DNA from: Candidatus Doudnabacteria bacterium
GTDB lineage: Bacteria > Patescibacteriota > Doudnabacteria > UBA920 > O2-02-FULL-48-8
Assembly (NCBI GenBank): GCA_016182875.1
Contig: JACPFQ010000004.1
Location: forward strand, 28,637-92,636
DNA length: 64,000 bases
Reading direction: 5' to 3'
Shown: positions 1-64,000 of the stretch, one piece after another
Layout: each line of letters opens with the position of its first letter
How positions within the stretch are numbered: position 1 is the first letter of the stretch
Program-made: the position numbers and the translations under genes
The notes under the pieces: generated by a model
What the model was told of the DNA's origin: nothing
The model's input: only the letters and a program-made list of their open reading frames with translations
Databases searched by the model: none

Positions 1-105
1 ATTTTTAGCATATTGATGAATTCTGAATTTTGAATTTTGATTCAAATTCGAATTTTAGAAATTAGAATATTCATTCGAAATTCAAAACTCGAAATTCAAA
101 ATTAC
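1..105. repeat. AT-rich intergenic repeat with palindromes AAATTCGAATTT / GAATATTC
   Basis: Reverse complement is roughly 90% identical to 12455-12550. A partial copy lies at 32205-32245. Confidence 0.55.
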
Positions 106-1634
106 CTAGCGTATTCTATGACGCGTGTTTCTCTGATAACCATAACTTTTATTTCACCGGGATATTTGAGGTCCTGCTCGATCTTGTTGGCTATTTCCCG
201 CGCGAGTTTGGTGGCTGACCAATCATCAACTCTTTCCGGCTTAACAAATACCCGAATCTCTCTTCCGGCCTGGATGGCATAGACCTTCTCCACCCCTTCG
301 AACCCGGAAGCCAAGCGCTCCAGATCCTCGAGCCGCTGAATGTACTGCTCATAAGTATCCCTTCGCGCTCCCGGCCGGGAGCCGGAAATATTATCAGCCG
401 CGTCAACTATCGCCGCTTCTATGGAAGTGTACTCGACATCACCGTGGTGCGCCTCAATGGCGTTAACGATTTTCTCAGGCAGATTGAATTTCTTGGCAAT
501 CTGCTTGCCTATCTCGACGTGAGTTCCTTCCATATCCTGGTCCAAGGCCTTGCCGATGTCATGAAGAAGCGCCCCCTGTTTCACGGTCGGCACGTCCGCC
601 CCCAATTCTTCGGCCATAAGTGCGGCCAGCTTGGCCATTTCTATGGAATGCTTGAGCACGTTTTGCCCGTAACTCGTTCTGAATTTAAGGCGGCCGATGA
701 GCTGAATCAGTTTGGTGGGAAAATTCGTTATGCCAAGTTCGTAAACTGCCGCTTCCCCTGCCTCTCTAATCATCTCCGCCACTTCCTTTTTGGCCTTTTC
801 CACCGACTCTTCGATTTTAGCCGGGTGAATCCGCCCATCTTGTATCAATTTCTCCAAAGCAATTTTGGCGATATGCCTTCTTACCGAATTAAAGCCGGAA
901 ATGACCACGGTGTCCGGCGTGTCGTCGATAATCACCTCAACACCGAGCATCTGCTCGAAGGTTTTGATGTTGCGGCCTTCTTTTCCAATGATTCTGCCCT
1001 TCATTTCCTCGTTGGGAAGCGTCACGGTAGTCGTGGTCTGCTCGCTGGTAACCTCGGAAGCGCAGCGCTGGATGGCCAAAGCCACGATCTCCCGCGCTTT
1101 GCGGTCCGCTTCATCGCGCGCATTGGTCACGAGTTTTCGAGTTAAGGCCATCAGCTCCGGACCGATATTTCTTTCGGTGGCTTCAAGCAATACCCGTTTG
1201 GCGTCTTCCAAACTAAGATTGCTGATTTTCTGAAGCTGTTCCAGCTGCCGCTGCTTGATTTGTTTGAGCTCTTCGCTCGTTTTGAGCAAATCTTCCTTCT
1301 TTTGGGCCAGCTCTTCCTTGCCTTTATCAGCCTCTGTCAGTTTTTTATCCAGATCCGATTCCCTCTTGGCCAGCCTTTCTTCGACTTTCAAAATCTGGTT
1401 TCGGAAGTCTGATTCGGTTTTCTTGGCCTGGTCGACTATTTCCAAAGCCTTGGCTTTCGCTTCCAAGACCAGCTCTTTTTCCTTATTTTTGGCGTCCTCC
1501 AGACCTTTCGCCACTTTGGCTTCTAAAGACCCGACCTTGCCTGCTATCTGAATTTTGCGGATGAAATAACCGGCCACTAATCCTGCGACTAGGGCTATGA
1601 CTAAGTAAACTATGGACATGAAAAACCTTTCCAA
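102..1634 (-). CDS. rny: Ribonuclease Y (N-terminal TM helix, KH domain, HD domain)
   Basis: 510 aa. N-terminal hydrophobic helix, long coiled coil, KH motif (IIGKEGRNIK) and HD motif (LLHDIGK) match RNase Y. Confidence 0.9.
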   Translation of the reverse strand: MERFFMSIVYLVIALVAGLVAGYFIRKIQIAGKVGSLEAKVAKGLEDAKNKEKELVLEAKAKALEIVDQAKKTESDFRNQILKVEERLAKRESDLDKKLTEADKGKEELAQKKEDLLKTSEELKQIKQRQLEQLQKISNLSLEDAKRVLLEATERNIGPELMALTRKLVTNARDEADRKAREIVALAIQRCASEVTSEQTTTTVTLPNEEMKGRIIGKEGRNIKTFEQMLGVEVIIDDTPDTVVISGFNSVRRHIAKIALEKLIQDGRIHPAKIEESVEKAKKEVAEMIREAGEAAVYELGITNFPTKLIQLIGRLKFRTSYGQNVLKHSIEMAKLAALMAEELGADVPTVKQGALLHDIGKALDQDMEGTHVEIGKQIAKKFNLPEKIVNAIEAHHGDVEYTSIEAAIVDAADNISGSRPGARRDTYEQYIQRLEDLERLASGFEGVEKVYAIQAGREIRVFVKPERVDDWSATKLAREIANKIEQDLKYPGEIKVMVIRETRVIEYAR

Positions 1635-1902
1635 CTATGTTGGCTGCATCTTTATGACTGAATTGCTTTTCAGATTAGTTTCTCAGCCCAAAAACTCCCA
1701 AAGAATTGTTTGAGCTAAAATTGTCGCCGAGAAATTGAGAGAAAACTTGATTCATCAATTAACTTAAGATGCAATCAACCAGTAAAATGAGTAATCTCTG
1801 ATTTATTGAGCCCCAAATGGGCTAGCCCCAATATAACACAATTGACGATACTGTCAATAACTGCTAACTTTTAACCGTTAACCATTAACGGGAGCAAAAA
1901 AT

Positions 1903-2484
1903 ATGAAACATACATTACCACAACTTAACTATTCCTACGACGCCTTGGAGCCTCACATCGACACCAAGACCATGGAGATCCATCATACCAAGCATCACCA
2001 GGCCTACGTCGATAAGTTAAACGCAGCCTTGGAAAAATATCCGGATATCGCCGACAAGCCAATTGAGGAGCTTTTGAAGAACCTTAATTCGCTCAAAGTT
2101 GATGATGCTGACCGAACAGCTATTAGAAACCATGGGGGCGGGCATGTAAACCACTCTTTGTTTTGGAAACTGCTTGACCCTTCAAATCAAAAAGATGAAC
2201 AGCTGGTTACAGACATAAATTCAACATTTGGTTCCACTGAAGAGTTCAAGAAACAATTCAGTGATATTGCAACAAAGGTCTTTGGCTCAGGCTGGGCTTG
2301 GTTAGCAAGAGATGAAAGTGGCAAATTGCACATACACGGCATGCCAAACCAAGATTCGCCTTATCTTCACGGCCATACGCCAATAATCGGCTTGGATGTC
2401 TGGGAGCATGCCTATTATCTTAAGTACCAAAACCGCAGACCAGAATACATTGAAAACTTCTGGAAAGGCTTGAAACTATTATAA
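1903..2484 (+). CDS. sodA: Fe/Mn superoxide dismutase
   Basis: 193 aa. N-terminus HHTKHHQAYV and the C-terminal DVWEHAYY metal-ligand motif are classic for this family. Confidence 0.9.
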   Translation: MKHTLPQLNYSYDALEPHIDTKTMEIHHTKHHQAYVDKLNAALEKYPDIADKPIEELLKNLNSLKVDDADRTAIRNHGGGHVNHSLFWKLLDPSNQKDEQLVTDINSTFGSTEEFKKQFSDIATKVFGSGWAWLARDESGKLHIHGMPNQDSPYLHGHTPIIGLDVWEHAYYLKYQNRRPEYIENFWKGLKLL

Positions 2485-2505
2485 AATATTGACCTTTCCG
2501 GAACC

Positions 2506-2751
2506 GTGCTCTATTATAAATACAGAAATATGCAGATTTACTTCACGCGGCATGCTAAGAATCGTATGCGCTGGCGGAAGATAACTCTTCAAGAAGTACA
2601 CACAGTGTTAAATAATTTTGACAAGAAAGAACAGCTAACCAATTATAAATACCATTTATATAAATCAATTAATAACCGTCTACTACGTGTAACAATATCA
2701 GAAGAACAAGATAAATTAGTAATCTTAAGTATTGTAGACAAACACGACTAA
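2506..2751 (+). CDS. DUF4258-family small protein (putative toxin of a two-gene module)
   Basis: 81 aa. Motif FTRHAKNRMRWRKI. Stop lies 1 nt before the next ORF. Confidence 0.55.
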   Translation: MLYYKYRNMQIYFTRHAKNRMRWRKITLQEVHTVLNNFDKKEQLTNYKYHLYKSINNRLLRVTISEEQDKLVILSIVDKHD

Positions 2752-2752
2752 T

Positions 2753-2953
2753 ATGCAATTAGAATACGACAAAGAGGCCGATGCCTTATACATCTACTTT
2801 CAAAAAAAACAGGTTTACAGAAGCAAAGAGCTCTCCCCTGGCATTATTTTGGATTTGGACAAGCAAGGCCGACCTATTGGACTTGAAGTTTTGGATGTTT
2901 CCGAGAAAGTCCCTCAACCCGAATTGACAACATTATCAATCAAAAAAGCATAA
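2753..2953 (+). CDS. DUF2283-family small protein (putative antitoxin partner)
   Basis: 66 aa. Motif YDKEADALYIYF...GRPIGLEVLD. Translationally coupled to the upstream DUF4258 ORF. Confidence 0.55.
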   Translation: MQLEYDKEADALYIYFQKKQVYRSKELSPGIILDLDKQGRPIGLEVLDVSEKVPQPELTTLSIKKA

Positions 2954-3044
2954 AAAAATAAAATGTGGCAAACAATAATTGATTTTAGAAAAATCAAAAA
3001 GCAAGGCGTTCCTCTTGAGGAAATCCTAATGCGTCTCTAAACTT

Positions 3045-3069
3045 AAAACCGCCTTTCGGCGGTTTTTTT
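3045..3069. terminator. Bidirectional rho-independent terminator between convergent genes
   Basis: Hairpin CCGCCTTTCGGCGG flanked by an A-run and a T-run. Confidence 0.6.
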
Positions 3070-3079
3070 AAAAATTAAG

Positions 3080-4369
3080 CTAGGCGACCAGTACTTCCTC
3101 AGGCCTACTTATTTTTTTTCTGGCATGGTAGCGCTCGGCTTTTGCAGTCTCTACTTTATCTCGCTCAAGGTCAAACGATTTTAAGATAACCGCCCACTCG
3201 GTAGCTTTTTGTGACATGAGCCACAGAAGCATTAGCATGACCGAATTGTGTCCTGCAACCTTTGAGATGTAAGCATTGTATCTATCTTTTGCCTTACTCG
3301 AATCAAGTTTCTCAAGTAAAGGATCGACCGCCTCGCGAGCAGGGGAAATCATTTTATCGCCCAACCCGATAAACATGCTCAAGTCCAGCTGGCCATGGCT
3401 CAGAAGCTCCGATAAATCATCTGTGAGGTCTATCGGATTAAATTGCCTAAGTACCTTGTCAAAATCTTTAAAGCTTAGCCCTTGCCTGGCCAGCCTTTCC
3501 CTTAATTGCGCGGCAAACTTGGCATTGGTTCTTGCTAAAGCATCCTGCCAGCTGGTTCCAACTTGCACCAAAGCAGTTTGAATTTTACGGTCGGGATTTT
3601 GATGGCAAAGGTCAATCGACAGTCTGCTGGCAAGCATAGTCCCAATACTGTTGCCCATCACATGGGTCACCTTATCAATCAATGGGTCCTTCAAAATTTC
3701 TTGACGGACCTTATTGAATGTTTCGGCAACTTGTTCCGGTTTTTCGCCAATCACACTGTGCGGCAGTTGATAAGCCACGACTGGCAGCCGAAAATTTCTA
3801 AAAATTCCTTTGTACGGTGTAGTAGTCGCGCCATAGCCGCATATGAACAAGACGACTCCTTGGTTCGCACCTTCATGCTCTGCCTGCCCTTCGGGGTAAA
3901 TGACGTCCCGCTTAAGCTCCGGACATGACTGTTCCACTAACTCCAAACTTCCGCCATATCGAGCCAACAAAGCAATGGCGCTGTCACCGTTTTCAATGTC
4001 TCGATATTTATCGAAGTCTCCGACCTGCCCGCTAGTAATCTCGTTAATCATTCTATCTAAATTTCGATAAATATGTGCCCAGACTCCCTCAACCCCGTTC
4101 TGCCGATACGCTTCAGCAACTCTTAACAAATAACCGGCAAGTTCTTTTTTCTTAACCCCGCTCTCCCAAAGCCGTTTAATGTCTTCAACCAGTTCGTGAA
4201 CGGTTTCCGCTTCGTAAGGATAAACATAGGGAAAATGCTCGAACTGCACGCGCTGGATGGCCAGCCTTTCGAGTTCTGTTAAAGGCTCAGTCAAGAGCCG
4301 GTCGCTTTCCTGGGCCTGGGTATGATGAGTTTCGGGATGAGCTGAATTAGACTCTACTGTATTTCTCAT
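3080..4369 (-). CDS. Alpha/beta-hydrolase-like hypothetical protein (GxSxG nucleophile elbow)
   Basis: 429 aa. GNSIG motif preceded by a CGYG oxyanion-like motif. No specific family recognised. Confidence 0.45.
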   Translation of the reverse strand: MRNTVESNSAHPETHHTQAQESDRLLTEPLTELERLAIQRVQFEHFPYVYPYEAETVHELVEDIKRLWESGVKKKELAGYLLRVAEAYRQNGVEGVWAHIYRNLDRMINEITSGQVGDFDKYRDIENGDSAIALLARYGGSLELVEQSCPELKRDVIYPEGQAEHEGANQGVVLFICGYGATTTPYKGIFRNFRLPVVAYQLPHSVIGEKPEQVAETFNKVRQEILKDPLIDKVTHVMGNSIGTMLASRLSIDLCHQNPDRKIQTALVQVGTSWQDALARTNAKFAAQLRERLARQGLSFKDFDKVLRQFNPIDLTDDLSELLSHGQLDLSMFIGLGDKMISPAREAVDPLLEKLDSSKAKDRYNAYISKVAGHNSVMLMLLWLMSQKATEWAVILKSFDLERDKVETAKAERYHARKKISRPEEVLVA

Positions 4370-4401
4370 AAAGCAATAATAACATCATCAGGACAAGAAT
4401 C

Positions 4402-4429
4402 AAAAAACCGCCTTGCGGTGGTTTTTTTT
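4402..4429. terminator. Rho-independent terminator downstream of rplS
   Basis: AAAAAACCGCCTTGCGGTGGTTTTTTTT hairpin with T-run. Confidence 0.6.
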
Positions 4430-4772
4430 ATTCTCTAACTTTTGCTTCCTGGCCTTGCCTGGTGTAATAGAGCTTGGCTTTTCTGGCCGGTGAGGTTTTG
4501 ACCACTTCGATTTTTTCGATGCTTGGAGAGTGAATCGGGAATATGCGCTCCACGCCAATGCCGGAAGAAATCTTGCGCACGGTCACGGTGCCGTTCATTC
4601 CTTTGCCGCCCTTGGTGGCTATGACCTGGCCTTCAAATATCTGGATCCTTTCCTTTTCCTTGCCCTCGGCCGAAACGTCCTTGATCTTCTGATGCACACG
4701 GACCAAAAACCCCGGCTTGAGCACCGGCGCGTCGGCTTTGAGATGTTCTTGTTTGAATGCGGTTATTTGCAT
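4428..4772 (-). CDS. rplS: 50S ribosomal protein L19
   Basis: 114 aa. Typical bL19 sequence (GDVVEVHVKI-like core; RIQIFEG..VIATKGG). Confidence 0.9.
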   Translation of the reverse strand: MQITAFKQEHLKADAPVLKPGFLVRVHQKIKDVSAEGKEKERIQIFEGQVIATKGGKGMNGTVTVRKISSGIGVERIFPIHSPSIEKIEVVKTSPARKAKLYYTRQGQEAKVRE

Positions 4773-4803
4773 AACTTTACGAAGTACGAATATTACGAAT
4801 TTA

Positions 4804-5703
4804 CTAATATTTTAAACCCAGTTTATTTAATACGAATTTTAAATCTTCCGGGAGCTCCGAGATTAGCTCAAGCCAACTGCCATCGATCAATCTTAGTTTC
4901 AGCCTATGCGCGTGAAGGAATTGCCGGCCGATCAATTCGGCATCTTGCTGTTTAAACTTGCCGCCGTAGAGTTCGTCTCCGACCACCGGATAGCCAATAT
5001 GGCTCATGTGTACCCGTATCTGGTGAGTACGGCCTGTGTGCAATTTTACCTTAAGTAGAGAATATTGTAAAGGGTCATCAGAGGCCAATAAACTGTATTC
5101 CGTCACCGCTTCCCGCCCTTCTCCAACCTTCATCTTCTGATGAGTCCCGGCTTTGCCGATCGGAACGTCGATTATGCCGTGAAGCTTGGGCACGCCATGG
5201 ACCAAAGCCAAGTACTCCTTCTCTATGTTCCGAGTTTGAAAGAGATTTTTGAGGTACTCAAAGCCGCCGACTGTTTTGGCCACCAAAAGCAAACCGGATG
5301 TATCTTCATCAAGCCGGTGCACAATTCCGGGCCGGTGAGCGTCGCCGACTTTTTCGATGCCGGGAAATCTGGCGAGCAATGCATGCGCCAAAGTATTTCC
5401 CTCCCGACCAGCGGCCGGATGGACCATTAGTCCGGCGGGCTTATCAATCACAGCGAGGTCGGCATTCTCGAAAAGCACGGCAAGGTTTGAGGGGTGAGGT
5501 TTGAGGGGTGAGGTTTTAAACTCCGGAAGCTCAACAATATCATTTTCTGAAATCTGAAAATCTGGCTCCAAAACTTTCTGACCGTTGACCAAAACTAAGC
5601 CGTCCTTAATGGCCTTTTGAATCCTGCCGCGGGAAACTTCCGGAATTTTGCCGGATAAAAATTTATCCAGCCGGTCTGATTTGTCTACTGTAAATTTATG
5701 CAC
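4804..5703 (-). CDS. rluD: RluA-family 23S rRNA pseudouridine synthase (RluD-like) with S4 domain
   Basis: 299 aa. Catalytic motif HRLDEDTSGLLLVAK. N-terminal S4-like domain. Confidence 0.85.
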   Translation of the reverse strand: MHKFTVDKSDRLDKFLSGKIPEVSRGRIQKAIKDGLVLVNGQKVLEPDFQISENDIVELPEFKTSPLKPHPSNLAVLFENADLAVIDKPAGLMVHPAAGREGNTLAHALLARFPGIEKVGDAHRPGIVHRLDEDTSGLLLVAKTVGGFEYLKNLFQTRNIEKEYLALVHGVPKLHGIIDVPIGKAGTHQKMKVGEGREAVTEYSLLASDDPLQYSLLKVKLHTGRTHQIRVHMSHIGYPVVGDELYGGKFKQQDAELIGRQFLHAHRLKLRLIDGSWLELISELPEDLKFVLNKLGLKY

Positions 5704-5714
5704 ACTTTAATACG

Positions 5715-6038
5715 TTAAAGTATTTTAACTAATTTCTTAACGAGACGTTCACGGTCTTTAGTCATCTTAAGCAAGGTCTGCAAAGAAGAGGCTATATAAT
5801 AAGTCCGTTTCCCGACTTTTCTAGAACTAAAAAACCGTCGCCGGATTAGTTCCTCCATTAAATAATACGCTGTTGTACGCCTGACCCCCGCTCTTTTGGC
5901 TAACCGAGCCATAAGCTCGGGCCCTGATTTCAAGCCAGTATAATATATCTTTGCCTGAGCAACAGTAAATCCAAATCGAATGAGTTGAGTGACGATCTTT
6001 CGGTCAGTCATAAATGAATTATCCCAAATCATAAGCAA
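5715..6038 (-). CDS. Small helix-turn-helix DNA-binding protein (TrmB-like N-terminal HTH)
   Basis: 107 aa. AQAKIYYTGLKSGPELMARLAKRAGVRRTTAYYLMEEL resembles a TrmB winged-helix. Confidence 0.45.
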   Translation of the reverse strand: MLMIWDNSFMTDRKIVTQLIRFGFTVAQAKIYYTGLKSGPELMARLAKRAGVRRTTAYYLMEELIRRRFFSSRKVGKRTYYIASSLQTLLKMTKDRERLVKKLVKIL

Positions 6039-6132
6039 AAAGAAAAGCCGAACGAGAAAATCGTCCGGCGACTTGTATGATCACCCAGCAATGAGCATAG
6101 CTGCCTCTTCGGCCAACTCCGGTAAATACTTG

Positions 6133-6522
6133 TTACTCCCCCACGGCAAGTTGAAGACCGGTAGTCTTAGCCATTCCTTGCAGGTTAAAGAACCAGTCCC
6201 CCACTTTCCAAGACCCAATTTTTGAAGCCAGGATTCGGTAATGGCTACCCCCTTCGACAAAGGCGTTGACCGTTCTTTCTTCCAGTACCACTTGTATGTT
6301 GTCCAGTTGAATGAGCATAGAAGCCAATTCATCCAACTTAATCCGGTTTCGGGCGACACGAATGACAACAATGGTAGGTCTTTTCCGCAGCTTACGCATG
6401 TACACTTTCGTGTCACAAAAAAAAATCTTCGCAGCTGCCTTCTCGACCTTATCCACTGTTTCTGACCATGGCAGTACTTCGAATAGGTGGCATGTCCCAT
6501 TAGCTGTCGATTTTTTGCGCAT
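6133..6522 (-). CDS. Hypothetical protein
   Basis: 129-aa ORF with no recognisable motif. An overlapping alternative ORF 6081..6500 is less likely. Confidence 0.3.
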   Translation of the reverse strand: MRKKSTANGTCHLFEVLPWSETVDKVEKAAAKIFFCDTKVYMRKLRKRPTIVVIRVARNRIKLDELASMLIQLDNIQVVLEERTVNAFVEGGSHYRILASKIGSWKVGDWFFNLQGMAKTTGLQLAVGE

Positions 6523-6724
6523 CTTGACCTCCTTCCACTTGACTGGGTATTATAAGTCCTAGAGTAAAAAGTGTCAAGTTTTTCGTCACTTTTTTAGTAT
6601 TTAAAAATTCCCGCTTTGTTACAAATGTACCAAAAACGGAATGACTAGATTGCTTCATCCCCCGGATCGGAGTCCGGGGTCCTCGCAAATGCGCATCTGC
6701 GAGCCGTGACAGCGGCGTGGCAAT

Positions 6725-7471
6725 CTATTTATTTATTTCTAAACTTTTTGCACCTTTCCACGATAACTCATAGGCTTGTCGCATAGCCTCGGCAATGGCT
6801 TGGCTTTCGATTATCACAGACATATTCTCGGCATAGTTTAGAAACGCGACCTTGTTATTATAAATATTAACTTCGATTTGCGGGTCAAATTGTTCCTTGG
6901 CAACTACGAGCGTTTGCGATAATTCTTTTTCATCCAAATACCGGTGCTTGATATCCCACTTGCTGCCCTTGCCGGCAAGTCTGCGAGCCTTAATCCCCAA
7001 CGCAACCCGTTTTTGAATGTAATTTGGATCAACATTGGCCTTGCCTTCGAAATAAGCATTGGTATTGTACTCCAAAATCTCAGTAGGCTTTTCCTCCAAA
7101 GTATCATCATAAACTTTTTGAACCGCATTCGGTCCTTCATAAAAGGTGATTTTCGGTTTGGCTCCCTGTTTGTTGTAAATCGCGGCCAACTCCGGTAAGG
7201 CTTCCCTAATCCCGCTTTCCAGCTCGTTGACCAAACTTAGCAATCTTTGCGGCGGTTCGGCAACAAATCTATTTTTGCCTTTAATCTTGGTCTTGGCCAC
7301 CACACCGCGGTTAACTAGGTAAGAAAGCACGGAATAAGCAGTGGTCCGTTTAAGCCCGGCTACTGCCGCTATATCCTGGGCCGAAGCGGCGCCCGTTTCC
7401 AAACCAGCCAGGTAAACCCTGGCTTCATTGCGAGAAAACCCTAGTTTATGAAGTAATATGTTAATCGGCAT
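6725..7471 (-). CDS. TrmB-family transcriptional regulator
   Basis: 248 aa. N-terminal HTH (EARVYLAGLETGAASAQDIAAVAGLKRTTAYSVLSYLVNRGVV) plus a C-terminal TrmB-like domain. Divergent from the radical SAM operon. Confidence 0.7.
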   Translation of the reverse strand: MPINILLHKLGFSRNEARVYLAGLETGAASAQDIAAVAGLKRTTAYSVLSYLVNRGVVAKTKIKGKNRFVAEPPQRLLSLVNELESGIREALPELAAIYNKQGAKPKITFYEGPNAVQKVYDDTLEEKPTEILEYNTNAYFEGKANVDPNYIQKRVALGIKARRLAGKGSKWDIKHRYLDEKELSQTLVVAKEQFDPQIEVNIYNNKVAFLNYAENMSVIIESQAIAEAMRQAYELSWKGAKSLEINK

Positions 7472-7664
7472 TGAATTATGACGAATATTTCGTCGTCTTT
7501 AGTATAGCAAAATAATCGCTTATCTGTCAAATAATTCAGACATTAATACTGGCTACTCGTCAAAAAATGACGAGAAATATGGACATTTAGCCCTTTTTTG
7601 AATAAACTTAACCGTCACAGTAACGGATCGTTTCTTAACAACTACAACTGCCACGGAGGGAAAA

Positions 7665-9035
7665 ATGAAATTCCTGCTCATTATCCCACCCTACGTGGTG
7701 GATGAAAATGGTTTAGGCATCTGCCCTAAAAAAGCGATGCTCCCGGTCGGTCCCCTCTCCATCGCAACTGCTCTACTCACAAGGGGGCATGCAGTTGAGG
7801 CGTTGGACTTGGTCTTCGTATCAGAATGGTGCGAACGGCTCGTTTCAATTCTCCAAGCACCTTATGACCGCATTCTGCTTTCTTGCCACACCACTCGCAA
7901 CATCGCGGTCTGCAAGCAAGCCGAACCGCTTATCCGTTCATTGCAACCGGGAGCACATATTACCCTCGGCGGGAATGTCTGTGTGGATCTGGGAACTGAA
8001 GACTTCCGCAAACTTGGGCTTCATGTTGATGCTGTTGTGCGCGGCTATGGCCACGCCGACAATGTCATCAAAGCAATCGAGTGCGGGGAAAACGGAGATA
8101 TCAGGCCGCAATCAGTCCCGCAAGATCTGCCTGCCCCGGCACTGCACCTGCTTGATGAAGAAACGCACCGACAGTACCGCGAAGAAACATCAGGCGGAAA
8201 GTATCCCATGATCGGACCCGGCGGCTTCGGCTGCTACTGGTCCTGTGAGTACTGCTCAGCAAAAATGAATTCTCCGGCCGTTGTGCGGACGTGGAAAGGC
8301 ATTGAAATTGAAAGCGAAATCAATCTTGCTGTTGACTACGGATACACGCACCTCTGGTGCGTGGACAACCTGGTCATCCACAACAACGAAGAAAAAGTGT
8401 TGCGGTTCGACAGCGAGGTTGGCAAGCGCGGACTTACCTGGTCTGGTATGACCCGTCCCGAACTGGTTCTCAAACACTCGCATCTGTTCAGTAAGCTTCA
8501 CTCGCTCACGGAACTGGCAGTCGGGATCGAATCCGCTAGCCCGCAGGAACTCACGGTGTGGGGCCGAGGAAACCGAGTCGGCTATCTGGAAACCTGCCAT
8601 ATGGCAGTCCGGATAGTCCACGATGCGGGAATCGCGACCAATGCATTCGTCATGCTCGGAGGACCGGGTGCAAATGAGCAGGGTTTCTGGGAGCTTTACC
8701 GCTTTCTCAAGTCCCTGCCGCTCAGCACCATCTCGTGGTCGTTCTTTAATCCCTCACCCAAAACACTCGCGGCTGATCAACTTGAGCCCAAGCAATTCGG
8801 TTTCTACCGCTGGCCGCTGCTTTCTGCTGTACCGCCCGCTCGGGTGGTGCAGTGGGCCATGATTCTTTCGGGATCATGGTGGAGCGGCTGGCGGCTCAAC
8901 GAGTCCGATCCCTTTTTCTCGGACGACGAACGCTTCGGTATCCGGTTTGAAGAAGGGATTATATACCAACCAACAGATGCCAGGTCGGAAATAGGTGATC
9001 TTTGGGAGATCTGGCGCAGAGGGAGGATGGCATGA
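7665..9035 (+). CDS. B12-binding-domain radical SAM enzyme (class B-like)
   Basis: 456 aa. N-terminal Rossmann-like B12-binding region. CxxxCxxC motif CYWSCEYC. No SPASM-type C-terminal cysteines. GC is visibly higher than in neighbouring genes. Confidence 0.75.
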   Translation: MKFLLIIPPYVVDENGLGICPKKAMLPVGPLSIATALLTRGHAVEALDLVFVSEWCERLVSILQAPYDRILLSCHTTRNIAVCKQAEPLIRSLQPGAHITLGGNVCVDLGTEDFRKLGLHVDAVVRGYGHADNVIKAIECGENGDIRPQSVPQDLPAPALHLLDEETHRQYREETSGGKYPMIGPGGFGCYWSCEYCSAKMNSPAVVRTWKGIEIESEINLAVDYGYTHLWCVDNLVIHNNEEKVLRFDSEVGKRGLTWSGMTRPELVLKHSHLFSKLHSLTELAVGIESASPQELTVWGRGNRVGYLETCHMAVRIVHDAGIATNAFVMLGGPGANEQGFWELYRFLKSLPLSTISWSFFNPSPKTLAADQLEPKQFGFYRWPLLSAVPPARVVQWAMILSGSWWSGWRLNESDPFFSDDERFGIRFEEGIIYQPTDARSEIGDLWEIWRRGRMA

Positions 9036-9109
9036 AGAAGAACGAAAAACCCGAGATCATCGATCTCGGGCCGTATGACAAGCGGCCGTCCGGGCAGCAG
9101 CCCGGGTAG
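9032..9109 (+). CDS. Small peptide A (25 aa) MKKNEKPEIIDLGPYDKRPSGQQPG; candidate precursor peptide
   Basis: ATG overlaps the rSAM stop (ATGA). GGGAGGA lies just upstream. Shares the C-terminal motif PY..RP.GQQPG with peptide B. Confidence 0.5.
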   Translation: MKKNEKPEIIDLGPYDKRPSGQQPG

Positions 9110-9146
9110 GCCGCAAAAATCCAAAACAGAAAGGAGGTGATTTGAG

Positions 9147-9230
9147 ATGGCGGAGAAGGAACCGGCTCCCAAGCCGGCACCGCCCGAGGAGCCCTATCCG
9201 GGACGCCCGAAAGGCCAGCAACCCGGCTAG
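9147..9230 (+). CDS. Small peptide B (27 aa) MAEKEPAPKPAPPEEPYPGRPKGQQPG; candidate precursor peptide
   Basis: Perfect RBS AAGGAGGTGA 6-7 nt upstream. Pro-rich. C-terminus is homologous to peptide A. Followed by a terminator. Confidence 0.5.
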   Translation: MAEKEPAPKPAPPEEPYPGRPKGQQPG

Positions 9231-9242
9231 ACCCGCTCCCCG

Positions 9243-9292
9243 CTCGTTGGCCCGGCTGCGACTGCACATCGCAGGCCGGGTCTCTTTTTTTC
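9243..9292 (+). terminator. Rho-independent terminator ending the rSAM/peptide operon
   Basis: GC-rich hairpin GCCCGGCTGCGA...TCGCAGGCCGGG followed by TCTTTTTTT. Confidence 0.65.
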
Positions 9293-9308
9293 AATTAACC
9301 ATACTTAT

Positions 9309-9644
9309 ATGCAACAAGTCACATGGCAACAATTCGAACAAATAGAGCTCAGGGTTGGCACAATCCTTAAGGCTGAAGATTTTCCTGAGGCTAGAAGGTC
9401 TTCTTATAAATTAGAAATCGACCTGGGAGAATTCGGCATTAAAAAATCAAGCGCTCAAATCACTCATCTCTATAAACCAGAAGAGCTTGTCGGCAGACAA
9501 GTGCTTTGTGTCATAAACTTCCCGCCCAAACAGATCGCCAATTTTTTCTCGGAGGTTTTGACTTGCGGATTTTATCTGCCAACGGGAGAAGTGGTGCTTG
9601 CTCAACCGGAAAGAAAAGTCCCTAACGGCTCAAGGCTTGCGTAA
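9309..9644 (+). CDS. csaA: CsaA/Trbp111-like tRNA-binding domain protein
   Basis: 111 aa. ELRVGTI...VINFPPKQI resembles the EMAP/CsaA tRNA-binding fold. Confidence 0.7.
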
Positions 9645-10313
9645 CAAATCCGGCCTTCGCTTTTTGGTCCGCTTAAGCGCTTCGGCTTTGCGCCACTCAT
9701 TGATTTTGGCGTGATTGCCGGAAAGCAAGACTTTCGGCACCTTCATGCCTTTGTAATTTTCTGGTCTCGTATACTGAGGATACTCCAGGAGGTTTTCTGA
9801 GAAGCTTTCATTCACGGTTGACTCAAACTTACCCACTACTCCTGGCACCATGCGAGCAACCGCATCGACCACTGCCATGGCCGGAATCTCGCCACCAGTT
9901 AATATATAATCGCCAATGGAAATTTCTATGTCCGCCAACTTTCTTATACGTTCATCAAATCCCTCATAGCGCCCGCAAATCAGAATCAAAGTTTTATTTT
10001 TGCTTAACTGCTTCACCAGTTTCTGATTTAAGGTTTTGCCTTGTGGGGTAAGGAGTACTACTTTTCGCTTTTCGCTTTTCGCTTTTCGCTTAAGATCGCG
10101 CAAGACGCGATCAATTATATCAACCCTCATAACCATCCCAGCGCCACCGCCATAAGGCCGGTCATCAACGGACTTATGCGCATCAGTCGCCCAGTCCCGC
10201 AAATTGCGGACTTGAATTTTTATAAGCTTCTTGGCGAGCGCGCGTTTAATTACGCTTATATTGAAATAAGATTCGAATGCTTCCGGAAAGATTGTGAGGA
10301 TGATGAATTTCAT
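9630..10313 (-). CDS. trmD: tRNA (guanine37-N1)-methyltransferase TrmD
   Basis: Start taken at [16 protein letters not shown] TrmD motifs ([21 protein letters not shown]). Contains an in-frame (GCGAAA)n repeat. Confidence 0.85.
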
Positions 10314-10350
10314 AACATAAAACAACCCCGACGTTACGTCGGGGTGGATT

Positions 10351-10677
10351 TTAAAGCTTGAATTCGTCAATATCTGAGGCAAGTTCTTTGTCCACTGAGG
10401 AAGTTTCCTGCCTGGGTTTTCTGGAGCCTTCTGGTTCGTGGATTTTGAGATTGACTCGAGCTTTTCTCTTAGCTCCCACTACTCGGAGCAGGGTTCTTAT
10501 GGATTTGGCGGTTTGACCCTGACGCCCGATTACCTGGCCCATGTCTTCCGGATTGAGGTGGAGTGTAATGAGCACTCCCATTTCATCCACTGTGCGCTCG
10601 GTTCGAACATCGCTGGGATGATCCACCAAGGCTTTGACCACGTATTCGACAAATTCCTGATCTTGTTCTGTAGCCAT
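10351..10677 (-). CDS. KH-domain RNA-binding protein (YlqC/UPF0109-like)
   Basis: 108 aa. VIGRQGQTAKSIRTLL KH motif. Sits between rpsP and trmD as in the conserved operon. Confidence 0.8.
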   Translation of the reverse strand: MATEQDQEFVEYVVKALVDHPSDVRTERTVDEMGVLITLHLNPEDMGQVIGRQGQTAKSIRTLLRVVGAKRKARVNLKIHEPEGSRKPRQETSSVDKELASDIDEFKL

Positions 10678-10750
10678 GTCTTATGAATTTTTACTTTACA
10701 GTAAAGCTGTAGTCCGACCTTAATGCCTACACTTTCTTAACAAGAAAAGT

Positions 10751-11131
10751 TTACTGCTGTTTCTGCTCGGTGTCAACTCCGGCAGCTTCGCTCGTCGGAG
10801 CCGGTTTTGATTCTGCTGCTGGTGCAGGTTGTGCTGTCGGTTGAGTTTCCGGCGTCTCCTTCTTCTTGGGCGCCCAGGCTTTGACTTTCTTGCCGGCTAC
10901 AAGCTGCTTTTCTACGAAGAGATTCCGCACCGTGGGAGACATGGAAATGTTTTTATCAATCCAGGCCTTAAGCCGCTCCTGGTTCTTGATGCTGAAGTTC
11001 TTGGTGCGGGGATTGTAGTTACCAAGAATTTCCAAAAATTTCTTGCCGGATGCCCTGAGAGATTCAGCCAGAACGATTCGAAATTCAGGCCGGCTTTTGC
11101 TGCCAATGCGCTGGAGTCTGATAATTAACAT
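10751..11131 (-). CDS. rpsP: 30S ribosomal protein S16 with Lys/Pro-rich C-terminal extension
   Basis: MLIIRLQRIGSKSRPEFRIVLAE is a typical bS16 N-terminus. Confidence 0.9.
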   Translation of the reverse strand: MLIIRLQRIGSKSRPEFRIVLAESLRASGKKFLEILGNYNPRTKNFSIKNQERLKAWIDKNISMSPTVRNLFVEKQLVAGKKVKAWAPKKKETPETQPTAQPAPAAESKPAPTSEAAGVDTEQKQQ

Positions 11132-11210
11132 CTTTGACTATTTAATGATGCCTGCATATACTACCAAAACGACCGTCGTTGGTCAACAGTTAGAAAACGG
11201 AGGATTTCCG

Positions 11211-11747
11211 ATGAAGCGACAGATACCCAACGCTATTTCGGCGATTCGGGTAGCTCTCGCTTACCCGGTTGCCTCCTACGCTCTCGCCGATCAATGGACT
11301 TTGAGTTTCTGGCTGCTGGTTATTGGTTGGTTAACCGACTTTTTGGACGGGTTCGTTGCCAAGCGTCTCAAGGTCGCTGACAAAAACGAATTCGGCAAAA
11401 AGTGGGCTGATCCGATAAGCGACGCCTGTCTCAACGCCGGCAGTATCATCGGCCTCTTGCAGGGGCCAGAAAAACCCTGGGTGTTCGGGCTGGGGCTTGC
11501 CTCCTTCGTCCTGATGGTGAGCTTGAAGACACTCAAACACTGGGGCTGGTCCGACGAAGTTCGACGGCTGAGCGCTTCGATTTCGTTTGAATTCGTCGTC
11601 ATCTCAATCGCCGTCATCCTCAACATCTACGCCTATCGCGGCCTGCATTGGGGTCCCACGGGCATTGTCCTCACGATCCCAATTCTGCTCTATCTCCGGC
11701 GCGCTAAAAGGCAGAGGATTGAGAGAGTCTACAGGCTCGGCTTCTAA
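11211..11747 (+). CDS. CDP-alcohol phosphatidyltransferase family protein (PgsA-like)
   Basis: Start taken at MKRQIPNAIS after RBS ACGGAGGA. Motif DFLDGFVAKRL...G..WADPISD. Multiple TM segments. Confidence 0.7.
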   Translation: MKRQIPNAISAIRVALAYPVASYALADQWTLSFWLLVIGWLTDFLDGFVAKRLKVADKNEFGKKWADPISDACLNAGSIIGLLQGPEKPWVFGLGLASFVLMVSLKTLKHWGWSDEVRRLSASISFEFVVISIAVILNIYAYRGLHWGPTGIVLTIPILLYLRRAKRQRIERVYRLGF

Positions 11748-11808
11748 AAGTCCCGCTTGCTGCAACAGCGAGCGGGGCCAATTTTTTTTATGCTATATCT
11801 AGATATAA

Positions 11809-12426
11809 CTATTTTATCCGGCTTTTGATATGCCTTCTAATCCACCAAACAATAACTGCGACGATGACTATAACAATGACTGCGTCAAACTTCCGAAAAT
11901 ATCCTTCAAGCAATTGCCAATTCTCGCCTAACTTCAGGCCGAGCCAAGCTAAAAAATATGACCAGATAAAGGAACCGATGAAAGCTATAACAATAAACGA
12001 TCCCAGAGGCACCTTGCCGATGCCAGCGGGGATGGAAATAAAAGTGCGGACCACTGGCAGCATTCTGCCGACAAAAACCGAAAGCTTGCCAAAGCGCTGG
12101 AAAAACTTCTCGGTCAATTTAAGATCATTCTCGGAAATCAAAACATAACGGCCGTACTTCAGGATCAACGGCCGGCCGCCATAATATCCCAGCGCATAGG
12201 TTGCAACCGAGCCGACTACCGAACCGACGGCTCCGGCAACAGCAAGCCCAAATAATGTAAATCGCCCCGCTTCCACCAAAAAGCCAGAAAATGGCATGAT
12301 GACTTCCGAAGGCAGCGGAATGGCAGCGGACTCAATAGCCATTAAAAAAGCAACTCCAGTGTAGCCGAGCTGGTCTATGGTCGAGATAATGAAGTTAGTT
12401 ATGGCTAGAATGAGGTCCGTGAACAT
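11809..12426 (-). CDS. DedA/VTT-domain membrane protein
   Basis: 205 aa. FLMAIESAAIPLPSEVIMPFSGFLV is a typical DedA motif. Confidence 0.8.
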   Translation of the reverse strand: MFTDLILAITNFIISTIDQLGYTGVAFLMAIESAAIPLPSEVIMPFSGFLVEAGRFTLFGLAVAGAVGSVVGSVATYALGYYGGRPLILKYGRYVLISENDLKLTEKFFQRFGKLSVFVGRMLPVVRTFISIPAGIGKVPLGSFIVIAFIGSFIWSYFLAWLGLKLGENWQLLEGYFRKFDAVIVIVIVAVIVWWIRRHIKSRIK

Positions 12427-12454
12427 TTATGTATAATTTCGAATTATGAGTTTT

Positions 12455-12550
12455 GCCGCCTTGGGCGAGCCTCGCCTCCGGCGGGAATTTCGAATGAATA
12501 TTCTAATTTCTTAAATTCGAATTTGAATCAAAATTCTAAATTCATTATTC
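12455..12550. repeat. AT-rich intergenic repeat (inverted copy of 1-105)
   Basis: GAATTTCGAATGAATATTCTAATTTCT.AAATTCGAATTTGAATCAAAATTC. Confidence 0.55.
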
Positions 12551-12554
12551 AAAA

Positions 12555-14690
12555 TTATTCAGCAATAGCTTCTGCCTTCTCAAGCTTAATGGACAAAATC
12601 TTAGAAACGCCGGCATCGTCCATAGTCACGCCATACAAAGTATGGGCTTGCCTCATGGTCTCGCGATTGTGGGTTATGGTAATGAATTGGGTTTGGTGGG
12701 CCAGCGTGCCCAAGATGCTGGCAAATCTAATCGAATTGGCCTCATCCAAAGCCGCATCAACTTCATCCAAAACCACGAATGGAGAAGGGTAGGACGCAAG
12801 AAGCGCGCAAAGCAGGGCAATCGCGGTCAGCGCCCGCTCGCCTCCAGACAACGCCTGGATGGTTGCCAATTTCTTGCCGGGCGGCGTGGCTTTGATTTCA
12901 ATGCCCACTATTTCCCTATGAGTTTTCGGCTCTTCGGTTTGGTCATCGTTATCCGCCTCCGCTAAAGCTTCGGCGGACAAGTTGTCATCGTCAACCTCAG
13001 CCACGTCTTCCCGCAATAAATTCATGTGCGCCTTGCCGCCGTTGAAGAGAATCCGGAAGTACTCGGCAAATTTATCGGAAATCCTGCTGAAGGCCTCATC
13101 AAACTGCTTTTTAATCACCAGGTCCAATTCTTCGAGCACGGTTTTCAGGTCAGCCACGGCCGCGGATAAATCTTTCACCTGCGCGGAAAGATAGTCAAAT
13201 CGCTGTTGAGTTTCGCGGTACTCATTCAAAACCTGTTCATCCACTCCGCCAGCCAGCTCAAGCTGCCGTTTGAACTTCAAAATCTGATTTGGCAAGTCAG
13301 GATTGCCCGGCGCTTTTTTATGCTGGCTGAGCATTTCCGGCATGCCGCCGAAAGCCTCTCTGATTTCTTTCGTCAAGTTTTCCATTCTGGTATCGAGCTT
13401 GGCTTTTTCAATTAAAATTAAATTCTGCTCATCTTTTAGCTCGTTTAATTCGTTGCTTTTAGTCCGGAACTTCTTTTCTTCCGCCGTAAGAAATTGCTTT
13501 TTCTGCTTTTCTTCAGTCAAGAGCTTGTTTTTGGCCGCTCTTTGTTCTTCCATGTCCTTGACAATTTGTTCCAATTCACGAGTCAGGACTTGCTTCTGCT
13601 TGAGCAGTTCGTCATTTTTTGCGTTGCTGAAATCGGAGACCAGCTTTTTTAAGCTCCGCTTGACTTCCTCGATGTTGTCAGGACGGAGCTGGTTTAAAAT
13701 TGCCTCGAACTGCCGCTGGAATTCAGAAAAATTCCGGGTTGCGGCCGGATCTATTTTAAGCTTGCCAGAAATTTCGGCCAGCTGTTCAAGCAGCGCCAGT
13801 TTTCGATCCTCGAGATGCTTAAGCCTACTGTCCAATTCGTCCACAAAGGTGCTGGATTTCGTCGATTGCTGTTCGTCTTTCTCCAAGTTTTTTTGGAAGG
13901 CAGTTATCTCTGACTCCAAACCCGCAACCACACGCTTTTTCAACTGCAAGGCTTCTGAAACACTGTCTAATTCGGTTTCCAAAAGATAAATTTGCCCGCC
14001 GAAATACTCCAGCTGCAAGCCGGCTAATTGAGCGGCAACAGCTTCGCGTTCCTCCATCCGCTTGGCTTGGCGTTTAAGCGAGCGGAGCCGCGGTTCAATT
14101 TCGGCGATGAGCTGGGAAACAGAAGTTAAGTTCTCCTCGGTCTGCGCAAGCCTTCGGATAGTTTTTTCTTTCTTCAAATAATACGGCTTGACCCCCGAAG
14201 CGTCTTCAATCAAATTCTTGATTTCGGCAGGGCCGGCCAAAACCAGCTGGTCGATCGTGCCCTGGCCGATAACCGCATAGTTAGTCGCGCCGAAGCCCGA
14301 GCGAAGCAGGGCGTCGACGACATCCAGCAGCCGGACGCGGTTTTTATTTATGAGGTATTCCGATTCCCCGTTTCGATAAAGTCTGCGGGCAATGACGACT
14401 TCATTGTAGTCATAGGGCAGTTTGTGGTCCTTGTTGTCGAAATACAAAGAAACCTCGGCCATGGAAAGCTTCGATTTTTTGTCAGAACCGGCAAAAATCA
14501 CGTCTTCCGACTTCTTGCCGCGCAGAAGCTTGAGCGACTGCTCGCCCATGACCCAGCGAATGGCATCCGCGACATTGGATTTGCCGCTGCCATTGGGGCC
14601 AACTATTGCGGTGAGGCCCGGATCAAAATCAAGCACAGCTTTCTGGGCAAATGATTTGAAGCCGTGAAGTTCGAGGCGTTTGAGATACAT
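12555..14690 (-). CDS. smc: SMC-family chromosome segregation ATPase (short form)
   Basis: Start taken at MYLKRLELHGFKSF. Walker A GPNGSGKSN. Long coiled coil. C-terminal signature LSGGERALTAIALLCA and Walker B VLDEVDAALD. Confidence 0.75.
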   Translation of the reverse strand: MYLKRLELHGFKSFAQKAVLDFDPGLTAIVGPNGSGKSNVADAIRWVMGEQSLKLLRGKKSEDVIFAGSDKKSKLSMAEVSLYFDNKDHKLPYDYNEVVIARRLYRNGESEYLINKNRVRLLDVVDALLRSGFGATNYAVIGQGTIDQLVLAGPAEIKNLIEDASGVKPYYLKKEKTIRRLAQTEENLTSVSQLIAEIEPRLRSLKRQAKRMEEREAVAAQLAGLQLEYFGGQIYLLETELDSVSEALQLKKRVVAGLESEITAFQKNLEKDEQQSTKSSTFVDELDSRLKHLEDRKLALLEQLAEISGKLKIDPAATRNFSEFQRQFEAILNQLRPDNIEEVKRSLKKLVSDFSNAKNDELLKQKQVLTRELEQIVKDMEEQRAAKNKLLTEEKQKKQFLTAEEKKFRTKSNELNELKDEQNLILIEKAKLDTRMENLTKEIREAFGGMPEMLSQHKKAPGNPDLPNQILKFKRQLELAGGVDEQVLNEYRETQQRFDYLSAQVKDLSAAVADLKTVLEELDLVIKKQFDEAFSRISDKFAEYFRILFNGGKAHMNLLREDVAEVDDDNLSAEALAEADNDDQTEEPKTHREIVGIEIKATPPGKKLATIQALSGGERALTAIALLCALLASYPSPFVVLDEVDAALDEANSIRFASILGTLAHQTQFITITHNRETMRQAHTLYGVTMDDAGVSKILSIKLEKAEAIAE

Positions 14691-14808
14691 AGGAAATTCA
14701 AAAGTCAAAATGCAAAATGCAAAATGACAAAGCAAAATTAAAAATTATTCTCTTTGCATTTTTAATTACATTTTGATTTTTGAGCTTTGATTTTTGATTT
14801 CTCATAAG

Positions 14809-15498
14809 TTAAAGGTCAGAAACTTTCAATCCATTCTCCGCCGCGGCAATTTCCGCTTCCTGTTTCGAGGCTCCGACCCCGGTTGCCACCTGCTTGTCAT
14901 TCACAAACACTCCAACCTCGAACTGCTTGTTGTGGTCCGGCCCCCATTCTCCCAGAACTTTGTAATGCGGGGTCACGCCGATTTTTTCCTGGGTCAGCTC
15001 CTGAAACTTGCTTTTCGGGTCAAGGATTTTGCCTGACTCCATGACCGAAGTAAGCTTGACCAAAACATAGCGGTCCACAAACTGCTTCGCCGCGGCAAAT
15101 CCCGAATCCAAATAAATAGCCCCGATCAAAGCCTCCAAGGCATTGGCCAAAATAACCTGGCGGGCGCGGCCGGTATCCTTCGCCTCCCCCTTAGAGAGGA
15201 GGATGTGGTTGTCCAGATTCAGTTCCGCTGCTACATCAGAAAGCATTTTATAATTCACCAGAGCGGAGCGAAAGTTGGTCAGCTCGCCTTCGGGATTTGG
15301 GTAACTGTGGTACAAATACTCCGTAGTTATTAACTCCAAGACAGCGTCGCCCAAAAACTCCAGCCGCTCGTTGTGAGGCAGCGGCCATTTGCGGTTCTCG
15401 TTCAGATACGAGCGGTGGGTCAGTGATGATTGAAGCAGATTGCGATCATTGAATTTTATGTTTATTTTGGTCTCTAAGTTATCAAGATCCATAGACAA
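14809..15498 (-). CDS. rnc: Ribonuclease III
   Basis: 229 aa. ERLEFLGDAVLEL signature plus a C-terminal dsRBD. Confidence 0.9.
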   Translation of the reverse strand: MSMDLDNLETKINIKFNDRNLLQSSLTHRSYLNENRKWPLPHNERLEFLGDAVLELITTEYLYHSYPNPEGELTNFRSALVNYKMLSDVAAELNLDNHILLSKGEAKDTGRARQVILANALEALIGAIYLDSGFAAAKQFVDRYVLVKLTSVMESGKILDPKSKFQELTQEKIGVTPHYKVLGEWGPDHNKQFEVGVFVNDKQVATGVGASKQEAEIAAAENGLKVSDL

Positions 15499-15617
15499 GA
15501 GTTTCTTGTCATTCTGAACGCAGTGAAGAATCGGCCCCCGGCGGGACAGAGGTATAGCTGCCCAGTGCCGGATTCAGATGCTTCGCTCCGCTCAGCATGA
15601 CACAAATATTAATTCTC

Positions 15618-15692
15618 TGGTGGACGGTAGAGGATTTGAACCTCTGACCCTCTCTACGTCAAAGAGATGCTCTACCACTGAGCTAACCGTCC
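15618..15692 (-). tRNA. tRNA-Val (anticodon GAC)
   Basis: Cloverleaf read on the minus strand. Acceptor GGACGGT/ACCGTCC. Anticodon loop TTGACGT. CCA encoded. Confidence 0.75.
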
Positions 15693-16472
15693 TTATGCTG
15701 CTTCCGGCAAAGCAGCTTCCTGCTCACCTTCTAATTTTACCGGCTTAACCAACTCTTGGAAAGTTAGTATCCAGCAGGCCTGGGTAAATACCAGGGGCAG
15801 AGCCGAACAGAGTAAAAAAAACGCGGCTGCTAAAGCCATCCCTATATTACCATAAAACCGGAAAAAAACAATCGAAGCTATCGTGGGCAAAATAGAATTT
15901 ATTATCAATAAAACCAGGCTTAAAAAGGTTAAGCTGAACCAGTATTTGGAGACCAAATCCCACGCAGCACTCAAGCTTTGTCTTGCCCTTAAGTCGTTAA
16001 AAACCGTGAACAATGCTGCAAGTTCGACAACTGCGATTAGGCTTAGTCCTACTATTGCGTATACCAAAGTCGAGAACATGCGCGAGGCCGCGGCAGAAGC
16101 GGGCTCAAACAAAAGCCAGCTGATGAGAGTTAAAAATACGGCAAACAATAAAAATTCTATAGCTATGCGTTCATAATATTTTCTGCCGGTTCTGAAAGAT
16201 TTGCGCAAATTTGTTTCCCTTTTGGCAAGCAGTTCGCTGAAAGCTGTTACAAGCCCCACTTTTGACCTGAAACCAAGGAAGAGTACGGCTACCAAAACTG
16301 CCAAAATCAAAAGTGCGCTTGCGGGCTTTTGGACAAACAAATTTGCGGAGCTTTTTAAAAATAATACAACTGCCGCTGACAAAACCAAAAGCAGGCCGTA
16401 TGCCCACAAAAATTTATGACTTTTTGTAAGCAACCAAGCCTGCTTTAGAATTTTTTTGTAGGGAATCATCAC
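15693..16472 (-). CDS. Polytopic membrane protein, hypothetical
   Basis: 259 aa with about seven hydrophobic segments. No motif recognised. Confidence 0.4.
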   Translation of the reverse strand: MMIPYKKILKQAWLLTKSHKFLWAYGLLLVLSAAVVLFLKSSANLFVQKPASALLILAVLVAVLFLGFRSKVGLVTAFSELLAKRETNLRKSFRTGRKYYERIAIEFLLFAVFLTLISWLLFEPASAAASRMFSTLVYAIVGLSLIAVVELAALFTVFNDLRARQSLSAAWDLVSKYWFSLTFLSLVLLIINSILPTIASIVFFRFYGNIGMALAAAFFLLCSALPLVFTQACWILTFQELVKPVKLEGEQEAALPEAA

Positions 16473-18361
16473 ACAGAGGCGACAGATGGCAATCCTCTAT
16501 CCAATTCTTGCATCCCTTTCTTGGCCAGCTTTTCCTTGGGCATGATGTCAGCAAGCAGCTGCTCAAAATCTTCCCGTTCGATGGTTTCCACTTCAATCAG
16601 CTTTTTAGCCAGCAATTCCAGATATTTTTTATATTTCTTGATGATATCAAAGGCTTGCTTATAGGCTTTGTCTATAAAGCTCGCCACTTCCTCGTCGATC
16701 TTGGCGGCCACTTTTTCCGAATAGTTCTTTTGTTCCGAAATTTCCCGGCCCAAAAAAATCATTTCGTGATGCTCGCCGAATGTCATGGGCGGCAACTTTT
16801 CGGACATGCCGTAAGCCGTGACCAATTTTCGCGCCAGATTCGTGGCGACCTTCAAATCATTCGAAGCGCCGGTGGTTAGTTCATTAAAGATGAATTTTTC
16901 CGTGGCATACCCGCCCAAACTTACGGCCAGGTCCGCCAAAAATTCGGATTTCGAATGAAGATTTTTATCTTCTTCCGGAAGCTTCATCGTATAGCCCGCT
17001 GCCCGGCCGCGGGAAACTATCGAAACTTTGTGCACCGGGTCGGCATGCGGAAGGATTGTGGCCACCAAAGCGTGGCCGGCTTCGTGCCAAGCCGCGATTT
17101 CTTTTTCTTTTTTCGAAAGCAAATGGCTTTTCCGCTCCGGCCCAAGCATGACTTTTTCTATTGATTCAATCAATTCGGTCTGCGTAATCTCTCTTAAATT
17201 CTTTCGCGCGGCCAAAATCGCGCCCTCATTGACGAGGTTGGAAAGGTCAGCGCCGGAAAATCCGGGAGTGCGCTCGGCGATTGAGCGCAAATTGACGTTT
17301 TTGGCCAAAGGCTTGTTTTTGATATGGACCTTAAGGATGGCCTCGCGGTCATTGATGTCCGGCTGGTCCAAAATCACCTGCCGGTCAAACCTCCCGGGCC
17401 TCAAAAGCGCCGGGTCAAGAACATCAGGCCGGTTGGTCGCCGCAATCACGATGACATTGGCGTCTGATTCAAACCCGTCCATCTCCACTAAGATTTGATT
17501 CAATGTTTGCTCGCGCTCGTCGTGGCTGCCGCCCAAACCCGCGCCTCGCTGCCGCCCAACCGCGTCAATTTCGTCGATGAACACGATGCAGGGTGCGTTC
17601 CTCTTTGCGCGTTTGAACAAATCACGGACTCGGGAGGCCCCTACCCCGACGAACATCTCCACGAATTCCGAACCGGAGATATGGAAAAACGGGACATTGG
17701 CTTCGCCGGCGATGGCCCTTGCGACCAGGGTCTTGCCTACTCCGGGAGGGCCCAAGAGCAGAACGCCTTTGGGGATGCGAGCGCCCAGCGCAAAAAACTT
17801 CTGCGGGAAGCGCAAAAACTCGACAATTTCTTTAAGCTCTTCCTTGGCTTCTTTGACCCCGGCAACATCGGCAAAGGTAATCCGCTTTCTGCGGTCTGAC
17901 TGCTCCATAAGCTTGGCGCCAGACTGTCCAAACGACATGGCTCGGTTGTTTGAGCCTTGCACCTGGCGCATGAGAAACCAAATAAACGCCGCTATCAAAA
18001 CAAACGGAATCAGAAACGGCAGGATCGTGGAAAGCAGAATCGAAGTGCCGCTGCCGTCCTTGACTTCTATTTTCAAATCTTTGATTTTCTCGGCTTCCAG
18101 GCCGTAATTTCTCAAAGTTTCCGAAAGCGCGACTTCCCGCTCCTTGAATGCCTTTGCTTTGCTTCCATCTTTGTAGAAAACCGCAAGCTTGTCGTCGGAG
18201 ACCTCAATGCGGTCAACCTTGCCGGCATTAGCCTCTTCGGCGATTTGGCTGATGGAAACTATCGGCAAATCCTTGTCTTGAGCGCCAAAAAGGCTGAAGC
18301 CCGCGGCGACGACCAAAAATATGCCCAAAATAATAAGCAAGTTTTTTATGAATCTGTTCAT
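16469..18361 (-). CDS. ftsH: ATP-dependent zinc metalloprotease FtsH
   Basis: 630 aa. Walker [12 protein letters not shown]. Zn motif HEAGHAL. Confidence 0.95.
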
Positions 18362-18395
18362 CGCGTTTTAGAAATTGATGTGACTAAGCCTAAAA

Positions 18396-18424
18396 ATTTT
18401 ACTGGTTTTAAGAACTAATGTCAA
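18396..18424 (-). promoter_or_regulatory. Sigma70-type promoter for ftsH (TTGACA-17-TAAAAT)
   Basis: Read on the minus strand. -35 at 18424..18419 and -10 at 18401..18396, about 35 nt upstream of the ftsH start. Confidence 0.5.
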
Positions 18425-18558
18425 CTGGCGTCAGGAATCGAATAAATCGGGGGCCCCCGAAAATTGCGCAGCAATTTTTGGGGAAAGAGGCACTGGCACG
18501 GAAGCCGAAGCGACTTTGACGATTAGTCAAAGGCGCAAAGGCTGAAGTGCCTGATGAC

Positions 18559-18718
18559 TCGTGGTGCCGGGGGCAGGAGTTTCATTCGCCGCTAATGCGG
18601 CTCTATACAGGGTTGCGCCGGAAGCTGCGCTTGCTCGCTTCCGTCGATCGCTTGACTTCGACTGATGTCTTGTCTCGCTTCAACCCGTTCAACTCCGCTC
18701 AAATCTTAGCAAATTCTC
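18559..18718 (-). mobile_element. ~160-bp insertion/remnant at the tRNA-Leu 3' end bounded by a 20-nt duplicate of the tRNA 3' end
   Basis: AACTCCTGcCCCCGGCACCA at 18559-18578 (minus) matches the tRNA 3' terminal 20 nt at 19 of 20 positions. The intervening ~140 nt is homologous to the tRNA-Pro trailer. Confidence 0.4.
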
Positions 18719-18805
18719 TGGTGCCGGGGACAGGAGTTGAACCTGCATGCCCTTGCGGGCGCTAGCTCCTAAAGCTAGTGCGTCTGCCAGTTTCGCCACC
18801 CCGGC
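18719..18805 (-). tRNA. tRNA-Leu (anticodon TAG), class II with long variable arm
   Basis: Acceptor GCCGGGG/CCCCGGC. Anticodon loop TTTAGGA. Long variable arm. CCA encoded. Confidence 0.8.
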
Positions 18806-19008
18806 TAGCTTATGATCTAAAATTTTATCGCAAATCCCTTAACTTCCGCAAGACTCTACCCTTACCTGATTTAATTTGCCGACGGCTTCTGTTTATCTGT
18901 TTAAGCAGCTTGTTTTCTATCTTCAATTTCATTTTGCTTAATTTCATATCCAAATAACAATTTAGTATCTATTCCAAACCATCAGGCTCATTATATCAAA
19001 TTCTATTT

Positions 19009-19043
19009 GTCTAATAAATAGTGTAATTACACCAAATATTAGA
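19009..19043. repeat. Direct repeat copy 1 containing 12-bp palindrome GTGTAATTACAC
   Basis: 35 nt (32 of 35 match) shared with 19748..19782. Lies immediately 3' of the PaaX-like gene. Confidence 0.6.
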
Positions 19044-19054
19044 CAGAACTTTTT

Positions 19055-19726
19055 TTACAAAATACCTTTATTTTGGAAATGACCAAAAATAACTTTTTCG
19101 TCGTCTGGATCTAATTTACTAATTTCCATAGTCGTCACGAATTTTTCCAGACTATAAAAAGCGGCGACAAAATCCACCTGGTCGCGGGGGTCAAAAGGAA
19201 AAACCCAGACCGTTCTTTGCAGCGGATAAAATCCTAAACTTTTAAGCTTGTCTCGAAAAAAATCCGCATGTTTTCTATAAGGCACAGAAGGGATGTCAGC
19301 CAGTACTAGCCACCATTTGTGATTCCAAAATTCAGGTTTGGAAACCTCTATGGTCTCAAAGTTAAACCGCCGGACTTTTTTTCGCCCTCTTTGGGTAACC
19401 TTTAAAACAAAGTCTTTTCCGGCCGGGGAGAGTTCTATGTCACCGCGGTTCTTAAGATAATAAATTGATTTGAGAACCTGCCGGCCGTATTTTTTCTTCT
19501 GTTCGCGTGATTTTATAAACCTGCCCTGCCCCGACAGTTTGCCGAGCAGCTGCACTGCGTTGGGAGCCAAAGCCGCAAGCGTAACTGTACCTGCGACCGC
19601 GGCCAGGGCCAGTATGATTCGTGAGACTGTCTTTAATCTTTTGATTTGTTTTTCCGACAAATCTAGTTTTTTATGCGGAAGTGCCTGTTTCAAGGAACTT
19701 GCGATAGTTAGTTTTTCATAATGCAT
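19055..19726 (-). CDS. PaaX-domain-like protein with N-terminal TM segment
   Basis: 223 aa. WNHKWWLVLADIPSVPYRKHADFFRDKLKSLGFYPLQRTVWVFP matches the PaaX C-domain signature. Confidence 0.5.
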   Translation of the reverse strand: MHYEKLTIASSLKQALPHKKLDLSEKQIKRLKTVSRIILALAAVAGTVTLAALAPNAVQLLGKLSGQGRFIKSREQKKKYGRQVLKSIYYLKNRGDIELSPAGKDFVLKVTQRGRKKVRRFNFETIEVSKPEFWNHKWWLVLADIPSVPYRKHADFFRDKLKSLGFYPLQRTVWVFPFDPRDQVDFVAAFYSLEKFVTTMEISKLDPDDEKVIFGHFQNKGIL

Positions 19727-19747
19727 TTTTTTCTAGCTAATTTATAA

Positions 19748-19782
19748 GTCTAACAAATGGTGTAATTACACCTAATATTAGA
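19748..19782. repeat. Direct repeat copy 2 containing GTGTAATTACAC palindrome
   Basis: Lies immediately 5' of the PaaX-like gene start. Confidence 0.6.
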
Positions 19783-19918
19783 ATCAAAGAAAACGCTTGT
19801 CAATTCATTATTTTCATTAATTCGCAAAATTCGTATTTTGTAAAAATGAAAGCAGCTGCCTGTATCTTCCCTGGTATACCCAGGGTCGATAACAAACAGC
19901 TGCTGCGATGAGCCAATC

Positions 19919-21430
19919 TTACACGACGCGCGACACCGGCACTTGGTCCATGGCCGGCGGCAGCTCCGGAACCTGCCGTCCTTCCTTCCCCGTATCTGCC
20001 CACGCCGAACCGTTGCGTTCATCTGATCGCTTCACGATCTTGCCATCGAGGTATTTCTCGATGACCTCGATGATGGTCTGATCATCGAGGGCGCATGGCG
20101 GCCCTTCCTTATGCGACTGCGTCGAACCGCCACCAAGGATGTAGCCGGCCTTTGCCGAGGGCATTGAGAACTGCGAACCCTCGACGTAGTTGGCCGCGAG
20201 CTCAGCATCGGTTCGCTCGGTCTTGTCCCCTCGCAGCGCGAACTCCCAACGCCGTAGTTCGATCAGGATCCGGCGCAGGCTGAGCTCAATTTCGATGAAC
20301 GGAATTTCGACGTCCTGCTCCTCCCTGTGGCTTTCTTGCTGGGCGTCGGGATCCTGCGTCATCTCGTCTTCTTGTTCTTTCTTTTTGATTCCTTCGCGGA
20401 TCGAGATGTACACATGACCCCTGGAGTTACGAATGAGAATCACGTCAGCGCCGACGTATCGTGATCGCAAAATTCGCGCGAGCTCGCCGTCACCTGACAG
20501 CGGATGCTCTTTGCGAATCACCACGAACCTGATGGACGGCTTGATGCCAGCGACCTTGACTTTCCGCAACTCGCCTCGGTTGGGTGCAAAGCGCTTAAGG
20601 CACTGTGCAAAAGTCACCTCATTCATGAGCTTTATCCAAAGCTCCAACAAAGTGCTCTGGACGACCTGGGTGGCCAGGAAATTCCCCCGCTCCTCAGGAT
20701 CTTGCGGAAGCGATTGTTCCGAGAGAGCGAGGTGTGGCGGGAATTTCTCGCCGGCAGCGATGCGGTCGGCGATCGCCCACTTGTGCTTGACCACGGGCCC
20801 CATTGCGTCGGAATCGTTGACTCGCCCGCGATCACCCTTCTTAACGTAGTGCGTGACTGAGTCAATCGCGAACCTGATGACGTCAGGCTCGTAGCCCAGA
20901 CGCTTGAAGAACTCGCCACGGTGAAGCAGATCGAGGCCCCGCTTCGAAGGATCCGTGAGATAAGCCGTGTGTTCCGCCTTGTAGCGTTCGAACTTGGCCC
21001 GGTATGCGTTCCACTTAGCTTTGTTCTCCTCAGTCTCTTTCTCTTTCGGCGGCCTCGGAGCCTTGGGGTAATACCCCTTGCCCAGCAGCTCCGCAGCGCA
21101 GGTGTTGATCTGTTCACCCTGTTCGTCCATCCGCCCATGCTCGTCATACGGATTGTCTGTGCCGCCGATTCCGATCGGTGTCAGCCCCAGCGAGTAGAGT
21201 TCTGCGGAAGTCGTATTGTGCGGATCCCGCACGCAAACGACCTTGCCTTCTTTCGGCATCAGTTCGCCGCCGAAGAAGGTGCCCTGAAAAATCGCCCACT
21301 GCTCATCGAGATGAGGATCAGTGTGCGGAGCAAAGGCCCCAGACAACCCCAGGGGGTCGTCTTTGGCCATGGCTCTAATCTGCTCAACAGTGAGTACGAG
21401 TGTCTTGATGTTGGCGATTTCGTGCAACAT
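19919..21430 (-). CDS. Hypothetical protein encoded in the high-GC island
   Basis: High-GC ORF. Start taken at MLHEIANI after RBS AGGGGGA (the longer ORF runs to 21532). No family recognised. Confidence 0.4.
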   Translation of the reverse strand: MLHEIANIKTLVLTVEQIRAMAKDDPLGLSGAFAPHTDPHLDEQWAIFQGTFFGGELMPKEGKVVCVRDPHNTTSAELYSLGLTPIGIGGTDNPYDEHGRMDEQGEQINTCAAELLGKGYYPKAPRPPKEKETEENKAKWNAYRAKFERYKAEHTAYLTDPSKRGLDLLHRGEFFKRLGYEPDVIRFAIDSVTHYVKKGDRGRVNDSDAMGPVVKHKWAIADRIAAGEKFPPHLALSEQSLPQDPEERGNFLATQVVQSTLLELWIKLMNEVTFAQCLKRFAPNRGELRKVKVAGIKPSIRFVVIRKEHPLSGDGELARILRSRYVGADVILIRNSRGHVYISIREGIKKKEQEDEMTQDPDAQQESHREEQDVEIPFIEIELSLRRILIELRRWEFALRGDKTERTDAELAANYVEGSQFSMPSAKAGYILGGGSTQSHKEGPPCALDDQTIIEVIEKYLDGKIVKRSDERNGSAWADTGKEGRQVPELPPAMDQVPVSRVV

Positions 21431-21560
21431 GGCAAAATCCCCCTGCGTTATGTGAATGTTCGAGTTAATGACGTTGAGACAGTCGCCCCAATTGCCGACT
21501 GTAACCGAAAATTTTATCAAAAACACGGTCATCTGTCAATTCAAAGCAACAAAGCTAACG

Positions 21561-21589
21561 TTGACAAAGTGGCCGAAAGTTGCTAGAAT
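21561..21589 (+). promoter_or_regulatory. Consensus sigma70 promoter TTGACA-17-TAGAAT within the island
   Basis: Perfect -35 and near-consensus -10 with 17-bp spacer. Reads toward the island plus-strand operon. Confidence 0.55.
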
Positions 21590-21777
21590 TCGCGGTTATC
21601 ATGTCTGACCGCCCTTTGTATCGGCGGCATCATGATAGGTCTTTAATAATCGTGTTTTAATCATAGGATTTGGTGGGCTGTTTTTTGCGTTGGGTGTGAT
21701 GAACATTCAGCGCAAGAAGCGGTCTAAACATTTACCACGCAACAGACTCTATCAGCCGATCCGTTTAGGAGGCAGAC

Positions 21778-22515
21778 ATGGCAAAAACGCCACCAGGAAA
21801 AGGGCCTAGAAAGGGTCCCGGCGGAAAAACCGGGGGTGGCCCCAGGAAAGCGGTTTACAAGCGAATATACGAAGTCGGCGGCACACCCGACGCCACCGAG
21901 CTCACTGTCACCATCTACAGGGACGGCCTGCTCGCGGACAAGGAAGCCGTGTGGTTCTACCTCGGGGTCGAAGGCAATCTGCACCAGAAGCCGGCCGAAG
22001 AACTCGACCCGGCAGCCCCCGGCGGCAAGAAAATTTGGAAGCTCGAGACCAAGGGCGGAGTCGCCCACGGCAGGCTCGACTTCACGAGCGCCGAGCTCTC
22101 CAAATTCACACACGTCACGGCTAAGCACGGCTCGTTCGACTGGGAGGAGACGAAGACACGGCCGCCAGCAGAGCCCACTGGGGTGAAGCCGAAAACCAAG
22201 TGGTTCAAGCTCACCCCCGACGACGAGAAGATCGAAACCTGGGATGAGCGCGCGGCGTTCACCTTGGTCACCTTCGACGCCACGGGCAAAACCCCGTCGG
22301 CCGAGACGATGCGCATCAGCGCAGGCAAGGTCATTCGCCTGTTCAACCGCGAAACCGGAGCGCTCATCGGCGAGGGCAAGGTCATCACGTTCGCAACGCC
22401 GGGCACCGGCATCCTCGACATCGAAGTCGAGGTCGTCGGCGACTTCCTGGCGAAGCTGACGTTCATGCACATCGCCAGCGCCGAGACGCTCACCAAGGAA
22501 ATCCGACTCAAATAG
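21778..22515 (+). CDS. Island hypothetical protein with Lys/Gly/Pro-rich N-terminus
   Basis: 245 aa. RBS GGAGG. High-GC codon usage. Overlapping minus-strand ORFs are treated as spurious. Confidence 0.45.
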   Translation: MAKTPPGKGPRKGPGGKTGGGPRKAVYKRIYEVGGTPDATELTVTIYRDGLLADKEAVWFYLGVEGNLHQKPAEELDPAAPGGKKIWKLETKGGVAHGRLDFTSAELSKFTHVTAKHGSFDWEETKTRPPAEPTGVKPKTKWFKLTPDDEKIETWDERAAFTLVTFDATGKTPSAETMRISAGKVIRLFNRETGALIGEGKVITFATPGTGILDIEVEVVGDFLAKLTFMHIASAETLTKEIRLK

Positions 22516-22526
22516 GAGAGACTGAC

Positions 22527-23141
22527 ATGGCAGAGATTGGCGGTATCAAGTTTGACTTCCCGGCCATCAAGGAAGTCCTCGCGTCGGCGGCTGGCCATCA
22601 GGTCTCCAACCTGTTGAGCTTCATCCTCGAACGCGGAACCGAGGCCGAGAAGCAGATCGTCGTCCAGGCCGGCAGGTTGATGGCCGAGGGCAAGTTCAAG
22701 GAAGCCGAGGAAGCATTGAAAGCGCTCCCCGGCGGAATCGGCCGGGCTGACGAAGCCATCTGGTGGTCGGATCTGGCATTCCTGCGGCGGCGCAACCTGC
22801 TCACTCCCGCGCAGGCGACGGCGCTCGAAGCCTTCCTCCGCAACCTCACGGAAGCGGAGAAGGACAAAATCCGCCTGACGCACGTGGTCAAGAATGAAGA
22901 CCAGCGCCGCCACGACCTGGTGACGCTGGGACGCATCGACAGGGACGACGCCAAGCGCCAGCACCTGGACATGGTGTTTCACAAAACGCTGGCCGACACG
23001 CTCAACGCAATCGGCGCGCAGGTCAGCACCTGGGTTCGTCCCAAGATTGAGGAAGCCCAGTGGCGAAACAAGCGGTTCGACGGACCGATCTGGCGGCTCT
23101 TCCGCCCGATCACCTGCATCTGGGAAGGCCTCGGCTTCTAA
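22527..23141 (+). CDS. Island hypothetical protein
   Basis: 204 aa. RBS AGGAGAG 7 nt upstream. Tightly packed with flanking plus-strand genes. Confidence 0.45.
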   Translation: MAEIGGIKFDFPAIKEVLASAAGHQVSNLLSFILERGTEAEKQIVVQAGRLMAEGKFKEAEEALKALPGGIGRADEAIWWSDLAFLRRRNLLTPAQATALEAFLRNLTEAEKDKIRLTHVVKNEDQRRHDLVTLGRIDRDDAKRQHLDMVFHKTLADTLNAIGAQVSTWVRPKIEEAQWRNKRFDGPIWRLFRPITCIWEGLGF

Positions 23142-23153
23142 GGAGAAGAGACA

Positions 23154-24107
23154 ATGAATCAGTTCGAACAAGCGTTGCTCCATGTCCTCGAACTGGCCTT
23201 CACCGATGGCAAGGGTAAAGTCCAGAGGACGATTCGTCCCATCACCGCCGGCTGCACGTTCTTCTGGGCGCTCGGCATGTTCCTGGCGTGGCTGCTCCAG
23301 AGCGGGACCCCGGCGTTCGTGTGTGCGGCCATCTGCGGCGCCATCTGGTTCATCCCCATCGGCCGGGTTGCTCTGGCCGCATGGATTGCCCAGATGATTC
23401 CCGAAGAGTGGCTGAAGAAACTGGGCTTGAGCGTCGAAAACTTCACGCCCAGCAAGACCACCTACACCCTCGGCACCGTCGGCATGTGGCAGATCGCGTC
23501 GCTCATCCTGCTCGGAGTCTTCCCGTTCTGGAAGAGCGGCATGTACTACTCGCTGTATGCCGCGTTCTGGGCCGTGATGGTGGCCACGTGGCTTATTGTC
23601 GCTACGTCCGAAGGCGACATCCGCTTCTGGCGCAAGATCTACGGCTGGTCCATCGCCGGGATTTTCGCCGGGATTCTGCTGTTGCTGCTAATGCCGGAAG
23701 AAGTCAACGGACTGCGGTCGTGGTTGGATCGGCGTGCGACGTACACCGTGGCCGAGACCGCGTTCCACAACGGCGTCGCGTCAGATACGCAAGCCATGCT
23801 CCAGCAGACTGACCAGAACCTCCGCGTCCTCGTCAACCAGCGCCGGTACTACAACCTTCAAGGTTGGGACTATCCGGCGGACAAGGAAGCGGAGATCGTG
23901 CGGCTGACTGCGCTGCACGAAGACCTCGTGCGGGAGCGCGACGTTCCGATTGCCAAGGCGCCGGGCCGGTTCTCGGCCGAAGCCGCCAACGCATTCGGAA
24001 GTTCACTCGACTTCGTCAGCGCGACAGCCAGCAACCCCTGGCTCGCGGGGTTTGCCTGCTTCGCACTGCTGATGTTCGGCTGGGTGGTCATGAAGGGAAG
24101 GAGCTAG
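23154..24107 (+). CDS. Island polytopic membrane protein
   Basis: 317 aa. RBS AGGAGAAG. Several hydrophobic helices. Confidence 0.45.
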   Translation: MNQFEQALLHVLELAFTDGKGKVQRTIRPITAGCTFFWALGMFLAWLLQSGTPAFVCAAICGAIWFIPIGRVALAAWIAQMIPEEWLKKLGLSVENFTPSKTTYTLGTVGMWQIASLILLGVFPFWKSGMYYSLYAAFWAVMVATWLIVATSEGDIRFWRKIYGWSIAGIFAGILLLLLMPEEVNGLRSWLDRRATYTVAETAFHNGVASDTQAMLQQTDQNLRVLVNQRRYYNLQGWDYPADKEAEIVRLTALHEDLVRERDVPIAKAPGRFSAEAANAFGSSLDFVSATASNPWLAGFACFALLMFGWVVMKGRS

Positions 24108-24109
24108 CC

Positions 24110-24919
24110 ATGAGCACACCATCTTCGTCGTCAGGAAACGGCCGACTCCGGCGCTTCGTGATCTTCGTCGGGTTCATGGGCGTGATCTGGTTCGCCTTGC
24201 TTCAGCCATGGATGCAGAGCGCCATCGGGTTCAACGGCTGGCACATCATGGCCTACCAGAACGGCATCCGCTCGGCGGACTGGCGCTGTGCCAACAAGCA
24301 GCCCGAGGACATCGGTCCGGACTGCGACATCGACGCAGTTTATGAGAGGTACGTCCCCACCGCACAGCGCGCCGGCAACCTGACAGCGTCGGTCCACCAG
24401 CTCAACGCAATCGCGGCGAACCTCGCCACGGTCAAATCGCCGCTGGTGGTCGATTCTGGGTCCGCGCTCTGGCAGCTCGACAATATCCACGACACAGAAT
24501 ACCGGCAAACCTTCAAAGGTATCCCTGTGTTCAAGGGTCGGGTGCAGATCCGCGTCCGCGAGCGCGTCACCAGCAAGGACTGCGGCTACAATACAACGGA
24601 CGCCAACGGGGTGCCCAAGCCCGGCGGGCCGTTCTGCAAGCTGGAGCTTGTGGACGACAACCTGCCGTACCTGGCCGCGATCGGGCGGCGGTGTCCGGCA
24701 GAGGGCTGCAGCAATCCCTCGTCCTTCACCAGTCCGGAGGCCAAGTTCCTGGTCGGGACGTGTCTCGACCTGGACGCGGCTGCGGTCAACGGTGTCGTCA
24801 ACCTCGTCGTCAATGAGGGTCGGCATGCCGACTACTTCGGCGACAATACCGGGGACTACGTCGTCGAGTATGAACACAATCCCGCGACTGGCTGCCGTGG
24901 GGAGCAGTTCACGTACTAG
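24110..24919 (+). CDS. Island secreted/membrane-anchored Cys-containing protein
   Basis: Start taken at MSTPSSSS after RBS GGAAGGAG. Signal/TM segment FVIFVGFMGVIWFALL. Confidence 0.4.
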   Translation: MSTPSSSSGNGRLRRFVIFVGFMGVIWFALLQPWMQSAIGFNGWHIMAYQNGIRSADWRCANKQPEDIGPDCDIDAVYERYVPTAQRAGNLTASVHQLNAIAANLATVKSPLVVDSGSALWQLDNIHDTEYRQTFKGIPVFKGRVQIRVRERVTSKDCGYNTTDANGVPKPGGPFCKLELVDDNLPYLAAIGRRCPAEGCSNPSSFTSPEAKFLVGTCLDLDAAAVNGVVNLVVNEGRHADYFGDNTGDYVVEYEHNPATGCRGEQFTY

Positions 24920-25053
24920 CAGCCAACCCAAGGAGGAAGCGTCTCCGGTCAGATGACTGGAGGCATGACAATAACCACGGCCCTGAAGGAGCAGGGCTGG
25001 AGAGCGGCGTCGCACAATCGGCACCGCTTTTTTTTATTTTGCAAAACAAAATA

Positions 25054-25078
25054 CTCCGACCCGCCCGCGGCGTCGGAG
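25054..25078. repeat. CTCCGAC...GTCGGAG hairpin (member of TCCGAC hairpin family)
   Basis: 7-bp inverted repeat with 11-nt loop. Same arm sequences as the hairpins at 39332, 39921 and 60646. Confidence 0.5.
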
Positions 25079-25315
25079 TTAAACTGGCTTTAATATTGCC
25101 TCTATGGGCAGGGATATTGGCGAATCTGTTTTTAGCCGCTTGCTGAAATTGAGAATAGTGAATCCTTTGATGGCTTTGGTTTTAGGATCAAGCCGAATCA
25201 CGACATCATCCGCAGTTTCTACAGAGAGGGAGCTTTTGGATGGCTTGCCTTGGGAAAAATACATTACGTCTGCTTGTTTGTCGTAGTAGTAATAAAGTTT
25301 CATGATTGAATCCAA
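25079..25315 (-). CDS. DUF2283-family small protein (second copy)
   Basis: 78 aa. YYYYDKQADVMYF...KAIKGFTILNF. Low GC, embedded in the high-GC island. Confidence 0.5.
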   Translation of the reverse strand: MDSIMKLYYYYDKQADVMYFSQGKPSKSSLSVETADDVVIRLDPKTKAIKGFTILNFSKRLKTDSPISLPIEAILKPV

Positions 25316-25608
25316 TAAGTTAAATACGCTGTGAGGATAAAATTTCGCCTGTTAATTTTGACGACTGCTGCCAGATGCTTGTTATGAGAAATTTCGCGGT
25401 AAAGAATAAATGCCTTGGGATCTGTTTTGGATGGACGAATAAGCTCTGGATTTTCCAAAACAAGCTTTATGCTTGGCTTGAGAGTTCTCAGCTCGGGGTG
25501 AAAATTGACTATGTGGCTCCACCGTTCGCTGGTCAATTCCACCGGCCCGAATGGTGAGTCAAATAGCTCCATGTAAAAATTATAAACCCATTGCGTCAGT
25601 CTTGACAA
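25300..25608 (-). CDS. DUF4258-like small protein (putative toxin partner)
   Basis: 102 aa. Overlaps the downstream DUF2283 gene by 16 nt. Same gene order as the pair at 2506-2953. Confidence 0.4.
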   Translation of the reverse strand: MSRLTQWVYNFYMELFDSPFGPVELTSERWSHIVNFHPELRTLKPSIKLVLENPELIRPSKTDPKAFILYREISHNKHLAAVVKINRRNFILTAYLTYWIQS

Positions 25609-25630
25609 GTGGACGGTTTTCTGCTATACT
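25602..25630 (+). promoter_or_regulatory. Sigma70-type promoter TTGACA-17-TATACT upstream of island secreted protein gene
   Basis: Shares the core TTGACAA.GTGG.CG with the promoter at 21561. Confidence 0.45.
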
Positions 25631-25745
25631 TGTACGTTAAAATCCCGAATTTGTTTCAGGGCCCAAAATTGAGGGCTCTACAACAAGTTCAGAATTTACG
25701 GAAACCGCAAGAATTGTAAAAAGGTCTAGGAGGACCAATACTACC

Positions 25746-26738
25746 ATGAGAACGAAACTCTTTTTCGTCGTCGCGTTCGTCGCACTCGCGTCTACCGCGT
25801 TCGCACAGGAGACGCTCGACTTCAGTACCCAGCCGCGCTCAGTGCGCGCCATCGCTAAGGTCGTCATCGAGACGGCGGGGTACCTCGTCAGCGAGGAGTC
25901 GCTGAGCACCATCGACCCCTCCTGCACGTGGAACCGCACGCTCGACGTGAGCGACCTCGAGCAGGCGCTCAACACCATCCTGCCGAGTTGCGGCAACGAG
26001 GCGCAGTTCGACGACTACCGGGTGACCATCCGGAAGCGCGGCAGCCCGGCACCAGCCACACGCAGTATGTCCGCTCCCGCTCGCCGCGCCGCAACGCCGA
26101 CCATCGCGGAACCCGAACCGCCTGCCGCTCAGCCTGCCGCACCCGCGGCGCCGGCGTCCACTGACCCGAACGTGTGGTCAGCCGCCGACGTCAGCCGCTA
26201 CGGCCCCTTGCCGCTGAATGCCAGGCCGGAGTTCTATCGCATCAGCCAGCAGGTCAGGCGGCAGGCGTTCGGCGACGCGTTCGTCAACTTCCGCAACGCG
26301 GAAGAGGACTTCGCACGCCGCACCGGCGTTTACCCCGATCAGGTTGGTCCGTTCGTCGGCGCTACCTACGGCGCATATTCCCCCTACGGTTTGTACGGCT
26401 ACGGCCTCTCGAGGGGTTGTTCCACTGGACAGCCGTCCGGCAGGGTCAAGTTCAAGTACTACGGTGAGGGAAAGGAACGTGGCCTCTGGAAGGTCTGGTT
26501 CAACGGACGTCGTATCGGGTCCGTGGACCAGGGAGACAGTGCGTGGAACGAGATGTGGGAGTGCGTCGGCGACTATGTCGTCGAAATCGAAAAACGCCGC
26601 TGTCAACCCAGGGGTCTCTGCCGGTATCGAGACGTGTACAGCGTCAGAGCCGGCGAACTGACCGAGGTTGAGATCGGCGACGTGCTGTTCGAAGACAGCC
26701 ACGAACGGCGGCGGCCTCAGATTCTCACCGAGCGTTAA
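25746..26738 (+). CDS. Secreted protein with signal peptide and Pro/Ala-rich linker (high GC)
   Basis: 330 aa. MRTKLFFVVAFVALASTAFAQE signal peptide. RBS AGGAGGA. Confidence 0.5.
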   Translation: MRTKLFFVVAFVALASTAFAQETLDFSTQPRSVRAIAKVVIETAGYLVSEESLSTIDPSCTWNRTLDVSDLEQALNTILPSCGNEAQFDDYRVTIRKRGSPAPATRSMSAPARRAATPTIAEPEPPAAQPAAPAAPASTDPNVWSAADVSRYGPLPLNARPEFYRISQQVRRQAFGDAFVNFRNAEEDFARRTGVYPDQVGPFVGATYGAYSPYGLYGYGLSRGCSTGQPSGRVKFKYYGEGKERGLWKVWFNGRRIGSVDQGDSAWNEMWECVGDYVVEIEKRRCQPRGLCRYRDVYSVRAGELTEVEIGDVLFEDSHERRRPQILTER

Positions 26739-26766
26739 TAGCGCTCGGATCTCATGGATGCCAAAA

Positions 26767-26810
26767 CGGCCAGTTACTCATCGCGAGTGACTGGCCGTTC
26801 GTTTTTTATG
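26767..26810. terminator. Bidirectional terminator at island right edge
   Basis: GGCCAGTTACTCATCGCGAGTGACTGGCC hairpin followed by a T-run. Confidence 0.6.
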
Positions 26811-26815
26811 AACAC

Positions 26816-27184
26816 TTATACGTAATCGCTCAGGGCACTGTTAATCACATTAACAATAACATATGAGAGGATAATCACCACCAAACCGATAATTGCGTTA
26901 CGCAAAGTTTTTTTGCCGTTCTCCGCCCATTCTTCATTCGCTCCGGAAAATATATATTGGAACCCCCCGATAATAACGAACAGTACGGCCAAGAGGCCAG
27001 CAAACGTCAGAAGAATGTTTATTATTTTTGTAATCAGGGCCGCGGGGGATGAACTGTACTCAGGTAAAGTCCCACTTGCGGGGTTCGGTATATCCAATCT
27101 AGCCAATGTCAGCAACGGCATGCCCATTACAACAATTGCCATCAAAACTATCGGCAGATACTTTTCAAGCTTTTTTAAGCTCAT
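26816..27184 (-). CDS. TrbC/VirB2-like pilin family protein (paralog 1)
   Basis: 122 aa. Signal peptide plus two TM helices with motif GGFQYIFSGANEE..A....IIGLVVIILSY. Confidence 0.6.
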   Translation of the reverse strand: MSLKKLEKYLPIVLMAIVVMGMPLLTLARLDIPNPASGTLPEYSSSPAALITKIINILLTFAGLLAVLFVIIGGFQYIFSGANEEWAENGKKTLRNAIIGLVVIILSYVIVNVINSALSDYV

Positions 27185-27185
27185 A

Positions 27186-27319
27186 CCAGGTACTGAAAAT
27201 TTGATTTAATGATACTTAACATAAGTTATATTATTATCTAGTCCGGTAATAAAAATTTGATTTAACTGCTGGTCTTTTAGTCCCGCCTTTGGCGGGACTA
27301 TCAAATTTCTAGTACCTGG
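27186..27319. repeat. 134-bp segment bounded by 20-bp inverted repeats CCAGGTACT(G/A)GAAAATTTGAT
   Basis: IRs at 27186-27205 and 27300-27319 (19 of 20 match). The segment holds the terminator hairpin of pilin 2 and the promoter region of pilin 1. Confidence 0.55.
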
Positions 27320-27340
27320 CATACTTTTTTCTTTAGCTTG

Positions 27341-27724
27341 CTAAACGCCGCTGCTGCCACTGCTAAGCAAGGCGTTGGAAATCACGCGGACAATCACGAA
27401 CGAAAGAATAATCACGACGATTCCGATAATGGAATTGGTGATGATTTTTTTGGCGCTCTCGCCCGCTTCCTCATTGCCGGCTGCGGTAATGTAGCGGAAG
27501 CCGCCGATGATGAGGAACAGCACTGCGACCAATCCGGCAATCGCAAGAGCTATGTTGATGATACGCAGGATGAATTCGGAAAGCTTGGTATCGCCCGGAA
27601 GATTGGTGCCAGTGGGATTTGGCCTTTCGAATTGCGCGCCTGAGACCAATGGCAGGACGAACAAAGCCAGGCTCAGCACAATCGAGGTAATCTGGGCAAT
27701 TTTGACTAATTTATTATGCTTCAT
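27341..27724 (-). CDS. TrbC/VirB2-like pilin family protein (paralog 2)
   Basis: 127 aa. GGFRYITAAGNEE motif. Confidence 0.6.
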   Translation of the reverse strand: MKHNKLVKIAQITSIVLSLALFVLPLVSGAQFERPNPTGTNLPGDTKLSEFILRIINIALAIAGLVAVLFLIIGGFRYITAAGNEEAGESAKKIITNSIIGIVVIILSFVIVRVISNALLSSGSSGV

Positions 27725-27753
27725 AGGTTTCTTGAGTTTTTTATCTTTAGGTT

Positions 27754-27796
27754 CGCCCGGTCATCCGACCGGGCGTCCAGTCGAATGACTGGACGA
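27754..27796. repeat. GC-rich double-hairpin repeat (REP-like), copy 1
   Basis: CGCCCGGTCATCCGACCGGGCG + TCCAGTCGAATGACTGGACGA. Roughly 85% identical to 50950-50993. Confidence 0.5.
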
Positions 27797-27824
27797 CCGA
27801 CCTTTCTACCTAAAGCTATTAATG

Positions 27825-28214
27825 TTATGTGGGAGGCTTGGATAAGGCGTTATTGATTACGCTAACTATTATATAAGAAAGAATAATTATAGACAAACCA
27901 ATTATAGCATTTCTTAAACCCTTTTTGCCAGCCTCGGCCCATTCTTCATTGACGCCCGATGTGATGTACTGGAAGCCGCTGTAGATGATGAAAAAGATGG
28001 CCAGGACGCCGGCCACAACCAAAAGCTGCCTGATAAAGAAGGTGAATAGGTAGCCAAAGCTGTTGCAGGCTGTTCCGGGCGTGGCGTCAGCCGGACAGGT
28101 GCCAAAATCGACCAAATAATCCTTTGAGGGATTTTTGATTTCTGCCAGGGCTGGCAAAGCCAGCACAGCGACAACCAAACACGCGATAATCCAAAATTTA
28201 TACTTATTTTTCAT
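27825..28214 (-). CDS. TrbC/VirB2-like pilin family protein (paralog 3)
   Basis: 129 aa. SGFQYITSGVNEEWAE motif. Confidence 0.6.
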   Translation of the reverse strand: MKNKYKFWIIACLVVAVLALPALAEIKNPSKDYLVDFGTCPADATPGTACNSFGYLFTFFIRQLLVVAGVLAIFFIIYSGFQYITSGVNEEWAEAGKKGLRNAIIGLSIIILSYIIVSVINNALSKPPT

Positions 28215-28906
28215 GACGGCGCTCCTATTAAATTGGCCGCTGCCCTTATTATAACGTATGCAAACAAAATAGCGACAATGCCCGCGCTAATCCACTTGAG
28301 CGCCGCCTTGGCTTCTGTCAACTGCTCCTCGTCGCCAGCGGCGGTGATGTATCGAAAGCCGTTGAACACCAGCATGAGAATAGCTAACAATCCGACTATC
28401 TGCAAAAATCCTGCAAGCAGCCGGTTGACCAAAAAGTCGACGAAAGTCGGTTCATTGATCGGGTTAACCACTCTATTGGCAAAAGATGGATTGGCAGGGT
28501 CGGGAATTTCTGTGGCTCCAAAGAAATTAATCATGCCAGCCACAAGGACAAATGACAGCACGGCGACGATGAAACCATATACCGCGTAGCTAAAAGCAGT
28601 CTTGGCTCGCTTGACCGCTTCGGCGTTGCCCTGGGAAACAATCATCTGAAACCCGGCGGCAACCACAACCAAAATCGGAATCAAGGCAGTGAAGCTGGTA
28701 AAAATGATAAGCAGGCGAATTATCAAATCTGGCAGATTGGCAGCTCCGGCAAGGGGCATTCCGAAAAAATCGACTTGACTGCCAAAAGGATTGCAAAGTT
28801 TGGTCGTGGTTTCGTCCGGATTACAGCCGCCTTGCGCCAAAGCTGCAGCCGGCAATAAAAACAGCAAACCTAAGGAGCATAAAATTGTTTTTTTGTGTGT
28901 CAGCAT
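28211..28906 (-). CDS. Tandem-duplicated TrbC/VirB2-like pilin protein (two domain copies)
   Basis: 231 aa. The domain occurs twice (GFQMIVSQGNAE and GFRYITAAGDEE). Confidence 0.55.
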   Translation of the reverse strand: MLTHKKTILCSLGLLFLLPAAALAQGGCNPDETTTKLCNPFGSQVDFFGMPLAGAANLPDLIIRLLIIFTSFTALIPILVVVAAGFQMIVSQGNAEAVKRAKTAFSYAVYGFIVAVLSFVLVAGMINFFGATEIPDPANPSFANRVVNPINEPTFVDFLVNRLLAGFLQIVGLLAILMLVFNGFRYITAAGDEEQLTEAKAALKWISAGIVAILFAYVIIRAAANLIGAPS

Positions 28907-29334
28907 CAGAATCCGGGTAAAAATTCGTAAATGCTGTTGTCCGCGCCCGGGCTAAAGCTGTAGCCGCCGAAAGCATGAAGCAAATAATCAACCAGCAGGA
29001 ATGCCATCATAATGATGAAAAATCCAATAACCCCGTTTTTGAAATCGGCTCTGGCGGCTTTCATCTTCTCTTCGTTGCCAGCCGAGGTAGCGAGGTTATA
29101 ACCCCCCCAAAAAATAAAGAATAAAGCTATGAGCCAAGAAATCCCCAGAAAAAGATTAATCAGCCTGACTGCAATCAGTACAATTCCGGTAAGCTCACAG
29201 GGCTGGGAATCAGTGCCCGCCCCTCGCCGGCCGCAGGTGACAAGCGCGGCTTGAGCCAAACTTGCGGTCAGGGAAAATAAAACTACGGCCGCGATTAGAA
29301 TTTTAAGCTTTGGCTTTATTTTTCCATATTCCAT
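28906..29334 (-). CDS. TrbC/VirB2-like pilin family protein (paralog 5)
   Basis: 142 aa. GGYNLATSAGNEE motif. Confidence 0.55.
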   Translation of the reverse strand: MEYGKIKPKLKILIAAVVLFSLTASLAQAALVTCGRRGAGTDSQPCELTGIVLIAVRLINLFLGISWLIALFFIFWGGYNLATSAGNEEKMKAARADFKNGVIGFFIIMMAFLLVDYLLHAFGGYSFSPGADNSIYEFLPGF

Positions 29335-29351
29335 ATTCTATGTTCCAGATT

Positions 29352-30668
29352 CTAATTTTTGATGAGCAAATTCACGGACGCCGCGGCGTTGCGGATAGCG
29401 TCTTCCACGCTGAGGTTGCGAAGCACCACGTCATCAATCATCTTAAGAAAGATGCTTTCGAACTTGGCGACATCTTTTTTGTAGACCGTCCGGGCAGAAA
29501 GCGCTTCCTCGGCAAACACGCCGATTTCTTCGTCTGCCGCCTGTTCGGTCAGAATGTCCTTGCGGCTGGAAGGCAGTTTCTTTTTCTCATAATATTTCTT
29601 GAGATTTTCTTTTTCGCTGATGAACTTCAAGAAATCCCAGGCCACGGCCTGATCGCCGGAAAACTTGGAAACCGCTTCACCCCAATAATTGGCAAAATTG
29701 ACTTTCAGCCCTGATTGGTCAATTTGGGGGATGGGAGCGACGGCCCAGTTGAGATTGGGCGCGCGGGCCCTAAGCGTGGGCATTAAATAAGCATAAGAAA
29801 ATATCATGGCAACCTTGCCCGAGGTAAAGGCATCGAGGCTGAAGTCAGACTTGCTGTTCCAGGTGTAAACCTTTTTGCCTGGATCGGCAAACTGGGTATA
29901 AAACTCAAGCGCTGTTGCCCCCGGATTAAAAGTTTCGCGGTTGGGAAGATTAACTTCGTTGTCAAACACGGCACTGCTGCCGTTGTCAGAATAAAATTGC
30001 GTGCCGTTCTGCAGCATCAAAAGCAGCAAGATATCAACTGCCCGGTTGACATTGGCAGAAGTCCCCAGCGCCACGGCCGAAACATTGAAGGTCCCAGGCT
30101 TGGCTTGCCGGGTTATCTTCTCGACAGCCGCCACCAGTTCCGGCCAGGTTTTGGGCGGCAGGACTCCGGCAGAATTGAGCAAATCCTTGTTGTAGTAAAG
30201 GGTTAAGACATCGACACTCAGCGGAAAAGCGTAGATTTTTCCGTCTTTGATGAAGTCAGCGCTCGCCGCGTCGATGAAAGTCTCTTTATACGCTCTGCTG
30301 GTGATTAAACTGTCCGGGGCCGGGGCGAGCTTGTCGATATGTTTGGGCAGCCAGTCATTGTGAATGGTAAAGATGTCCGGAGTGCGGCCCGAAGCGATGG
30401 CGTCCACCAGTTCCTGCTCGTAATCGGCAATGTCTTTCTTGACAAAAGTAATCTTGATGTTTTGATGGCTTTCCTGGTAAGCCTCGATCAAAGGATTGAC
30501 GTTTTCTGACTCTTCGAATGTTTTCCACCAAACGATTTCTATTTCCTTCTGCTCGGAAGGTTTGTTGCTTCCTCCCCCGCCAAACACTACAGCCAAAAGC
30601 ACAATCAGAAGTACCGCAATCGCCCCGCCGATAATGAGATATTTTTTATTCATTTTTATTTCTAGCAT
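29352..30668 (-). CDS. ABC transporter extracellular solute-binding protein (family 1, sugar-type), orphan
   Basis: 438 aa. N-terminal TM/lipobox-like segment. SBP_bac_1-like sequence. No permease adjacent. Confidence 0.75.
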   Translation of the reverse strand: MLEIKMNKKYLIIGGAIAVLLIVLLAVVFGGGGSNKPSEQKEIEIVWWKTFEESENVNPLIEAYQESHQNIKITFVKKDIADYEQELVDAIASGRTPDIFTIHNDWLPKHIDKLAPAPDSLITSRAYKETFIDAASADFIKDGKIYAFPLSVDVLTLYYNKDLLNSAGVLPPKTWPELVAAVEKITRQAKPGTFNVSAVALGTSANVNRAVDILLLLMLQNGTQFYSDNGSSAVFDNEVNLPNRETFNPGATALEFYTQFADPGKKVYTWNSKSDFSLDAFTSGKVAMIFSYAYLMPTLRARAPNLNWAVAPIPQIDQSGLKVNFANYWGEAVSKFSGDQAVAWDFLKFISEKENLKKYYEKKKLPSSRKDILTEQAADEEIGVFAEEALSARTVYKKDVAKFESIFLKMIDDVVLRNLSVEDAIRNAAASVNLLIKN

Positions 30669-30722
30669 TTTAGGAGTAAGGTTGCAGGATTTAGGTTATT
30701 TTAGCATATTTAAACTTAAATC

Positions 30723-31620
30723 TTAAATCCTTAATCCTTTCAAGAATTTGCCAAAATCTTCTCTTAAGTCATCATGCTTGAGCCCAAACTCCACGACCGC
30801 TTTGAGATACTCCAATTTGTTGCCGCAGTCATACCACTTGCCGTTCTTTATCTCGACGGCGTAGCAGTCTTTTTTTTGTCTGAGCAAAACGTTAATCGCG
30901 TCAATATAGACCAGCTCTTTTTTTGTCGAAGAGCTCTTTTCTAACTCTGCTTTGACCTCTTCGATTGCCGGAAAGATTTCCGGGCCGTAAATCGCGCCGC
31001 CGATCAAAGCGAAATCCGAATCAATCACGCCCGGCCCCGGCTTCTCAATGATTTTTTCGATTCTTCTAACCCCTTCCGAAATTTTCACGCCGGCGGCGTA
31101 CCCGTATTGGCGATAGTCCTGTTCGCTGTTGGCGCGGATGCAGCTTAGGACCACACTTCCGCCCAAGTTCTCATACGCGCTCACAAGCTGCTTGGCGCGC
31201 GAGGGAGTGGCTTCCATAAATTCATCGCCCCACAAAACCATGAACGGTTCATCTCCCACCAAATGTCTGACATTAAGAATCGGGGTCGCATTGCCCATCA
31301 GTCCTTTTTGCCTGATGTAGGTGAAATTAGCCAAGTCGCCGATTTTTCGAATTTCGTTCAGTTCTTCGGTTTTGCCGGCCTCTTCCAATCGCTTCTCCAA
31401 TTCAAAAGGATAGTCGAAGTGATCTTCAATGTTGCGCTTTGACCAGCCAGTGACAATAATTATGTCCTCAATCCCAGCTGAAACCGCGTCTTCCACCACA
31501 TATTGAATAATCGGCTTGTCGACGATTGGGAGCATCTCTTTGGGCTGGGCCTTGGTCGCAGGCAAGAATCTGGTTCCCAAACCGGCTGCGGGAATTACCG
31601 CCTTTCTTATTTTTCTCATA
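30723..31620 (-). CDS. galU: UTP-glucose-1-phosphate uridylyltransferase
   Basis: Start taken at MRKIRKAVIPAAGLGTRFLPATK (canonical GalU N-terminus). The ORF extends to 31673. Confidence 0.8.
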
Positions 31621-31821
31621 GTATCCAATCCATTATAGCTAAAATTGCTGCTGTTGATAACTCCTCTTGACATAAGGTGAACGAACGTTTACCATAACCA
31701 TGGAAGAAGTTAAAACCAAGAAACTGGTAAGCAAGAAGCCGCCTCTTCCTTACTGGTTTCTTGGAACCCCTTCCAAAAAGAATTCAGAATTTAAAATTAA
31801 GAATTTCGAATCAATTACCCA

Positions 31822-32238
31822 ATGCCAGAATTTAATAAAAAATACGACCTCGAAGAACGGACTGCTATCTTTGGGGAGGACGTAATCGAATTCTGCATCG
31901 GCTTGGAACAAACAGCAATTTCAAAACCGCTCATCAGCCAATTAGTGAGGTCAGGAACGAGCATTGGAGCGAATTATATGGAAGCAAATGCAGCAAGTTC
32001 CAGAAAAGACTTTAAAAATAAAATCAGCATCTGTAAAAAAGAAGTTCAGGAAACTAAACATTGGTTCCGAATGCTACTTAAATGTTTCCCTTCGCTAACT
32101 GACAAGATGAGGCAGTTAAACAACGAAGCCCAAGAATTAACTTTAATTTTCGGCAAAATTCTTTCAACGCTTAATAAGGCTGATCATCCCATTAAAAATT
32201 CAGTATTAAAAAATTCACTCGAAATTCAAAACTCATAA
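31822..32238 (+). CDS. Four-helix-bundle protein (23S rRNA IVS-protein family, TIGR02436-like)
   Basis: 138 aa. SIGANYMEANAASSRKDF...ETKHWFRML. Confidence 0.55.
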   Translation: MPEFNKKYDLEERTAIFGEDVIEFCIGLEQTAISKPLISQLVRSGTSIGANYMEANAASSRKDFKNKISICKKEVQETKHWFRMLLKCFPSLTDKMRQLNNEAQELTLIFGKILSTLNKADHPIKNSVLKNSLEIQNS

Positions 32239-32247
32239 TTCAAAATT

Positions 32248-32862
32248 ATGAATGAGCTAACTCCCAAACAAAAAAAATTACTAGACTTGCTTTCTGAGCA
32301 GATTAGAACCAAGGGGCTGCCTCCCTCTATTTCAGAGATTGCTCACAGCCTCAAATTGAAATCCAAAAATGCCGTAGTGAAGCTTCTAAACAGCCTGGAA
32401 GCAAAAGGTTTTATCAGACGGTCAAGCAAGGCCCGCGATATTGAAGTCTTAAACCCGGATGGGGAGCCGTTGGGGCGAGGACTTTTGAGCGTGCCGCTGC
32501 TCGGGCGAATCACGGCGGGAATACCCATGCTGGCCGAAGAACAGGTTGAGGATTGGTTAAATTTACCTATGAGCCTGGTCCGGGGGCGCAAAGACGTGTT
32601 TTTGCTCAAAGTTGCCGGCATGAGCATGAAGGATGCAGGCATTCTGGATAGCGACTTGGTTTTGGTCAAACAGCAAAAAATTGCCGAACCCGGAGACATC
32701 GTCGTGGCTTTGCTGGAAGATGAAGCCACGGTCAAGCGCTTGGTGAAAAAAGAGGGCAGGTTCTTCCTAAAAGCGGAAAATAAAGAATACCCAAATATTT
32801 ACCCTGAGCATGAATGGTCGATTCAGGGAAAAGTAATCGGAGTTATCCGGAGGATGGAGTGA
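32248..32862 (+). CDS. lexA: LexA repressor
   Basis: 204 aa. N-terminal wHTH. Ala-Gly cleavage site (VAGMSM). Ser/Lys dyad of an S24 peptidase. Confidence 0.9.
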   Translation: MNELTPKQKKLLDLLSEQIRTKGLPPSISEIAHSLKLKSKNAVVKLLNSLEAKGFIRRSSKARDIEVLNPDGEPLGRGLLSVPLLGRITAGIPMLAEEQVEDWLNLPMSLVRGRKDVFLLKVAGMSMKDAGILDSDLVLVKQQKIAEPGDIVVALLEDEATVKRLVKKEGRFFLKAENKEYPNIYPEHEWSIQGKVIGVIRRME

Positions 32863-32863
32863 T

Positions 32864-33046
32864 ATGTCAGAATTCGAGAAACAAAAATACACTGTGATCA
32901 GTCAGTTGAAGAGTCTCTGCGCCCACTGTATCAATAATGTAGAGCACAACTGCAAGCTTCACAAGATTGTTTCAGAAGTATCGGGTTTGAACGGAGTCCC
33001 GCTTATAGTCAACGACAGATTCAATGGAATATTCTTTAATAATTAA
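32864..33046 (+). CDS. Small Cys-containing protein coupled to lexA
   Basis: 60 aa. CAHC...HNC motif. Start lies 1 nt after the lexA stop. Confidence 0.3.
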   Translation: MSEFEKQKYTVISQLKSLCAHCINNVEHNCKLHKIVSEVSGLNGVPLIVNDRFNGIFFNN

Positions 33047-33062
33047 TTGCAAGGACTAAGAC

Positions 33063-33299
33063 ATGCAGCAGACATTTGCTCCCACGCTTTTCTCCACCAA
33101 GGCCACTGTTGGCCGAAGGACGTATTTCTTCGACGTGAAAACTGCGAAAAATTCCAAACCCTTTCTCAAAATCACGCAGTCTGAAATAAATGGTGAAGAA
33201 AAGAAAAAGAGTTATCTGAACGTCTTTGATTCAGAAGTCCCAAACTTTCATTCGGCGCTGACTGAAGCCGTGGACTACATCAATCAAAGCGCCAAATAA
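33063..33299 (+). CDS. PUR-alpha-like nucleic-acid-binding protein (DUF3276-like)
   Basis: 78 aa. RRTYFFDVKTAKNSKPFLKITQ resembles a PUR repeat. Confidence 0.5.
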   Translation: MQQTFAPTLFSTKATVGRRTYFFDVKTAKNSKPFLKITQSEINGEEKKKSYLNVFDSEVPNFHSALTEAVDYINQSAK

Positions 33300-33343
33300 A
33301 ATCAAGCCCTGACTTCAAGCCGGGGCTTTTGTAAATTTAAACA

Positions 33344-34870
33344 ATGCAAAATTTTCCAACTAAAGTATACTCGGCAGCTCTCCTGGGCCTTGATGCGGCC
33401 TGCGTAGAGGTGGAAGTTGATATCTCAGGCGGCTTGCCGAAGACAATTATCGTCGGACTTCCGGACACGGCCGTCCAAGAGGCTAAGGAGCGCGTCAAAT
33501 CCGCGATCAAAAACTCCAACGCCATATTCCCACCCACGCGCATAGCAGTTAACTTGGCTCCGGCCGACATCCCCAAAAACGGCACTCACTACGATTTGCC
33601 CATAGCACTTGCCGTGCTTCTTAACTCCGGACAAATATTTTTTGAGCCCAAGGGCAAGCTCTTTTTGGGCGAACTGGCCTTAGACGGCTCGGTCCGCGCA
33701 GTAGCCGGCGTGCTTCCGATTTTGCTTATGGCCAAAAAGCAAGGATTCAAAACAGTGTTTATACCGCATGCCAACAGCAAGGAAGCTAGCCTGGTTTCCG
33801 GAATCCGTATCATAGCCATCAAAAATTTGTCCCAACTGATTGGATATCTGCAAAATCTTATCAAAATTGCCCCAGTTAAAGAAATCGATTGGTCCGGCGT
33901 TTTAAAAACTTTGGAAAACGGTTTCGACATGAAACTAGTTAAAGGACAAGAAGCTGCCAAACGCGCCTTGGAAATCGCGGCAGCGGGCGGCCACAATATA
34001 CTGCTCTCAGGTCCCCCCGGTACGGGCAAAACCTTGCTTGCCAAGTCCTTGCCTTCCATCCTTCCCCAGCCCACTGTGGACGAGGTCTTGGAGATTACGA
34101 AAATCTACAGCGTCGCCGGGCTCCTTAGCTTAAACAAAACCTTGGTTACCAACCGGCCCTTCCGCCATCCCCACCACACTTCTTCAGCCGTAGCTTTGGT
34201 CGGCGGGGGGTCCAGCCCCAAGCCGGGAGAAATCTCACTGGCTCATCGCGGAGTACTATTCCTTGATGAATTCCCGGAATTTGCCCGGTCGGTATTGGAA
34301 AATCTAAGGCAGCCGCTGGAAGACGGCGTGGTCACTGTTGCGCGGGCTCAAGCGACCATTACCTTTCCCGCGACTTTTACCTTGGTCGCAGCGCAAAATC
34401 CCTGTCCCTGCGGTTATTTTGCCGACCCAGCTCATTCCTGCTCCTGCTCGCCCTCTCAAATTATGAAGTATCAGAAAAAAATCTCCGGACCCTTGTTGGA
34501 CCGAATCGATCTTTGCATTGAAGTTGGCAGGGTCGAGTACGAAAAACTTACAGGCGAAGCAGAAACCGAAAATTCGGAAGATATCCAAAAAAGAGTCCAG
34601 AAAACTCGGGATATCCAAACTCAAAGATTTGAAGGAAGCGGTATTAAAACCAATTCCGAAATGAGCATTGGGGAAATTAGAAAATTCTGCGAACTCGGCC
34701 CAGAAGAACGGGAGTTCATGAAAACAGTGGTCATAAAAATGTATCTGTCGGCCCGTTCGTATCATCGAATCCTAAAAATCGGAAGAACCATAGCTGACCT
34801 TGCCCAATCACCGGACATTAAAGTTGCGCATCTGGCCGAGGCCATCCAATACCGGCCAAAAGTTGAATAA
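33344..34870 (+). CDS. comM: Mg-chelatase-like AAA+ ATPase ComM/YifB
   Basis: 508 aa. N-terminal VEVDISGGLPKTIIVGLPDTAVQE. Walker A GPPGTGKT. C-terminal ChlI domain. Confidence 0.9.
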   Translation: MQNFPTKVYSAALLGLDAACVEVEVDISGGLPKTIIVGLPDTAVQEAKERVKSAIKNSNAIFPPTRIAVNLAPADIPKNGTHYDLPIALAVLLNSGQIFFEPKGKLFLGELALDGSVRAVAGVLPILLMAKKQGFKTVFIPHANSKEASLVSGIRIIAIKNLSQLIGYLQNLIKIAPVKEIDWSGVLKTLENGFDMKLVKGQEAAKRALEIAAAGGHNILLSGPPGTGKTLLAKSLPSILPQPTVDEVLEITKIYSVAGLLSLNKTLVTNRPFRHPHHTSSAVALVGGGSSPKPGEISLAHRGVLFLDEFPEFARSVLENLRQPLEDGVVTVARAQATITFPATFTLVAAQNPCPCGYFADPAHSCSCSPSQIMKYQKKISGPLLDRIDLCIEVGRVEYEKLTGEAETENSEDIQKRVQKTRDIQTQRFEGSGIKTNSEMSIGEIRKFCELGPEEREFMKTVVIKMYLSARSYHRILKIGRTIADLAQSPDIKVAHLAEAIQYRPKVE

Positions 34871-34959
34871 CAAAAACTATTCGCTAGTAGTCTATGCTGT
34901 GGATAACGTTTTGCAAATCCAAACTTGTGGAGAAAAACCCAAAATGTTAGAATTCTAGT

Positions 34960-37254
34960 ATGGCTATCAGCAGTGAATTTCACGCATATACCTACATAAA
35001 AAACGAGCTAAAAGCTCTGGGTTGGAATGTTTACAACCCAAGCAGACGCGCGGATGGAGAAGTTTATACTCAAAACGAGTGCTTACAGAATGCGCTAATA
35101 AAAAAACATTTAATCGGCGAAAAGCCGGAGAATGTTATTGTCGTAAGGAATAATAAATTTTGGGTTATAGAAGCCAAATCAACACACAAGGAACTTCAAA
35201 AAGCAATAGAAGAAGCGCAAGGATATGCTGACAAATTAAATGAAGACGGAATTCATGCGCCTATTGCCACGGGAATAGCTGGTAATGATGAAGATACTTA
35301 CTTAATAAAGAGTTTTTATTTTTACAAAGGGAAGTGGGTTCCAATTGAGGCCAACGGGAAAGTTTTAACCGGATTGTTGCCTCGCGAAACAGCGCGTTAT
35401 TTGGTTGACAATGATATATACAAAACAGAGGACTTTAATCTTCCTGACGAGCTTTATTACGCAAAGGCCAATGCCATCAACGAAATACTACATATTGGCT
35501 CTATTAATAAAAACAATAGAGCGAAAGTAATGGCTGCATTATTGTTAGCACTTCTTGAGGAAACTCCGATCAACCTAGATAATTCTGCTTCCTTGTTAAT
35601 CCAAGAAATAAACGCGCGGGTTGACAAGATTTTGTTTGAACATGGCAGGAGAGATTTTGCTAGGTTTGTTCAAATAACAACCCCACCCACTCCTGACAAT
35701 CATGTAAAGTTTAGGAAAGCGATTATTGACACCATACAAGAGTTGAAGGGATTAAATATTCGGTCTGCGATGAACTCCGGAACTGACATTCTCGGCAGAT
35801 TTTATGAAGTTTTCTTAAAATACGGCAATGGTGCAAAAGAAATTGGTATCGTTTTAACGCCAAGACACATTACCAGATTAGGTGTTGAGATTTTAAATGT
35901 AAGCAGAACCGATGTTGTTTTTGATCCGGCTTGCGGAACCGGAGGATTTTTGGTGGCCGCTTTTGACTATGTGCGAAAACACGCAAATAAAACACAGTTA
36001 GACGAGTTCAAGGAAAATAGGATTTTTGGCATAGAACAAGAACCTGAAGTGGTTGCTCTTGCTCTAGTAAATATGATCTTCAGGGGCGATGGGAAAAACA
36101 ACATTATTGAAGGCAATACTTTCGCAAAAATAATTCCTACAAAGGCAACGAAAGTTTTAATGAATCCCCCATTTGCACTCAAAAAAGATGATGAGAAAGA
36201 GTATAAGTTTATTGATAGGGCAATTGAGCAAATGGAAGATGGTGGGCAGATGTTTGTTATTATTCCTAGCACCATAATGTTTAAGGGAAAACAATATAAA
36301 ACATGGAGAGAAAAATTACTCCAAAATAATACTATTCAAGGAGTAATTAAACTACCCGAGGATCTATTTTATCCAATAGGAGTACATACATCCGCTTTAA
36401 TTCTTAAAAAAGGCATTCAACACGACAAAGGAGAACAGATTTTTTGGGGTTACCTAGTTGATGGGTATATGAAAAAGAAGGGTGTAATGAAAAAAGTAAA
36501 GGATGGGAATATAGAAATGATGAAATCAGCCGTTATTGATTTTTTGAACCATTCAAAAAATCTGCCGAAATCAAAACCGAAAGAATATACCATTGCGCCA
36601 GCATTATTCGATTCCGATTTAGAACTTGCTCCAGAATATTACCTTGAAGAGGGCGAGCACAGCGACAATGAAATTGAAAAGCAAATGCAAATCGTATTGG
36701 ATAGGTTGTTTAGTTATCTTATGAATAGCTCTCAAACAAATGTTAATGGTAGTGTTCTACAATCTTCAAAAATAGACATCGATCATTTTGAAGACATAGA
36801 AGGCGTTTTCAACATCGCAAACGCGAAATCTAGCAATATCGAGGATTACGCCAAAGGCGACGTACCTTTTGTTACGAGTACGGAGTTAAATAACGGTGTT
36901 GAAATGTTTATTGAGCCAGATGATGATAGTTTAATTTTCGATACGCCCGGTATAGCTATTTCTTCTTTTGGATTTGCCACTATACAATTACCGCCATTTG
37001 TAGCGAGAAGCCATGGGGCAGTAATAGTGCTAAAACCAAAAAAGAAAATGGGGATTTTAGAACTTGCGTACTTTGCCGCACAACTTAATTTACAAACGTG
37101 GCGGTTCTCTTACGGAAGATGGGTAACAAAGAAAAGATTGAAAAAGCTCGAAATAAAAACTCTCAAAAATGGAGACATTCCATCGTTCAAGAAATTCGTA
37201 GATAGATTTGAAGATAACTATAAAAAAGCAAGGAAAATAGTTACTGGAGAATAG
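34960..37254 (+). CDS. Single-chain Type IIG-like restriction-modification enzyme (nuclease + gamma-class N6A MTase + TRD)
   Basis: 764 aa. N-terminal PD-(D/E)xK-like VIEAKS. MTase motif I FDPACGTGGFL. Motif IV NPPF. C-terminal TRD-like region. Confidence 0.65.
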   Translation: MAISSEFHAYTYIKNELKALGWNVYNPSRRADGEVYTQNECLQNALIKKHLIGEKPENVIVVRNNKFWVIEAKSTHKELQKAIEEAQGYADKLNEDGIHAPIATGIAGNDEDTYLIKSFYFYKGKWVPIEANGKVLTGLLPRETARYLVDNDIYKTEDFNLPDELYYAKANAINEILHIGSINKNNRAKVMAALLLALLEETPINLDNSASLLIQEINARVDKILFEHGRRDFARFVQITTPPTPDNHVKFRKAIIDTIQELKGLNIRSAMNSGTDILGRFYEVFLKYGNGAKEIGIVLTPRHITRLGVEILNVSRTDVVFDPACGTGGFLVAAFDYVRKHANKTQLDEFKENRIFGIEQEPEVVALALVNMIFRGDGKNNIIEGNTFAKIIPTKATKVLMNPPFALKKDDEKEYKFIDRAIEQMEDGGQMFVIIPSTIMFKGKQYKTWREKLLQNNTIQGVIKLPEDLFYPIGVHTSALILKKGIQHDKGEQIFWGYLVDGYMKKKGVMKKVKDGNIEMMKSAVIDFLNHSKNLPKSKPKEYTIAPALFDSDLELAPEYYLEEGEHSDNEIEKQMQIVLDRLFSYLMNSSQTNVNGSVLQSSKIDIDHFEDIEGVFNIANAKSSNIEDYAKGDVPFVTSTELNNGVEMFIEPDDDSLIFDTPGIAISSFGFATIQLPPFVARSHGAVIVLKPKKKMGILELAYFAAQLNLQTWRFSYGRWVTKKRLKKLEIKTLKNGDIPSFKKFVDRFEDNYKKARKIVTGE

Positions 37255-37347
37255 CACCATTTGCCGCTGAAAAAGCGATCTTTTGCTAAAATAAGTTCAA
37301 AGTGCCGCCCATCAATTGGCTTCAAAAAAGCTTTCTGATTTTATTGT

Positions 37348-37460
37348 GGTGGGCTTGACCTGGGTGACTTCGAGGCCAAGCTGATTATTGTCCTGCTTCG
37401 CCAAAGGCTTCGCAGGACACTGCTTCGTGCTTGCACTGCGTAGTTCGAAGAACGAAGCAG
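37348..37460. repeat. 113-bp repeat fused to tRNA-Ile 3' end (copy 1)
   Basis: 100% identical to 63871-63983. Contains two strong hairpins. Distal end resembles a tRNA 3' end (CCCAGGTCAAGCCCACCA). Confidence 0.7.
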
Positions 37461-37537
37461 TGGTGGGCATGCCTGGACTCGAACCAGGAACCGTTCGGAT
37501 ATAAGCCGAATGCTCTAACCAGTTGAGCTACATGCCC
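37461..37537 (-). tRNA. tRNA-Ile (anticodon TAT, reads AUA)
   Basis: Acceptor GGGCATG/CATGCCC. Anticodon stem TTCGG/CCGAA. Loop CTTATAT. CCA encoded. Confidence 0.65.
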
Positions 37538-37564
37538 CCGTCGAAATATTATAAATTTTTTTGA

Positions 37565-38317
37565 TTATCTTTTCAAGGCGGCTAAGCCCGCGCCGACTAG
37601 GCCAGGATAAGTTATCTTTGATATTTTTACAGGAGTTATTGTTTTATAGTTGCCAGTATTTTTTGTTAAGGATTGTGCTAACCTTTGCATTCCCGAAAGA
37701 TTCGACCAACCGCCCGCGAGAACAATGATGTCTGGATTATAGCTTATAACAATATGGTTCAGCAGAATTTTCAAATAGCTTTTTGCTTGAGCGGCATTTT
37801 TAAACGGGCGCGCCTTTTTAACGTAGAATCGCAACAATTCTCCGTTAGGCATTAGTAAATGGTCAAACTCACCTACCAGGCCGTCCTTGCCTTGAAAAAT
37901 TTTTTTATTGATGACCACGCCAACACCAGTACCGGTCCCTAAAATAACCCCGACCACGCACCGGTTATTCCTGCCCCATCCCAGCAGGCTCTCAGCCAAA
38001 GCAAAGCAGTCGGCATCATTATTTACCGTCGTAAGTTTTCGGAATTTACGCTCGAAAATTTTTTTTAAATCAACATTATGAAACCTCTTTACGTTGGGTA
38101 GCCTTACAACTTTACCGGCAGCCAATACCTGACCGGGCATACCCAAACCAATCGATGAGTAACCGCGGTATGTTTTGGCGATTCGAACAAGCTGGCCAAG
38201 TAAATTCTGCTGAGAGGTCGGCTCAAGAGAAAATCTGGTAATTTTTCCAGCATTATTGACCAAACCAGCAGCGACTTTGGTGCCCCCGACATCAATTCCT
38301 AGGGCCAATTTAGACAT
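37565..38317 (-). CDS. ROK-family glucokinase/sugar kinase
   Basis: 250 aa. LGIDVGGTKVAAGLV N-terminus. Confidence 0.8.
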   Translation of the reverse strand: MSKLALGIDVGGTKVAAGLVNNAGKITRFSLEPTSQQNLLGQLVRIAKTYRGYSSIGLGMPGQVLAAGKVVRLPNVKRFHNVDLKKIFERKFRKLTTVNNDADCFALAESLLGWGRNNRCVVGVILGTGTGVGVVINKKIFQGKDGLVGEFDHLLMPNGELLRFYVKKARPFKNAAQAKSYLKILLNHIVISYNPDIIVLAGGWSNLSGMQRLAQSLTKNTGNYKTITPVKISKITYPGLVGAGLAALKR

Positions 38318-38372
38318 AAAAAAAGCCTAATATGGCTGTATTATAACCATTTATAACTCAAACATACAGGCT

Positions 38373-38483
38373 TTATACTTCGATTTGTCTGCGTTTTCTG
38401 GCCCTGGCCTGTCCACCCTTTCTTCCGGCCTCAGCATGCCTTTTTGCGTCGCCGTGCCACCCCCGTCCTTTACCCCTTGCCAT
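38373..38483 (-). CDS. Small KGG-repeat stress-induced protein (YciG-like), 36 aa
   Basis: MARGKGRGWHGDAKRHAEAGRKGGQARARKRRQIEV. Strong RBS AAGGGGGTGG. Absent from the ORF track because it is shorter than 60 aa. Confidence 0.5.
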   Translation of the reverse strand: MARGKGRGWHGDAKRHAEAGRKGGQARARKRRQIEV

Positions 38484-38564
38484 GTAACCACCCCCTTTCT
38501 TATCCATTTACGTTAAGTTTAGTGCTTGGCAAGGATAAGGCAATAGTATGCTTTACACAAAAAC

Positions 38565-38963
38565 TTATTGTTGCTTTAGGTGTTTAGAATCCAGCAGTGA
38601 CCATAAGACTCCCAGAAGGAGATAAAAGTCGGCCAAGTTTACAGTGGCTAATCCTAAATTGATGAAGTCGCGGACATATCCAAATGATATACGGTCAAAC
38701 AAATTCGATATGGCTCCGGAAAAAATGAGCAAAAAATAAAATGACTTGAATTCAAGCGGCGCTCTGAAAACGAAAAAGTACCAAACTAACAGGCCGAAAA
38801 TTAATACCAGCACCAGCCAATCATATGGTCTGAAACTTATACTAAAAATTAATCCATAATTTTTGGTGAGTCTTAGGCAAGAACAGAAATCAAAAAAACC
38901 ACGAAAGGCCAAAAATTTCGTGATTTGATCCAGCAGAATCAAAAAAACAATTTTCTTCATCAA
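38565..38963 (-). CDS. lspA: Lipoprotein signal peptidase II
   Basis: 132 aa. Motifs NYGLIF and FDRISFGYVRDF..NLAD. Confidence 0.8.
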   Translation of the reverse strand: MMKKIVFLILLDQITKFLAFRGFFDFCSCLRLTKNYGLIFSISFRPYDWLVLVLIFGLLVWYFFVFRAPLEFKSFYFLLIFSGAISNLFDRISFGYVRDFINLGLATVNLADFYLLLGVLWSLLDSKHLKQQ

Positions 38964-39316
38964 ACGGAGTGTTTGATGCAGGTATCCGCTTCCGGTACGG
39001 CAATCAATCTTTCGCTCTCGATTTCATCTCCGTGTTTGCACTTCCCGTAGCTGCCGTCCTCTATCCGGTTCAGCGCGGCTTCAACTTTCGCTAATTTGCC
39101 TTCTAAGTCGGATGTGACTGCTAAATTAGTTTCATAAGCAGCCATCTCGTTCGCGTTCTCATCATCTTTGCCTCCGAACTCCGGAAAGCGCGGTTTGAAC
39201 TCTCCGGGAAATTCTGAAGCTCCGTCCACCACCGCATCAAAACCCAAAATCGAGCGCAAACGCTTCTGTTCTGCCAAAAGTCTTTTTCTATTTTCTTCTA
39301 TCAGTGCTTTATCCAT
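38960..39316 (-). CDS. DksA/TraR-family C4 zinc-finger protein
   Basis: 118 aa. C-terminal CxxC...CxxC (CKHGDEI...CIKH). Confidence 0.75.
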   Translation of the reverse strand: MDKALIEENRKRLLAEQKRLRSILGFDAVVDGASEFPGEFKPRFPEFGGKDDENANEMAAYETNLAVTSDLEGKLAKVEAALNRIEDGSYGKCKHGDEIESERLIAVPEADTCIKHSV

Positions 39317-39331
39317 ATACAGCTATTATAA

Positions 39332-39426
39332 CTCCGACGCTCGAACTAGTCGAGGTTCGGAGTTCCGATCCCGACGCCGACCGGTACGGGACGCCGACTA
39401 ACGCGTCGGCGCCGAAGCGTCGGAAC
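39332..39426. repeat. Nested TCCGAC hairpin element in 5' leader of dksA-like gene
   Basis: CTCCGAC..GTCGGAG and TTCCGA..TCGGAA inverted repeats. Same architecture as 60646-60692. Confidence 0.5.
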
Positions 39427-39920
39427 AAAAAAAGCCTTCCTAGGCTAAATTTAAATCTCTCGTAATTTTTGGATTACAGAGCGGATCATACACCCCGCTA
39501 AAATATATTATGTGGGCAGATCCGCCCTGCTGGCGGCCCCTACTTCAAGCTTATCTCCGCCCGCAGGCTCCGATTCCGAAGGACGTCGGAACCCGAGCCT
39601 GAGGCAGAGGTAAACATTCTAGAGTAGAAACCGATTTGTCACCTATATATCTAGTCTATTTATAAGTGTAGTTCTCACTGTTCTTATGGTGGTTAACACC
39701 TAACAATTTTTGTTTATGTTTGTTTTATTTTGAAACAAACCAAGGATTTTTGTTTTTGTTTTACAGACAGCTGGACTAGAACAGCTCTGACGAATAGTGG
39801 AGAACGCCTGAGGGTCAACAATACAACGCTTCACTCCCCAAGCACACTCCGCTATTCACAAAATTCATTAATTTTTAAGGTTCTTTCATTCAGTATAGCA
39901 AATTATTGAAGCGCTGTCAA

Positions 39921-39969
39921 TCCCGACGCCGGCTTCGCCGGGTCGGGACTCCGACCGCAAGCGTCGGAG
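39921..39969. repeat. Tandem TCCCGAC/CTCCGAC hairpins just downstream of recA stop
   Basis: TCCCGAC..GTCGGGA followed by CTCCGAC..GTCGGAG. Confidence 0.5.
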
Positions 39970-39974
39970 ACCGG

Positions 39975-40994
39975 TTACTCCAGTTCATTACCCGCTACCA
40001 CAGCCTCTTTTGCCTTGCTTCGTATGGCTTTATCTATTTCTTGAGCCAGTTTTGGGTTGTCTAATAAGAATTTTTTTGCGTTTTCCCTGCCCACTCCCAG
40101 TTTATTGCTGCCGAAAGAGTAACTATTGCCGTTTTTATCGACTACTTCATACTTTATGGCAGTATCTAAGACGTCTCCGGCATGGGAAATGCCTCCCTCG
40201 GAAAACATTATATCGAACTCAGCAAATTTGAAAGGAGGAGCTACCTTATTTTTAACAACTTTAGCCTTGACGCGGCTTCCGACGATGATGTCGCCCTGTT
40301 TAATTTGTGAAACTCTTCTAATTTCTATTCTAACTGAAGAGTAAAATTTCAAAGCTTGCCCCCCGGTTGTAGTTTCGGGGTTGCCGAACATCACTCCGAT
40401 CTTCATCCTAATCTGGTTTATAAAAATAACCGTAGATCTGGATTTGGAAATAATGCCGGTGAGCTTGCGCAAGGCTTGGCTCATAAGCCTGGCATGCAGA
40501 CCCATGTGGGAATCACCCATTTCGCCTTCCAATTCGGCTCGGGGAGTCAACGCCGCAACTGAATCAACAACAATCAGATCAACCGAATTCGATCTGACTA
40601 AGGTGTCGACTATATCCAAACCCTGTTCGCCGCTGTCCGGCTGAGAAATCAAAAGCTTGTCTATCTTCACTCCCACGGCCCGCGCCCGTTCCGGATCCAA
40701 TGCGTGTTCGGCATCGATGAACGCGGCGACTCCGCCGGACTTCTGGACCTCGGCGATCATATGCATTGCCAAGGTAGTTTTACCCGAAGCTTCCGGCCCA
40801 TATATTTCTATCACTCGTCCTTTCGGAATCCCGCCGACTCCCAATGCAAGATCCAGCGAAATGGAGCCCGTCGGAATTACGTCAACGTTCATGGTCTTGG
40901 CTGCCTTTAGAGTCATGATCGAACCCTCGCCAAATTTATCGCGGATGGCGGTGAGGGCGGATTCCAGGTTATCTTTGACAGTGTCTTTGGGCAT
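39975..40994 (-). CDS. recA: Recombinase RecA
   Basis: 339 aa. Walker [10 protein letters not shown] and a conserved RecA core. Confidence 0.95.
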
Positions 40995-41017
40995 GCCTCA
41001 TTATATCATTTATATAA

Positions 41018-41968
41018 TCACTTGGCTTCGGCAACGGAGAACTCAACATTTCTTACAACCTCGCCGTCCCGTCCCAGTTTACCTAAATCTTTCCCATTGT
41101 ATATGATTTTGGTTGACCCGGCGTTGGCAGAGGTCAAGAGGATGTCTTTTTTTGCGGTTACGGTTTTGGTGGAGCCGGGAAGCATGGTTCCTCTGTGAAC
41201 CATGGACCCATCCGCTTCCAGATAAATCCAGGCACTTTCCGGGCCTATTTCCAAGACGATATTTACGTCGGCAGGAAGCTTAGTCGAAGCCTCTGCCACC
41301 TGAGCAACAACCTTTCTTACGATACTGCTCTCTTTGCCGAATTTATTTATGGTTTTTACTTCAATAACGTTTAAACCCGGGCTTAATACTAGATTTTCGG
41401 CAAAAAAGCCGTTTTTATCAACTAAAACCGTCTGATTGTTGATAGTTACGTCCGCACCGACTTCGGTTCGGCCGGTTATCACGATGCTTGTGCCTGAGAC
41501 ATTGATATCCGAACCAGGTTCTGTCACTTCCAAAGCTGGCGGGGCCAAAACAGAGCGAATCTGGCCCGAGATATAGGTGCCGACCCCCAAAACTAAAACT
41601 GCCGCGACGATAATGACCAAGGTCTTGGGGTTGATATGAATTTTCTTAAGACCCGAGGAACTTGAAGCATGTGAATAATCGGGAGTTTGCGATTTTTGGG
41701 CAAAACTATGCTCCTTTTCAAACTGATCAATCAAGTCGGCCTCTCTCACTCGATAAAGCTCTGCCAACTGTTTGAGAAAACCCTTGATGTAAACCTCTGC
41801 CGGCAGCTGAAGCCAATCGCCTGACTCCAAGCTCTCAATGTACGAGGGCTTGATTTGTGTCAGCATGCTGACGGTTTTTATATCAAGGTTCAGTTTTTGC
41901 CGGCTTAAATTCAAATGCTCGGCGAGGGTTTGGATTTTGACTGGCTTGATCTGAAATAACTGATTCAT
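41018..41968 (-). CDS. rodZ: RodZ-like cytoskeleton protein (XRE HTH + TM + C-terminal domain)
   Basis: 316 aa. N-terminal HTH. Single TM. C-terminal DUF4115-like region. Confidence 0.55.
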   Translation of the reverse strand: MNQLFQIKPVKIQTLAEHLNLSRQKLNLDIKTVSMLTQIKPSYIESLESGDWLQLPAEVYIKGFLKQLAELYRVREADLIDQFEKEHSFAQKSQTPDYSHASSSSGLKKIHINPKTLVIIVAAVLVLGVGTYISGQIRSVLAPPALEVTEPGSDINVSGTSIVITGRTEVGADVTINNQTVLVDKNGFFAENLVLSPGLNVIEVKTINKFGKESSIVRKVVAQVAEASTKLPADVNIVLEIGPESAWIYLEADGSMVHRGTMLPGSTKTVTAKKDILLTSANAGSTKIIYNGKDLGKLGRDGEVVRNVEFSVAEAK

Positions 41969-41971
41969 AAA

Positions 41972-44110
41972 TCACGATTCATCTTCGGTTGAATCTGCAT
42001 CATAAACGTCCCTCGGCTTCGCTCCCTCAGCCGGCCCGATGATTCCTCTTTCCTCAAGTATATCCAAAAGCCTTGCCGCGCGGGCGTACCCGACTCGCAG
42101 CCTCCGCTGCAATAATGAAGCAGAGGCCTTGCCAGCGTTTCGAACCGTTTCGATGGCGACGGGAATTAACTCATCGTCCTCGTCAAAGTCTTCTTCGCTC
42201 TGCCGGCTAAAATCGTGTTTTGGCTTTTCGACAATCCGCTCGTCATACTCCGCCGGGCTGCCCTGTGCACGCAGGTAATCCGTGACTTTTTTTATTTCTT
42301 TTTCGCCGACAAAAGTCCCCTGCACTCTTTTCGGCTTGGAAAGTTCGGCCGTGACGTAGAGCATGTCTCCGCTGCCCAAAAGTTTTTCAGCCCCGGCCAT
42401 ATCTAAAATAGTTCTTGAATCTACTTGCGAGGCGACTGCAAAGGCAGCGCGAGCGGTGATATTAGCCTTAATCAAGCCCGTGATGACGTCGACTGACGGG
42501 CGCTGGGTTGCGACCACCAGGTGGATTCCCACTGCCCGCGCCATTTGCGCCAGGCGCACTATGGCGGCTTCGACGTCATTCTGGGCAACACTCATCAAGT
42601 CAGCCAGCTCATCAATGACTACCACCAAATAAGGCAATTTGAGCAGTGACGATTGATTATACTCTCCGATGTTTCGTTTATGGACTTCGGACAGTAACTT
42701 GTACCGGCGGTCCATTTCCGAAACCACCCACTTGAGGGCGTTAACCGCCTGCTGGTGATCAATAATAACTTTGGTCAGAAGGTGAGGGATGCCGTTGTAA
42801 AGCGGGAGCTCAACTCTCTTTGGGTCAATTACAATTAGCTTGACTTCATTCGGCGTGGATCGGTACAAAAGGCTTATGAGCAGGGAATTAATCCCTACGG
42901 ATTTGCCGGTGCCGGTGGCTCCCGCAATCAGAAGATGCGGCATTTTTGCCAAATCCGAGACCATGGGATGGCCGGCCACGTCTCGGCCCAAGGCGAAAGC
43001 CAGCTTCGAAGGATGTTCTACAAACCCGGGATGGCCCAATATCTCTTTAATCCTTACCGTGGCAGTGGTCTTATTCGGAATTTCCACGCCCACCAGCGCC
43101 TTGCCGGGAATGGGCAGCTCCATTCTGACAGAAGAAGCCGCCAGGGCTAGGGCTAAGTCATTTTGCAAGGCGCCGATTTGGGACAATTTCACGCCAACCG
43201 CCGGTCTTAACGTATATTGCGTGACTGTCGGGCCGACGTTAACTTCGCCCATTTCCACTTCAATCCCAAAGTCATTGAGAGTTTTCTGGATAATGGCGAC
43301 GTTCATTTCTATGTTTCCGGAATCGACCCGGGTTTTTGAATCATCGAGAAGATCCAAGGACGGGAACTTCCAGTTCTGGTCGCTTGGCTGGACTTTCGGT
43401 TTTTTTGAAACTTTTATTTCGTCCAACCCGTGAACAACCGGCTTCTCAATTTTATCTTCCCGCAGGCGAGGATTGACTTCGGGAACGGCTTCCTTTACAA
43501 ACCCGGTCACCTGATTGTTAATCTTAAACGGGGCGGCTTTTAATTTTTCTTCCTGTTTGCCGATTTTATTTTTTCTAAGGAAAAAATTAAATGAATCAAA
43601 GGTAATAAAAATGGAAATCAGCACTCCCCCGATCAAAATCACCAATGCGGCCGCAAAGCTTGTAAAATTAAGCAGCGGATAGCTGGTCAGTACTCCCAAA
43701 TAACCTCCGCCCCGGCCGACTTTGACCAGTTCAAAAGCCTGATTAATGTCATTTCTTATAACGAACAAATGCATTAAGCCGGTTAAAGCTATAGTCAAAA
43801 GCACTCCCCCGACATAAGGGTGGGTTGAAACGGAATCGCTTTCGCTCTGCTCGCGATTCTTAAGAAGTGAAATTATTATAAAAAGAAAAACCACCAGCAC
43901 TCCGTAAGCCATCCAGCCAAAGGCCAATCTTAAAACCTTGCTGAGCACTTCGCCAAACGGCCCGGCGTTTCCGTTGAGGCTTAAGGCAAAGACAATGACC
44001 AGCACGATAAAAAATACCACAGCTACTCCTTTTCTGGTCTCAGTCTTCAAATTAAGCTGTGGGCGCTTAACAAATTCGTCGGTGAATCCAGTGTATTTTC
44101 TTCGGGCCAT
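41972..44110 (-). CDS. ftsK: DNA translocase FtsK/SpoIIIE
   Basis: 712 aa. N-terminal TM helices. Walker A GATGTGKS. C-terminal gamma winged helix. Confidence 0.9.
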   Translation of the reverse strand: MARRKYTGFTDEFVKRPQLNLKTETRKGVAVVFFIVLVIVFALSLNGNAGPFGEVLSKVLRLAFGWMAYGVLVVFLFIIISLLKNREQSESDSVSTHPYVGGVLLTIALTGLMHLFVIRNDINQAFELVKVGRGGGYLGVLTSYPLLNFTSFAAALVILIGGVLISIFITFDSFNFFLRKNKIGKQEEKLKAAPFKINNQVTGFVKEAVPEVNPRLREDKIEKPVVHGLDEIKVSKKPKVQPSDQNWKFPSLDLLDDSKTRVDSGNIEMNVAIIQKTLNDFGIEVEMGEVNVGPTVTQYTLRPAVGVKLSQIGALQNDLALALAASSVRMELPIPGKALVGVEIPNKTTATVRIKEILGHPGFVEHPSKLAFALGRDVAGHPMVSDLAKMPHLLIAGATGTGKSVGINSLLISLLYRSTPNEVKLIVIDPKRVELPLYNGIPHLLTKVIIDHQQAVNALKWVVSEMDRRYKLLSEVHKRNIGEYNQSSLLKLPYLVVVIDELADLMSVAQNDVEAAIVRLAQMARAVGIHLVVATQRPSVDVITGLIKANITARAAFAVASQVDSRTILDMAGAEKLLGSGDMLYVTAELSKPKRVQGTFVGEKEIKKVTDYLRAQGSPAEYDERIVEKPKHDFSRQSEEDFDEDDELIPVAIETVRNAGKASASLLQRRLRVGYARAARLLDILEERGIIGPAEGAKPRDVYDADSTEDES

Positions 44111-44132
44111 GTTTTTATTTTAGCACAAAGTC

Positions 44133-45092
44133 TTAATCCGACTTATCTATATTCCAAACGTCGCCCTTTTTGACCAATCGGCCTTTAATTTTAAAGCCGG
44201 ATGCCAATTTATGTCCGCCGCCGCCGAAAGATTGAGCGATCCTGGAAACGTCAACTCCTTTGTGGGGTTCTGAACGCAACGAACCTTTAACTATATCGCC
44301 GTCCTGTCGAAGCAGTAACGCAAATTTGGCTTGGGGAATATTATTCAAAAGCTCGACAAAGCCATCTAAATCTTCGTCCGTTGCGCCCGCTTCCTTTAAA
44401 TCCTCTTCCGTGAGCACCGAAAAAACCATCCTTTTGTCTGAATCAAAACGGGTGTTTTCGAGCGCCCTGGCCCAGGCTTTGATAGTAGAGGGTCTTTTTT
44501 TACCCACCAGTTGAATCGAAATTTTGTCTATCCTGGCCCCCTTTTTGAGCAGCTCGGCTGATACTTCCAAAGCTTCTGCCGTAGTGTTGGCGTGTTTAAA
44601 CCCGCCGGTGTCAGAAAAAATCCCGGTTAAAAGGCAGGTTGCAATGTCTTTATCAATCGAAAACTCTCGATATTTAATAAAATGATAAACCAACTCGGCA
44701 ACCGCCGAAGCTGCGGGATCTATCACGTTAACCGTGCCGAAGTTGGTATTGTCCGGATGATGGTCAAAATTAATTACATTGCCCGGCCATCGGGACAGTT
44801 CGGCAGTGCCCGTGCGCTCCATTTTATTGCAGCCAAAAGTAACAACCAAATCATATTGGCCCGGCACAAATCCATCCTGAACGTGCTCTGACCCGGATAA
44901 AAATAGCAAGCTTGACGGAACTCCGCCCCTAACCCCCGCTGAGACTCGTTTGCCTTCTTTAACTAACACGCGTCTTAACGCAAGCAGGCTTCCTAAGTCA
45001 TCGCCGTCGGTCCCTTCGTGCGTAGTCAAAAAAATATTCTCCGACTTATCAATCAAAGCCCAGGCCTTTTTAAATTGAATCTTAATCGACAT
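44133..45092 (-). CDS. nrnA: DHH-family phosphoesterase (NrnA-like oligoribonuclease/pAp phosphatase)
   Basis: 319 aa. DHH motif (INFDHHPDN) and a DHHA1-like C-terminus. Confidence 0.8.
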   Translation of the reverse strand: MSIKIQFKKAWALIDKSENIFLTTHEGTDGDDLGSLLALRRVLVKEGKRVSAGVRGGVPSSLLFLSGSEHVQDGFVPGQYDLVVTFGCNKMERTGTAELSRWPGNVINFDHHPDNTNFGTVNVIDPAASAVAELVYHFIKYREFSIDKDIATCLLTGIFSDTGGFKHANTTAEALEVSAELLKKGARIDKISIQLVGKKRPSTIKAWARALENTRFDSDKRMVFSVLTEEDLKEAGATDEDLDGFVELLNNIPQAKFALLLRQDGDIVKGSLRSEPHKGVDVSRIAQSFGGGGHKLASGFKIKGRLVKKGDVWNIDKSD

Positions 45093-45097
45093 AAAGC

Positions 45098-45430
45098 TTA
45101 ATCCTTAACGTCTTTAAGCAGTTTGCTGATGCCCGCGGCGTAACTGGGCGAATAATCAATCTCAAAAGACAAACGGGGGATGATTTTCATGGCCAGTTCT
45201 CTGTTCAACGAGCCTTGCAAGTCATAAATTTCCGCCGAAAGGACATCTAAAACCTTTTTTTCTAAAGCCTCGTCAGAAGGAAGGATGGTTATAAATACTT
45301 TCGCGTGGCGCAAATCGCCGGAGGTCTCAACTCTGCCAACTGTTACCATCGCGGGCAGTTCGAGGCCCAACAATAACTCAGCTACTTTTTTATGAATCAA
45401 TGACGAGACTTTTTCCGTTCGGAGCGTCAT
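45098..45430 (-). CDS. rbfA: Ribosome-binding factor A
   Basis: 110 aa. Conserved position between infB and nrnA. Confidence 0.85.
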   Translation of the reverse strand: MTLRTEKVSSLIHKKVAELLLGLELPAMVTVGRVETSGDLRHAKVFITILPSDEALEKKVLDVLSAEIYDLQGSLNRELAMKIIPRLSFEIDYSPSYAAGISKLLKDVKD

Positions 45431-47343
45431 GCCAGGCTTCTCTTTCTTACCGTCTCCTCGTAAGCTGCCAAAATATCGCCTTCCAAAACTTTTGTATTAG
45501 TTTTGAGGCTTAATCCAAACTCAAACCCGCTTAGAACTTCCTTGGTTTTATTTTTATTTTGCTGCAGTTCCAAAATGGCCGCTTGGCCGACGACCTCGCT
45601 TCCGCGTTTAATCTCAACCGAGGCATTATCTTTTAGCTTGCCTTCCAGCACGGTTCCGCCGACAATCATTTTATCCTTTTCGGTTCGGAAGATGGCTAAG
45701 ACTTTAGCCTTGCCCAAATCAGTTCGAAGTATTTCCGGGGTCAGCATGTCTACCAGCTGCTTGGTCAAATCTTCCACTAATTCGTAAATCACTTCATAGG
45801 TTCTCACTGGGACGTTCTTGGCTTGGGCAAGCTTGCTTGCCTGCGGATTCATGCGCGTGTGAAAACCAATAATGGAAGCCATCGCTGCGGCGGCGCGGAG
45901 GACATCGTTCTCTGTGATTTCCCCAGCCCCTTCCTCAATGATGTTTAACTTAACTTCCGTATGTTTAAGTTTCGACAGCGCTTCGTTGATTGCCTCGAGA
46001 CTTCCGAGCACGTCAACCTTGAGAATCAGATTAAGCTCTTTACCTGCCGATTTTAGAGGACTTTTGGCTTGAATTTTTTTTGCTCGATCGGATTTTGCCA
46101 CAAGCAGCGCCTGGTCCCTGGCTTCGTCAGGATTTTTATAAGTCTTAAGTATGTCTCCGACCTGCGGCAGCTCCGAAAGTCCTGTGATTTGAACCGGAGT
46201 TGAGGGCGGCGCTGATTTAACTTTCGCGCCTTTGGCGTTCATCATGGAGCGAATCTTGCCAAACGAGGCGCCGATAGCCACGATATCCGAAAGATTAAGC
46301 GTGCCGTTCTGCACAAGCACGGTCGCAACTGGCCCCTGGGTTCTCGAAACATGCGACTCGATTACGGTTGCCAGAGTCTGTCCAACGGGATTGGCTTTTA
46401 GCTCCAAAACCTGCGCTTGCAAAATGATAAGGTCCAAGAGAGCATCTATCCCCTGGTTGTTTTGAGCAGAAATTTTGGCCAGGGGAACATTGCCGCCCCA
46501 CTCTTCAATCAAAACGCCATAATCCGAGAGTTCTTTTTTGACCCGTTCGATGTTGGCATCTGGCCGGTCGATTTTATTGATTGCCACGATCAGCGGGGTT
46601 GCGGTCAGCTTGGCGCGGTTGATAACTTCGATGGTTTGGGGCTTTACCCCGTCATCGGCGGCGACAACCAAAACTATGATATCGGTGATAGTGGCTCCGC
46701 GGGCGCGCATGGCGGCAAACGCTTCGTGGCCGGGCGTGTCCAAAAAAGTGATTAGCTCATTATTGTGAAAAGCTTGATAAGCGCCGATGTGCTGAGTGAT
46801 TCTTCCCGCTTCTTGTTCCACGACATGCGTCCGCCTGATCGCGTCCAGGAGGGTTGTTTTCCCATGATCGACGTGCCCCATTATGGCCACCACCGGAGGC
46901 CTTGACTGCAGCGTTTCCGTTTTCTGCTCCTTGCTTATAACCTCCGAAACAAAGCCCGAACCTAGCCGCGTGGTCTTCTCCATTTCTTCCAAAACTTGGA
47001 AACCAAGATCCGCGGCAATAATCGCCGCAGTGTCAAAATCTATTTCTTCGTTAATCGTGGCCATGACCCCGTTTTCGATTAACCGCTTTATAACCACGGC
47101 GACGTCTAGGTTGAGCTTGGCCGCCAACTCCTTCACTGTCAAAACCTTGGGCAGTTTGACCTCCTTACTCTCCCCAACAGGCGCCTCAACCTGCTTGGTG
47201 CCAAATGCCACCATTATTTGCTTGGCCATATAATTGTCTATCTTATTGGCGCGGGGCGAAATTCTAAAACCCGCTTCTTGCGCCTTGGCGCGCAGCTGGG
47301 CAATTGGGATATTCAGTTGTTTTGATAGCGTAGAAATGTCCAT
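45427..47343 (-). CDS. infB: Translation initiation factor IF-2
   Basis: 638 aa. G-domain [20 protein letters not shown] and NKID motifs. Confidence 0.95.
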
Positions 47344-47445
47344 CGGAGCACTAAATAAAAATATTTTGTCGATGTCCGCCGAAGCTTAGCGAAGGCGGAA
47401 TCGTCCACTTATTGTGCCAGAAATATCCCAAAAAATCAATCAAAA

Positions 47446-47478
47446 ACCCCGCTCTCTCGCGCGGGGTTTTTGTTGCGT
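47446..47478. terminator. Rho-independent terminator downstream of hsp20
   Basis: CCCCGCTCTCTCGCGCGGGG hairpin flanked by T/A runs. Confidence 0.55.
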
Positions 47479-47481
47479 GAT

Positions 47482-47949
47482 TTATGGCTTGCTTGCTACC
47501 TTAATCTTCTTGGCTTTGGCCTTGGCCGCTTTTGGAAGCACCACGGTCAAAATTCCATCCTTAAGGTCAGCGCCGACATTTTCTATATCAACATCTACGG
47601 GCAGCACCACGGACCTCGAAAAGCTGCCCCAGTAGCATTCTTGATAAAAATAATCCTCGCTGGATGCTTCGAAGTCGCGCTTTCTCTCTCCACGGATGGT
47701 GACCATGTCGTTGGCAATCGTGATATCGATGTCTTCGGGCCTGACCCCGGCAATGGTTGACTTGATAATAACGTTGTCTTTTGTTTGATACATGTCGATC
47801 GTCAGCTGTCCTTCGTATTCCGACAGCCAGTCTTCCGACGATACTTCTTTGTTTTCGGTTTCTGTCATCTCCTCCTCATCAGTATCGGTATTTTCAGCCA
47901 CCGCCTGGGTTCCCATGAGTTTATTAATTAAATTCTTGTCTTTTGGCAT
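47482..47949 (-). CDS. Hsp20/alpha-crystallin small heat-shock protein
   Basis: Start taken at MPKDKNL (the ORF extends to 47997). ACD-domain sequence with GILTVVLPK. Confidence 0.8.
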   Translation of the reverse strand: MPKDKNLINKLMGTQAVAENTDTDEEEMTETENKEVSSEDWLSEYEGQLTIDMYQTKDNVIIKSTIAGVRPEDIDITIANDMVTIRGERKRDFEASSEDYFYQECYWGSFSRSVVLPVDVDIENVGADLKDGILTVVLPKAAKAKAKKIKVASKP

Positions 47950-48006
47950 AATTATTTCTTTATGACCCTTAAGTACTTTAGATAGTAAAAGAAGCAAAGA
48001 GGGGTG

Positions 48007-49155
48007 TCAAGCCTCATAGTGAGAAACTTTGAGAGCTTGCTTGTTTGGGTTAATCTCGTCGATAAGCGAGATGAAATCCGAGCTGCCGTTCGGCTTGACG
48101 ATTTTACGGAAACTTCGTTCATGGTTGAAGCTGATTTTTTTGTCGAGGATTTGCTCCACCAAAAAAACCGCTTCCCTGGGTATGCGCGCATATTGAACAA
48201 TTTCATTTTCAAGGAGGTATTCAAGGTTAGCCAGCTCATGCCCGGGACGGACGTCAGTTATGACCATGGGAAGTTTTTTCACAACTGCTTCGGCCATGGT
48301 GGGCCCTCCGGTCTTTCCTACCAGCACATCAGCCGCCGACATCAGGGGCCCCATATGGTCCATATAGCCAAAAATTTTTACAGGATGCCGATTAGGCGAG
48401 GAAATTTTTTCGAGTTCTTCTTTAAGCCTCTTGTTGTGGCCGCAAACAACCACGATTTGGTATGCTTTCGGACTGCGCAGGAGCTGTAAAAAAATTTCTT
48501 TCACAAAATTCCGCACGTTTCCACCGCTGGTAACCAAAACCACGGGCATGCTCGTAAGCAAACCGAGGCTTTGGCAGGATTGTTCTTTGCTAACTTGTTC
48601 GAAGTACTCATCCATAATCAGCGTTCCGCTCAAAGCAATCTTTTCATCCGGAATTTTAAGCTTTCTAAGCTCCTCCACCTGCTTGGCGACATTGCAAATG
48701 TATAAGTCCACTTCTTTATACAGCCAGAACCTCTGCAAATGGTAGTCAGAAAAAACCACCACCAGCTTCCCATGGTATAAACCTTTGGATTTAAGATAAG
48801 AAACAATCCCTGAGGGAATGGTTTGGGTGGAAATCACCACTGCCGGCTGAAACTCCCGCAGAATTTGCAAGATTCTCTTGGCCTTAAAGGACGCAATAAA
48901 CTTTCTGAAAGGCAAGGTTACGGAAAGTATCAAATTCGAATGGTACAAAAACCCCCAAAGAGCGGAAATGTGAGCAAGAATCGTAGAATAAGTTTTTTGG
49001 ATGATGGAAGCAAAGAACCCACTCTCCATATCCTCCACGTCTTCCATCCTGACTTCATACCTTCCGCTTTTATTAAGCTTCTCGGCAATCGCCACGGCAG
49101 TCATTTTTATGCCATAGCCGATGTGCGTGTGCAGGATAAGCACTTTTGTTTTCAT
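48007..49155 (-). CDS. GT28-family glycosyltransferase (MGDG-synthase/UgtP-like)
   Basis: 382 aa. N-terminal MGDG_synth-like and C-terminal Glyco_tran_28_C-like regions. Confidence 0.65.
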   Translation of the reverse strand: MKTKVLILHTHIGYGIKMTAVAIAEKLNKSGRYEVRMEDVEDMESGFFASIIQKTYSTILAHISALWGFLYHSNLILSVTLPFRKFIASFKAKRILQILREFQPAVVISTQTIPSGIVSYLKSKGLYHGKLVVVFSDYHLQRFWLYKEVDLYICNVAKQVEELRKLKIPDEKIALSGTLIMDEYFEQVSKEQSCQSLGLLTSMPVVLVTSGGNVRNFVKEIFLQLLRSPKAYQIVVVCGHNKRLKEELEKISSPNRHPVKIFGYMDHMGPLMSAADVLVGKTGGPTMAEAVVKKLPMVITDVRPGHELANLEYLLENEIVQYARIPREAVFLVEQILDKKISFNHERSFRKIVKPNGSSDFISLIDEINPNKQALKVSHYEA

Positions 49156-49171
49156 TTTTGGTTTCTTTGGA

Positions 49172-49778
49172 TTAATTTATTTTTGCGACGACTCTTACAA
49201 GCGCCGAGTCAGCGTCTAATTTCATTGGCAGGGCTATGACTTCGAATTGTTGGTTTAATAATTTTTCTAAATTGGTTAAATTTTCGATAATCAAAATCTC
49301 TTTTACAAGCAAAATTTTGTGGATGTTGTATGGCGGCGCATCGGGACTTGAAGTGTCTACACCAACCGCATTAACTTTCAGCTCAATTAGCTTTTGCGCA
49401 AATTCTTCGGTCAGCACGGGATAGTCCTTGTAATATCCAACCTGCCCAAACTTATTTGCCCAACCCGTAAAAACCAAGACTATATCCCCTGCTCGGACGC
49501 CTTCTAATAATTCTGGACCAATGTTTTTGTTTCTCGCATCGACCAAGAATCCCTTGCCAAAAAATTTTTCCGGAGGGATTTCATAAAGCTTCCTCCCGCC
49601 TGCAATCATATGCGCCGGACCATCCATGTGGGTACCAACATGCATTCCGGTTCTGACTTCAAAATCCGAATAGCCGTGTTCTTCAATAGTATTAAATTGC
49701 TTCAAAGTCGGCTGAGGATCCCCAGGATGCACCGGCATGCCAACTTTAAATGTATGGGTTAGGTCAACGTATTCCATA
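49172..49778 (-). CDS. Cyclase-family protein (arylformamidase/kynurenine formamidase-like)
   Basis: Start taken at MEYVDLTHTF. HxGTHxDxPxH motif (GMHVGTHMDGPAHM). Confidence 0.75.
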
Positions 49779-50556
49779 TGAGATAAATCAAATATAGGAA
49801 GGCAACAAAAATCAAAAAATTCCTTAGGTAAATATCGGGTATTTTCTGAATATGCGTGGCGACGAAATATGCGCCGACAAAAGTTCCAAACCATAAGGTT
49901 ATAACATATGGCCAAACTAACAATCCCGCGAAGGCTGTTATTCCGATTGAAACAAAAGTTGCCGGTAAGTAAACAATACTGCTTACACCGATTCCCTCTA
50001 CGGCTTTCATTCTCAACAAACTCACGAAAGCAACTTTCATAAATGTGCCGCTACCCACCCCGGAAATGTTAGTGTACAAGCCCAAAACTCCCATGATGCT
50101 GCCAAGCAAAGGGTATTGTTTCAAGGTCACGCGCAATTCATCTAAATTTTTTGGTTCGTGATTTTTCCCCACAAGCATGTATAAAATTAGGAAAATTAAC
50201 GCCGCAATAAGCAAGTAGCTTAAGAGCGTCGCTGAAATCTTAATCAAAAAAATACTCCCAAATATACTTCCAACAAAAAACGGCAGCGTAACAAGCCAAA
50301 TTAATTTTTTGTTGCTCCAAATGCTCCGTGGCGATGCCGACATAACCCCCAAATCAGCTCCGAGCACGCCCCCCAAATCAGTGGCAACCACAACAGGCAA
50401 TGGTAATCCGAATGAAGCGAGCACAAACTGAATTAATATTCCCCCGCCGCCGACGACAACAGCATAGCCTTCAGCGATCATTCCAGTCAAAAAAATCACG
50501 GGCAGATGCCAAAGATGAAAACTAGATGGCGTTATGTTTGAAAAAAATTCAAGCAT
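49759..50556 (-). CDS. TauE/SafE-family sulfite exporter-like membrane protein
   Basis: 265 aa, polytopic. Shows the internal repeat typical of the TauE family. Confidence 0.7.
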   Translation of the reverse strand: MLEFFSNITPSSFHLWHLPVIFLTGMIAEGYAVVVGGGGILIQFVLASFGLPLPVVVATDLGGVLGADLGVMSASPRSIWSNKKLIWLVTLPFFVGSIFGSIFLIKISATLLSYLLIAALIFLILYMLVGKNHEPKNLDELRVTLKQYPLLGSIMGVLGLYTNISGVGSGTFMKVAFVSLLRMKAVEGIGVSSIVYLPATFVSIGITAFAGLLVWPYVITLWFGTFVGAYFVATHIQKIPDIYLRNFLIFVAFLYLIYLIWNTLT

Positions 50557-50580
50557 TTTGTTTCAGATAGCTTCCTTACT

Positions 50581-50922
50581 CTACCGCAGCCGGTCTCCGA
50601 TATTGACGGATAGCTTGGATGGGGTTATCAAAATCCACCCATCTCCAGAATTATTTTTGAGGCCAAGAGTCAGCACTTCAGAAATAAAAGGGCCGATTTG
50701 CTTCGGAGGAAAATTAACCACTCCCAACATCATCATTCCTAGCAATTCTTCTTTGGTATGCGCCCCAACCGCCTGCACGCTGGAAGCCTTAATGCCTAAC
50801 TCCGGCCCAAAATCAATTTTTAATTTAAATGCCGGCTTTCTGGCCTCTGGAAAATCCTGGACGTCAATTATCTTGCCCAGGCGTACGTCCACTTTTTCAA
50901 AGTCGTCGTAACTTATGGTCAT
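50581..50922 (-). CDS. CsaA/Trbp111-like tRNA-binding domain protein (second paralog)
   Basis: Start taken at MTISYDDFEKVDVRLGKI. VVNFPPKQIG. The longer ORF would overlap the REP-like repeat. Confidence 0.65.
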   Translation of the reverse strand: MTISYDDFEKVDVRLGKIIDVQDFPEARKPAFKLKIDFGPELGIKASSVQAVGAHTKEELLGMMMLGVVNFPPKQIGPFISEVLTLGLKNNSGDGWILITPSKLSVNIGDRLR

Positions 50923-50949
50923 AAATTTCTCTGGCGGAGAGGGTGGGAG

Positions 50950-50993
50950 TCGCCCAGTCATCCGACTGGGCGTCCGGTCGTATGACCGGACGA
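50950..50993. repeat. GC-rich double-hairpin repeat (REP-like), copy 2
   Basis: CGCCCAGTCATCCGACTGGGCG + TCCGGTCGTATGACCGGACGA. Lies between tRNA-Ser and the csaA-like gene. Confidence 0.5.
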
Positions 50994-51009
50994 ACAGCTA
51001 AATTTCAAC

Positions 51010-51099
51010 TGGCGGAAGCGGGAGGATTCGAACCTCCGATAGGGTTTCCCCTATACCGCATTTCGAGTGCGGCCCATTCGGCCACTCTGGCACGCTTCC
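51010..51099 (-). tRNA. tRNA-Ser (anticodon CGA), class II
   Basis: Acceptor GGAAGCG/CGCTTCC. Anticodon loop CTCGAAA. Long variable arm. CCA encoded. Confidence 0.75.
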
Positions 51100-51128
51100 C
51101 TATTGTCATTCTGAACGCAGTGAAGAAT

Positions 51129-51845
51129 CTATACCGAGATCAGATCCTTCGCTTCACTCAGGATGACACCATAATTCTTTTCAAAATTCCTAAATGAGCA
51201 AAAACTTCTAATCACTTGTTGCACGAACGTGAAACTGGTGCGATGCACGGGTGTTACACCGAATCTTTTCAAAGCCGCTCGATGCTCCTTAGTGCCATAA
51301 CCTTTATGTTTCACGAATCCATAATTCGGATACTGCTCATGCAACTCAGCCAGTATTTTATCCCGTGAAACTTTGGCGATAATCGAAGCCGCTGAGATAG
51401 AAAGAATTTTTACATCGCCATCAACTACCGGTTCCTGCGCAAAATCAAACCGTTTTATTCTGTGCAAGCCGTCCAGAAACAAATAATCCGGCAATACCTT
51501 CAACTGCTCAGCTGATTTCTGCATCGCCAGCATTGCCGCTTGATGAATATTTATTTCGTCAATCGTTTCGTGTGACACGACTCCGATTCCAAAGTCAACG
51601 CAATTATCTTTTATAAATTCTATGAGTTCGGTTCTTTCCTTCTCATTCGTCGTCTTTGAATCGCGCACGCGGTACCACCATTTGTTCTTGCTGCGCTGTC
51701 TGCCGATTGACTGCGAATCAAGAATGACCGTGGCGGCCACCACCGGGCCGGCCAGCGGCGCGATTCCCACTTCATCACAACCAGCAACCACTTTAAACCC
51801 TTCGAGATATTTTTGTGTTTCGTGCTTATATGTCGGAAATTTCAT
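51129..51845 (-). CDS. rnhB: Ribonuclease HII
   Basis: 238 aa. N-terminal GCDEVGIAPLAGPVVAA motif. Confidence 0.85.
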   Translation of the reverse strand: MKFPTYKHETQKYLEGFKVVAGCDEVGIAPLAGPVVAATVILDSQSIGRQRSKNKWWYRVRDSKTTNEKERTELIEFIKDNCVDFGIGVVSHETIDEINIHQAAMLAMQKSAEQLKVLPDYLFLDGLHRIKRFDFAQEPVVDGDVKILSISAASIIAKVSRDKILAELHEQYPNYGFVKHKGYGTKEHRAALKRFGVTPVHRTSFTFVQQVIRSFCSFRNFEKNYGVILSEAKDLISV

Positions 51846-52153
51846 CTTACTACTTCAGTTTTGTTTGCATTCATTAATTGTTTATGTAATTCAGGCAGTC
51901 TTTTGGCTAACATATCGAGTTCGTTTTGAGTTGCTTCTACCAGCAACCGAAGCGCATTACGAGCGTGCAAGGCTTCTACGAAAGTCAAGATTTCAGGATG
52001 AGTTTCTAAAAAACTAAGCGGAACTTTCACGAAGTATGTACCAGACTGCAATGACTCAAAAAAATCCCGAAATTGACTGACTGGACGGCTCAAAAACTCT
52101 TCCGTCACGTCATGCGGATCCTTTGGTTCTTTTGTTGGTTCGCCTTCTGCCAT
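51842..52153 (-). CDS. Hypothetical protein
   Basis: 103 aa, coupled to rnhB by a 4-nt overlap. No motif recognised. Confidence 0.35.
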   Translation of the reverse strand: MAEGEPTKEPKDPHDVTEEFLSRPVSQFRDFFESLQSGTYFVKVPLSFLETHPEILTFVEALHARNALRLLVEATQNELDMLAKRLPELHKQLMNANKTEVVR

Positions 52154-52157
52154 TTTT

Positions 52158-52233
52158 TTGGTGGACCTGGCGGGACTCGAACCCGCGATCTTTAGTATGC
52201 CATACTAACGCTTTTCCTCTAAGCTACAGGCCC
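52158..52233 (-). tRNA. tRNA-Ala (anticodon GGC)
   Basis: G3:U70 wobble pair in the acceptor (Ala identity). Anticodon loop ATGGCAT. CCA encoded. Confidence 0.8.
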
Positions 52234-52904
52234 GCTAAAATTAACTTTGGGATTGCTTCAAGCTCAAGTTGTATATGACTGCCAACTCCCATGATGACAC
52301 AAACGCCTTTATATTCTTTATTCTTTGTTGGTTTGCCAATAGTTCTCGGGTCAAATTTTGTCTTATAAAAATTTCTCAAAGGTATACCAGTTAGGACTGA
52401 CCAATATTTCTCCAAACTTTTAATGTTCTGATCTGCTCGATAACTAACCCTACACTTAAGGTTCCTGTGATCAACTCCATAGCATAACTCTAGTAATTTA
52501 ATATATAAAAGAATTATATTCGGATCAGAACTACCGAGTACCATGCCGCTATGACCTTTCCACTTAGTTCCTTCACCTAAATAAAGAGTGGCTAAAATCA
52601 TTTTTAAAACATCTAAATCTTTGGTTTTTTGCTGAAGTGGTTTTATGTTATTCAACAATTCTTGGATAAACCTCTCGCGCTTGATTTTATTTGCTGCCCA
52701 TGCTAATTCTCTGGCTTTTTTATAATTCTCTTGGTTCAGTTTGTAAATCTTTTGCCTGTACCACTTTGGCAAAACAACATCCTTACACCAGCCAGATAGC
52801 GTCGCCTTAGGTAATGATAACTTCAAAGCCTGCTCAATTTCGGAATAAGTCTTGCCTTTGGCCCGAAGTTTGATTACTTGCTGTTTTATTTCCACTCGAT
52901 TCAT
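52224..52904 (-). CDS. HTH + LAGLIDADG-like (single-motif) putative homing-endonuclease-like protein
   Basis: 226 aa. N-terminal HTH. ILATLYLGEGTKW resembles a degenerate LAGLIDADG motif. Sits between two tRNAs. Tentative. Confidence 0.35.
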   Translation of the reverse strand: MNRVEIKQQVIKLRAKGKTYSEIEQALKLSLPKATLSGWCKDVVLPKWYRQKIYKLNQENYKKARELAWAANKIKRERFIQELLNNIKPLQQKTKDLDVLKMILATLYLGEGTKWKGHSGMVLGSSDPNIILLYIKLLELCYGVDHRNLKCRVSYRADQNIKSLEKYWSVLTGIPLRNFYKTKFDPRTIGKPTKNKEYKGVCVIMGVGSHIQLELEAIPKLILAGL

Positions 52905-52965
52905 AATTATATAATACCCTAAAAAGTCTCCATGTGTAAATAGATTGTAAAAGATCTTCTCATCA

Positions 52966-53041
52966 TACTATTTCTGGTCCTCTCGGAGGGAGTCGAACCC
53001 CCATCGTACCCTTAGGACGGGTCTGCTCTGATCCATTGAGC
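52966..53041 (-). tRNA. tRNA-Arg (anticodon CCT)
   Basis: Acceptor CCTCTCG/CGAGAGG. Anticodon loop GTCCTAA. One G.A mismatch at the base of the anticodon stem. CCA encoded. Confidence 0.6.
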
Positions 53042-53117
53042 TACGAGAGGTAATTCACTGATTAAAAAGCCTAATAATTTTACTGATTTATGACCTCATT
53101 GTAAAGCCTTTGAACAA

Positions 53118-53759
53118 TTGATTCAATCGAATAATAAAACTACCCTAACAACCATGACAAAGTTTACGCAATTAGAACAAATTGATGAGGGGGATGTGAT
53201 TGTGGCTTGCTCATTTGGCAGGAACAGTTTAAGGGACAAGGAACTTTATGTTATCAGCAGAATTTATAACCAAACACAGAACCAAGATTTTGTCGCAACC
53301 GCAGCGCTTCTGAAACTGGGCTTCGACCCAGGGCTTCCCAACCGCGAAATCGCCGAGCTCTGCCAAAGGCTGTCATCTCAAACCGCTCGGCCGATGATTT
53401 TACAGTGGGAAGTCGCGGCAGCTTTGGACTTGTACTGGTACCAACAAAACCAGAAGCGGATAATTGCGGTCTGGCCGCCGGAAAACGGGTCCCACTTAAG
53501 CACGCGGGGATTTGCCTTGACTGCCCAGGACATCATGAACATTGCGGGACTGCGCAAACCAATATTGGTTACCCATAACTACCACCAACTGCGAGCTTCC
53601 CTAATTTTCAAAAAACTTGGACTTAACCCAATAATTATCGACACGAAAATAAATTCCTTCGACGCGAACTCTGTCCAGCCTTTCACGCGGAGTCTAAAAA
53701 ACTGGATGGCTAGAGAAATCCCCTCCCGAATTTATCACTGGTTTGCGGAATGGATATAG
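53118..53759 (+). CDS. DUF218 (YdcF/ElyC-like) domain protein
   Basis: 213 aa. ILVTHNYHQLRASLIF matches the DUF218 signature. Confidence 0.5.
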   Translation: MIQSNNKTTLTTMTKFTQLEQIDEGDVIVACSFGRNSLRDKELYVISRIYNQTQNQDFVATAALLKLGFDPGLPNREIAELCQRLSSQTARPMILQWEVAAALDLYWYQQNQKRIIAVWPPENGSHLSTRGFALTAQDIMNIAGLRKPILVTHNYHQLRASLIFKKLGLNPIIIDTKINSFDANSVQPFTRSLKNWMAREIPSRIYHWFAEWI

Positions 53760-53823
53760 ACAGGAGTATGATGACTGGGAAGAGCTCCATTTTTTATGGA
53801 CAAAAAAATCCGGGAGTCTTCAC

Positions 53824-53850
53824 ACCCGCCCAAAATAGGCGGGTTTTAGT
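53824..53850 (+). terminator. Rho-independent terminator
   Basis: CCCGCCCAAAATAGGCGGG followed by TTTT. Confidence 0.5.
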
Positions 53851-53904
53851 AGACCGCAGCACTTTTACGAAGTAAAATGCGAAGGTCTACCAATTGCGAC
53901 GCAG

Positions 53905-53978
53905 CGGGGTGTCGTATACCGGTAGTACGCACGCTTCGGGTGCGTGTAGACTGGGTTCAATTCCCAGCACCCCGACCA
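53905..53978 (+). tRNA. tRNA-Pro (anticodon CGG)
   Basis: C1:G72 acceptor (CGGGGTG/CACCCCG). Anticodon stem CACGC/GCGTG. Loop TTCGGGT with U33 and G37. CCA encoded. An alternative Glu(TTC) fold was rejected on geometry. Confidence 0.65.
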
Positions 53979-54134
53979 AGAAATAGGCCCTGTTTATAAG
54001 GGAATTGAACGGGCAGAAGTGAGACAAGGCCTCAGCCGCAGTCGAACGTCGGCGAATGCGAGCAGGCGCAGCATTCGACGCTGCCCCGGCGTGAGCGCTT
54101 CAGCGCGAACTGAAAATTCCCAGCACCCCGACCA
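53979..54134 (+). mobile_element. ~156-bp insertion/remnant at tRNA-Pro 3' end ending in an exact 20-nt duplicate of the tRNA 3' end
   Basis: AATTCCCAGCACCCCGACCA occurs at the tRNA 3' end and again at 54115-54134. The internal sequence is roughly 75% identical to the tRNA-Leu trailer. Confidence 0.4.
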
Positions 54135-54273
54135 GAATCGCTCGGCAATTTGCAAAATTATCGGCTGTCAAAATCTGCTGATTTTGCAGCCTACTTGCTC
54201 GCGCCGGAGTACTAGCGCAGGTTAATTTTGCAAACAGCCTCGCTTTTTAGACAATAAGTAACCATTTTTGTCA

Positions 54274-55602
54274 ATGTTTCACGTGAAACATTTCAAATTG
54301 CATCAGTTGTTATTCTTTGTTTTTCTAATAACCCTGCCACTTCAGACAAGAGTAATCTTTCAACCTGAAACCGCCTATATTGGCGCTGTTTTTAATTACC
54401 ATTTGGCTTTTTTTGTCTATTTATCGGATTTGGTGTTCTTCGCAGCCATCTTAGACTGGCTCTTGTTTCACAGGCCCAATTTAGTTTCACGTGGAACTAT
54501 TTTATGGCCTACAGTTGCTCTATTTTCCTTGATTTTAGCTACATTGTTTCACGTGAAACATATAGATTTAGGGCTTTACAGTACTCTAAAGTGGCTTGAA
54601 TTAATAATGTTGCTTGTTTACGCATGGTCGAATTTTAAAGAAAAACTGATGTTTCACGTGGCACTATGGATTTTATTTGGCTCAGGGGTTATTCAGGCAA
54701 TTATTGGAATATGGCAGTTTCACGTGCAACATGGTCTTAATCTAACTTTTTTGGGTGAATATGTTTCACAACTAGGAACTCCAGGCTTGGCTACTATACA
54801 GTTTCACGGAGAAAAACTGATTAGGGCCTATGGAACCATGCCTCATCCCAATGTTTTGGCAGGTTTTTTACTAGTTTCACTTGTCTGCGGCCTGTATCTA
54901 TTGTCCCGTGAAACAATGTTTCACAAAATAAAAAGTGTCTTAGTTTCATGTGGAACTATTCTGATTTTGCTCGGAATTTTCTTTAGTTTCTCAAGAATTA
55001 GCTGGATTTTGGCGGGTTTGACCATTCTTGCCTACATTTGGTTTCATGTGAAACACATGAATTGGTTCCACGTGAAACTAATAAGCATAATCGCCATTGT
55101 TTCACTTAGCATAATTTTTCTTGGTTATAAGGACCTGGCTGTTTCGCGTGGGTCAGAAAGCCTGGATAGCAATTCGGTCAATCTTCGGACAACTTACAAT
55201 CAGCAGGGGATAGAACTTATAAAAAAATACCCGCTACTTGGCGTAGGAGTAGGGCATTACATTCCGGCTATCCGCGATTCATACCGGCTGCCGGACTGGC
55301 AATACCAGCCAGCGCATAACATTTATATTTTATTGGGAGTGGAGTTAGGCATCCTGGGACTCGGGTTATTTTTGCTGATAGTCGGCAAAATCTTCGCACT
55401 GGCCTGGCCGCAAAAAAACTCCGCCTTCGCCAAGGCTACGGCGGACAAGCAACTGCTGACTTTTTCTTTACTGCTGGCAGTTGGAAGTTTTCTAATTATT
55501 GGTTTGTTCGATCACTACCCGATAACTATTCAACAAACACGTCTAACTTTTTTTCTGCTGTTAGGAATGCTTGCGGCTTCAGGTAATTTGGGGGACATAT
55601 GA
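54274..55602 (+). CDS. O-antigen ligase/Wzy-like polytopic membrane protein
   Basis: Start taken at the ATG (MFHVKH) 6 nt inside the TTG-start ORF. Polytopic. Wzy_C-like region HNIYILLGVELGILG. Confidence 0.65.
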   Translation: MFHVKHFKLHQLLFFVFLITLPLQTRVIFQPETAYIGAVFNYHLAFFVYLSDLVFFAAILDWLLFHRPNLVSRGTILWPTVALFSLILATLFHVKHIDLGLYSTLKWLELIMLLVYAWSNFKEKLMFHVALWILFGSGVIQAIIGIWQFHVQHGLNLTFLGEYVSQLGTPGLATIQFHGEKLIRAYGTMPHPNVLAGFLLVSLVCGLYLLSRETMFHKIKSVLVSCGTILILLGIFFSFSRISWILAGLTILAYIWFHVKHMNWFHVKLISIIAIVSLSIIFLGYKDLAVSRGSESLDSNSVNLRTTYNQQGIELIKKYPLLGVGVGHYIPAIRDSYRLPDWQYQPAHNIYILLGVELGILGLGLFLLIVGKIFALAWPQKNSAFAKATADKQLLTFSLLLAVGSFLIIGLFDHYPITIQQTRLTFFLLLGMLAASGNLGDI

Positions 55603-56438
55603 AAGCATATATCCAAGAACTCGAAGTTCGAAACAACAAACAAAAAGATGAGTATATTAAAAATTTCTTAAGGGAAAGAAATATTCCCTTTTCTACTCAA
55701 ACATTTAGTACATTGCTGGCAGAAGGTGAAAATATTATCGTTGACTATCCGTTCAATAAAAATCCAAATGGCAAAAAAATCTATCTGACAGCCCACTACA
55801 ATGCGTGGTTTAAAAGCCCCGGGGCAAATGACAATGCGTCGGGTGTTGCTGTGCTTTTAGGTTTTCTGGAAAAATTATTGATAGAGAATAAAGATACGGC
55901 ACTAAAATTTATTTTCTTTGATTTAGAAGATGGCTGGGCTGTTCGCGGCGGCTCAAAAGCATATGTCCGGGAGTTTGGCGTCTCCGATGTAGAAAAAAAT
56001 TTCAATATAGATCACGTAGGCATGGGCCGTATGCTTCTACTCTGGCCAAGCAAGGGTAATAACTGGCTTAATCCGCTTGTTAATAACGCGGAAAGCCTGG
56101 GATTTTCCCCTTTTCATTTGCCGACGGCCAGGATAGTGCTGATAACTTTTCCCGCTGAACGCGGTTTTGTTTCAGATCATCTTTCTTTCCTTGAGGCTGG
56201 TTGTATGCAAGCCTGTTCTCTAAGCACTTTCCCTAAGGAAGATTTGCCTTTGTTTGAACCTCTTTTGCGAGGCGAGGGCAGACTGAGGTTTATCTATGAA
56301 CTGCTAAAATACCGCCTCTTCGGCAAGGGCACGGTTCCAAAGCTTATGAAACATTATCACAATAGGGACGACCGATCAGAGTTTGTTGAAGAGCAGAATT
56401 TGCAAAACATGCTTACTCTGCTTTGGAGAGTGACTTAA
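55599..56438 (+). CDS. M28-family zinc peptidase-like protein
   Basis: 279 aa. HYNAW, GANDNASGVAVLLG and FFDLEDG motifs. Start overlaps the ligase stop (ATGA). Confidence 0.55.
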   Translation: MKAYIQELEVRNNKQKDEYIKNFLRERNIPFSTQTFSTLLAEGENIIVDYPFNKNPNGKKIYLTAHYNAWFKSPGANDNASGVAVLLGFLEKLLIENKDTALKFIFFDLEDGWAVRGGSKAYVREFGVSDVEKNFNIDHVGMGRMLLLWPSKGNNWLNPLVNNAESLGFSPFHLPTARIVLITFPAERGFVSDHLSFLEAGCMQACSLSTFPKEDLPLFEPLLRGEGRLRFIYELLKYRLFGKGTVPKLMKHYHNRDDRSEFVEEQNLQNMLTLLWRVT

Positions 56439-56454
56439 AATATGCGATAGCATT

Positions 56455-56560
56455 TTATAAGTCCAATAACCATTCAGCAAATACGTTTAACTTTTTTTCT
56501 TCTATTAGGACTTTTGGCTGCAGTAACTAATATGACTAATGCAACAGAATCAGAATAGCG
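56455..56560 (+). pseudogene. Diverged duplicate of the 3' end of the Wzy-like gene
   Basis: Encodes ...QQIRLTFFLLLGLLAAVTN, which parallels the ligase C-terminus ...QQTRLTFFLLLGMLAASGN. Confidence 0.45.
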
Positions 56561-56670
56561 AATACATGTTAAAAATATTCTAGCCGGCTGAAGTAAATGC
56601 TTGCGCAAATACAATCAGCCGACTTTCTTCTTCTTCCTTTCCTCCTTTTTGCATTGATGACCCTGTTCAA

Positions 56671-57006
56671 TCATTTGTCGCTCCGTTTGAGAATCGAAAC
56701 TATCTCATCAACGCGCAAGGGCAACCGATGGTGAAAGGGCCTTATCGCCTCGGGGAGAGTTCGTGTTGGTCGAAAACTTAAAACCTTCACAAAAATTCCC
56801 AAGACTTTGGCGTTGAGTAGAAAAACTTCCCGCATTCCGCTTTCCATACCATCTGACCATTCCCAGATGATATGAGTAGGCTCTACTTCGACGAGTTTCG
56901 CGAGACACTCTTTGTGGTCGACCACAAAGACTTCAGCGCCAATCTGTCGAAGCGCTTCTTTAAGCGTGTGCCGGTGAGGGAACTTGGCAACAAACATAAT
57001 TTTCAT
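56671..57006 (-). CDS. Receiver-like domain protein (degenerate)
   Basis: Start taken at MKIMFVAKF, overlapping the upstream stop (ATGA). Confidence 0.35.
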   Translation of the reverse strand: MKIMFVAKFPHRHTLKEALRQIGAEVFVVDHKECLAKLVEVEPTHIIWEWSDGMESGMREVFLLNAKVLGIFVKVLSFRPTRTLPEAIRPFHHRLPLRVDEIVSILKRSDK

Positions 57007-57398
57007 TGCTTCCCTTGGAGGATGAGGAACAACTGATTGATTGTCCATTGCCAATCCTTGGCTTCGGAGACCGGAATGCCCATCGAGAGCCATGCTTTCC
57101 AAAGCCACTCGCACGAATGATGTTCGACTCTGGAACAGATCGCCACCGGAACCCCTGTCATCTTCGCCTCAATAGCGATAGAGATGCCGCAGGGCGTGGT
57201 TGCATCAGCACCAGTCTTCTCCGGATAGAAAAGATCAGTGAGGATTGCTTGTACATCCACCGTCTCCCATATCGCCCTCGCTTGTTCATAGGTCTGGGCC
57301 AGAAGCACTTTGTTCCCGCGCTCCTTGAGAATCCGAAGGGCGGAGTCTGCTTCTTCTTGCGTATCTTCGACGAGAAGGACGATTCCTGCCATAACCAC
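57003..57398 (-). CDS. Stand-alone response-regulator receiver domain protein (CheY-like)
   Basis: 131 aa. LLVEDTQEEAD...ILTDLFYPE receiver motifs. Somewhat higher GC. Confidence 0.55.
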   Translation of the reverse strand: MVMAGIVLLVEDTQEEADSALRILKERGNKVLLAQTYEQARAIWETVDVQAILTDLFYPEKTGADATTPCGISIAIEAKMTGVPVAICSRVEHHSCEWLWKAWLSMGIPVSEAKDWQWTINQLFLILQGKQ

Positions 57399-57608
57399 TC
57401 CATGAATGTATTGAGGGTTTATTCCCTCACGCCGGATTGCATTTTTGTTTTACAGTAAATCATATACAAAAAGAGATATTAGGTCAATAATTATGACTAT
57501 TTATATCAAGTAACTAGCGTTTAAACCTTATTTTATTGAGATATTTAGAGGCAATGATAGTAGTCATAAAAATTGACTATTCATTAACCCAGAGATATTA
57601 TACGACAT

Positions 57609-58346
57609 ATGCAGGCGACTGAAGGTCTAAGTTATCTTGGATTAAATGAAAAACAGGCCAAAATTTATATGGCGCTGTTGCAGTTTGGGCAAAGTACGGC
57701 TTACGCTGTTGCCGAAGCCACCAATCTCAAAAGACCGACTGTGTATGTAGTACTAGAGGATTTGCGGATGAAAGGCCTGGTGCGAAAAATCCCGCATGCC
57801 AAAAAGCAATTGTTCTCTGCCAAGGCGCCGGACGAATTTTTGGCTGAAACCCAAGACAAGCTGGATCGGGCGAAAGCCGTATTACCGCAGCTTCTGGCTT
57901 TGACTAAATCAGAACAAAGACCCAAGACTTATCTGTTTGAAGGGATCAAGGGCGTGGAAGAAGCTCTGGCGATGCATTTAAACAGCATGGCGGGAAAAGA
58001 ATTGATTGGCTTTTACGCCCAAGCAGCAGGCATCCCAAAAGAGCTGTTTGCGATATTTGAAAAATATAATCAAAAAATGAAAAATCTGAATATTAAAAGC
58101 CGCGGCATAGTCCCGGATCACCCCAGCCTTAAAATATATCGAAAGCGCGATCAAGAATTTGGGCGAGAGATGAAAATCGTTCCGTTTAGCGTATTTTCTT
58201 CAAACAATGTCGTGGAGATAGGACAAGGTTTTGTAAAAATTATTTCATTCCATGATTTGCACGCGGTAATCATCGAAAATCGAGGAATCGCGCAAACCTT
58301 TAAACAAATTTTCGAGATGGTCTGGAAAAGCACCTTATTCAATTAG
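57609..58346 (+). CDS. TrmB-family transcriptional regulator
   Basis: 245 aa. N-terminal HTH EKQAKIYMALLQFGQSTAYAVAEATNLKRPTVYVVLEDLRMKGLV. Confidence 0.7.
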   Translation: MQATEGLSYLGLNEKQAKIYMALLQFGQSTAYAVAEATNLKRPTVYVVLEDLRMKGLVRKIPHAKKQLFSAKAPDEFLAETQDKLDRAKAVLPQLLALTKSEQRPKTYLFEGIKGVEEALAMHLNSMAGKELIGFYAQAAGIPKELFAIFEKYNQKMKNLNIKSRGIVPDHPSLKIYRKRDQEFGREMKIVPFSVFSSNNVVEIGQGFVKIISFHDLHAVIIENRGIAQTFKQIFEMVWKSTLFN

Positions 58347-58348
58347 AA

Positions 58349-59635
58349 CTACAGCGGTTTGCTGAGGCGATATTTGGATAACTGCAAATTGCCTGGGCCA
58401 CCCAACGAAATAACTTCTTTGATGGCCTTGACCGGGTTTTGAACTTTGAGTTTGTGGATATTCTCTTTAATCTGCTGATAAGCGTCGCGGAAGGGGACAC
58501 CTTTTTTGACGAGCTTGTTGGCCTCGTGCACGGCAAAAAACTCAGGAGCAAGAGACTTCATCAGCACTTCTCTATTAGGTTTCACTCTATTCATCACAAG
58601 TGAAACTATCTCCAGGCTCCGTCTAGCTATACCCAAGCCTTTGATTAACGGCTCTTTGGTCAGCTGGGTGTCGCGGTGGTAGCCGGAAATCAAATTCTTG
58701 GAAATATCCTTGACCTGCGTCTGCAAAGCGACAATAACATTGACGTTGGAGCGAAGAATTTCGAAAACATCGGGATTCTTTTTTTGCGGCATGATTGAGG
58801 AGCCAGTGGTAAATTCGTTCGGCAGAGTGAAATAATTAAATTCAGGCGTGGTAAACCAAATCATTTCGTTGGCCAATCTGCCCAAGGTCATCATGATTTT
58901 AGTCAGCACTCCCAGAATGTAGCTTTCGGTACTGCCTCGGCTGTTTACGGCATACAAAGTATTGATCTGCAAGCGCTTAAACCCGAGCAGACGGGTAGTG
59001 AGGTTGCGGTCAATGTTGATATTGATGCCGAAGCCGGCCGCCGCACCCAGCGGGTTTTGGTCATTGAGCTTGTAGGCCGTTTCCAAAAGCATGTGGTCAT
59101 TGATTAGTTCCTCCAAATAAGCGGCGGCCCAATGGCCAACGCTTGAAGGCATGGCTCGGCGCGTGTGCGTATAGCCCGGCATCGGCACAAACTCATACTT
59201 TTTGGCCATCCGGATGAACATTTCCTGGCATTTGATCAACTCCGCGCTGATTTGCTTGAGCTTTTTGCGGGTATAAAGGCGGGTGGCCACCAAGACTTGG
59301 TCGTTGCGGGAGCGGCAGGTATGAATCTTTTTGCCCAAGGGACCGAGTTTGGCGGTCAAATAATTCTCAATGGCAGTGTGGCAATCTTCGTCAGATTGTT
59401 TGATCACAAATTTGCCCTTGGCATGCAGAGCCAAAATTTCATTCAGCGCGCGCACCAACTTGCGCAGTTCCGTGGGAGTTAAAATCTTGGCTTTGAGCAA
59501 AGCCTGGGCATGCGCCTTGGACGCTTCGATGTCAAAGGGCAAAAGACGCTTATCTAATTCGTAGTCGTTGCCGACTGTGTATTTTTCGACCAGGGGATGA
59601 AGTTTTGACGAACTTGATTGCCAGAGCTTAGCCAT
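58349..59635 (-). CDS. argH: Argininosuccinate lyase
   Basis: 428 aa. Lyase_1 signature GSSIMPQKKNPDVFE. ArgH-like N-terminus. Confidence 0.8.
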   Translation of the reverse strand: MAKLWQSSSSKLHPLVEKYTVGNDYELDKRLLPFDIEASKAHAQALLKAKILTPTELRKLVRALNEILALHAKGKFVIKQSDEDCHTAIENYLTAKLGPLGKKIHTCRSRNDQVLVATRLYTRKKLKQISAELIKCQEMFIRMAKKYEFVPMPGYTHTRRAMPSSVGHWAAAYLEELINDHMLLETAYKLNDQNPLGAAAGFGININIDRNLTTRLLGFKRLQINTLYAVNSRGSTESYILGVLTKIMMTLGRLANEMIWFTTPEFNYFTLPNEFTTGSSIMPQKKNPDVFEILRSNVNVIVALQTQVKDISKNLISGYHRDTQLTKEPLIKGLGIARRSLEIVSLVMNRVKPNREVLMKSLAPEFFAVHEANKLVKKGVPFRDAYQQIKENIHKLKVQNPVKAIKEVISLGGPGNLQLSKYRLSKPL

Positions 59636-59645
59636 ATATTTTTGC

Positions 59646-60620
59646 TTAATGATAGCTTAAAATTTTTTGTCCGTTTACGGTCGCAATGTCAACAAGTTTG
59701 TCGAAGTCATAGAACCGGCAGGCTTCCATGAGCATCCGCAGTTCAGTCCAAAGGTCAGCATCGATGAAAGGTTGATAGAAATCGCAGACATTGTCTACAC
59801 CCAGGCCAACCAGAACTCCGGCCTCAAGCATTTCCGGCACATTGGCAATGGAATTGTGAAGAGGCGCTTGGAAGGAATCAAGCTGGCGCATACTCAGCGC
59901 GGCCGAGGGGCAAACCACGACAGCGATTCCTGCGTCGGCCAATTTTTTATAGAGCTCAGTTCGATACGACTTCTGTTGAGCCGAAACCGAAATAGCGTGA
60001 ATCGCCGCGACGCGCCCTTCGTAGCCGTGTTTTTTGGTGTAGTCCAAAAGTATTCCGGTGTCGCGTTCATTGGGATTGTTTTCCTGATCGATATGCACGT
60101 GCAGAGGCTTATTCAAATTTTTGGCAATCCCAAATAAAATGTCGAGGCTTTCTTTATCGTTTGGGCGGTCCTTGGAAGGAAGCCCGCCGGCGATGTCTGC
60201 TTTAGCGGTAACCGCTTCGTACAAATCCCGGGTAGCCTTATCGGCCAAGCCGCCCAAAGGCTGGGTGATTGTCAGAAGTTTAATTTTGTCTTTATATTCA
60301 TCCTTCACGATATTTGCCGCATCAATGGCGCGATGTTCAACAGCAGAATAAGCATCGACAAAAGTGCAGGTCAGCTTGACACCTTGTACTATCAAAAGAT
60401 CAAGCGCCGTGCGGATTCTGTCCGCAATCTGTTCTTGGCTGGAAGCCTTTTTAATATCATCGCTCATCAGCCATTTCTGCTCCATGTCGACCATGCTTTT
60501 ATCAAGCCCATCTCTGGTAATATAGAAAGCCTTGTCAAAATGGGCGTGGCAATTCACAAAGCCGCCCTTGTCGGCGATGGCTTGGAGCATTTGCGACTTT
60601 AGATCCCAAGGCTGGGTCAT
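59646..60620 (-). CDS. Amidohydrolase-superfamily protein (cytosine-deaminase-like)
   Basis: Start taken at MTQPWDLK (the ORF extends to 60710). NCHAHFD metal-binding motif. Confidence 0.55.
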   Translation of the reverse strand: MTQPWDLKSQMLQAIADKGGFVNCHAHFDKAFYITRDGLDKSMVDMEQKWLMSDDIKKASSQEQIADRIRTALDLLIVQGVKLTCTFVDAYSAVEHRAIDAANIVKDEYKDKIKLLTITQPLGGLADKATRDLYEAVTAKADIAGGLPSKDRPNDKESLDILFGIAKNLNKPLHVHIDQENNPNERDTGILLDYTKKHGYEGRVAAIHAISVSAQQKSYRTELYKKLADAGIAVVVCPSAALSMRQLDSFQAPLHNSIANVPEMLEAGVLVGLGVDNVCDFYQPFIDADLWTELRMLMEACRFYDFDKLVDIATVNGQKILSYH

Positions 60621-60645
60621 AAATTTGGGAAGCCACTCCGACGCT

Positions 60646-60692
60646 GCTTCGCAGGTCGGAGTTCCGACTTCCGCTTTAGCGGAACGTCGGAA
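60646..60692. repeat. Nested TCCGAC hairpin element in 5' leader of amidohydrolase gene
   Basis: CTCCGACGCT...GGTCGGAG TTCCGAC...GTCGGAA. Same architecture as 39332-39426. Confidence 0.5.
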
Positions 60693-60804
60693 TAAAAAAA
60701 CAGCCATCAAGGCCGCTACTTTGGCTGATGGCAGGTGAGTATAATGGTGAGTCGAAAACTATGTCTTTGCATCTAAACTAAGATAGCAGAGTTAATAAGT
60801 ACCG

Positions 60805-61215
60805 TCAATATTTCGTTGGTAGCCTGGAATTTAACCATCGCAGGAGCAGCCCAACGTCATTAACGCCATTCAGATAGTACTTGGCGCTGCTTTGGCTTTT
60901 TCCCACTTTGATTGAGGCGCCGGATTTTAAAACACTAAATACATCTTCATCCGTGGCGTCATCCCCAACGTATATCGGAACAAACTTTTTGCGCAATTTT
61001 GCTTCCAAATATCTTTTTATCATAGTTACAAACTTTCCCTTATCCCAGTCAGCTCTCGGCCTGACCTCAAGGACTTTTTTCCCTCGGATCAGCGCCAGTG
61101 CCTGCTTCGACGCCACTTGTCTTATTGCTTTAAGCGCCTCTCTTTTAAATTCCATCAATTCGCTCTCTTGAAGATTGCGATAATGCAGCGCCAGTGCTAT
61201 TCGCTTATCTTCCAA
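60805..61215 (-). pseudogene. otsB: Trehalose-6-phosphate phosphatase OtsB, C-terminal fragment
   Basis: HAD motif IYVGDDATDEDVF. Matches the C-terminal half of OtsB. Confidence 0.6.
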
Positions 61216-61326
61216 AAGGGCGCCTGGATATTTATGCTGAAGCTTCTTAAGTTCTCTTTTTGCCGATTCTAATGTTTTGAGAGCTTGTTTTGGGATGCTG
61301 ACGGACCTATATTTTTTTTGAACCTG

Positions 61327-61638
61327 TCATTCCATGCCATGATTGCCCGCGTAAATTATATCTTTTAAATTAACTTTATTTTTAATATCAACCAAAGATC
61401 TCCCGCTTACTACCACCACCGGCATTGACCTCGCGGTTTTTTTAAGTTGTTGTTTAATGATTTTGGGTAAAACTGCCTGAGCAGGCGTTGACGCTAATGG
61501 CGACAATGTCCCGTCAAAATCGACCATGAGCAAAGCCTGCCGGCCGCGCAGTTTACTTTCAACTTCCCCCAGGTGGCTAAAAAAATACTTCATGGTTAAC
61601 TCAAACTGGCCAAAGCTTTCAGAAATTCCGCCGCCCAA
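61327..61638 (-). pseudogene. otsB: Trehalose-6-phosphate phosphatase OtsB, N-terminal fragment
   Basis: HAD motif I MVDFDGTL. ORF ends next to an A8/T8 homopolymer. Confidence 0.6.
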
Positions 61639-63815
61639 CGATAAACGTTGTAGTTTTTGACCGATTCACGCATCTTTTTCATTCGCCGGCGCTGTTCGGC
61701 CTGCGGCATGGATAAAGCTTTAGATATTGCTTCAGCTGTTTCTTCGGCGCTGTAAGGATTGATAATCAAAGCCTCCTTAAGCTCACGGGAGGCGCCAGTA
61801 AACTGGCTTAAAATCAACACCCCTGCCTCGTCAGTTCTCGACGCTATGAATTCCTTGGCGACCAGGTTCATGCCGTCACTAAGCGATGTGACCATGCAGA
61901 CATTGGCCGAACGATAGAGCGGATAAATTTCTTCGTGGGTGTGAAGCTTTTTTATCAAAACCACAGGCCTCCAGTTATCGCTTTCAAATTTGCGGTTGAT
62001 TCTTTCTGATTCGCGCTCAACATCTTCGCTGAATTCCTGGTATTTGGCGACTTGCTCGCGGCTGGGGGCGGCAATTTGCAGAAAAGTAAACTGCCGTTTA
62101 TAAGCCGGATGCAGATCAAAAAAGAACTCAATGCCGCGCAGGCGCTCCAAGATCCCCTTGGTATAGTCCAAGCGGTCCACGCCGATTCCCAAGTATTTAG
62201 TTTCGATGCCGAGCTTTTCCATAAGCGGTGATTTCGGAGCGGGAGTCTTGGTTTCGCCGTTGGTGAAGGCGACACTAGTGGGCAAGGGTTTAATATAAGA
62301 TGTGTGTCCTTTGTGAGTAATAGAAAATTTTTCTAAATCGGCCAAGGACTCCACCTCTTTGCCGACTGTTTCCATAAAGTTATTGCAGTATTGTTGGGTA
62401 TGAAATGCCAAAACGTCGGCACCGAGCATCCCTTCCAGAATTTCTTTGCGCCATGGACAGATGCTGAACGCCTCGGCGCTTGGCCAAGGGATGTGCCAGA
62501 AAAAACCGACCTCGGCATCAGGACGGCTTGCTTTAATCATCGCCGGCAATAAGGCAAAATGGTAGTCTTGAACCAGAATCAACGGCCGGTGAACTCTCTT
62601 GATTTCTGCCAAAAGCGATTGAGCAAACTTGCCGTTGACTTTGCGGTATTCTGTCCAATCTTCCTGCCGGAAAATCGGACGGGTATGGGCCAGGTGGCAA
62701 AGCGGCCATAGCGCTTCGTTGCAAAACCCGTTGTAGTAGCCCTTGACTTCCTGCTCACTCAGCCACACGCGCTTCAACGTATATTTAGGCTCGTCCGGCG
62801 GCACGCCGACTTTGTCATCCTTGTCCACCACGAAGCGGTCGGCCTCTCCGCTGCCGTGCGCCAGCCACAGCCCGCCGCAGGCTTCCATGACCGGCTCAAG
62901 AGCCGTGACCATGCCGCTTGCCGGCATTTCGGCCCGAATTTCGTTCTTAATTTTTTTGTGAGCGTAGGGTTCGCGGTTGGAAACCACGTAGATTTTCCGG
63001 TCTTTCAAATAGGCTTTGAAAAACTCCTTCAGCCTTTCTGCAGTCCAGGGCGAGTCGATTTTTTCCAACCGCAATCTGGCCTCTTCGCTGGCGGCAGTCC
63101 TGGCCAAAAGGAGGCTCTGTGACATTTTCCGGATTTCAGCTGCAATCGGGCTAAAAAAACTATGTGCTTTGAAAACGTCGGGATCCCCCTTGGCCAACCC
63201 GGAGCGCGTCTGCCTGATGGCCTCGGCCATACGGATGATCGGCTGATAAATAATCCAGCGGAAAATCAAAATCACGGCCAGGGAAAATAATAAAGACTGG
63301 GTGAGCAGTCTTACTAGATTTCTTTTCCAAGTTTGGCTGATGGCGTCATCGATATAATCGGCGCGTTGGTAAACTGTCACTGCTCCGATGACTTTTTCAT
63401 CTTGATGCAAGGGGGTGGCAAAGACGTAGATTTTACTTTCGCTTAGAAAAGTGAAGTCTCCCTCATTACTGTCGGCGTCCATTGCCTTTTCCGGAATGCT
63501 GGCGCCGGAAGTTAGCTCTTGCGGCAGCTCCGCAGAAGTGGCAAACAAACTGCCCTTGTTGTCAAATACGGCCAGCCCTAACAGCCGCTCGCGGCCCGCA
63601 AATTTGTCGAGCACGTTCTGAAGCCGGGCAGTGTCGTTGCTTAAGTAAGATGGCCGGATTGACTCCTTAAGGCTGTCTGCAAGCAAACCCGTGCGCCGTT
63701 CCAGGTCATCCAACAATGCTGTTCGCTGCTCTTGGACCTGGCGATAAGTAAATCCGAACACCACCAGGCTGACAATGGTTATGACAACACCAATTAAAGA
63801 TAAGAGAGGCTTCAT
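61596..63815 (-). CDS. otsA: Trehalose-6-phosphate synthase (GT20) with long N-terminal TM/sensor-like extension
   Basis: 739 aa. C-terminal ~470 aa is GT20/OtsA-like. N-terminal ~270 aa has a TM segment plus an extra domain. Confidence 0.75.
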   Translation of the reverse strand: MKPLLSLIGVVITIVSLVVFGFTYRQVQEQRTALLDDLERRTGLLADSLKESIRPSYLSNDTARLQNVLDKFAGRERLLGLAVFDNKGSLFATSAELPQELTSGASIPEKAMDADSNEGDFTFLSESKIYVFATPLHQDEKVIGAVTVYQRADYIDDAISQTWKRNLVRLLTQSLLFSLAVILIFRWIIYQPIIRMAEAIRQTRSGLAKGDPDVFKAHSFFSPIAAEIRKMSQSLLLARTAASEEARLRLEKIDSPWTAERLKEFFKAYLKDRKIYVVSNREPYAHKKIKNEIRAEMPASGMVTALEPVMEACGGLWLAHGSGEADRFVVDKDDKVGVPPDEPKYTLKRVWLSEQEVKGYYNGFCNEALWPLCHLAHTRPIFRQEDWTEYRKVNGKFAQSLLAEIKRVHRPLILVQDYHFALLPAMIKASRPDAEVGFFWHIPWPSAEAFSICPWRKEILEGMLGADVLAFHTQQYCNNFMETVGKEVESLADLEKFSITHKGHTSYIKPLPTSVAFTNGETKTPAPKSPLMEKLGIETKYLGIGVDRLDYTKGILERLRGIEFFFDLHPAYKRQFTFLQIAAPSREQVAKYQEFSEDVERESERINRKFESDNWRPVVLIKKLHTHEEIYPLYRSANVCMVTSLSDGMNLVAKEFIASRTDEAGVLILSQFTGASRELKEALIINPYSAEETAEAISKALSMPQAEQRRRMKKMRESVKNYNVYRWAAEFLKALASLS

Positions 63816-63870
63816 AGCATTAGACGAGTAAAGCGCACTAGGTGCGCTATATTTATTATACTAACTCATC

Positions 63871-63983
63871 TGGCGGGCTTGACCTGGGTGACTTCGAGGC
63901 CAAGCTGATTATTGTCCTGCTTCGCCAAAGGCTTCGCAGGACACTGCTTCGTGCTTGCACTGCGTAGTTCGAAGAACGAAGCA
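63871..63983. repeat. 113-bp repeat (copy 2) abutting a truncated tRNA 3' end at the window edge
   Basis: 100% identical to 37348-37460. Followed by TGGTGGACCTAGGGAG, the reverse complement of a tRNA ...CCTAGGTCCACCA 3' end. Confidence 0.7.
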
Positions 63984-64000
63984 GTGGTGGACCTAGGGAG

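What the first reader, a model, noticed from the sequence alone, without database searches (positions are those of the whole stretch)
37348..37537. 113-bp perfectly conserved structured element fused directly to the 3' ends of two different tRNAs (tRNA-Ile here; a second copy at the window edge)
Positions 37348-37460 and 63871-63983 are 100% identical over ~113 bp. Each copy runs without spacer into the CCA end of a minus-strand tRNA: tRNA-Ile at 37461, and an unidentified tRNA whose 3' end starts at 63984. The element has two long hairpins (CTGCTTCG...CGAAGCAG and GTCCTGC...GCAGGAC) and no T-run. Its distal end resembles a tRNA 3' end (CCCAGGTCAAGCCC[A/G]CCA). Perfect identity across 26 kb argues for recent transposition or conversion, or for very strong selection, for example on a co-transcribed trailer, small RNA or att-like module.
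Basis: seen in the sequence. Interest (0 to 1): 0.55.

Follow-up and report, generated by a model that had tools for sequence, protein, structure and literature searches.

The report
Hairpin repeat cassette at tRNA ends
A 110-base non-coding cassette, made of REP-like hairpins plus a decayed copy of a tRNA tail, sits directly after the CCA end of two tRNA genes in a Candidatus Doudnabacteria genome. It looks like small mobile or recombining DNA that lands at tRNA ends, not a conserved RNA gene.

Summary
The repeat is real. The two copies share an identical 116-nt block (37351-37466 and 63875-63990), then one mismatch, then CCA. Each copy starts right after the CCA of a minus-strand tRNA. Independent Logan assemblies confirm both distal junctions.

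The source is a Candidatus Doudnabacteria (CPR) chromosome. The element is modular. It holds two inverted REP-like hairpins, and a third hairpin whose loop and 3' arm are a decayed copy of the tRNA-Ile T-loop-to-CCA end. The layout is therefore attL/attR-like.

The central hairpin (TG-TCCTGCGAAGCC-TTGG-CGAAGCAGGA) recurs almost unchanged in more than 100 genomes of many phyla. It is sometimes nested in other palindromes, and about 5% of matches lie just after tRNAs.

The cassette is absent from five orthologous tRNA-Ile loci. One is empty. One carries a Y1 (RAYT/IS200-like) transposase flanked by hairpins at the same spot. Three more tRNAs in the window carry other cassettes followed by copies of their own 3' ends.

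Best reading: a non-autonomous REP/REPIN-like cassette that inserts 3' of CCA, recently copied between tRNAs. The enzyme is not shown. Rfam has no match, and conservation does not support a functional trailer RNA. I rate it a new variant of a known kind, of moderate interest.

The parts
37461..37537 (-). tRNA-Ile(TAT) with encoded CCA. Its terminal CA (37461-37462) pairs with the TG at 37418-37419 and closes hairpin 1.
   Evidence: ARAGORN; Rfam tRNA 73 bits; fold. A sigma-70-like promoter (TTGAAA-17-TATAAT) lies at 37576-37548.
37351..37460 (-). Copy 1 of the cassette, 110 nt, 100% identical to 63875-63984. GC is 56% against 39% in the flanks.
37420..37460 (-). Hairpin 1. Outer stem CTGCTTCG/CGAAGCAG. 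It encloses an 'A-type' mini-hairpin (CTGC-TTCG-TTC..GAA-CTAC-GCAG, 37436-37460), which is the inverted counterpart of hairpin 2, and the block TGCAAGCA.
   Evidence: Fold. The same modules occur in L005, L006 and L095. The outer stem covaries across lineages.
37390..37418 (-). Hairpin 2 ('HP2', B-type): G-TCCTGC-GAA-GCC-TTT-GGC-GAA-GCAGGA-C with a 3x3 GAA/GAA internal loop. This is the cross-phylum module.
   Evidence: Fold. Pattern scans: more than 118 genome loci, 5 metagenome loci, 4 viral contigs.
37353..37381 (-). Hairpin 3: GCTTGGCCT / loop CGAAGTCACCC / AGGTCAAGC. The 5' arm is an inverted copy of the tRNA-Ile T-stem/acceptor region. The loop and 3' arm are the direct copy.
   Evidence: Fold. 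Inverted copy GCTTGGCCTCGAA scores 9, reached by 19 of 500 shuffles.
37347..37373 (-). tRNA-derived remnant TCGAAGTCACCCAGGTCAAGCCC-A-CCA. It corresponds to the tRNA-Ile T loop through CCA, with small indels, and is attR-like.
   Evidence: (0 of 1000 shuffles)
63875..63984 (-). Copy 2 of the cassette. It carries the same Ile-like remnant, followed by G (63874) and CCA (63871-63873).
   Evidence: Distal junction seen in Logan contigs L001 and L002.
63985..64000 (-). 3' end of a second tRNA (...CTCCCTAGGTCCACCA), cut by the window end. It is probably a tRNA-Ala. This is inferred from U70 in ...GGTCC-A-CCA, as in the window's tRNA-Ala(GGC).
   Evidence: sequence reading; isotype is an inference
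37300..37346 (-). Ancestral downstream flank: CAATAAAATCAGAAAGCTTTTTTG. It is a degenerate version of the terminator ATAAAGCCGAAAGGCTTTTTTG that follows tRNA-Ile in relatives.
   Evidence: Comparison with L128, L129 and L131. No terminator-like site is called here.

Best explanation
The repeat is a small, non-coding, non-autonomous DNA cassette of the REP/REPIN (palindromic repeat) kind, lodged at the 3' end of tRNA genes. It is not a conserved RNA gene.

Anatomy, which is shown:
- tRNA...CCA
- hairpin 1, which encloses an A-type REP-like unit
- TG
- hairpin 2, a B-type unit that is the inverted counterpart of A
- a short linker
- hairpin 3, whose loop and 3' arm are a decayed copy of the tRNA-Ile T-loop-to-CCA end
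- the ancestral downstream flank

History, which is inferred:
1. A site-specific event at the tRNA-Ile gene left a duplicate of the tRNA's 3' end. Events of this kind are frequent in this lineage.
2. An A-B hairpin doublet occupies the gap directly after CCA, as it does after tRNAs in several other phyla.
3. The whole inter-CCA segment, remnant included, was recently copied to a second tRNA, probably tRNA-Ala.

Mechanism I commit to, which is inferred:
- Single-strand, hairpin-dependent transposition by a Y1 (HUH) transposase of the RAYT/IS200-IS605 type, supplied in trans.
- The enzyme cuts after a CCA at each end, the tRNA's own CCA on the left and the remnant's CCA on the right.
- It re-inserts 3' of another CCA without making a target duplication.

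Rough likelihoods: 'mobile or recombining selfish cassette' about 0.75; the Y1-type chemistry specifically about 0.4.

The cassette lies downstream of the tRNA promoter, with no terminator-like site called after it. It may therefore be co-transcribed and act incidentally as a 3' structure. That was not tested.
For: (1) Two identical copies, each bounded by CCA: CCA|110 nt|N-CCA.

(2) There are no terminal inverted repeats, no ORF and no Rfam match. Stable hairpins sit at both ends.

(3) The A and B units share inverted outer arms (CTGCTTCG / CGAAGCAG), so the pair is a REPIN-like inverted doublet.

(4) HP2 recurs almost unchanged in more than 118 loci of many phyla.
- TG precedes it in 65 of 128 matches, and an A-type unit lies upstream in 26 of 128 against 3 downstream.
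- It is nested inside other palindromic repeats in several genomes.
- Six of 123 genome matches lie less than 200 nt 3' of a same-strand tRNA, in six different lineages.

(5) In the tRNA-linked cases the hairpin after the tRNA begins at the tRNA's terminal CA and closes on the TG before HP2.
- Its stem covaries: 95% of cells paired, 7 of 10 pairs changed on both sides, 0 of 500 shuffles.
- The arms were picked by eye, so this count is biased towards pairing.

(6) The cassette is not conserved. Five orthologous tRNA-Ile(TAT) loci in Doudnabacteria lack it.
- L145 is empty next to a 74/77-identical tRNA.
- L143 has a PF01797 Y1 transposase flanked by two copies of a hairpin in that very position.
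- L128 and L131 have other hairpin cassettes plus tRNA 3' remnants.
- L129 has a nested tRNA.

(7) Copy 2 carries the same remnant as copy 1, which does not match its own tRNA's 3' end beyond CCA. The remnant therefore travelled with the cassette. The junctions are those expected from cut-and-join at CCA.

(8) GC is 56% against 39% in the flanks.

(9) Published REP superfamilies have unpaired 3-nt tails that mostly read CCA. They form head-to-head dimers and can sit inside other palindromes (PMC3733652). REPINs are mobilised by RAYTs (PMC3116915).
Against: - No Y1 transposase is in the 64-kb window (tblastn; Pfam scans of about 50 ORFs).
- The Y1 gene in L143 is flanked by unrelated hairpins.
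- Copy number in the whole genome is unknown, and only two copies are seen here.
- IS200/IS605-type insertion makes no target duplication. It therefore does not by itself explain the 17-24-nt direct repeats of tRNA 3' ends at tRNA-Ile, -Leu, -Pro and -Ser. These look like integrase att duplications or long staggered-cut duplications.
- The canonical unpaired GTAG/CGTC tag of REPs is not evident.
- The identity of the two copies could come from gene conversion rather than transposition.
- The RNA level was not tested, and a G-T wobble in hairpin 3 on the tRNA-sense strand is compatible with RNA-level folding.
Confidence: 0.55

Rival explanations
1. It is a miniature integrative element or att scar, comparable to a CIME. 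A tyrosine (or other site-specific) recombinase encoded elsewhere recombines a cassette-borne tRNA-like site with the T-loop-to-CCA part of tRNA genes. This leaves attL (the intact tRNA) and attR (the tRNA 3' remnant) around a tiny insert. Copy 2 arose by recombination within the shared CCA.
For: - Direct repeats of the tRNA's own 3' end lie downstream of four of the seven complete tRNAs. All start in the T loop (..TTC|AANTCC..). Pro 20/20, Leu 19/20, Ile 15/17, Ser about 16/21. Shuffles reaching the score: 0, 0, 0 and 23 of 1000.
- The same layout occurs at L128 and L131.
- T-loop crossover is a classical integrase sublocation (e.g. phage Ms6, PMC1762012).
- tRNA fragments left by integrated elements are well documented (PMC9897764).
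Against: - No integrase is in the cassette or in the window.
- Inserts of 55-135 nt are far smaller than known integrative elements.
- The homologous Leu and Pro cassettes each carry repeats of their own tRNA. That would require a different attP for each, or a mechanism that copies the target.
- Copy 2's remnant does not match its own tRNA.
- The A-B doublets after tRNAs in other phyla have no such repeats.
Confidence: 0.2
2. It is a functional co-transcribed 3' trailer. The hairpins act at the RNA level, protecting the precursor from 3' exonucleases, guiding end processing, replacing the decayed terminator, or yielding a small RNA with a minihelix-like CCA end.
For: - A strong promoter lies upstream of tRNA-Ile, and there is no terminator between the tRNA and the cassette.
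- The ancestral terminator of relatives is degenerate here.
- The fold is very stable (z = -4.9).
- The hairpin that abuts the tRNA end covaries across phyla and keeps a fixed orientation relative to the tRNA.
- There is a G-U wobble on the sense strand of hairpin 3.
Against: - The cassette is absent from all five orthologous tRNA-Ile loci, including the closest one.
- Only 2 of 8 tRNAs in the window carry it.
- Rfam has no match.
- HP2 occurs in both orientations relative to neighbouring genes and inside other repeats (the orientation test is rough).
- Perfect identity with no variation is what recent copying gives. It is not evidence of selection.
- There is no U-tract.
Confidence: 0.12
3. 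The two cassettes were inserted independently and long ago. They were then made identical by gene conversion, and the element is no longer mobile.
For: - Identity ends exactly where homology would end: the tRNA body on one side and N-CCA on the other.
- The remnant resembles both tRNA-Ile (CCAGG-CATGCCC) and the second tRNA (CTCCCTAGGTC against CACCC-AGGTC), as a conversion mosaic might.
- RecA is encoded in the window.
Against: - Independent insertions are still required, so this changes only the last step.
- A 110-nt tract is short for efficient RecA-dependent conversion.
Confidence: 0.1
4. The repeat is an assembly artefact (repeat collapse or chimera).
For: Contigs of independent assemblies break at the element.
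Against: The breaks lie about 30 nt inside the element, and both distal junctions are reproduced in five other sequencing runs. The unique flanks differ, and the two copies differ at one base.
Confidence: 0.02

Closest known systems
REP / BIME / REPIN elements mobilised by RAYT (Y1, HUH) transposases (PMC3116915, PMC3337134)
   Same: - Short imperfect palindromes in extragenic DNA.
- Two units in inverted orientation that can form one long hairpin.
- No ORF, no terminal inverted repeats, no target duplication.
- A RAYT-like gene flanked by hairpins exists in the lineage at the same tRNA-Ile flank (L143).
   Different: - Only two copies are seen.
- No cognate RAYT was found.
- The position is exactly at tRNA CCA ends.
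- The element carries a tRNA-derived remnant.
- The B-type hairpin is almost invariant across phyla, whereas REPs are usually species-specific.
GTAG- and CGTC-tagged REP superfamilies (Di Nocera et al. 2013, PMC3733652)
   Same: - Found in many phyla.
- Head-to-head dimers.
- Unpaired 3-nt tails that mostly read CCA.
- Some are nested inside other palindromes.
- Their termini abut or supply stop codons, as HP2 does in Caulobacterales loci.
   Different: - No clear unpaired GTAG or CGTC tag. CTAC/GTAG occurs only inside the A-type unit.
- The stems carry a 3x3 GAA/GAA internal loop.
- That paper does not report an association with tRNA 3' ends (tRNA is mentioned 4 times, for other reasons).
IS200/IS605 family and its ORF-less derivatives (PATEs); from my own knowledge
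   Same: - Subterminal hairpins at both ends.
- Insertion 3' of a short specific sequence.
- The right end terminates in a short cleavage motif.
- No inverted repeats and no target duplication.
- The CCA|...|CCA junctions fit this chemistry.
   Different: - No tnpA or tnpB is nearby.
- The left and right hairpins are not similar to each other.
- The target would be only 3-4 nt, yet both insertions are at tRNA ends.
Integrative elements that use tRNA genes as att sites, and their integrase-less derivatives (CIMEs); T-loop sublocation (PMC1762012; Williams 2002 from my own knowledge)
   Same: An intact tRNA, then an insert, then a direct repeat of the tRNA 3' end starting in the T loop.
   Different: - The insert is about 100 nt instead of kilobases.
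- There is no integrase.
- The same cassette sits at two different tRNAs, and one of its repeats does not match the host tRNA.
Folded single-strand recombination sites (integron attC; CTX phage attP(+)); from my own knowledge. A resemblance only.
   Same: The Ile, Leu and Pro cassettes hold an inverted and a direct copy of the target's T-loop region. Together these can fold into a hairpin that imitates the duplex target.
   Different: No IntI or Xer link was tested, and there is no sequence similarity to attC or dif.

Membership tests
REP/REPIN (RAYT-mobilised) | Short imperfect palindromes (about 20-40 nt) outside genes | tested here: met
   Hairpins 1-3. Both copies are intergenic.
REP/REPIN (RAYT-mobilised) | Two REP units in inverted orientation forming the mobile doublet | tested here: met
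   The A-type unit CTGCTTCG...CTACGCAG is the inverse of the B-type arms CTGCGAAG...CGAAGCAG. An A-type unit lies upstream of HP2 in 26 of 128 matches elsewhere.
REP/REPIN (RAYT-mobilised) | Tens to hundreds of copies per genome | not testable with these tools
   Only 64 kb of the genome is available, with 2 copies and no diverged copy. The source MAG is not in the searchable genome collection.
REP/REPIN (RAYT-mobilised) | A cognate RAYT (PF01797) gene flanked by the same REPs | tested here: inconclusive
   None in the window. A PF01797 gene flanked by a different hairpin sits at the same tRNA-Ile flank in L143.
GTAG/CGTC-tagged REP superfamilies | Unpaired GTAG or CGTC tetranucleotide at one end | tested here: not met
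   No terminal tag. CTAC (the reverse complement of GTAG) lies inside the A-type unit. Some HP2 variants read GCGTAGC.
GTAG/CGTC-tagged REP superfamilies | Short unpaired tail, mostly CCA, at the other end | tested here: met
   CCA lies on both sides of both copies. The feature is described in PMC3733652.
IS200/IS605-derived ORF-less element (PATE) | Subterminal hairpins, no terminal inverted repeats, no target duplication, insertion 3' of a fixed short motif | tested here: met
   Hairpins at both ends. TIR test score is only 6. Both copies lie 3' of CCA and end in CCA.
IS200/IS605-derived ORF-less element (PATE) | Ends related to those of a full-length tnpA-carrying element in the same genome | not testable with these tools
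   The whole genome is not available, and no tnpA is in the window.
tRNA-targeting integrative element (tyrosine integrase) | Direct repeat of the tRNA 3' part flanking the insert | tested here: met
   Copy 1: 15 of 17, reached by 0 of 1000 shuffles. Copy 2 shares only CCA with its own tRNA.
tRNA-targeting integrative element (tyrosine integrase) | Integrase gene inside the element | tested here: not met
   The insert is 110 nt with no ORF, and no integrase is in the window.
MITE (DDE-transposon derivative) | Terminal inverted repeats and a fixed-length target duplication | tested here: not met
   No TIR. Only CCA is shared at the ends of both copies.
Known structured RNA family (Rfam 15) | A covariance-model match | tested here: not met
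   No match at gathering scores or at E <= 10. The same holds for related loci.
Intrinsic terminator | GC-rich hairpin followed by a U-tract | tested here: not met
   No terminator-like site on the tRNA strand.

The most novel reading that the evidence does not exclude
The tRNA-linked cassettes of this lineage (the 110-nt element and the Leu/Pro and Ser cassettes) could be a new class of miniature, enzyme-less integrating elements. They would recognise tRNA genes through their own nucleic acid. Each carries an inverted copy of its host tRNA's T-loop region, and the copy is target-specific: GGGAATTGAAC for Pro, GGAGTTGAAC for Leu. That copy, paired with the direct copy, would act as a guide or as a folded mimic of the target. 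A trans-acting recombinase would then insert the cassette at the T-loop/CCA end of any tRNA, duplicating about 20 nt.
Probability: 0.12. Interest if true: 0.8.

Novelty: new variant of a known kind. Interest (0 to 1): 0.5.

Why it matters
If the reading is right, tRNA 3' ends in a streamlined CPR genome are landing pads for several families of tiny hairpin cassettes. Six of the eight tRNAs in the window carry repeat-derived DNA in their trailers.

This affects how tRNA precursors must be processed, because a stable helix starts at the CCA itself. It also affects how tRNA genes and tRNA fragments are annotated in metagenome-assembled genomes.

It links a cross-phylum, nearly invariant 26-nt hairpin to tRNA ends. 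It also gives a concrete test system for asking which enzyme moves REP-like DNA in bacteria where no dedicated transposase is known: CCA-bounded ends, circle junctions and empty sites.

Tried and rejected
- Rfam at gathering and permissive thresholds on the window, the element, the Leu/Pro trailers and related loci found nothing but tRNAs.
- The exact 24-mer of hairpin 3 has no match in 185,579 species genomes. The junction 22-mer has none in viral contigs.
- BLAST of the element against plasmids and phages found nothing. So there is no sign of a plasmid or phage vector.
- I read the distal end as a complete tRNA T arm plus acceptor and rejected that. It is a fragment with indels.
- I tried to identify copy 2's tRNA and its ancestral site through orthologues of the downstream trehalose-6-phosphate synthase. 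Relatives have no tRNA there, so synteny is not conserved.
- Logan contigs could not extend past the repeat.
- I tested whether ORFs upstream of tRNAs are a shared mobile gene. Only window 52224-52904 and L131 10824-11492 are homologous (27%). The others are RNase HII, DUF218 and PaaX-like.
- I suspected that ORF to be a LAGLIDADG homing endonuclease. This is not supported:
  - There is no Pfam, NCBIfam or PDB sequence match.
  - The AlphaFold model is confident (pLDDT 87.8) but has no significant Foldseek match in PDB (best E = 0.01, TM 0.25).
  - The gene is a conserved syntenic neighbour of tRNA-Ala(GGC) in other CPR.
- The gene-orientation census of HP2 with naive ORF calls was too noisy in GC-rich genomes to be more than a hint.
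- A search of paper full text for the HP2 sequence found nothing relevant.
Full report
**The observation**

On the minus strand, tRNA-Ile(TAT) at 37537-37461 ends ...GCATGCCCACCA. It runs straight into CTGCTTCG...GGTCAAGCCC (110 nt, 37460-37351), then A, then CCA. A second copy lies at 63984-63875. It is preceded by a tRNA 3' end (...CTCCCTAGGTCCACCA) cut by the window edge, and followed by G, then CCA.

The uninterrupted identical block is 116 nt: CCACCA of both tRNAs plus 110 nt. A 41-mer of the element occurs twice against 0.00 expected. A sensitive in-window BLAST finds no further or diverged copy.

The RNA or single-strand fold has three hairpins: -48.5 kcal/mol, z = -4.9, 0 of 200 shuffles as stable. 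There is no T-run and no terminator-like site. Rfam 15 has no match at gathering scores or at E <= 10.

Independent Logan assemblies of five other runs reproduce the junctions between each unique flank and the distal 30 nt of the element, and break there. A true repeat would give exactly this, so an assembly artefact is very unlikely.

**Source and surroundings**

The window is a bacterial chromosome encoding RecA, FtsK, IF-2, RNase Y, RNase III, FtsH and SMC. Its ROK kinase and trehalose-6-phosphate synthase are 100% identical to proteins of a Candidatus Doudnabacteria (CPR/Patescibacteria) MAG with a 327-kb contig. About 50 ORFs were scanned. None is an integrase, transposase or reverse transcriptase.

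**Anatomy**

The element is modular.

- *Hairpin 1* (37460-37420) has a perfect outer stem, CTGCTTCG/CGAAGCAG. The stem extends to 10 bp by using the tRNA's terminal CA and the TG at 37419-37418. It encloses a mini-hairpin, CTGC-TTCG-TTC..GAA-CTAC-GCAG ('A-type'), and the block TGCAAGCA.
- *Hairpin 2* ('HP2', 37418-37390) is G-TCCTGC-GAA-GCC-TTT-GGC-GAA-GCAGGA-C, with a symmetric GAA/GAA internal loop. Its arms are the inverse of the A-type arms, so A and B form an inverted, REPIN-like doublet.
- *Hairpin 3* (37381-37353) pairs GCTTGGCCT with AGGTCAAGC.

The last 27 nt, TCGAAGTCACCCAGGTCAAGCCC-A-CCA, are a decayed copy of the tRNA-Ile T loop, T stem, acceptor strand and CCA. The best local alignment is CCAGGTCAAGCCCACCA against CCAGG-CATGCCCACCA, score 12, reached by 0 of 1000 dinucleotide shuffles. 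The 5' arm of hairpin 3 is an inverted copy of the same tRNA region (19 of 500 shuffles).

The downstream flank, CAATAAAATCAGAAAGCTTTTTTG, is a degenerate form of the terminator ATAAAGCCGAAAGGCTTTTTTG that follows tRNA-Ile in relatives.

The layout is therefore: tRNA, then cassette, then tRNA-3'-end copy, then ancestral flank. The element is 56% GC in a 39% GC neighbourhood and has no terminal inverted repeats.

**Related sequences elsewhere**

The exact hairpin-3 24-mer is absent from 185,579 species genomes. The hairpin 1/hairpin 2 junction 22-mer hits five metagenome contigs.

- In L005, L007, L008 and L009 a tRNA-Ala(GGC) without encoded CCA ends ...GGGTCCA. It runs directly into CTGCTTCG..., an A-type hairpin, TG and HP2. 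The block CTACGCAGTGCAAGCAC lies downstream of HP2 instead of inside hairpin 1.
- In L006 the same start follows ...TGTCCACCA of something that is no longer a recognisable tRNA.

They come from Caulobacterales, Planctomycetota, Verrucomicrobiota, Omnitrophota, Armatimonadota, Bacteroidota, several CPR classes and others, including cultured isolates. Against that background:

- The commonest form is TG-TCCTGCGAAGCC-TTGG-CGAAGCAGGA. TG precedes the core in 65 of 128 matches.
- An A-type unit lies within 100 nt upstream in 26 of 128 matches, against 3 downstream.
- Many copies are nested in the apex of another widespread palindromic repeat (gtcatcctgagcgcagcga[cctg-HP2]aggatcc...). Others fill intercistronic gaps in Caulobacterales from stop codon to start codon.
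- A few are chance matches inside rsmI coding sequence.
- Six of 123 genome matches lie less than 200 nt 3' of a same-strand tRNA, in six lineages and at six isotypes (Gly, Arg, Ser, Pro, Thr, Ala). My rough expectation is about 0.3%, so this is enriched but far from exclusive.

In these tRNA-linked cases the hairpin after the tRNA starts at the tRNA's terminal CA and closes on the TG before HP2. Its stem differs between lineages but stays paired: 95% of cells paired, 7 of 10 pairs changed on both sides, 0 of 500 shuffles. I extracted the arms by eye, so this count is biased towards pairing. Only four viral contigs carry HP2, and plasmid and phage BLAST found nothing.

**The same locus in relatives**

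The order IF2-RbfA-DHH-FtsK-...-RecA-x-LspA-ROK-tRNA-Ile(TAT) is conserved in Doudnabacteria. None of five distinct relatives has the 110-nt cassette.

- *L145-L147.* The tRNA is 74/77 identical to the window's. CCA is followed by AAAATTATTC and the end of a convergent gene. This is an empty site.
- *L143/L144.* CCA, then 9 nt, then the hairpin TACGAGGGTGACCCTCGTA. A 203-aa PF01797 Y1 transposase (HUH motif PNHFHFL; YIHNNP) follows on the other strand, and then the same hairpin again.
- *L128.* tRNA, AATAA, two inverted hairpins, then GAGTCCAGGCAGGCGCACCA. That is a 3' fragment of a different tRNA-Ile allele, one that resembles the window's.
- *L131.* A window-like tRNA-Ile, an A-type hairpin (TCCGCC-TTCG-C..G-CTTC-GGCGGA), then CAAGCTAGTGCGCGCACCA, a 3' fragment of the L128-type allele.
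- *L129/L130.* A complete tRNA-Ile(TAT) with imperfect inverted flanks is inserted between A35 and T36 of another tRNA-Ile(TAT). The two halves rejoin into a perfect 75-nt tRNA.

The tRNA-Ile 3' flank is thus a hot spot with a different occupant in every genome. That contradicts a conserved trailer and supports insertion.

**Other tRNAs in the window**

Four of the seven complete tRNAs are followed by an insert and then a copy of their own 3' end. Every copy starts in the T loop.

| tRNA | Copy of its own 3' end | Position | Shuffles reaching the score |
|---|---|---|---|
| Pro | AATTCCCAGCACCCCGACCA, 20/20 | +137 | 0 of 1000 |
| Leu | 19/20 | +138 | 0 of 1000 |
| Ile | 15/17 | +98 | 0 of 1000 |
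| Ser | about 16/21 | +58 | 23 of 1000 |

Val, Ala(GGC) and Arg have none. Among 36 tRNAs in all fetched loci, such repeats occur only in Doudnabacteria, and another CPR locus has none.

The Leu and Pro inserts are homologous to each other (78% over 82 nt). Each also holds an inverted copy of its own tRNA's T-loop region: GGAGTTGAAC and GGGAATTGAAC (6 and 3 of 500 shuffles).

The Ser insert is a doublet of inverted hairpins. It recurs, with compensatory changes, after L128's tRNA-Ile and at a non-tRNA intergenic site in the window at 27746-27797. It is therefore an ordinary dispersed REP-like doublet.

**Interpretation**

The element is best read as non-autonomous REP/REPIN-like DNA at tRNA ends. 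The reasons are:

- its hairpin-doublet build and lack of ORF and inverted repeats;
- its absence from orthologous sites and its higher GC;
- the nesting of its modules in other palindromes and their cross-phylum spread;
- a RAYT/IS200-like gene with flanking hairpins at the same spot in a relative;
- the published observation that REP superfamilies end in unpaired CCA tails, form head-to-head dimers and sit inside other palindromes (PMC3733652; REPIN/RAYT: PMC3116915).

The CCA|...|N-CCA junctions fit IS200/IS605-type chemistry, which cuts after a short motif at both ends and re-inserts 3' of the same motif with no duplication. This description of the chemistry is from my own knowledge. So does the fact that copy 2 carries a remnant unrelated to its own tRNA's 3' end. 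In that scheme the remnant's CCA has been co-opted as the right-hand cleavage motif.

This step is inferred. No enzyme was identified for this cassette. The 17-24-nt repeats of tRNA 3' ends are not explained by that chemistry. They look like integrase att duplications at the T-loop sublocation (PMC1762012; PMC9897764), or like long staggered-cut duplications.

I therefore keep a trans-acting site-specific recombinase as the main rival (0.2). Gene conversion is an alternative for the last copying step (0.1). RNA function is a minority reading (0.12), because neither transcription nor processing could be tested.

**Novelty and score**

REP-like repeats and tRNA-linked att duplications are both known. 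Four things appear to be new:

- the combination of a REP-like inverted doublet that begins on the tRNA's own CA;
- the tRNA-tail remnant that travels with the cassette;
- the recurrence of this arrangement over several tRNAs in one CPR genome;
- the near-invariant HP2 hairpin across phyla.

I rate it a new variant of a known kind, interest 0.5. The most novel reading still open is nucleic-acid-guided or target-mimicking integration at tRNA T loops, suggested by the target-specific inverted copies. I give it about 0.12.

Noticed in passing
window 18562-18718 (after tRNA-Leu(TAG), minus strand) and 53979-54134 (after tRNA-Pro(CGG), plus strand): Two homologous cassettes of about 135 nt (78% identity over 82 nt). 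Each is followed by a 19/20 or 20/20 copy of its own tRNA's last 20 nt. Each also contains an inverted, target-specific copy of that tRNA's T-loop region (GGAGTTGAAC at 18687-18696; GGGAATTGAAC at 54000-54010). There is no Rfam match.
   Followed up: partly
window 50932-51009 (after tRNA-Ser(CGA)), window 27746-27797, and L128 10853-10921: A doublet of two inverted hairpins (GTTCGTCCGGTCATACGACCGGACG + CCCAGTCGGATGACTGGGCG) recurs with compensatory stem changes. After tRNA-Ser and after L128's tRNA-Ile it is followed by a diverged copy of a tRNA 3' end. At 27746 it is a plain intergenic repeat.
   Followed up: partly
L129 10818-11028 and L130 (Doudnabacteria GCA_001777705.1 and an independent ENA assembly): This is a tRNA inside a tRNA. 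A 136-nt insert with imperfect inverted flanks (CCCGCCTGCCACGCC...GGCATGGCGGGCAGG) carries a whole tRNA-Ile(TAT). It sits between A35 and T36 of another tRNA-Ile(TAT), and the two halves rejoin into a perfect 75-nt tRNA.
   Followed up: partly
L128 10778-10921; L131 11517-11652: Two tRNA-Ile(TAT) alleles replace each other at one locus. L128 has allele 1 intact plus a 3' fragment of an allele-2-like gene. L131 has allele 2 intact plus a 3' fragment of allele 1.
   Followed up: partly
L143/L144 4881-5560: A 203-aa PF01797 (Y1/HUH, RAYT- or IS200-like) transposase is flanked on both sides by the hairpin TACGAGGGTGACCCTCGT. It is lodged 9 nt after the CCA of tRNA-Ile(TAT).
   Followed up: partly
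L010-L127 (genome scan), e.g. L099, L110, L111, L124 (nested) and L028, L030, L049, L098 (Caulobacterales): The 26-nt hairpin TCCTGCGAAGCC-TTGG-CGAAGCAGGA is nearly identical in more than 100 species of many phyla. It is often nested in the apex of the widespread GTCATCCTGAGCG... palindromic repeat. In Caulobacterales it fills intercistronic gaps from stop codon to start codon, together with an inverted partner.
   Followed up: partly
window 52224-52904 (minus strand); L148 2501-3199; L131 10824-11492: A 226-aa protein found here only in CPR/Patescibacteria records (451 relatives, 55-80% identical among the 120 listed). It has an N-terminal HTH, and its 3' end overlaps the 5' end of tRNA-Ala(GGC). 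It lies between tRNA-Arg(CCT) and tRNA-Ala(GGC) in both the window and L148. There is no Pfam, NCBIfam or PDB match, and a confident AlphaFold model (pLDDT 87.8) has no significant fold match.
   Followed up: partly
window about 15500-15602 (after tRNA-Val(GAC)) and the 3' end of the RNase HII gene near 51129-51160: A copy of the widespread TGTCATGCTGAGCGGAGCGAAGCATC...GTTCAGAATGACA palindromic repeat follows tRNA-Val. The RNase HII ORF ends in ...VILSEAKDLISV, which looks like translation of the same kind of repeat.
   Followed up: no
window 32248-37254: The block LexA - 60 aa - DUF3276 - ChlI/ComM is inverted relative to L128-L131. The same inversion is seen in L143 and L145. In the window an N6-adenine methyltransferase/specificity fusion (34960-37254) is added next to the cassette.
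   Followed up: partly
window 19900-26700: A GC-rich stretch (55-62% against about 45%) has long overlapping ORFs on both strands, and none of the eight tested has a Pfam match.
   Followed up: no
window, all tRNAs; L005 and L148: All tRNA genes of this genome encode CCA. tRNA genes in other metagenome/CPR loci that were fetched (L005-L009, L148, L103) do not. Isoleucine AUA is read by a tRNA-Ile with a UAU anticodon throughout Doudnabacteria.
   Followed up: no
L007 about 1277-1291, L008 about 2696-2710, L009 about 296-310: A T-arm-like hairpin, CAAGTTCGATTCTTG, lies 48 nt downstream of tRNA-Arg(CCT).
   Followed up: no

What the first reader, a model, noticed from the sequence alone, without database searches (positions are those of the whole stretch)
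53905..54134. Second copy of the tRNA-3'-end-targeted mini-insertion, at tRNA-Pro(CGG), with a perfect 20-nt target duplication
tRNA-Pro ends ...AATTCCCAGCACCCCGACCA at 53978. The identical 20-mer recurs at 54115-54134 after a 136-nt insert homologous to the tRNA-Leu trailer. The insert sits immediately upstream of the Wzy-like gene, so it may supply or alter that gene's promoter. The duplicate end, with the preceding hairpin and a CGGCGTG stretch, could fold into a partial acceptor/T-arm mimic, which might matter for RNase P/Z processing of a read-through transcript.
Basis: seen in the sequence. Interest (0 to 1): 0.55.

Follow-up and report, generated by a model that had tools for sequence, protein, structure and literature searches.

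The report
Structured mini-insertion at tRNA gene ends
The sequence after tRNA-Pro is one copy of an apparently undescribed, highly structured small insertion that sits at the 3' ends of many different tRNA genes across Patescibacteria (candidate phyla radiation, CPR), repeats the tRNA's last 20 bases and base-pairs with that repeat, which suggests a new way for a tiny mobile element to use tRNA genes without damaging them.

Summary
tRNA-Pro(CGG) is at 53905-53978, and its last 20 nt recur exactly at 54115-54134. The 136 nt between them are homologous to the trailer of tRNA-Leu(TAG).

What is there:
- **Family.** It is one member of a family found only in Patescibacteria contigs. A covariance model gives 54 matches, 46 of them distinct, behind tRNAs with 17 different anticodons.
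- **Insertion.** Related genomes have the same tRNA-Pro, tRNA-Arg and tRNA-Ser loci without it. The native tRNA trailer follows the distal 20-mer, so this is a discrete insertion that leaves the tRNA intact.
- **Structure.** The core is a conserved five-helix fold: 95% of cells are paired and 20 of 31 pairs show compensatory changes. It folds on the tRNA-sense strand.
- **Pairing with the tRNA.** Its 5' strand is the reverse complement of the T-loop and T-stem and pairs with the start of the duplicated 20-mer.

No recombinase, transposase or reverse transcriptase travels with it. Some copies carry 1.5 kb of cargo or stand in tandem. Nothing matches in Rfam, in the phage, plasmid or viral collections, or in the literature searches.

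Best reading: a non-autonomous mobile module that targets tRNA 3' ends, with a folded, target-pairing core. The mechanism is unknown.

The parts
53850..53878 (+). promoter-like site (TAGACC-17-TAAAAT) upstream of tRNA-Pro
   Evidence: consensus match only
53905..53978 (+). tRNA-Pro(CGG), intact, CCA encoded
   Evidence: 53.2 bits
53959..53978 (+). proximal 20-mer = tRNA positions 57-76
53979..53999 (+). spacer brought in with the insert. It has no terminator or promoter. In sister copies the spacer is conserved between copies at different tRNAs.
54000..54010 (+). P1 5' strand GGGAATT plus GAAC, the reverse complement of tRNA positions 53-63 (T-loop and T-stem)
54011..54086 (+). conserved core: P2 (54011-16 with 54081-86), P3 (54019-47, with tandem G.A) and P4 (54050-80)
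   Evidence: covariation
54087..54114 (+). joiner, P5 hairpin (54095-54106) and purine-rich joiner GAACTGAA
54115..54134 (+). distal 20-mer, an exact copy of tRNA positions 57-76. Its first 7 nt (54115-54121) are the P1 3' strand.
54135..54255 (+). native tRNA-Pro trailer, displaced by the insertion. It is homologous to the sequence directly after CCA in the empty sites L069 and L067, and is itself structured.
54268..55602 (+). downstream gene, O-antigen ligase family (Wzy_C)
18719..18805 (-). tRNA-Leu(TAG), host of the sister copy
18562..18718 (-). sister copy: spacer, P1 5' strand GGAGTT + GAAC (18696-18687), core, and a distal 19/20 copy of the tRNA-Leu 3' end (18562-18581)

Best explanation
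The 136 nt plus the second 20-mer are one copy of a small, non-autonomous insertion module specific to tRNA gene 3' ends in Patescibacteria. The unit reads: spacer, then a 5' strand complementary to the tRNA T-loop and T-stem (positions 53/54 to 63/65), then a conserved five-helix core, then a purine-rich joiner, then a copy of tRNA positions 57-76. It lies between an intact tRNA and the tRNA's native trailer. Because of the 20-nt repeat, the insertion point can be read anywhere from T-loop position 56/57 to just after CCA. The module carries no enzyme gene, so it must be moved in trans. Its core folds on the tRNA-sense strand, as RNA or as single-stranded DNA. Its 5' strand pairs with the duplicated T-loop/T-stem segment. 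My reading is that this pairing recognises the target or holds the junction at the foot of a helix. In place, it is most likely transcribed together with the tRNA as a structured trailer. Shown: the insertion, the family, the fold, the folding strand, the pairing, presence/absence among relatives, tandem and cargo-bearing forms, and the lack of an enzyme gene in cis. Inferred: mobility in trans, the guide or junction role of the pairing, and co-transcription.
For: Insertion:
- At the Pro locus, L067, L068 and L069 are empty and L066 and the window are filled. The L069 and L067 trailers are homologous to window 54135-54255.
- At the Arg(GCG) and Ser(GCT) loci, L062-L064 are empty and L013, L024, L014 and L060 are filled. 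The host terminator and recG promoter follow the distal copy.

Family:
- 54 covariance-model matches, all in Patescibacteria-type contigs, behind tRNAs with 17 anticodons.

Fold:
- 95% of cells paired, 20 of 31 pairs with changes on both sides, 0 of 500 shuffles reaching this.
- G.U 20 against A.C 5 in P2-P5, so the tRNA-sense strand folds.

Pairing with the tRNA:
- The pair at tRNA position 59 takes four forms (UA, AU, CG, GC) and is kept in 40 of 42 copies.
- A different core type (type B, L043) also begins with the reverse complement of positions 54-65.

Spread:
- Cores group by genome or sample, not by tRNA. L015 (Glu) and L017 (Leu) are 0.87 identical in one genome; L040 (Pro) and L042 (Gly) are 0.90 identical.
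- Tandem copies occur in L001 and L043; forms with 1.5-1.7 kb of cargo occur in L005, L027 and L045.

Transcription:
- No terminator or promoter lies between the tRNA and the element in the window.
Against: - No recombinase, transposase or reverse transcriptase was found in cargo or neighbours, so no mover is identified.
- No circular or excised form and no recent, near-identical copies were seen. The two window copies are only about 75% alike.
- At the orthologous Pro locus the element persists in several relatives with compensatory changes. That also fits a host-retained RNA.
- P1 spans only about 7 bp, of which 2-3 positions vary among tRNAs, so ordinary selection for a closing helix could explain the covariation without any guide role.
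- A 17-33 nt repeat is not what known transposases make.
Confidence: 0.5

Rival explanations
1. A host-retained non-coding RNA. The tRNA and element form a two-part transcript, and the structured trailer RNA serves the cell, for example in precursor processing, 3'-end protection or regulation. P1 is simply its closing helix, and the repeat is a by-product of how the locus arose.
For: - Strong structural conservation with compensatory changes between copies at the orthologous tRNA-Pro locus (window, L031, L040, L066).
- Folding on the sense strand.
- No terminator between tRNA and element.
- The native tRNA-Pro and tRNA-Ile trailers in this genome are also structured.
- The distal copy stays 100% identical to the tRNA in most copies.
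Against: - Patchy presence among close relatives at three loci.
- Copies behind 17 different anticodons, tandem copies, and copies with unrelated cargo genes.
- Cores group by genome rather than by tRNA.
- The long-spacer class has a terminator-like hairpin between tRNA and element.
Confidence: 0.2
2. Deletion scars of ordinary integrase-borne islands or prophages that integrate in the T-loop of tRNA genes. The two 20-mers are attL and attR, and the conserved core is the arm of attP that survives next to attR.
For: - Direct repeats running from the T-loop to the tRNA end are the classic signature of tRNA-integrating elements (established knowledge).
- Cargo forms and tandem accretion occur.
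- Other small inserts with repeats bounded in the T-loop exist.
- An excisionase-family HTH gene lies near L046.
Against: - No integrase in any of about 45 independent loci.
- 0 hits in 2.9 million viral contigs and none in the phage or plasmid collections.
- The largest unit seen is about 1.7 kb.
- Arm-type sites do not need a five-helix fold with covariation and a strand bias in G.U pairs.
- The same 'scar' would have to recur at 17 tRNA types.
Confidence: 0.15
3. An RNA that guides or catalyses its own placement. The 5' strand would be an internal guide for the T-loop. The core would either be a ribozyme acting at position 56/57 or the scaffold of a guide RNA for a trans-encoded RNA-guided enzyme, with the 3' 20-mer as the guide.
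For: - The layout is a scaffold followed by about 20 nt identical to a site next to the universal GGTTC.
- Complementarity extends to positions 54-56, which are not part of the repeat, in two unrelated core types.
- Conserved unpaired nucleotides sit at two three-way junctions.
Against: - No Rfam ribozyme or guide-RNA family matches, even at E<=10.
- No TnpB, IscB, IS110 or Cas gene lies nearby.
- A nuclease guide against the cell's own tRNA gene would be lethal.
- Activity was not tested.
Confidence: 0.1

Closest known systems
tRNA-gene-integrating genomic islands or prophages and their enzyme-less derivatives (cis-mobilisable elements, CIMEs)
   Same: The insert lies at a tRNA 3' end, flanked by direct repeats that run from the T-loop to the tRNA end. 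The tRNA is restored. Tandem accretion, cargo, and empty or filled sites among relatives are all seen.
   Different: Units are 115-200 nt (up to 1.7 kb). No integrase was seen anywhere. A conserved five-helix single-strand fold abuts the distal repeat and pairs with it. One core family serves many tRNA types.
Integron gene cassettes with folded attC sites
   Same: Optional promoter-less cargo is followed by a structured site of about 100 nt, conserved mainly as a fold, with the junction at the foot of its closing helix. Arrays can form.
   Different: No IntI, attI or Pc was seen. The R''/R' consensus (RYYYAAC/GTTRRRY) is not met. The primary sequence is highly conserved. The target is a tRNA gene, with a 17-33 nt repeat.
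IS200/IS605-type single-strand transposons and their miniature derivatives (PATEs)
   Same: Strand-specific folded ends. Short internal sequences pair with the target. GAAC faces the GTTC just 5' of the 56/57 boundary. Non-autonomous small forms exist.
   Different: Those elements make no target duplication. No TnpA or TnpB is nearby. The two window copies lie on opposite strands. The core is far more elaborate than a subterminal hairpin.
Site-specific retroelements co-transcribed with their host RNA gene (R2 in 28S rDNA, with a 5' ribozyme that pairs with host sequence)
   Same: The element sits in or after a structural RNA gene, is probably co-transcribed, and its 5' segment pairs with host-gene sequence.
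   Different: No reverse transcriptase. No HDV-like fold in Rfam scans. Truncated copies keep the 5' part and lose the 3' part, the opposite of target-primed reverse transcription.
Dicistronic tRNA-ncRNA genes (plant tRNA-snoRNA units; bacterial 3' external transcribed spacer RNAs)
   Same: A structured RNA is encoded directly behind a tRNA, probably in one transcript.
   Different: Those have no copy of the tRNA 3' end, no pairing with it, and no insertion polymorphism.

Membership tests
tRNA-integrating integrase elements / CIME | Insert flanked by direct repeats of the tRNA 3' segment, with the tRNA kept intact | tested here: met
tRNA-integrating integrase elements / CIME | Empty and filled alleles of the same site | tested here: met
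tRNA-integrating integrase elements / CIME | Tyrosine or serine recombinase gene inside the element, or inside a full-length relative | tested here: not met
   Nothing recombinase-like turned up among the ORF clusters shared between loci or the 20 ORFs put through Pfam (10 in the window, 10 in cargo or neighbours). Whole genomes could not be searched.
tRNA-integrating integrase elements / CIME | Excised circular form with attP | not testable with these tools
   Needs read-level data.
Integron cassette / attC | R''/R' core sites RYYYAAC ... GTTRRRY closing an imperfect hairpin | tested here: not met
   The 5' arm ends in Y-G-A-A-C. The 3' arm is preceded by GAGA/GGAA, not GTT.
Integron cassette / attC | Integron integrase with attI and Pc next to the array | tested here: not met
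   The arrays start at a tRNA gene, with no integrase in the loci.
IS200/IS605 / PATE | Insertion 3' of a short target without target duplication | tested here: not met
   A 17-33 nt direct repeat is present.
IS200/IS605 / PATE | TnpA (Y1) and/or TnpB encoded in autonomous relatives | tested here: inconclusive
   None in the loci held. Whole genomes were not searchable.
MITE (terminal inverted repeats plus short duplication) | Terminal inverted repeats at both element ends and a 2-10 bp duplication | tested here: not met
   The only inverted repeat pairs the element's 5' strand with the duplicated target. The duplication is 17-33 nt.
Any curated RNA family (Rfam 15), including known ribozymes, omega/HEARO RNAs, Y-like RNA and tmRNA | Covariance-model match | tested here: not met
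   Only the tRNAs reach the gathering score. Nothing overlaps the element at E<=10 in the window or in 8 other loci.
   Cognate 5.75 against non-cognate 5.74 of 7.

The most novel reading that the evidence does not exclude
The element is a new class of mobile RNA that is either self-targeting or enzyme-guiding. Its 5' strand would act as an internal guide that pairs with the nearly universal T-loop/T-stem sequence of a tRNA gene or transcript. The conserved junction core would catalyse, or direct a trans-acting enzyme to perform, cleavage and joining at T-loop position 56/57. That would give an insertion system that can be re-aimed at any tRNA by 1-3 base changes and that always rebuilds the tRNA.
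Probability: 0.15. Interest if true: 0.9.

Novelty: new variant of a known kind. Interest (0 to 1): 0.7.

Why it matters
If the reading holds, Patescibacteria carry a widespread and so far uncatalogued structured element. It colonises tRNA gene ends without an enzyme gene of its own, and it reads its target by base-pairing.

- It would add a new family to the catalogue of structured RNAs or single-strand recombination sites.
- It would explain many 'duplicated tRNA 3' ends' in genomes assembled from metagenomes (MAGs) of this group.
- It would show how accessory genes (radical SAM, protease) are parked behind tRNAs in these tiny genomes.
- It could point to an unknown trans-acting enzyme, or a ribozyme, with a short programmable target.

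If it turns out to be a host RNA instead, it would be a new class of tRNA-linked non-coding RNA in a phylum whose RNA biology is almost unexplored.

Tried and rejected
- **Rfam.** Gathering thresholds on the whole window, and E<=10 on the region and on 8 other loci. Only tRNAs matched.
- **Viral, phage and plasmid collections.** An exact-pattern scan of viral contigs and blastn against phages and plasmids found nothing.
- **Acceptor-stem mimic.** Rejected by the cognate against non-cognate test.
- **Promoter supplied to Wzy.** No consensus site, and the stretch upstream of Wzy is the native trailer.
- **A partner protein next to the element.** All-against-all clustering of 760 ORFs from the loci gave only syntenic housekeeping genes and small GIY-YIG ORFs in 4 independent loci. 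By my rough estimate that is about what chance would give. Pfam on cargo and neighbours found no recombinase.
- **A third copy of the tRNA-Ser 3' end in L014.** It first looked like a second element with a 63-nt duplication. It is a tandem duplication with an inverted junction and is absent from L028, which carries the same tRNA-Ser locus. I treated it as a probable assembly artefact.
- **Short Logan contigs carrying the upstream gene.** They end inside the tRNA and say nothing about polymorphism.
- **Exact-protein look-ups of the Wzy gene.** They failed with three start choices.
- **Literature.** Five full-text searches found no description. The TIGR-Tas paper that surfaced is unrelated.
- **Coding reading of ORF 54019-54225.** Rejected, because family members differ by indels that are not multiples of three and by compensatory base changes.

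Full report
**1. The observation**

ARAGORN and Rfam place tRNA-Pro(CGG) at 53905-53978 on the + strand. Its last 20 nt, AATTCCCAGCACCCCGACCA (tRNA positions 57-76, running from the T-loop to CCA), occur exactly twice in the window, at 53959-53978 and 54115-54134. None of 100 shuffles gives even one match.

The 136 nt between the two copies align at about 75% identity with the sequence behind tRNA-Leu(TAG) (18719-18805, - strand). That trailer ends in a 19/20 copy of the tRNA-Leu 3' end at 18562-18581.

**2.

The insert begins, after a 21-nt spacer, with GGGAATTGAAC (54000-54010). This is the reverse complement of tRNA-Pro positions 53-63 (GTTCAATTCCC). The Leu copy has GGAGTTGAAC opposite GTTCAACTCC. 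So the element's 5' strand changes with the tRNA, and it can pair with the first 6-9 nt of the distal 20-mer.

**3. A large family**

- An exact scan with the conserved 22-mer GAACGGGNNGAAGNGAGACAAG found 24 stretches in one-genome-per-species contigs and 31 in metagenome contigs. It found none in 2.9 million viral contigs.
- Apart from four chance hits (three in coding sequence, one in unannotated sequence), all lie in Patescibacteria-type contigs (Doudnabacteria, Saccharibacteria, Komeilibacteria and unclassified). Three MAG contigs are labelled Gammaproteobacteria.
- The window itself comes from a Candidatus Doudnabacteria MAG.
- Every complete copy has the same layout:
  - a tRNA;
  - a spacer of 24-60 nt, where the long spacers hold a terminator-like hairpin;
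  - the complement of the T-loop and T-stem, then the core;
  - a direct copy of the tRNA from position 57/58 to its end, 15-33 nt, sometimes running a few bases past CCA.
- The host tRNAs have 17 different anticodons.
- A covariance model built from 15 copies finds 54 matches (46 distinct) in the loci held, and only the two known copies in the window.

**4. The fold**

RNAalifold gives five helices:
- P1: the 5' strand paired with the start of the distal copy.
- P2: GGGCAG with CUGCCC.
- P3: carries a tandem G.A.
- P4: variable in sequence.
- P5: a hairpin.

These form two three-way junctions with invariant unpaired bases (GAAC, AAG.GAGACAAG, GUCGA.CG).

On the 46 distinct sequences, 95% of cells are paired. 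20 of 31 pairs show changes on both sides. No shuffle out of 500 reaches these values, and slid controls fall to 34-40% paired. That alignment was fitted to the model, but the independent 15-sequence MAFFT alignment already showed 15 of 31 compensatory pairs.

In P2-P5, G.U pairs outnumber A.C by 20 to 5, so the folded strand is the tRNA-sense strand.

There are two classes, short and long, which differ in P3 and P5 and in the joiners. Both window copies belong to the short class.

**5. It is an insertion**

*The Pro locus.* Using homologues of the Wzy gene, I fetched syntenic loci: RNase HII, tRNA-Ala, tRNA-Arg, tRNA-Pro(CGG), Wzy.
- L066 (Wzy 67% identical) has the element at 129.9 bits.
- L067, L068 and L069 (46-49% identical) have tRNA-Pro without it.
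- In L069 and L067 the sequence directly after CCA (AGAAACGCTCGGCAATTTGCAAAATTACCGG...) is homologous to window 54135-54255, which is what follows the distal 20-mer.

*The Arg and Ser loci.* The same holds in the conserved block ClpB, ComF, tRNA-Ser(GCT), sigma factor, DUF5667, tRNA-Ser(TGA), tRNA-Arg(GCG), recG.
- tRNA-Arg(GCG) is filled in L013 and L024 and empty in L060-L064.
- In L024 the host terminator and the recG promoter follow the distal copy.
- tRNA-Ser(GCT) is empty in L062-L064 and filled in L014, L028 and L060. It is also filled in L044 and L045, with 1.5 kb of cargo.

The inserted unit is therefore spacer + core + one 20-mer, or its circular permutation. The tRNA stays intact and the native trailer is pushed downstream.

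**6. Signs of spread**

- Cores group by genome or sample, not by tRNA type. Examples are L015 (Glu-TTC) with L017 (Leu-CAA) at 0.87 in one genome, L040 (Pro) with L042 (Gly) at 0.90, and L043 Arg with L043 Lys at 0.77. P1 and the repeat still fit each tRNA.
- Tandem copies behind one tRNA occur in L001 and L043.
- In L043 a shorter, different core (type B) alternates with the main type. It also begins with the reverse complement of positions 54-65.
- Some units carry cargo between the tRNA and the core: a radical SAM protein (L027), a matrixin-like protease plus an unknown protein, twice in tandem (L005/L003), and a 215-aa unknown (L045).
- No recombinase, transposase or reverse transcriptase appears in cargo or neighbours.

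**7. Expression context in the window**

A promoter-like site lies upstream of tRNA-Pro at 53850-53878. There is no promoter-like or terminator-like site in or after the insert up to 54300.

Behind the Leu copy, a terminator-like hairpin lies about 100 nt after the distal copy, followed by a strong promoter for the next gene. Co-transcription with the tRNA is thus plausible but is an inference.

Minimum-free-energy folding of the whole precursors predicts an alternative conformer. In it, the element's 5' strand pairs with the proximal T-arm (11-13 bp), and the 5' acceptor strand pairs with the distal copy. Whether this conformer forms in the cell is unknown.

**8.

The insertion with a target duplication, and the homology to the Leu copy, stand.

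The promoter idea has no support. The 130 nt before Wzy are the native tRNA-Pro trailer, conserved and itself structured (11 of 40 pairs compensatory in three sequences).

The acceptor-mimic idea fails the comparative test.

**9. How it most likely works**

I commit to a non-autonomous mobile module that is moved in trans and whose folded, sense-strand core is the cis-acting part.

The complementarity to the T-loop and T-stem reaches positions 54-56, which are not in the repeat. It does so in two unrelated core types. This suggests that the 5' strand recognises the intact target, and that P1 in the integrated copy is that same strand resting on the duplicated segment. This step is inference.

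Only 2-3 positions of the 7-bp P1 vary among tRNAs, so re-aiming needs few changes. By the same token, plain selection for a closing helix is not excluded.

The rivals are a host-retained trailer RNA, scars of integrase-borne islands, and a guide RNA or ribozyme. They are scored in their own sections.

**10. Comparison with what is known**

The element works most like tRNA-integrating elements and their enzyme-less derivatives (CIMEs). It also shares features with integron attC sites and with the ends of IS200/IS605 elements. It fails a defining feature of each:
- no integrase;
- no R''/R' consensus and no integron platform;
- a long target repeat instead of none.

Nothing in Rfam 15 matches. 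Five full-text literature searches found no description.

**11. Verdict**

This is a real, non-chance feature and a member of a large, apparently undescribed family. Its nature as an insertion is well supported. Its mechanism is open.

Noticed in passing
window 54135-54255: The native trailer of tRNA-Pro(CGG) is itself a conserved structured element of about 115 nt: a long stem closing two hairpins. It is about 90% identical to the trailer in L069, although the neighbouring Wzy proteins are only 49% identical. 11 of 40 predicted pairs are compensatory in three sequences. There is no Rfam match.
   Followed up: partly
window 37347-37460(-) and 63871-63984(-): A different 114-nt two-hairpin trailer follows tRNA-Ile(TAT) directly. 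A 99% identical copy follows another tRNA whose 3' end sits at the window edge. The two end in GCCCACCA and GCCCGCCA. They are not homologous to the Pro/Leu element.
   Followed up: partly
window 15506-15532 and 51103-51129: An exact 27-nt repeat, TTGTCATTCTGAACGCAGTGAAGAATC, lies about 86 nt downstream of tRNA-Val and 4 nt upstream of tRNA-Ser(CGA).
   Followed up: no
window 54277-55077 (inside the Wzy-like gene): The palindrome TTTCACGTGAAA, allowing one mismatch, occurs six times, all inside this one gene (0.29 expected by chance). It encodes repeated FHVK(H) motifs. Homologous Wzy genes in L040 and L066-L069 also start with ATGTTTCACGTGAAAC.
   Followed up: partly
window about 20000-26000: A G+C-rich stretch (55-62%, against about 46% elsewhere) holds ORFs without Pfam matches and a weak match to a phage-type RNase-like domain (25300-25608). 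It may be foreign DNA.
   Followed up: no
L040 400-580(-): A relative's tRNA-Pro lacks its T-arm 5' half, its proximal 3' end and the spacer. The 5' two-thirds of the tRNA are fused directly to the element, and the distal 20-mer supplies the only 3' end. This is either a deletion pseudogene or a chimeric RNA whose T-loop is replaced by the core.
   Followed up: partly
window 53905-54134 against L066 1062-1288; L014 against L060: The unit of tRNA plus element is inverted relative to its flanking genes between close relatives, at both the Pro and the Ser(GCT) loci.
   Followed up: partly
L023 (tRNA-Arg, 55-nt insert; tRNA-Ser(TGA), 154-nt insert), L054 (tRNA-Arg, 86-nt insert), L043 (type B): Other small inserts, with unrelated or only partly related cores, are also flanked by a copy of the tRNA 3' end that starts in the T-loop (positions 54-58). 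T-loop-bounded duplications therefore seem to be a general feature of these genomes.
   Followed up: partly
L014 (- strand, about 2673-3400) against L028: L014 has a 365-nt tandem duplication that starts at the copy of the tRNA-Ser 3' end and is joined through an inverted 39-nt piece. L028, which carries the same tRNA-Ser locus, lacks it. This is probably an assembly artefact.
   Followed up: yes
window 34960-37254: A 764-aa fusion of an N6 DNA methylase with a type I specificity domain (type IIG-like restriction-modification enzyme) lies next to tRNA-Ile.
   Followed up: no
L027 495-746, L046 3715-3972, L045 4143-4463, L023/L029: Small stand-alone GIY-YIG nuclease ORFs lie within a few kb of the element in four independent loci. 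One overlaps the start of the host tRNA-Trp. The count looks close to chance for these genomes, but this was not tested properly.
   Followed up: partly

What the first reader, a model, noticed from the sequence alone, without database searches (positions are those of the whole stretch)
54274..55160. Wzy/O-antigen-ligase-like gene saturated with ~16 copies of the palindrome GTTTCACGTGAAAC in two different reading frames
Within about 900 bp the motif GTTTCA(C/T)GTG(A/G)AAC or a close variant occurs about 16 times. Three or four of these are perfect 14-16-bp palindromes (TGTTTCACGTGAAACA at 54275 and 54545, and a near-perfect pair at 55041/55073). At least five copies contain an exact CACGTG, far above expectation for a ~40% GC sequence. 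The motif is translated in two frames: ttt-cac-gtg gives FHV(K/Q)H, and gtt-tca-cgt/tgt/ctt gives VS(R/C/L). Selection must therefore act at the DNA or RNA level rather than on a peptide repeat. Spacing is irregular (25-180 bp), so this is not a CRISPR array. I did not see the motif elsewhere in the window. Possibilities are clustered binding sites for a CACGTG-recognising protein, a hotspot for a tiny palindromic selfish element, recombination or phase-variation substrates in a surface-polysaccharide gene, or target sites related to a restriction-modification specificity.
Basis: seen in the sequence. Interest (0 to 1): 0.7.

Follow-up and report, generated by a model that had tools for sequence, protein, structure and literature searches.

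The report
Centromere (parS) array inside a gene
The repeated palindrome is the standard bacterial centromere sequence parS, packed about sixteen times into one membrane-protein gene of a Candidatus Doudnabacteria genome, and relatives across this little-studied group keep parS sites in the same gene, so it probably marks where their chromosome is gripped for segregation.

Summary
Gene 54268-55602 (+), an O-antigen-ligase/Wzy_C-family gene of a Candidatus Doudnabacteria MAG, holds 8 sites within 2 mismatches of GTTTCACGTGAAAC, two of them perfect 16-mers. It also holds 7 lone half-sites and one degenerate copy. No site lies elsewhere in the 64 kb (0.31 expected by chance).

TGTTTCACGTGAAACA is the canonical chromosomal parS, the ParB/Spo0J-binding centromere site.

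Selection acts on the DNA. Counts exceed synonymous-codon shuffles. In 21 coding sequences (the window gene plus 20 relatives at 33-67% protein identity), Val in FHV is GTG 51/51 (background 20%). Ser in VS[RC] is TCA 39/42 and Arg is CGT 17/20. Third-position entropy falls to about 0 only inside the sites.

Sites occupy conserved slots in the protein, and all three reading frames are used across relatives. More distant Patescibacteria homologues carry 1-5 perfect parS, often with more just downstream. In 35 loci the density is 2.87 sites/kb in the gene against 0.054/kb outside.

Best reading: a ParB loading array that forms the chromosomal centromere. No parB, parA or dnaA lies in the window, so ParB in this genome and proximity to the origin remain untested. 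This is a known element in an unusual, apparently undescribed, conserved intragenic arrangement.

The parts
54268..55602 (+). Host gene: O-antigen-ligase/Wzy_C-family polytopic membrane protein (444 aa from TTG 54268; more likely starts at ATG 54274, MFHVKH...).
   Evidence: Pfam PF04932 E=1.2e-20, 74 bits against a cut-off of 31.7. 100% identical to an NCBI Candidatus Doudnabacteria MAG protein that was called 127 aa shorter. The N-terminal region is conserved in orthologs.
54275..54290 (.). parS 1: perfect TGTTTCACGTGAAACA, overlapping the ATG (54274) of MFHVKH.
   Evidence: Conserved N-terminal slot, occupied in 12 (+2) of 19 orthologs.
54465..54471 (+). Lone half-parS GTTTCAC (peptide LFHRPN).
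   Evidence: Position not conserved in orthologs.
54483..54498 (.). parS-like AGTTTCACGTGGAACT (1 mismatch in the 14-nt core; VSRGT, frame 0).
   Evidence: Lineage-specific slot.
54545..54560 (.). parS 2: perfect TGTTTCACGTGAAACA (LFHVKH).
   Evidence: Slot occupied in 18 of 19 orthologs; Val is GTG 19/19 and the third position of K/E/Q is A 19/19.
54650..54665 (.). parS-like TGTTTCACGTGGCACT (2 core mismatches; MFHVAL).
   Evidence: Shared only with the closest relative L001.
54716..54731 (.). parS-like AGTTTCACGTGCAACA (1 core mismatch; QFHVQH).
   Evidence: Slot occupied in 15 of 19 orthologs, with codons CAG TTT CAC GTG CAA CAT nearly fixed.
54763..54769 (+). Lone half-parS GTTTCAC (VSQLG).
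54801..54807 (+). Lone half-parS GTTTCAC (QFHGEK).
54874..54880 (+). Lone half-parS GTTTCAC (VSLVC).
54900..54915 (.). Right half only: ATTGTCCCGTGAAACA (LSRET). A decayed copy of the conserved VSRET slot, which in relatives reads GTT TCA CGT GAA AC.
   Evidence: Slot occupied in 11 of 19 orthologs.
54918..54924 (+). Lone half-parS GTTTCAC (MFHKIK).
54942..54957 (.). parS-like AGTTTCATGTGGAACT (2 core mismatches; VSCGT). Its right half is the known variant half-site GTTCCAC on the minus strand.
   Evidence: Conserved VSCGT slot in 7 of 19 orthologs; codons GTT TCA TGT GGA ACA are strongly preferred.
55040..55055 (.). parS-like GGTTTCATGTGAAACA (1 core mismatch; WFHVKH).
   Evidence: Slot shared with 2 other orthologs.
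55064..55079 (.). parS-like GGTTCCACGTGAAACT (1 core mismatch, at the tolerated N position; WFHVKL).
   Evidence: Lineage-specific.
55099..55105 (+). Lone half-parS GTTTCAC (VSLSI).
   Evidence: The aligned slot is VSCGT/VSCAT in 9 of 19 orthologs.
55140..55155 (.). Degenerate copy TGTTTCGCGTGGGTCA (VSRGS; 4 mismatches).
   Evidence: The aligned slot is VSRAT/VSRGT, with 1 mismatch, in 3 orthologs.

Best explanation
The motif is parS, the 16-bp palindrome to which the chromosomal partition protein ParB (Spo0J) binds.

Shown here:
- The O-antigen-ligase-like gene carries a dense parS array in about 880 bp: 2 perfect sites, 6 near-perfect sites, about 7 half-sites and one degenerate copy.
- The array has been written into the codons of the protein.
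- The same arrangement is kept in orthologous genes of many Patescibacteria, so selection acts on the DNA.

Inferred mechanism:
- ParB dimers load at the full palindromes, bind CTP, close into clamps and slide onto neighbouring DNA.
- Many loading sites side by side give one compact, heavily loaded partition complex.
- That complex is moved by ParA and/or used to load SMC, which would make this gene the chromosome's centromere.
- The lone GTTTCAC half-sites are either decaying or newly arising copies, or weak accessory ParB sites of the kind reported in P. aeruginosa.
- They survive mainly as the left half because GTTTCAC codes V-S or F-H, which a membrane protein tolerates. The right half GTGAAAC forces V-K or E-T, or a stop in the third frame.
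- Because the first site overlaps the start codon, ParB probably also dampens expression of the gene.
For: 1. Identity. TGTTTCACGTGAAACA equals the published parS (B. subtilis TGTTNCACGTGAAACA, Hyphomonas TGTTTCACGTGAAACA, Burkholderia chrI tGTTNCACGTGAAACa; Table 1 of PMC7022226).

2. Locality. There are 8 sites in the gene and 0 elsewhere in 64 kb against 0.31 expected. Outside the gene the half-sites are at chance level (8 in about 63 kb on both strands).

3. DNA-level selection. Counts exceed synonymous-codon nulls. In 21 coding sequences (window plus 20 relatives) the codons inside the motifs are almost fixed:
- Val GTG 51/51 (background 20%)
- Ser TCA 39/42 (background 28%)
- Arg CGT 17/20 (background 15%)
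- Gly GGA 19/20 (background 36%)
- Lys AAA 22/22
Third-position entropy is about 0 inside the sites and 1.4-1.9 bits in flanking codons.

4. Frames. The same DNA is read in three frames across relatives: FHVK, VSRET and FTWN.

5. Variation. Over 193 sites, differences concentrate at positions 5 and 12 (the known N positions), the central CG, and the outer bases.

6. Conservation of the locus. 35 of 81 loci (window plus 80 homologue loci) carry at least 2 sites. Density is 2.87/kb in the gene against 0.054/kb outside, and most outside sites lie within 3 kb downstream. Distant Parcubacteria-type homologues carry 1-5 perfect 16-mers plus 1-4 more in the adjacent non-coding DNA, for example 7 sites in 1.4 kb in L029.

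7. Half-sites. Half-parS GTTTCAC/GTTCCAC are bound by P. aeruginosa ParB and several other ParBs (PMC7022226).

8. ParAB in the phylum. ParA and ParB exist and score as essential in a cultivated Patescibacterium, Southlakia epibionticum (SEML1_0183/0184; supplement of PMC10633639).

9. SMC. An SMC-like gene lies in the window at 12555-14735.
Against: - No ParB, ParA or DnaA gene lies in the 64-kb window or within 10 kb of any parS-bearing homologue (Pfam; phmmer). ParB in this particular genome is therefore assumed, not shown.
- No DnaA-box cluster was found.
- The GC-skew minimum at 54-55 kb follows a local switch in gene strand rather than a clear global inflection. Proximity to the origin is unproven.
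- Many copies are half-sites or carry 2 mismatches and may not bind.
- No binding data exist for any Patescibacteria ParB.
Confidence: 0.8

Rival explanations
1. Only the one to three best palindromes act as the centromere. The other copies, the half-sites above all, are neutral debris. They would arise from local birth and death of parS sites, from intragenic gene conversion, or from peptide constraints inherited from former sites, and would have no function of their own.
For: - Several half-sites are at positions not shared by orthologs.
- One (LSRET, 54900) is clearly a decayed copy of a slot that is a full site in relatives.
- One parS is often sufficient for segregation in model species (PMC7333895).
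Against: - Lone GTTTCAC heptamers still exceed the synonymous-codon null (6 observed, mean 1.7, P = 0.0008).
- Sites with 1-2 mismatches are held with fixed synonymous codons across deep divergence, for example the QFHVQH slot in 15 of 19 orthologs and the VSCGT slots.
Confidence: 0.12
2. The palindromes are operators for a different DNA-binding protein that regulates this envelope gene. Candidates are the TrmB-family regulators encoded nearby or another protein that recognises CACGTG. On this view the resemblance to parS is a coincidence.
For: - A TrmB-family gene lies about 2 kb downstream in the window (57609-58346) and also downstream in L029.
- The first site overlaps the start codon.
- No parB lies nearby.
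Against: - There is an exact 16/16 match to the canonical parS, and 56 perfect 16-mers occur across the related loci.
- The pattern of tolerated variation matches the N positions of parS.
- Regulators do not normally need 8 to 16 operators spread through a coding region.
- Sites continue into non-coding DNA downstream of the gene in other lineages.
Confidence: 0.04
3. The repeats reflect a repeated peptide motif (FHVKH / VSRET) that the protein needs. On this view the DNA similarity is only a by-product.
For: The peptides sit at helix-loop junctions and are conserved in the protein alignment.
Against: - Synonymous positions are fixed inside the motifs and free outside them.
- The same DNA gives three unrelated peptides in three frames.
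- Identical 16-mers continue in non-coding DNA downstream.
- Counts exceed codon-shuffled nulls.
Confidence: 0.01
4. The motif is a genome-defence or mobile feature: a restriction-modification target, a DNA-uptake sequence, a miniature selfish palindrome, or a phase-variation substrate.
For: - CACGTG is a type II restriction site (general knowledge).
- A restriction-modification methylase/specificity fusion gene lies at 34960-37254.
- These bacteria encode pilus genes.
Against: - The motif is absent from the other 62.7 kb. It is neither avoided nor dispersed, as restriction sites or uptake sequences would be.
- There are no flanking element sequences, and positions are orthologous across distant relatives.
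- ORFs are intact in all full-length relatives, and there is no tandem or regularly spaced repeat.
Confidence: 0.02

Closest known systems
Canonical chromosomal parS sites (ParB/Spo0J-binding centromere; B. subtilis TGTTNCACGTGAAACA, Hyphomonas TGTTTCACGTGAAACA)
   Same: The 16-bp palindrome is identical. The positions that tolerate change are the same. Sites lie inside coding sequence, as most B. subtilis sites do (from memory). The motif is rare elsewhere.
   Different: - The array is far denser: 8 full or near-full sites plus 7 half-sites in about 0.9 kb of one gene. B. subtilis has 10 sites in total, 8 of them in the origin domain.
- No parB lies nearby.
- The host gene and the codon slots are conserved across a phylum-level radiation.
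Species with many clustered parS (Streptomyces coelicolor and Listeria innocua, 20-23 sites near oriC; PMC7333895)
   Same: There are multiple parS copies close together, presumably to build one large partition complex.
   Different: From my own knowledge, those clusters spread over many genes and tens to hundreds of kb. Here the cluster is confined to one ORF, plus up to 3 kb downstream in some lineages, and sits at orthologous codons.
Half-parS sites bound by P. aeruginosa ParB (GTTCCAC/GTTTCAC heptamers)
   Same: The heptamers are the same, and they are present here as lone copies next to full sites.
   Different: In P. aeruginosa they are hundreds of dispersed genomic sites. Here they are concentrated in the centromere gene, are almost all on one strand, and are at background frequency elsewhere.
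Plasmid centromeres built of iterated repeats (F sopC, R1 parC, P1 parS)
   Same: Many binding sites for the partition protein are packed into less than 1 kb (general knowledge).
   Different: Those are non-coding, regularly spaced direct repeats with plasmid-specific sequences. Here the spacing is irregular (one search finds no tandem array), the DNA is coding, and the sequence is the chromosomal consensus.
Noc-binding sites (NBS) of the ParB paralogue Noc
   Same: It is a 14-16-bp palindrome bound by a ParB-family protein (general knowledge).
   Different: The NBS consensus recalled from memory (ATTTCCCGGGAAAT) differs at the specificity-determining bases, and NBS are dispersed over the chromosome rather than clustered.

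Membership tests
Chromosomal parS (ParB-binding centromere site) | 16-bp palindrome matching tGTTNCACGTGAAACa | tested here: met
   Two perfect 16-mers and six cores with 1-2 mismatches. Published consensus taken from Table 1 of PMC7022226.
Chromosomal parS (ParB-binding centromere site) | Variation confined to the positions ParB tolerates (N at position 5 and its mirror, position 12) | tested here: met
   Position frequencies over 193 sites: positions 5, 12, 8/9 and 1/16 vary, and all others are at least 95% fixed. At slot aa 93 the codons are TTT/TTC and AAA/GAA/CAA. The sites were chosen as within 3 mismatches of the consensus, so the test is partly circular.
Chromosomal parS (ParB-binding centromere site) | Conserved as DNA, independent of the reading frame and of coding | tested here: met
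   Synonymous codons are fixed. Three frames are used. Identical sites occur in adjacent non-coding DNA.
Chromosomal parS (ParB-binding centromere site) | Few copies per genome, clustered in one region | tested here: inconclusive
   None in the other 62.7 kb of the window. Across 35 loci the density is 0.054/kb outside the gene against 2.87/kb inside. Whole genomes could not be scanned.
Chromosomal parS (ParB-binding centromere site) | A cognate ParB (ParB/Sulfiredoxin domain plus ParB HTH) is encoded in the same genome | not testable with these tools
   Absent from the window and from the 10-kb flanks of the 80 homologue loci searched. The rest of the 327-kb contig and of the MAG could not be fetched. 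ParAB are present and essential in the cultivated Patescibacterium Southlakia.
Chromosomal parS (ParB-binding centromere site) | Origin-proximal location | tested here: inconclusive
   No dnaA gene and no DnaA-box cluster in the window. The cumulative GC-skew minimum at 54-55 kb coincides with a conserved divergent gene-strand switch, but the skew does not keep rising afterwards. Homologues without parS lie 2-3 kb from dnaA in L073 and L051.
Chromosomal parS (ParB-binding centromere site) | ParB binding and spreading demonstrated | not testable with these tools
   Needs ChIP-seq, EMSA or BLI with the lineage's ParB.
O-antigen ligase / Wzy_C family (PF04932), the host gene | Significant match to the Wzy_C profile in a polytopic membrane protein | tested here: met
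   PF04932 E=1.2e-20, 74.2 bits against a cut-off of 31.7, residues 230-369. Nine hydrophobic segments. Invariant R/H/G/Q/P/D columns across 30 homologues. The substrate and function were not tested.
CRISPR array / tandem-repeat centromere (sopC, parC type) | Direct repeats at regular spacing | tested here: not met
   No tandem array was detected in the region. Spacing between copies is irregular, and the unit is a palindrome inside an intact ORF.
DNA uptake sequence / restriction-site class | Dispersed over-representation, or avoidance, across the genome | tested here: not met
   All full sites lie in one gene, and half-sites are at chance frequency in the remaining 62.7 kb.

The most novel reading that the evidence does not exclude
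In a large part of the Patescibacteria (CPR), the chromosomal centromere is not merely near but built into one conserved gene for a polytopic envelope protein (Wzy/O-antigen-ligase-like), and this placement is itself functional. One possibility is that co-translational membrane insertion of the nascent protein (transertion) tethers the ParB-parS complex to the membrane in these tiny cells, which lack known polar anchors. Another is that ParB loading ties expression of the envelope gene to the cell cycle. The locus would then be a lineage-wide, sequence-recognisable centromere marker and a natural record of parS birth and death under a double (protein plus ParB) code.
Probability: 0.15. Interest if true: 0.8.

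Novelty: new member of a known kind. Interest (0 to 1): 0.5.

Why it matters
- It assigns a concrete, testable centromere to a Candidatus Doudnabacteria genome and to many other Patescibacteria, a group whose cell biology is almost unknown. My library searches found nothing on parS or ParB in this group.
- The array is a clean natural example of two overlapping codes. The ParB recognition sequence dictates both the codons and the amino acids (FHVKH, VSRET, VSCGT, FTWN) at conserved slots of a membrane protein.
- Orthologous slots can be followed across deep divergence, with clear gains, losses and decay to half-sites. The locus therefore bears on an open question in the ParABS field: why parS sites cluster and how clusters evolve (PMC7333895).
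- Practically, the motif cluster could help to orient and check CPR genome assemblies. It also explains odd conserved peptides and a probably mis-called start codon in annotations of this gene.

Tried and rejected
- parB, parA and dnaA search. I ran Pfam on about 60 window ORFs. I also ran phmmer with B. subtilis Spo0J, Soj and DnaA sequences recalled from memory against all ORFs of at least 80 aa in the window and 80 loci. No ParB or ParA turned up anywhere. DnaA appeared only in two loci that lack parS.
- Origin of replication. The DnaA-box scan was at chance level. Cumulative GC skew has its minimum at the gene, but it tracks gene orientation and is not decisive.
- Walking along the source contig. 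The NCBI protein is not in the contig index. A neighbouring gene returned only short Logan contigs, one of which ends inside the gene.
- Variant centromere sequences in the 46 homologue loci without parS. No repeated palindrome was found, only unrelated repeats: a heptamer tandem in L043 and L038 and a 128-nt interspersed repeat in L078.
- Promoter and terminator scan around the gene: nothing above chance.
- Literature on parS or ParB in Patescibacteria/CPR: no relevant paper in the library. Livny et al. 2007 is not held.
- Hypotheses considered and rejected: CRISPR, tandem iterons, DNA uptake sequences, restriction-modification targets, a selfish palindromic element, phase variation and a peptide repeat. 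The reasons are given under the rival explanations and the membership tests.
Full report
**Observation**

The region was read directly and searched. GTTTCACGTGAAAC with up to 2 mismatches occurs 8 times, all between 54276 and 55078, and nowhere else in the 64-kb window. Dinucleotide-preserving shuffles give a mean of 0.31 and never more than 2.

GTTTCA[CT] occurs 13 times in the gene out of 20 in the window. GTTTCAC occurs 11 of 15 times and CACGTG 6 of 10 times in the gene.

- two perfect palindromes (54275, 54545)
- six sites with 1-2 mismatches in the 14-nt core
- six lone left halves (GTTTCAC) and one lone right half (GTGAAAC)
- one degenerate copy

They lie in two reading frames of a single ORF, 54268-55602 (+). 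The ORF is an O-antigen-ligase/Wzy_C-family membrane protein (Pfam PF04932, E=1.2e-20). It is 100% identical to a protein of a Candidatus Doudnabacteria MAG.

The counts exceed codon-aware nulls. With the protein and its codon usage held fixed (5000 synonymous permutations), full sites are 8 against a mean of 3.4 (maximum 7). GTTTCAC is 11 against 3.2, and lone half-sites are 6 against 1.7 (P = 0.0008). With codon order permuted, the expected number of full sites is 0.01.

**Identity**

TGTTTCACGTGAAACA is the canonical chromosomal parS, the centromere-like site bound by ParB/Spo0J. A full-text search for the 16-mer returns only ParABS papers.

Table 1 of the review PMC7022226 lists TGTTNCACGTGAAACA for B. 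subtilis (10 sites, 8 in the origin domain). It lists TGTTTCACGTGAAACA for Hyphomonas and tGTTNCACGTGAAACa for Burkholderia chromosome I. The same review describes ParB binding to lone half-parS heptamers GTTTCAC/GTTCCAC in P. aeruginosa and several other species.

**Is selection on DNA or on peptide?**

Homologues of the protein down to about 35% identity carry FHV[KEQ][HQ] at recurring places. The protein alignment shows conserved MFHVK[HQ], LFHVK[HQ], QFHVQH, VSRET and VSCGT. I fetched the DNA of 80 homologous loci from GTDB genomes.

In the window gene plus 20 relatives with 33-67% protein identity, the codons inside these peptides are almost invariant:
- Val in FHV is GTG 51/51 (20% elsewhere in the same genes)
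- Ser in VS[RC] is TCA 39/42 (28% elsewhere)
- Arg is CGT 17/20 (15% elsewhere)
- Val is GTT 40/42 (38% elsewhere)
- Gly is GGA 19/20 (36% elsewhere)
- Lys is AAA 22/22

In a codon alignment, third-position entropy is about 0 bits at parS positions and 1.4-1.9 bits in the flanking codons. The only free positions are TTT/TTC and AAA/GAA/CAA, which are the known N position of parS and its mirror image, together with the central C/T.

Across relatives the same DNA is read in all three frames: FHVK, VSRET and FTWN. The DNA is what is conserved, and the peptides follow from it.

**Conservation of the locus**

Mapping sites onto the alignment of 19 full-length orthologs shows old slots:
- N-terminus: 12 (+2) of 19
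- about aa 93: 18 of 19
- about aa 150: 15 of 19
- about aa 212 (VSRET): 11 of 19
- about aa 226: 7 of 19, and about aa 278: 9 of 19 (VSCGT)
- rarer and lineage-specific slots, including a frame-1 FTWN slot

The window gene has five sites in slots shared with other orthologs, one shared only with its closest relative, and two of its own. Its LSRET (54900) is a decayed copy of the VSRET slot.

Each ortholog carries 1-9 sites (3-9 in all but one, L016) in the gene and essentially none in the 10-kb flanks.

More distant wzy-like homologues from Parcubacteria-type and other Patescibacteria MAGs carry 1-5 perfect 16-mers in the 3' half of the gene. They carry 1-4 more in the non-coding DNA immediately downstream, for example 7 sites in 1.4 kb in L029. 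Only the 16-mer and a few adjacent bases are shared between copies.

Over the 35 loci with at least 2 sites, density is 2.87 per kb in the gene and 0.054 per kb outside, and most outside sites lie within 3 kb downstream. A position-frequency table of 193 sites (56 perfect 16-mers) shows variation concentrated at positions 5, 12, 8/9 and the outer bases. The other 46 homologue loci have no parS and no alternative repeated palindrome; they may be paralogues.

**Context**

The window is ordinary Patescibacteria chromosome. It encodes RNase Y, ribosomal proteins, TrmD, an SMC-like protein, FtsH, LexA, RecA, FtsK, IF-2, RNase HII, seven tRNAs and T4SS-type pilins.

Upstream genes (IF-2, MGDG synthase, RNase HII) are on the minus strand and the parS gene is on the plus strand. 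This divergent arrangement is kept in a 964-kb Doudnabacteria contig.

No ParB, ParA or DnaA is encoded in the window or within 10 kb of any parS-bearing homologue. There is no DnaA-box cluster. The GC-skew minimum at 54-55 kb tracks the local strand switch. Proximity to the origin and the presence of ParB in this genome are therefore not established. The rest of the source contig could not be retrieved.

Patescibacteria do have the machinery. In the cultivated Southlakia epibionticum, ParA and ParB (PF02195 + PF17762) are annotated and score as essential in Tn-seq. They lie 180 kb from dnaA, so parAB need not be next to the origin or the centromere in this group.

**Mechanism (inferred)**

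ParB dimers nucleate at the full palindromes, bind CTP, close into clamps and slide onto flanking DNA. A dense array of loading sites should give a high loading rate and one compact partition complex, which serves for ParA-driven segregation and/or SMC loading (general model: PMC7333895).

The sites sit mostly at the ends of predicted transmembrane helices and in short turns, where polar residues such as H, K, S, R, E and T can be accommodated.

The excess of left halves over right halves (lone GTTTCAC 6, lone GTGAAAC 1) is explained by coding. GTTTCAC gives V-S or F-H. GTGAAAC forces V-K or E-T, or a stop codon in the third frame. This last point is my own reasoning from the genetic code.

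The first site overlaps the start codon, so ParB occupancy probably lowers expression. ParB-dependent repression of adjacent genes is reported in P. aeruginosa.

Local turnover of sites within one gene fits the report that new parS sites are tolerated only near the native locus (PMC7333895).

**Comparison and novelty**

The element type is known and the sequence is the consensus. What I could not find described is this architecture: the centromere array confined to, and encoded within, one conserved membrane-protein gene across many Patescibacteria, with orthologous codon slots and use of three reading frames.

I file it as a new member of a known kind with an unusual arrangement. Membership in 'parS' is met for the sequence-level features. 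It is untested for the cognate protein, for binding and for position relative to the origin.

The main rival is that most copies are relics and only the best one to three work. Alternative binders, a peptide repeat, restriction-modification, uptake sequences, selfish elements and phase variation are each contradicted by specific results.

**Verdict**

My confidence that this is a ParB-parS centromere array is 0.8. Interest is moderate (0.5): it is not a new kind of element, but it is a neat, conserved and apparently unreported organisation that opens CPR chromosome segregation and parS-cluster evolution to direct test.

Noticed in passing
window 53959-53978 and 54115-54134: An exact 20-nt direct repeat. 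The 3' end of tRNA-Pro(CGG) (53905-53978) is duplicated 156 nt downstream, just upstream of the parS gene. It looks like an att-type scar of an integrated or excised element.
   Followed up: partly
window ~20000-27000: An island of 57-62% GC in a genome of about 46% GC. It has long ORFs without any Pfam match (19919-21532, 21957-23183, 23154-24107, 23864-24919, 25746-26738). Possibly foreign or mobile DNA.
   Followed up: partly
window 26816-29334 (-): Five consecutive small genes that match the type IV secretion system pilin family PF18895, directly after the GC-rich island.
   Followed up: no
window 52224-52904 (-): A 226-aa ORF without a Pfam match, wedged between tRNA-Ala and tRNA-Arg. It has an N-terminal HTH-like stretch and a homing-endonuclease-like look.
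   Followed up: no
window 54268-54648: The public annotation of this gene (317 aa) starts at the internal MFHVAL (ATG 54649), itself inside a parS-like site. The upstream 127 codons are conserved in orthologs, so the deposited start is probably too short. The likely start is ATG 54274, inside the first parS.
   Followed up: yes
window 34960-37254 (+): A single 764-aa protein that combines an N6 DNA methylase, a type I specificity (Methylase_S) domain and a weak HsdR_N match, that is, a fused restriction-modification enzyme. Two DnaA-box-like 9-mers lie just upstream at 34898-34934.
   Followed up: no
L081 12878-13783: In a 964-kb Doudnabacteria contig, a DUF4446 gene and a bactofilin gene lie 2-3 kb downstream of the parS-bearing gene. 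From memory, bactofilins scaffold ParABS in Myxococcus. These genes are not present in the window.
   Followed up: no
L078 6384-12475: An interspersed repeat with about 128-nt spacing within pairs (core GGAAAATTGGGGGCCC, with a partner CCCCAATTTTCCC on the other strand) occurs 6-7 times around a wzy homologue that lacks parS. It looks like a miniature mobile element.
   Followed up: no
L073 13049-14440 and L051 6497-7870: In two Patescibacteria lineages a wzy-like homologue without parS lies 2-3 kb from dnaA. This hints that the gene family is often origin-proximal.
   Followed up: no
L082 8303-8485: An independent Logan assembly contig of the same organism ends inside the 3' part of the parS gene. 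The cause is unknown; it could be coverage, strain variation or repeats.
   Followed up: no
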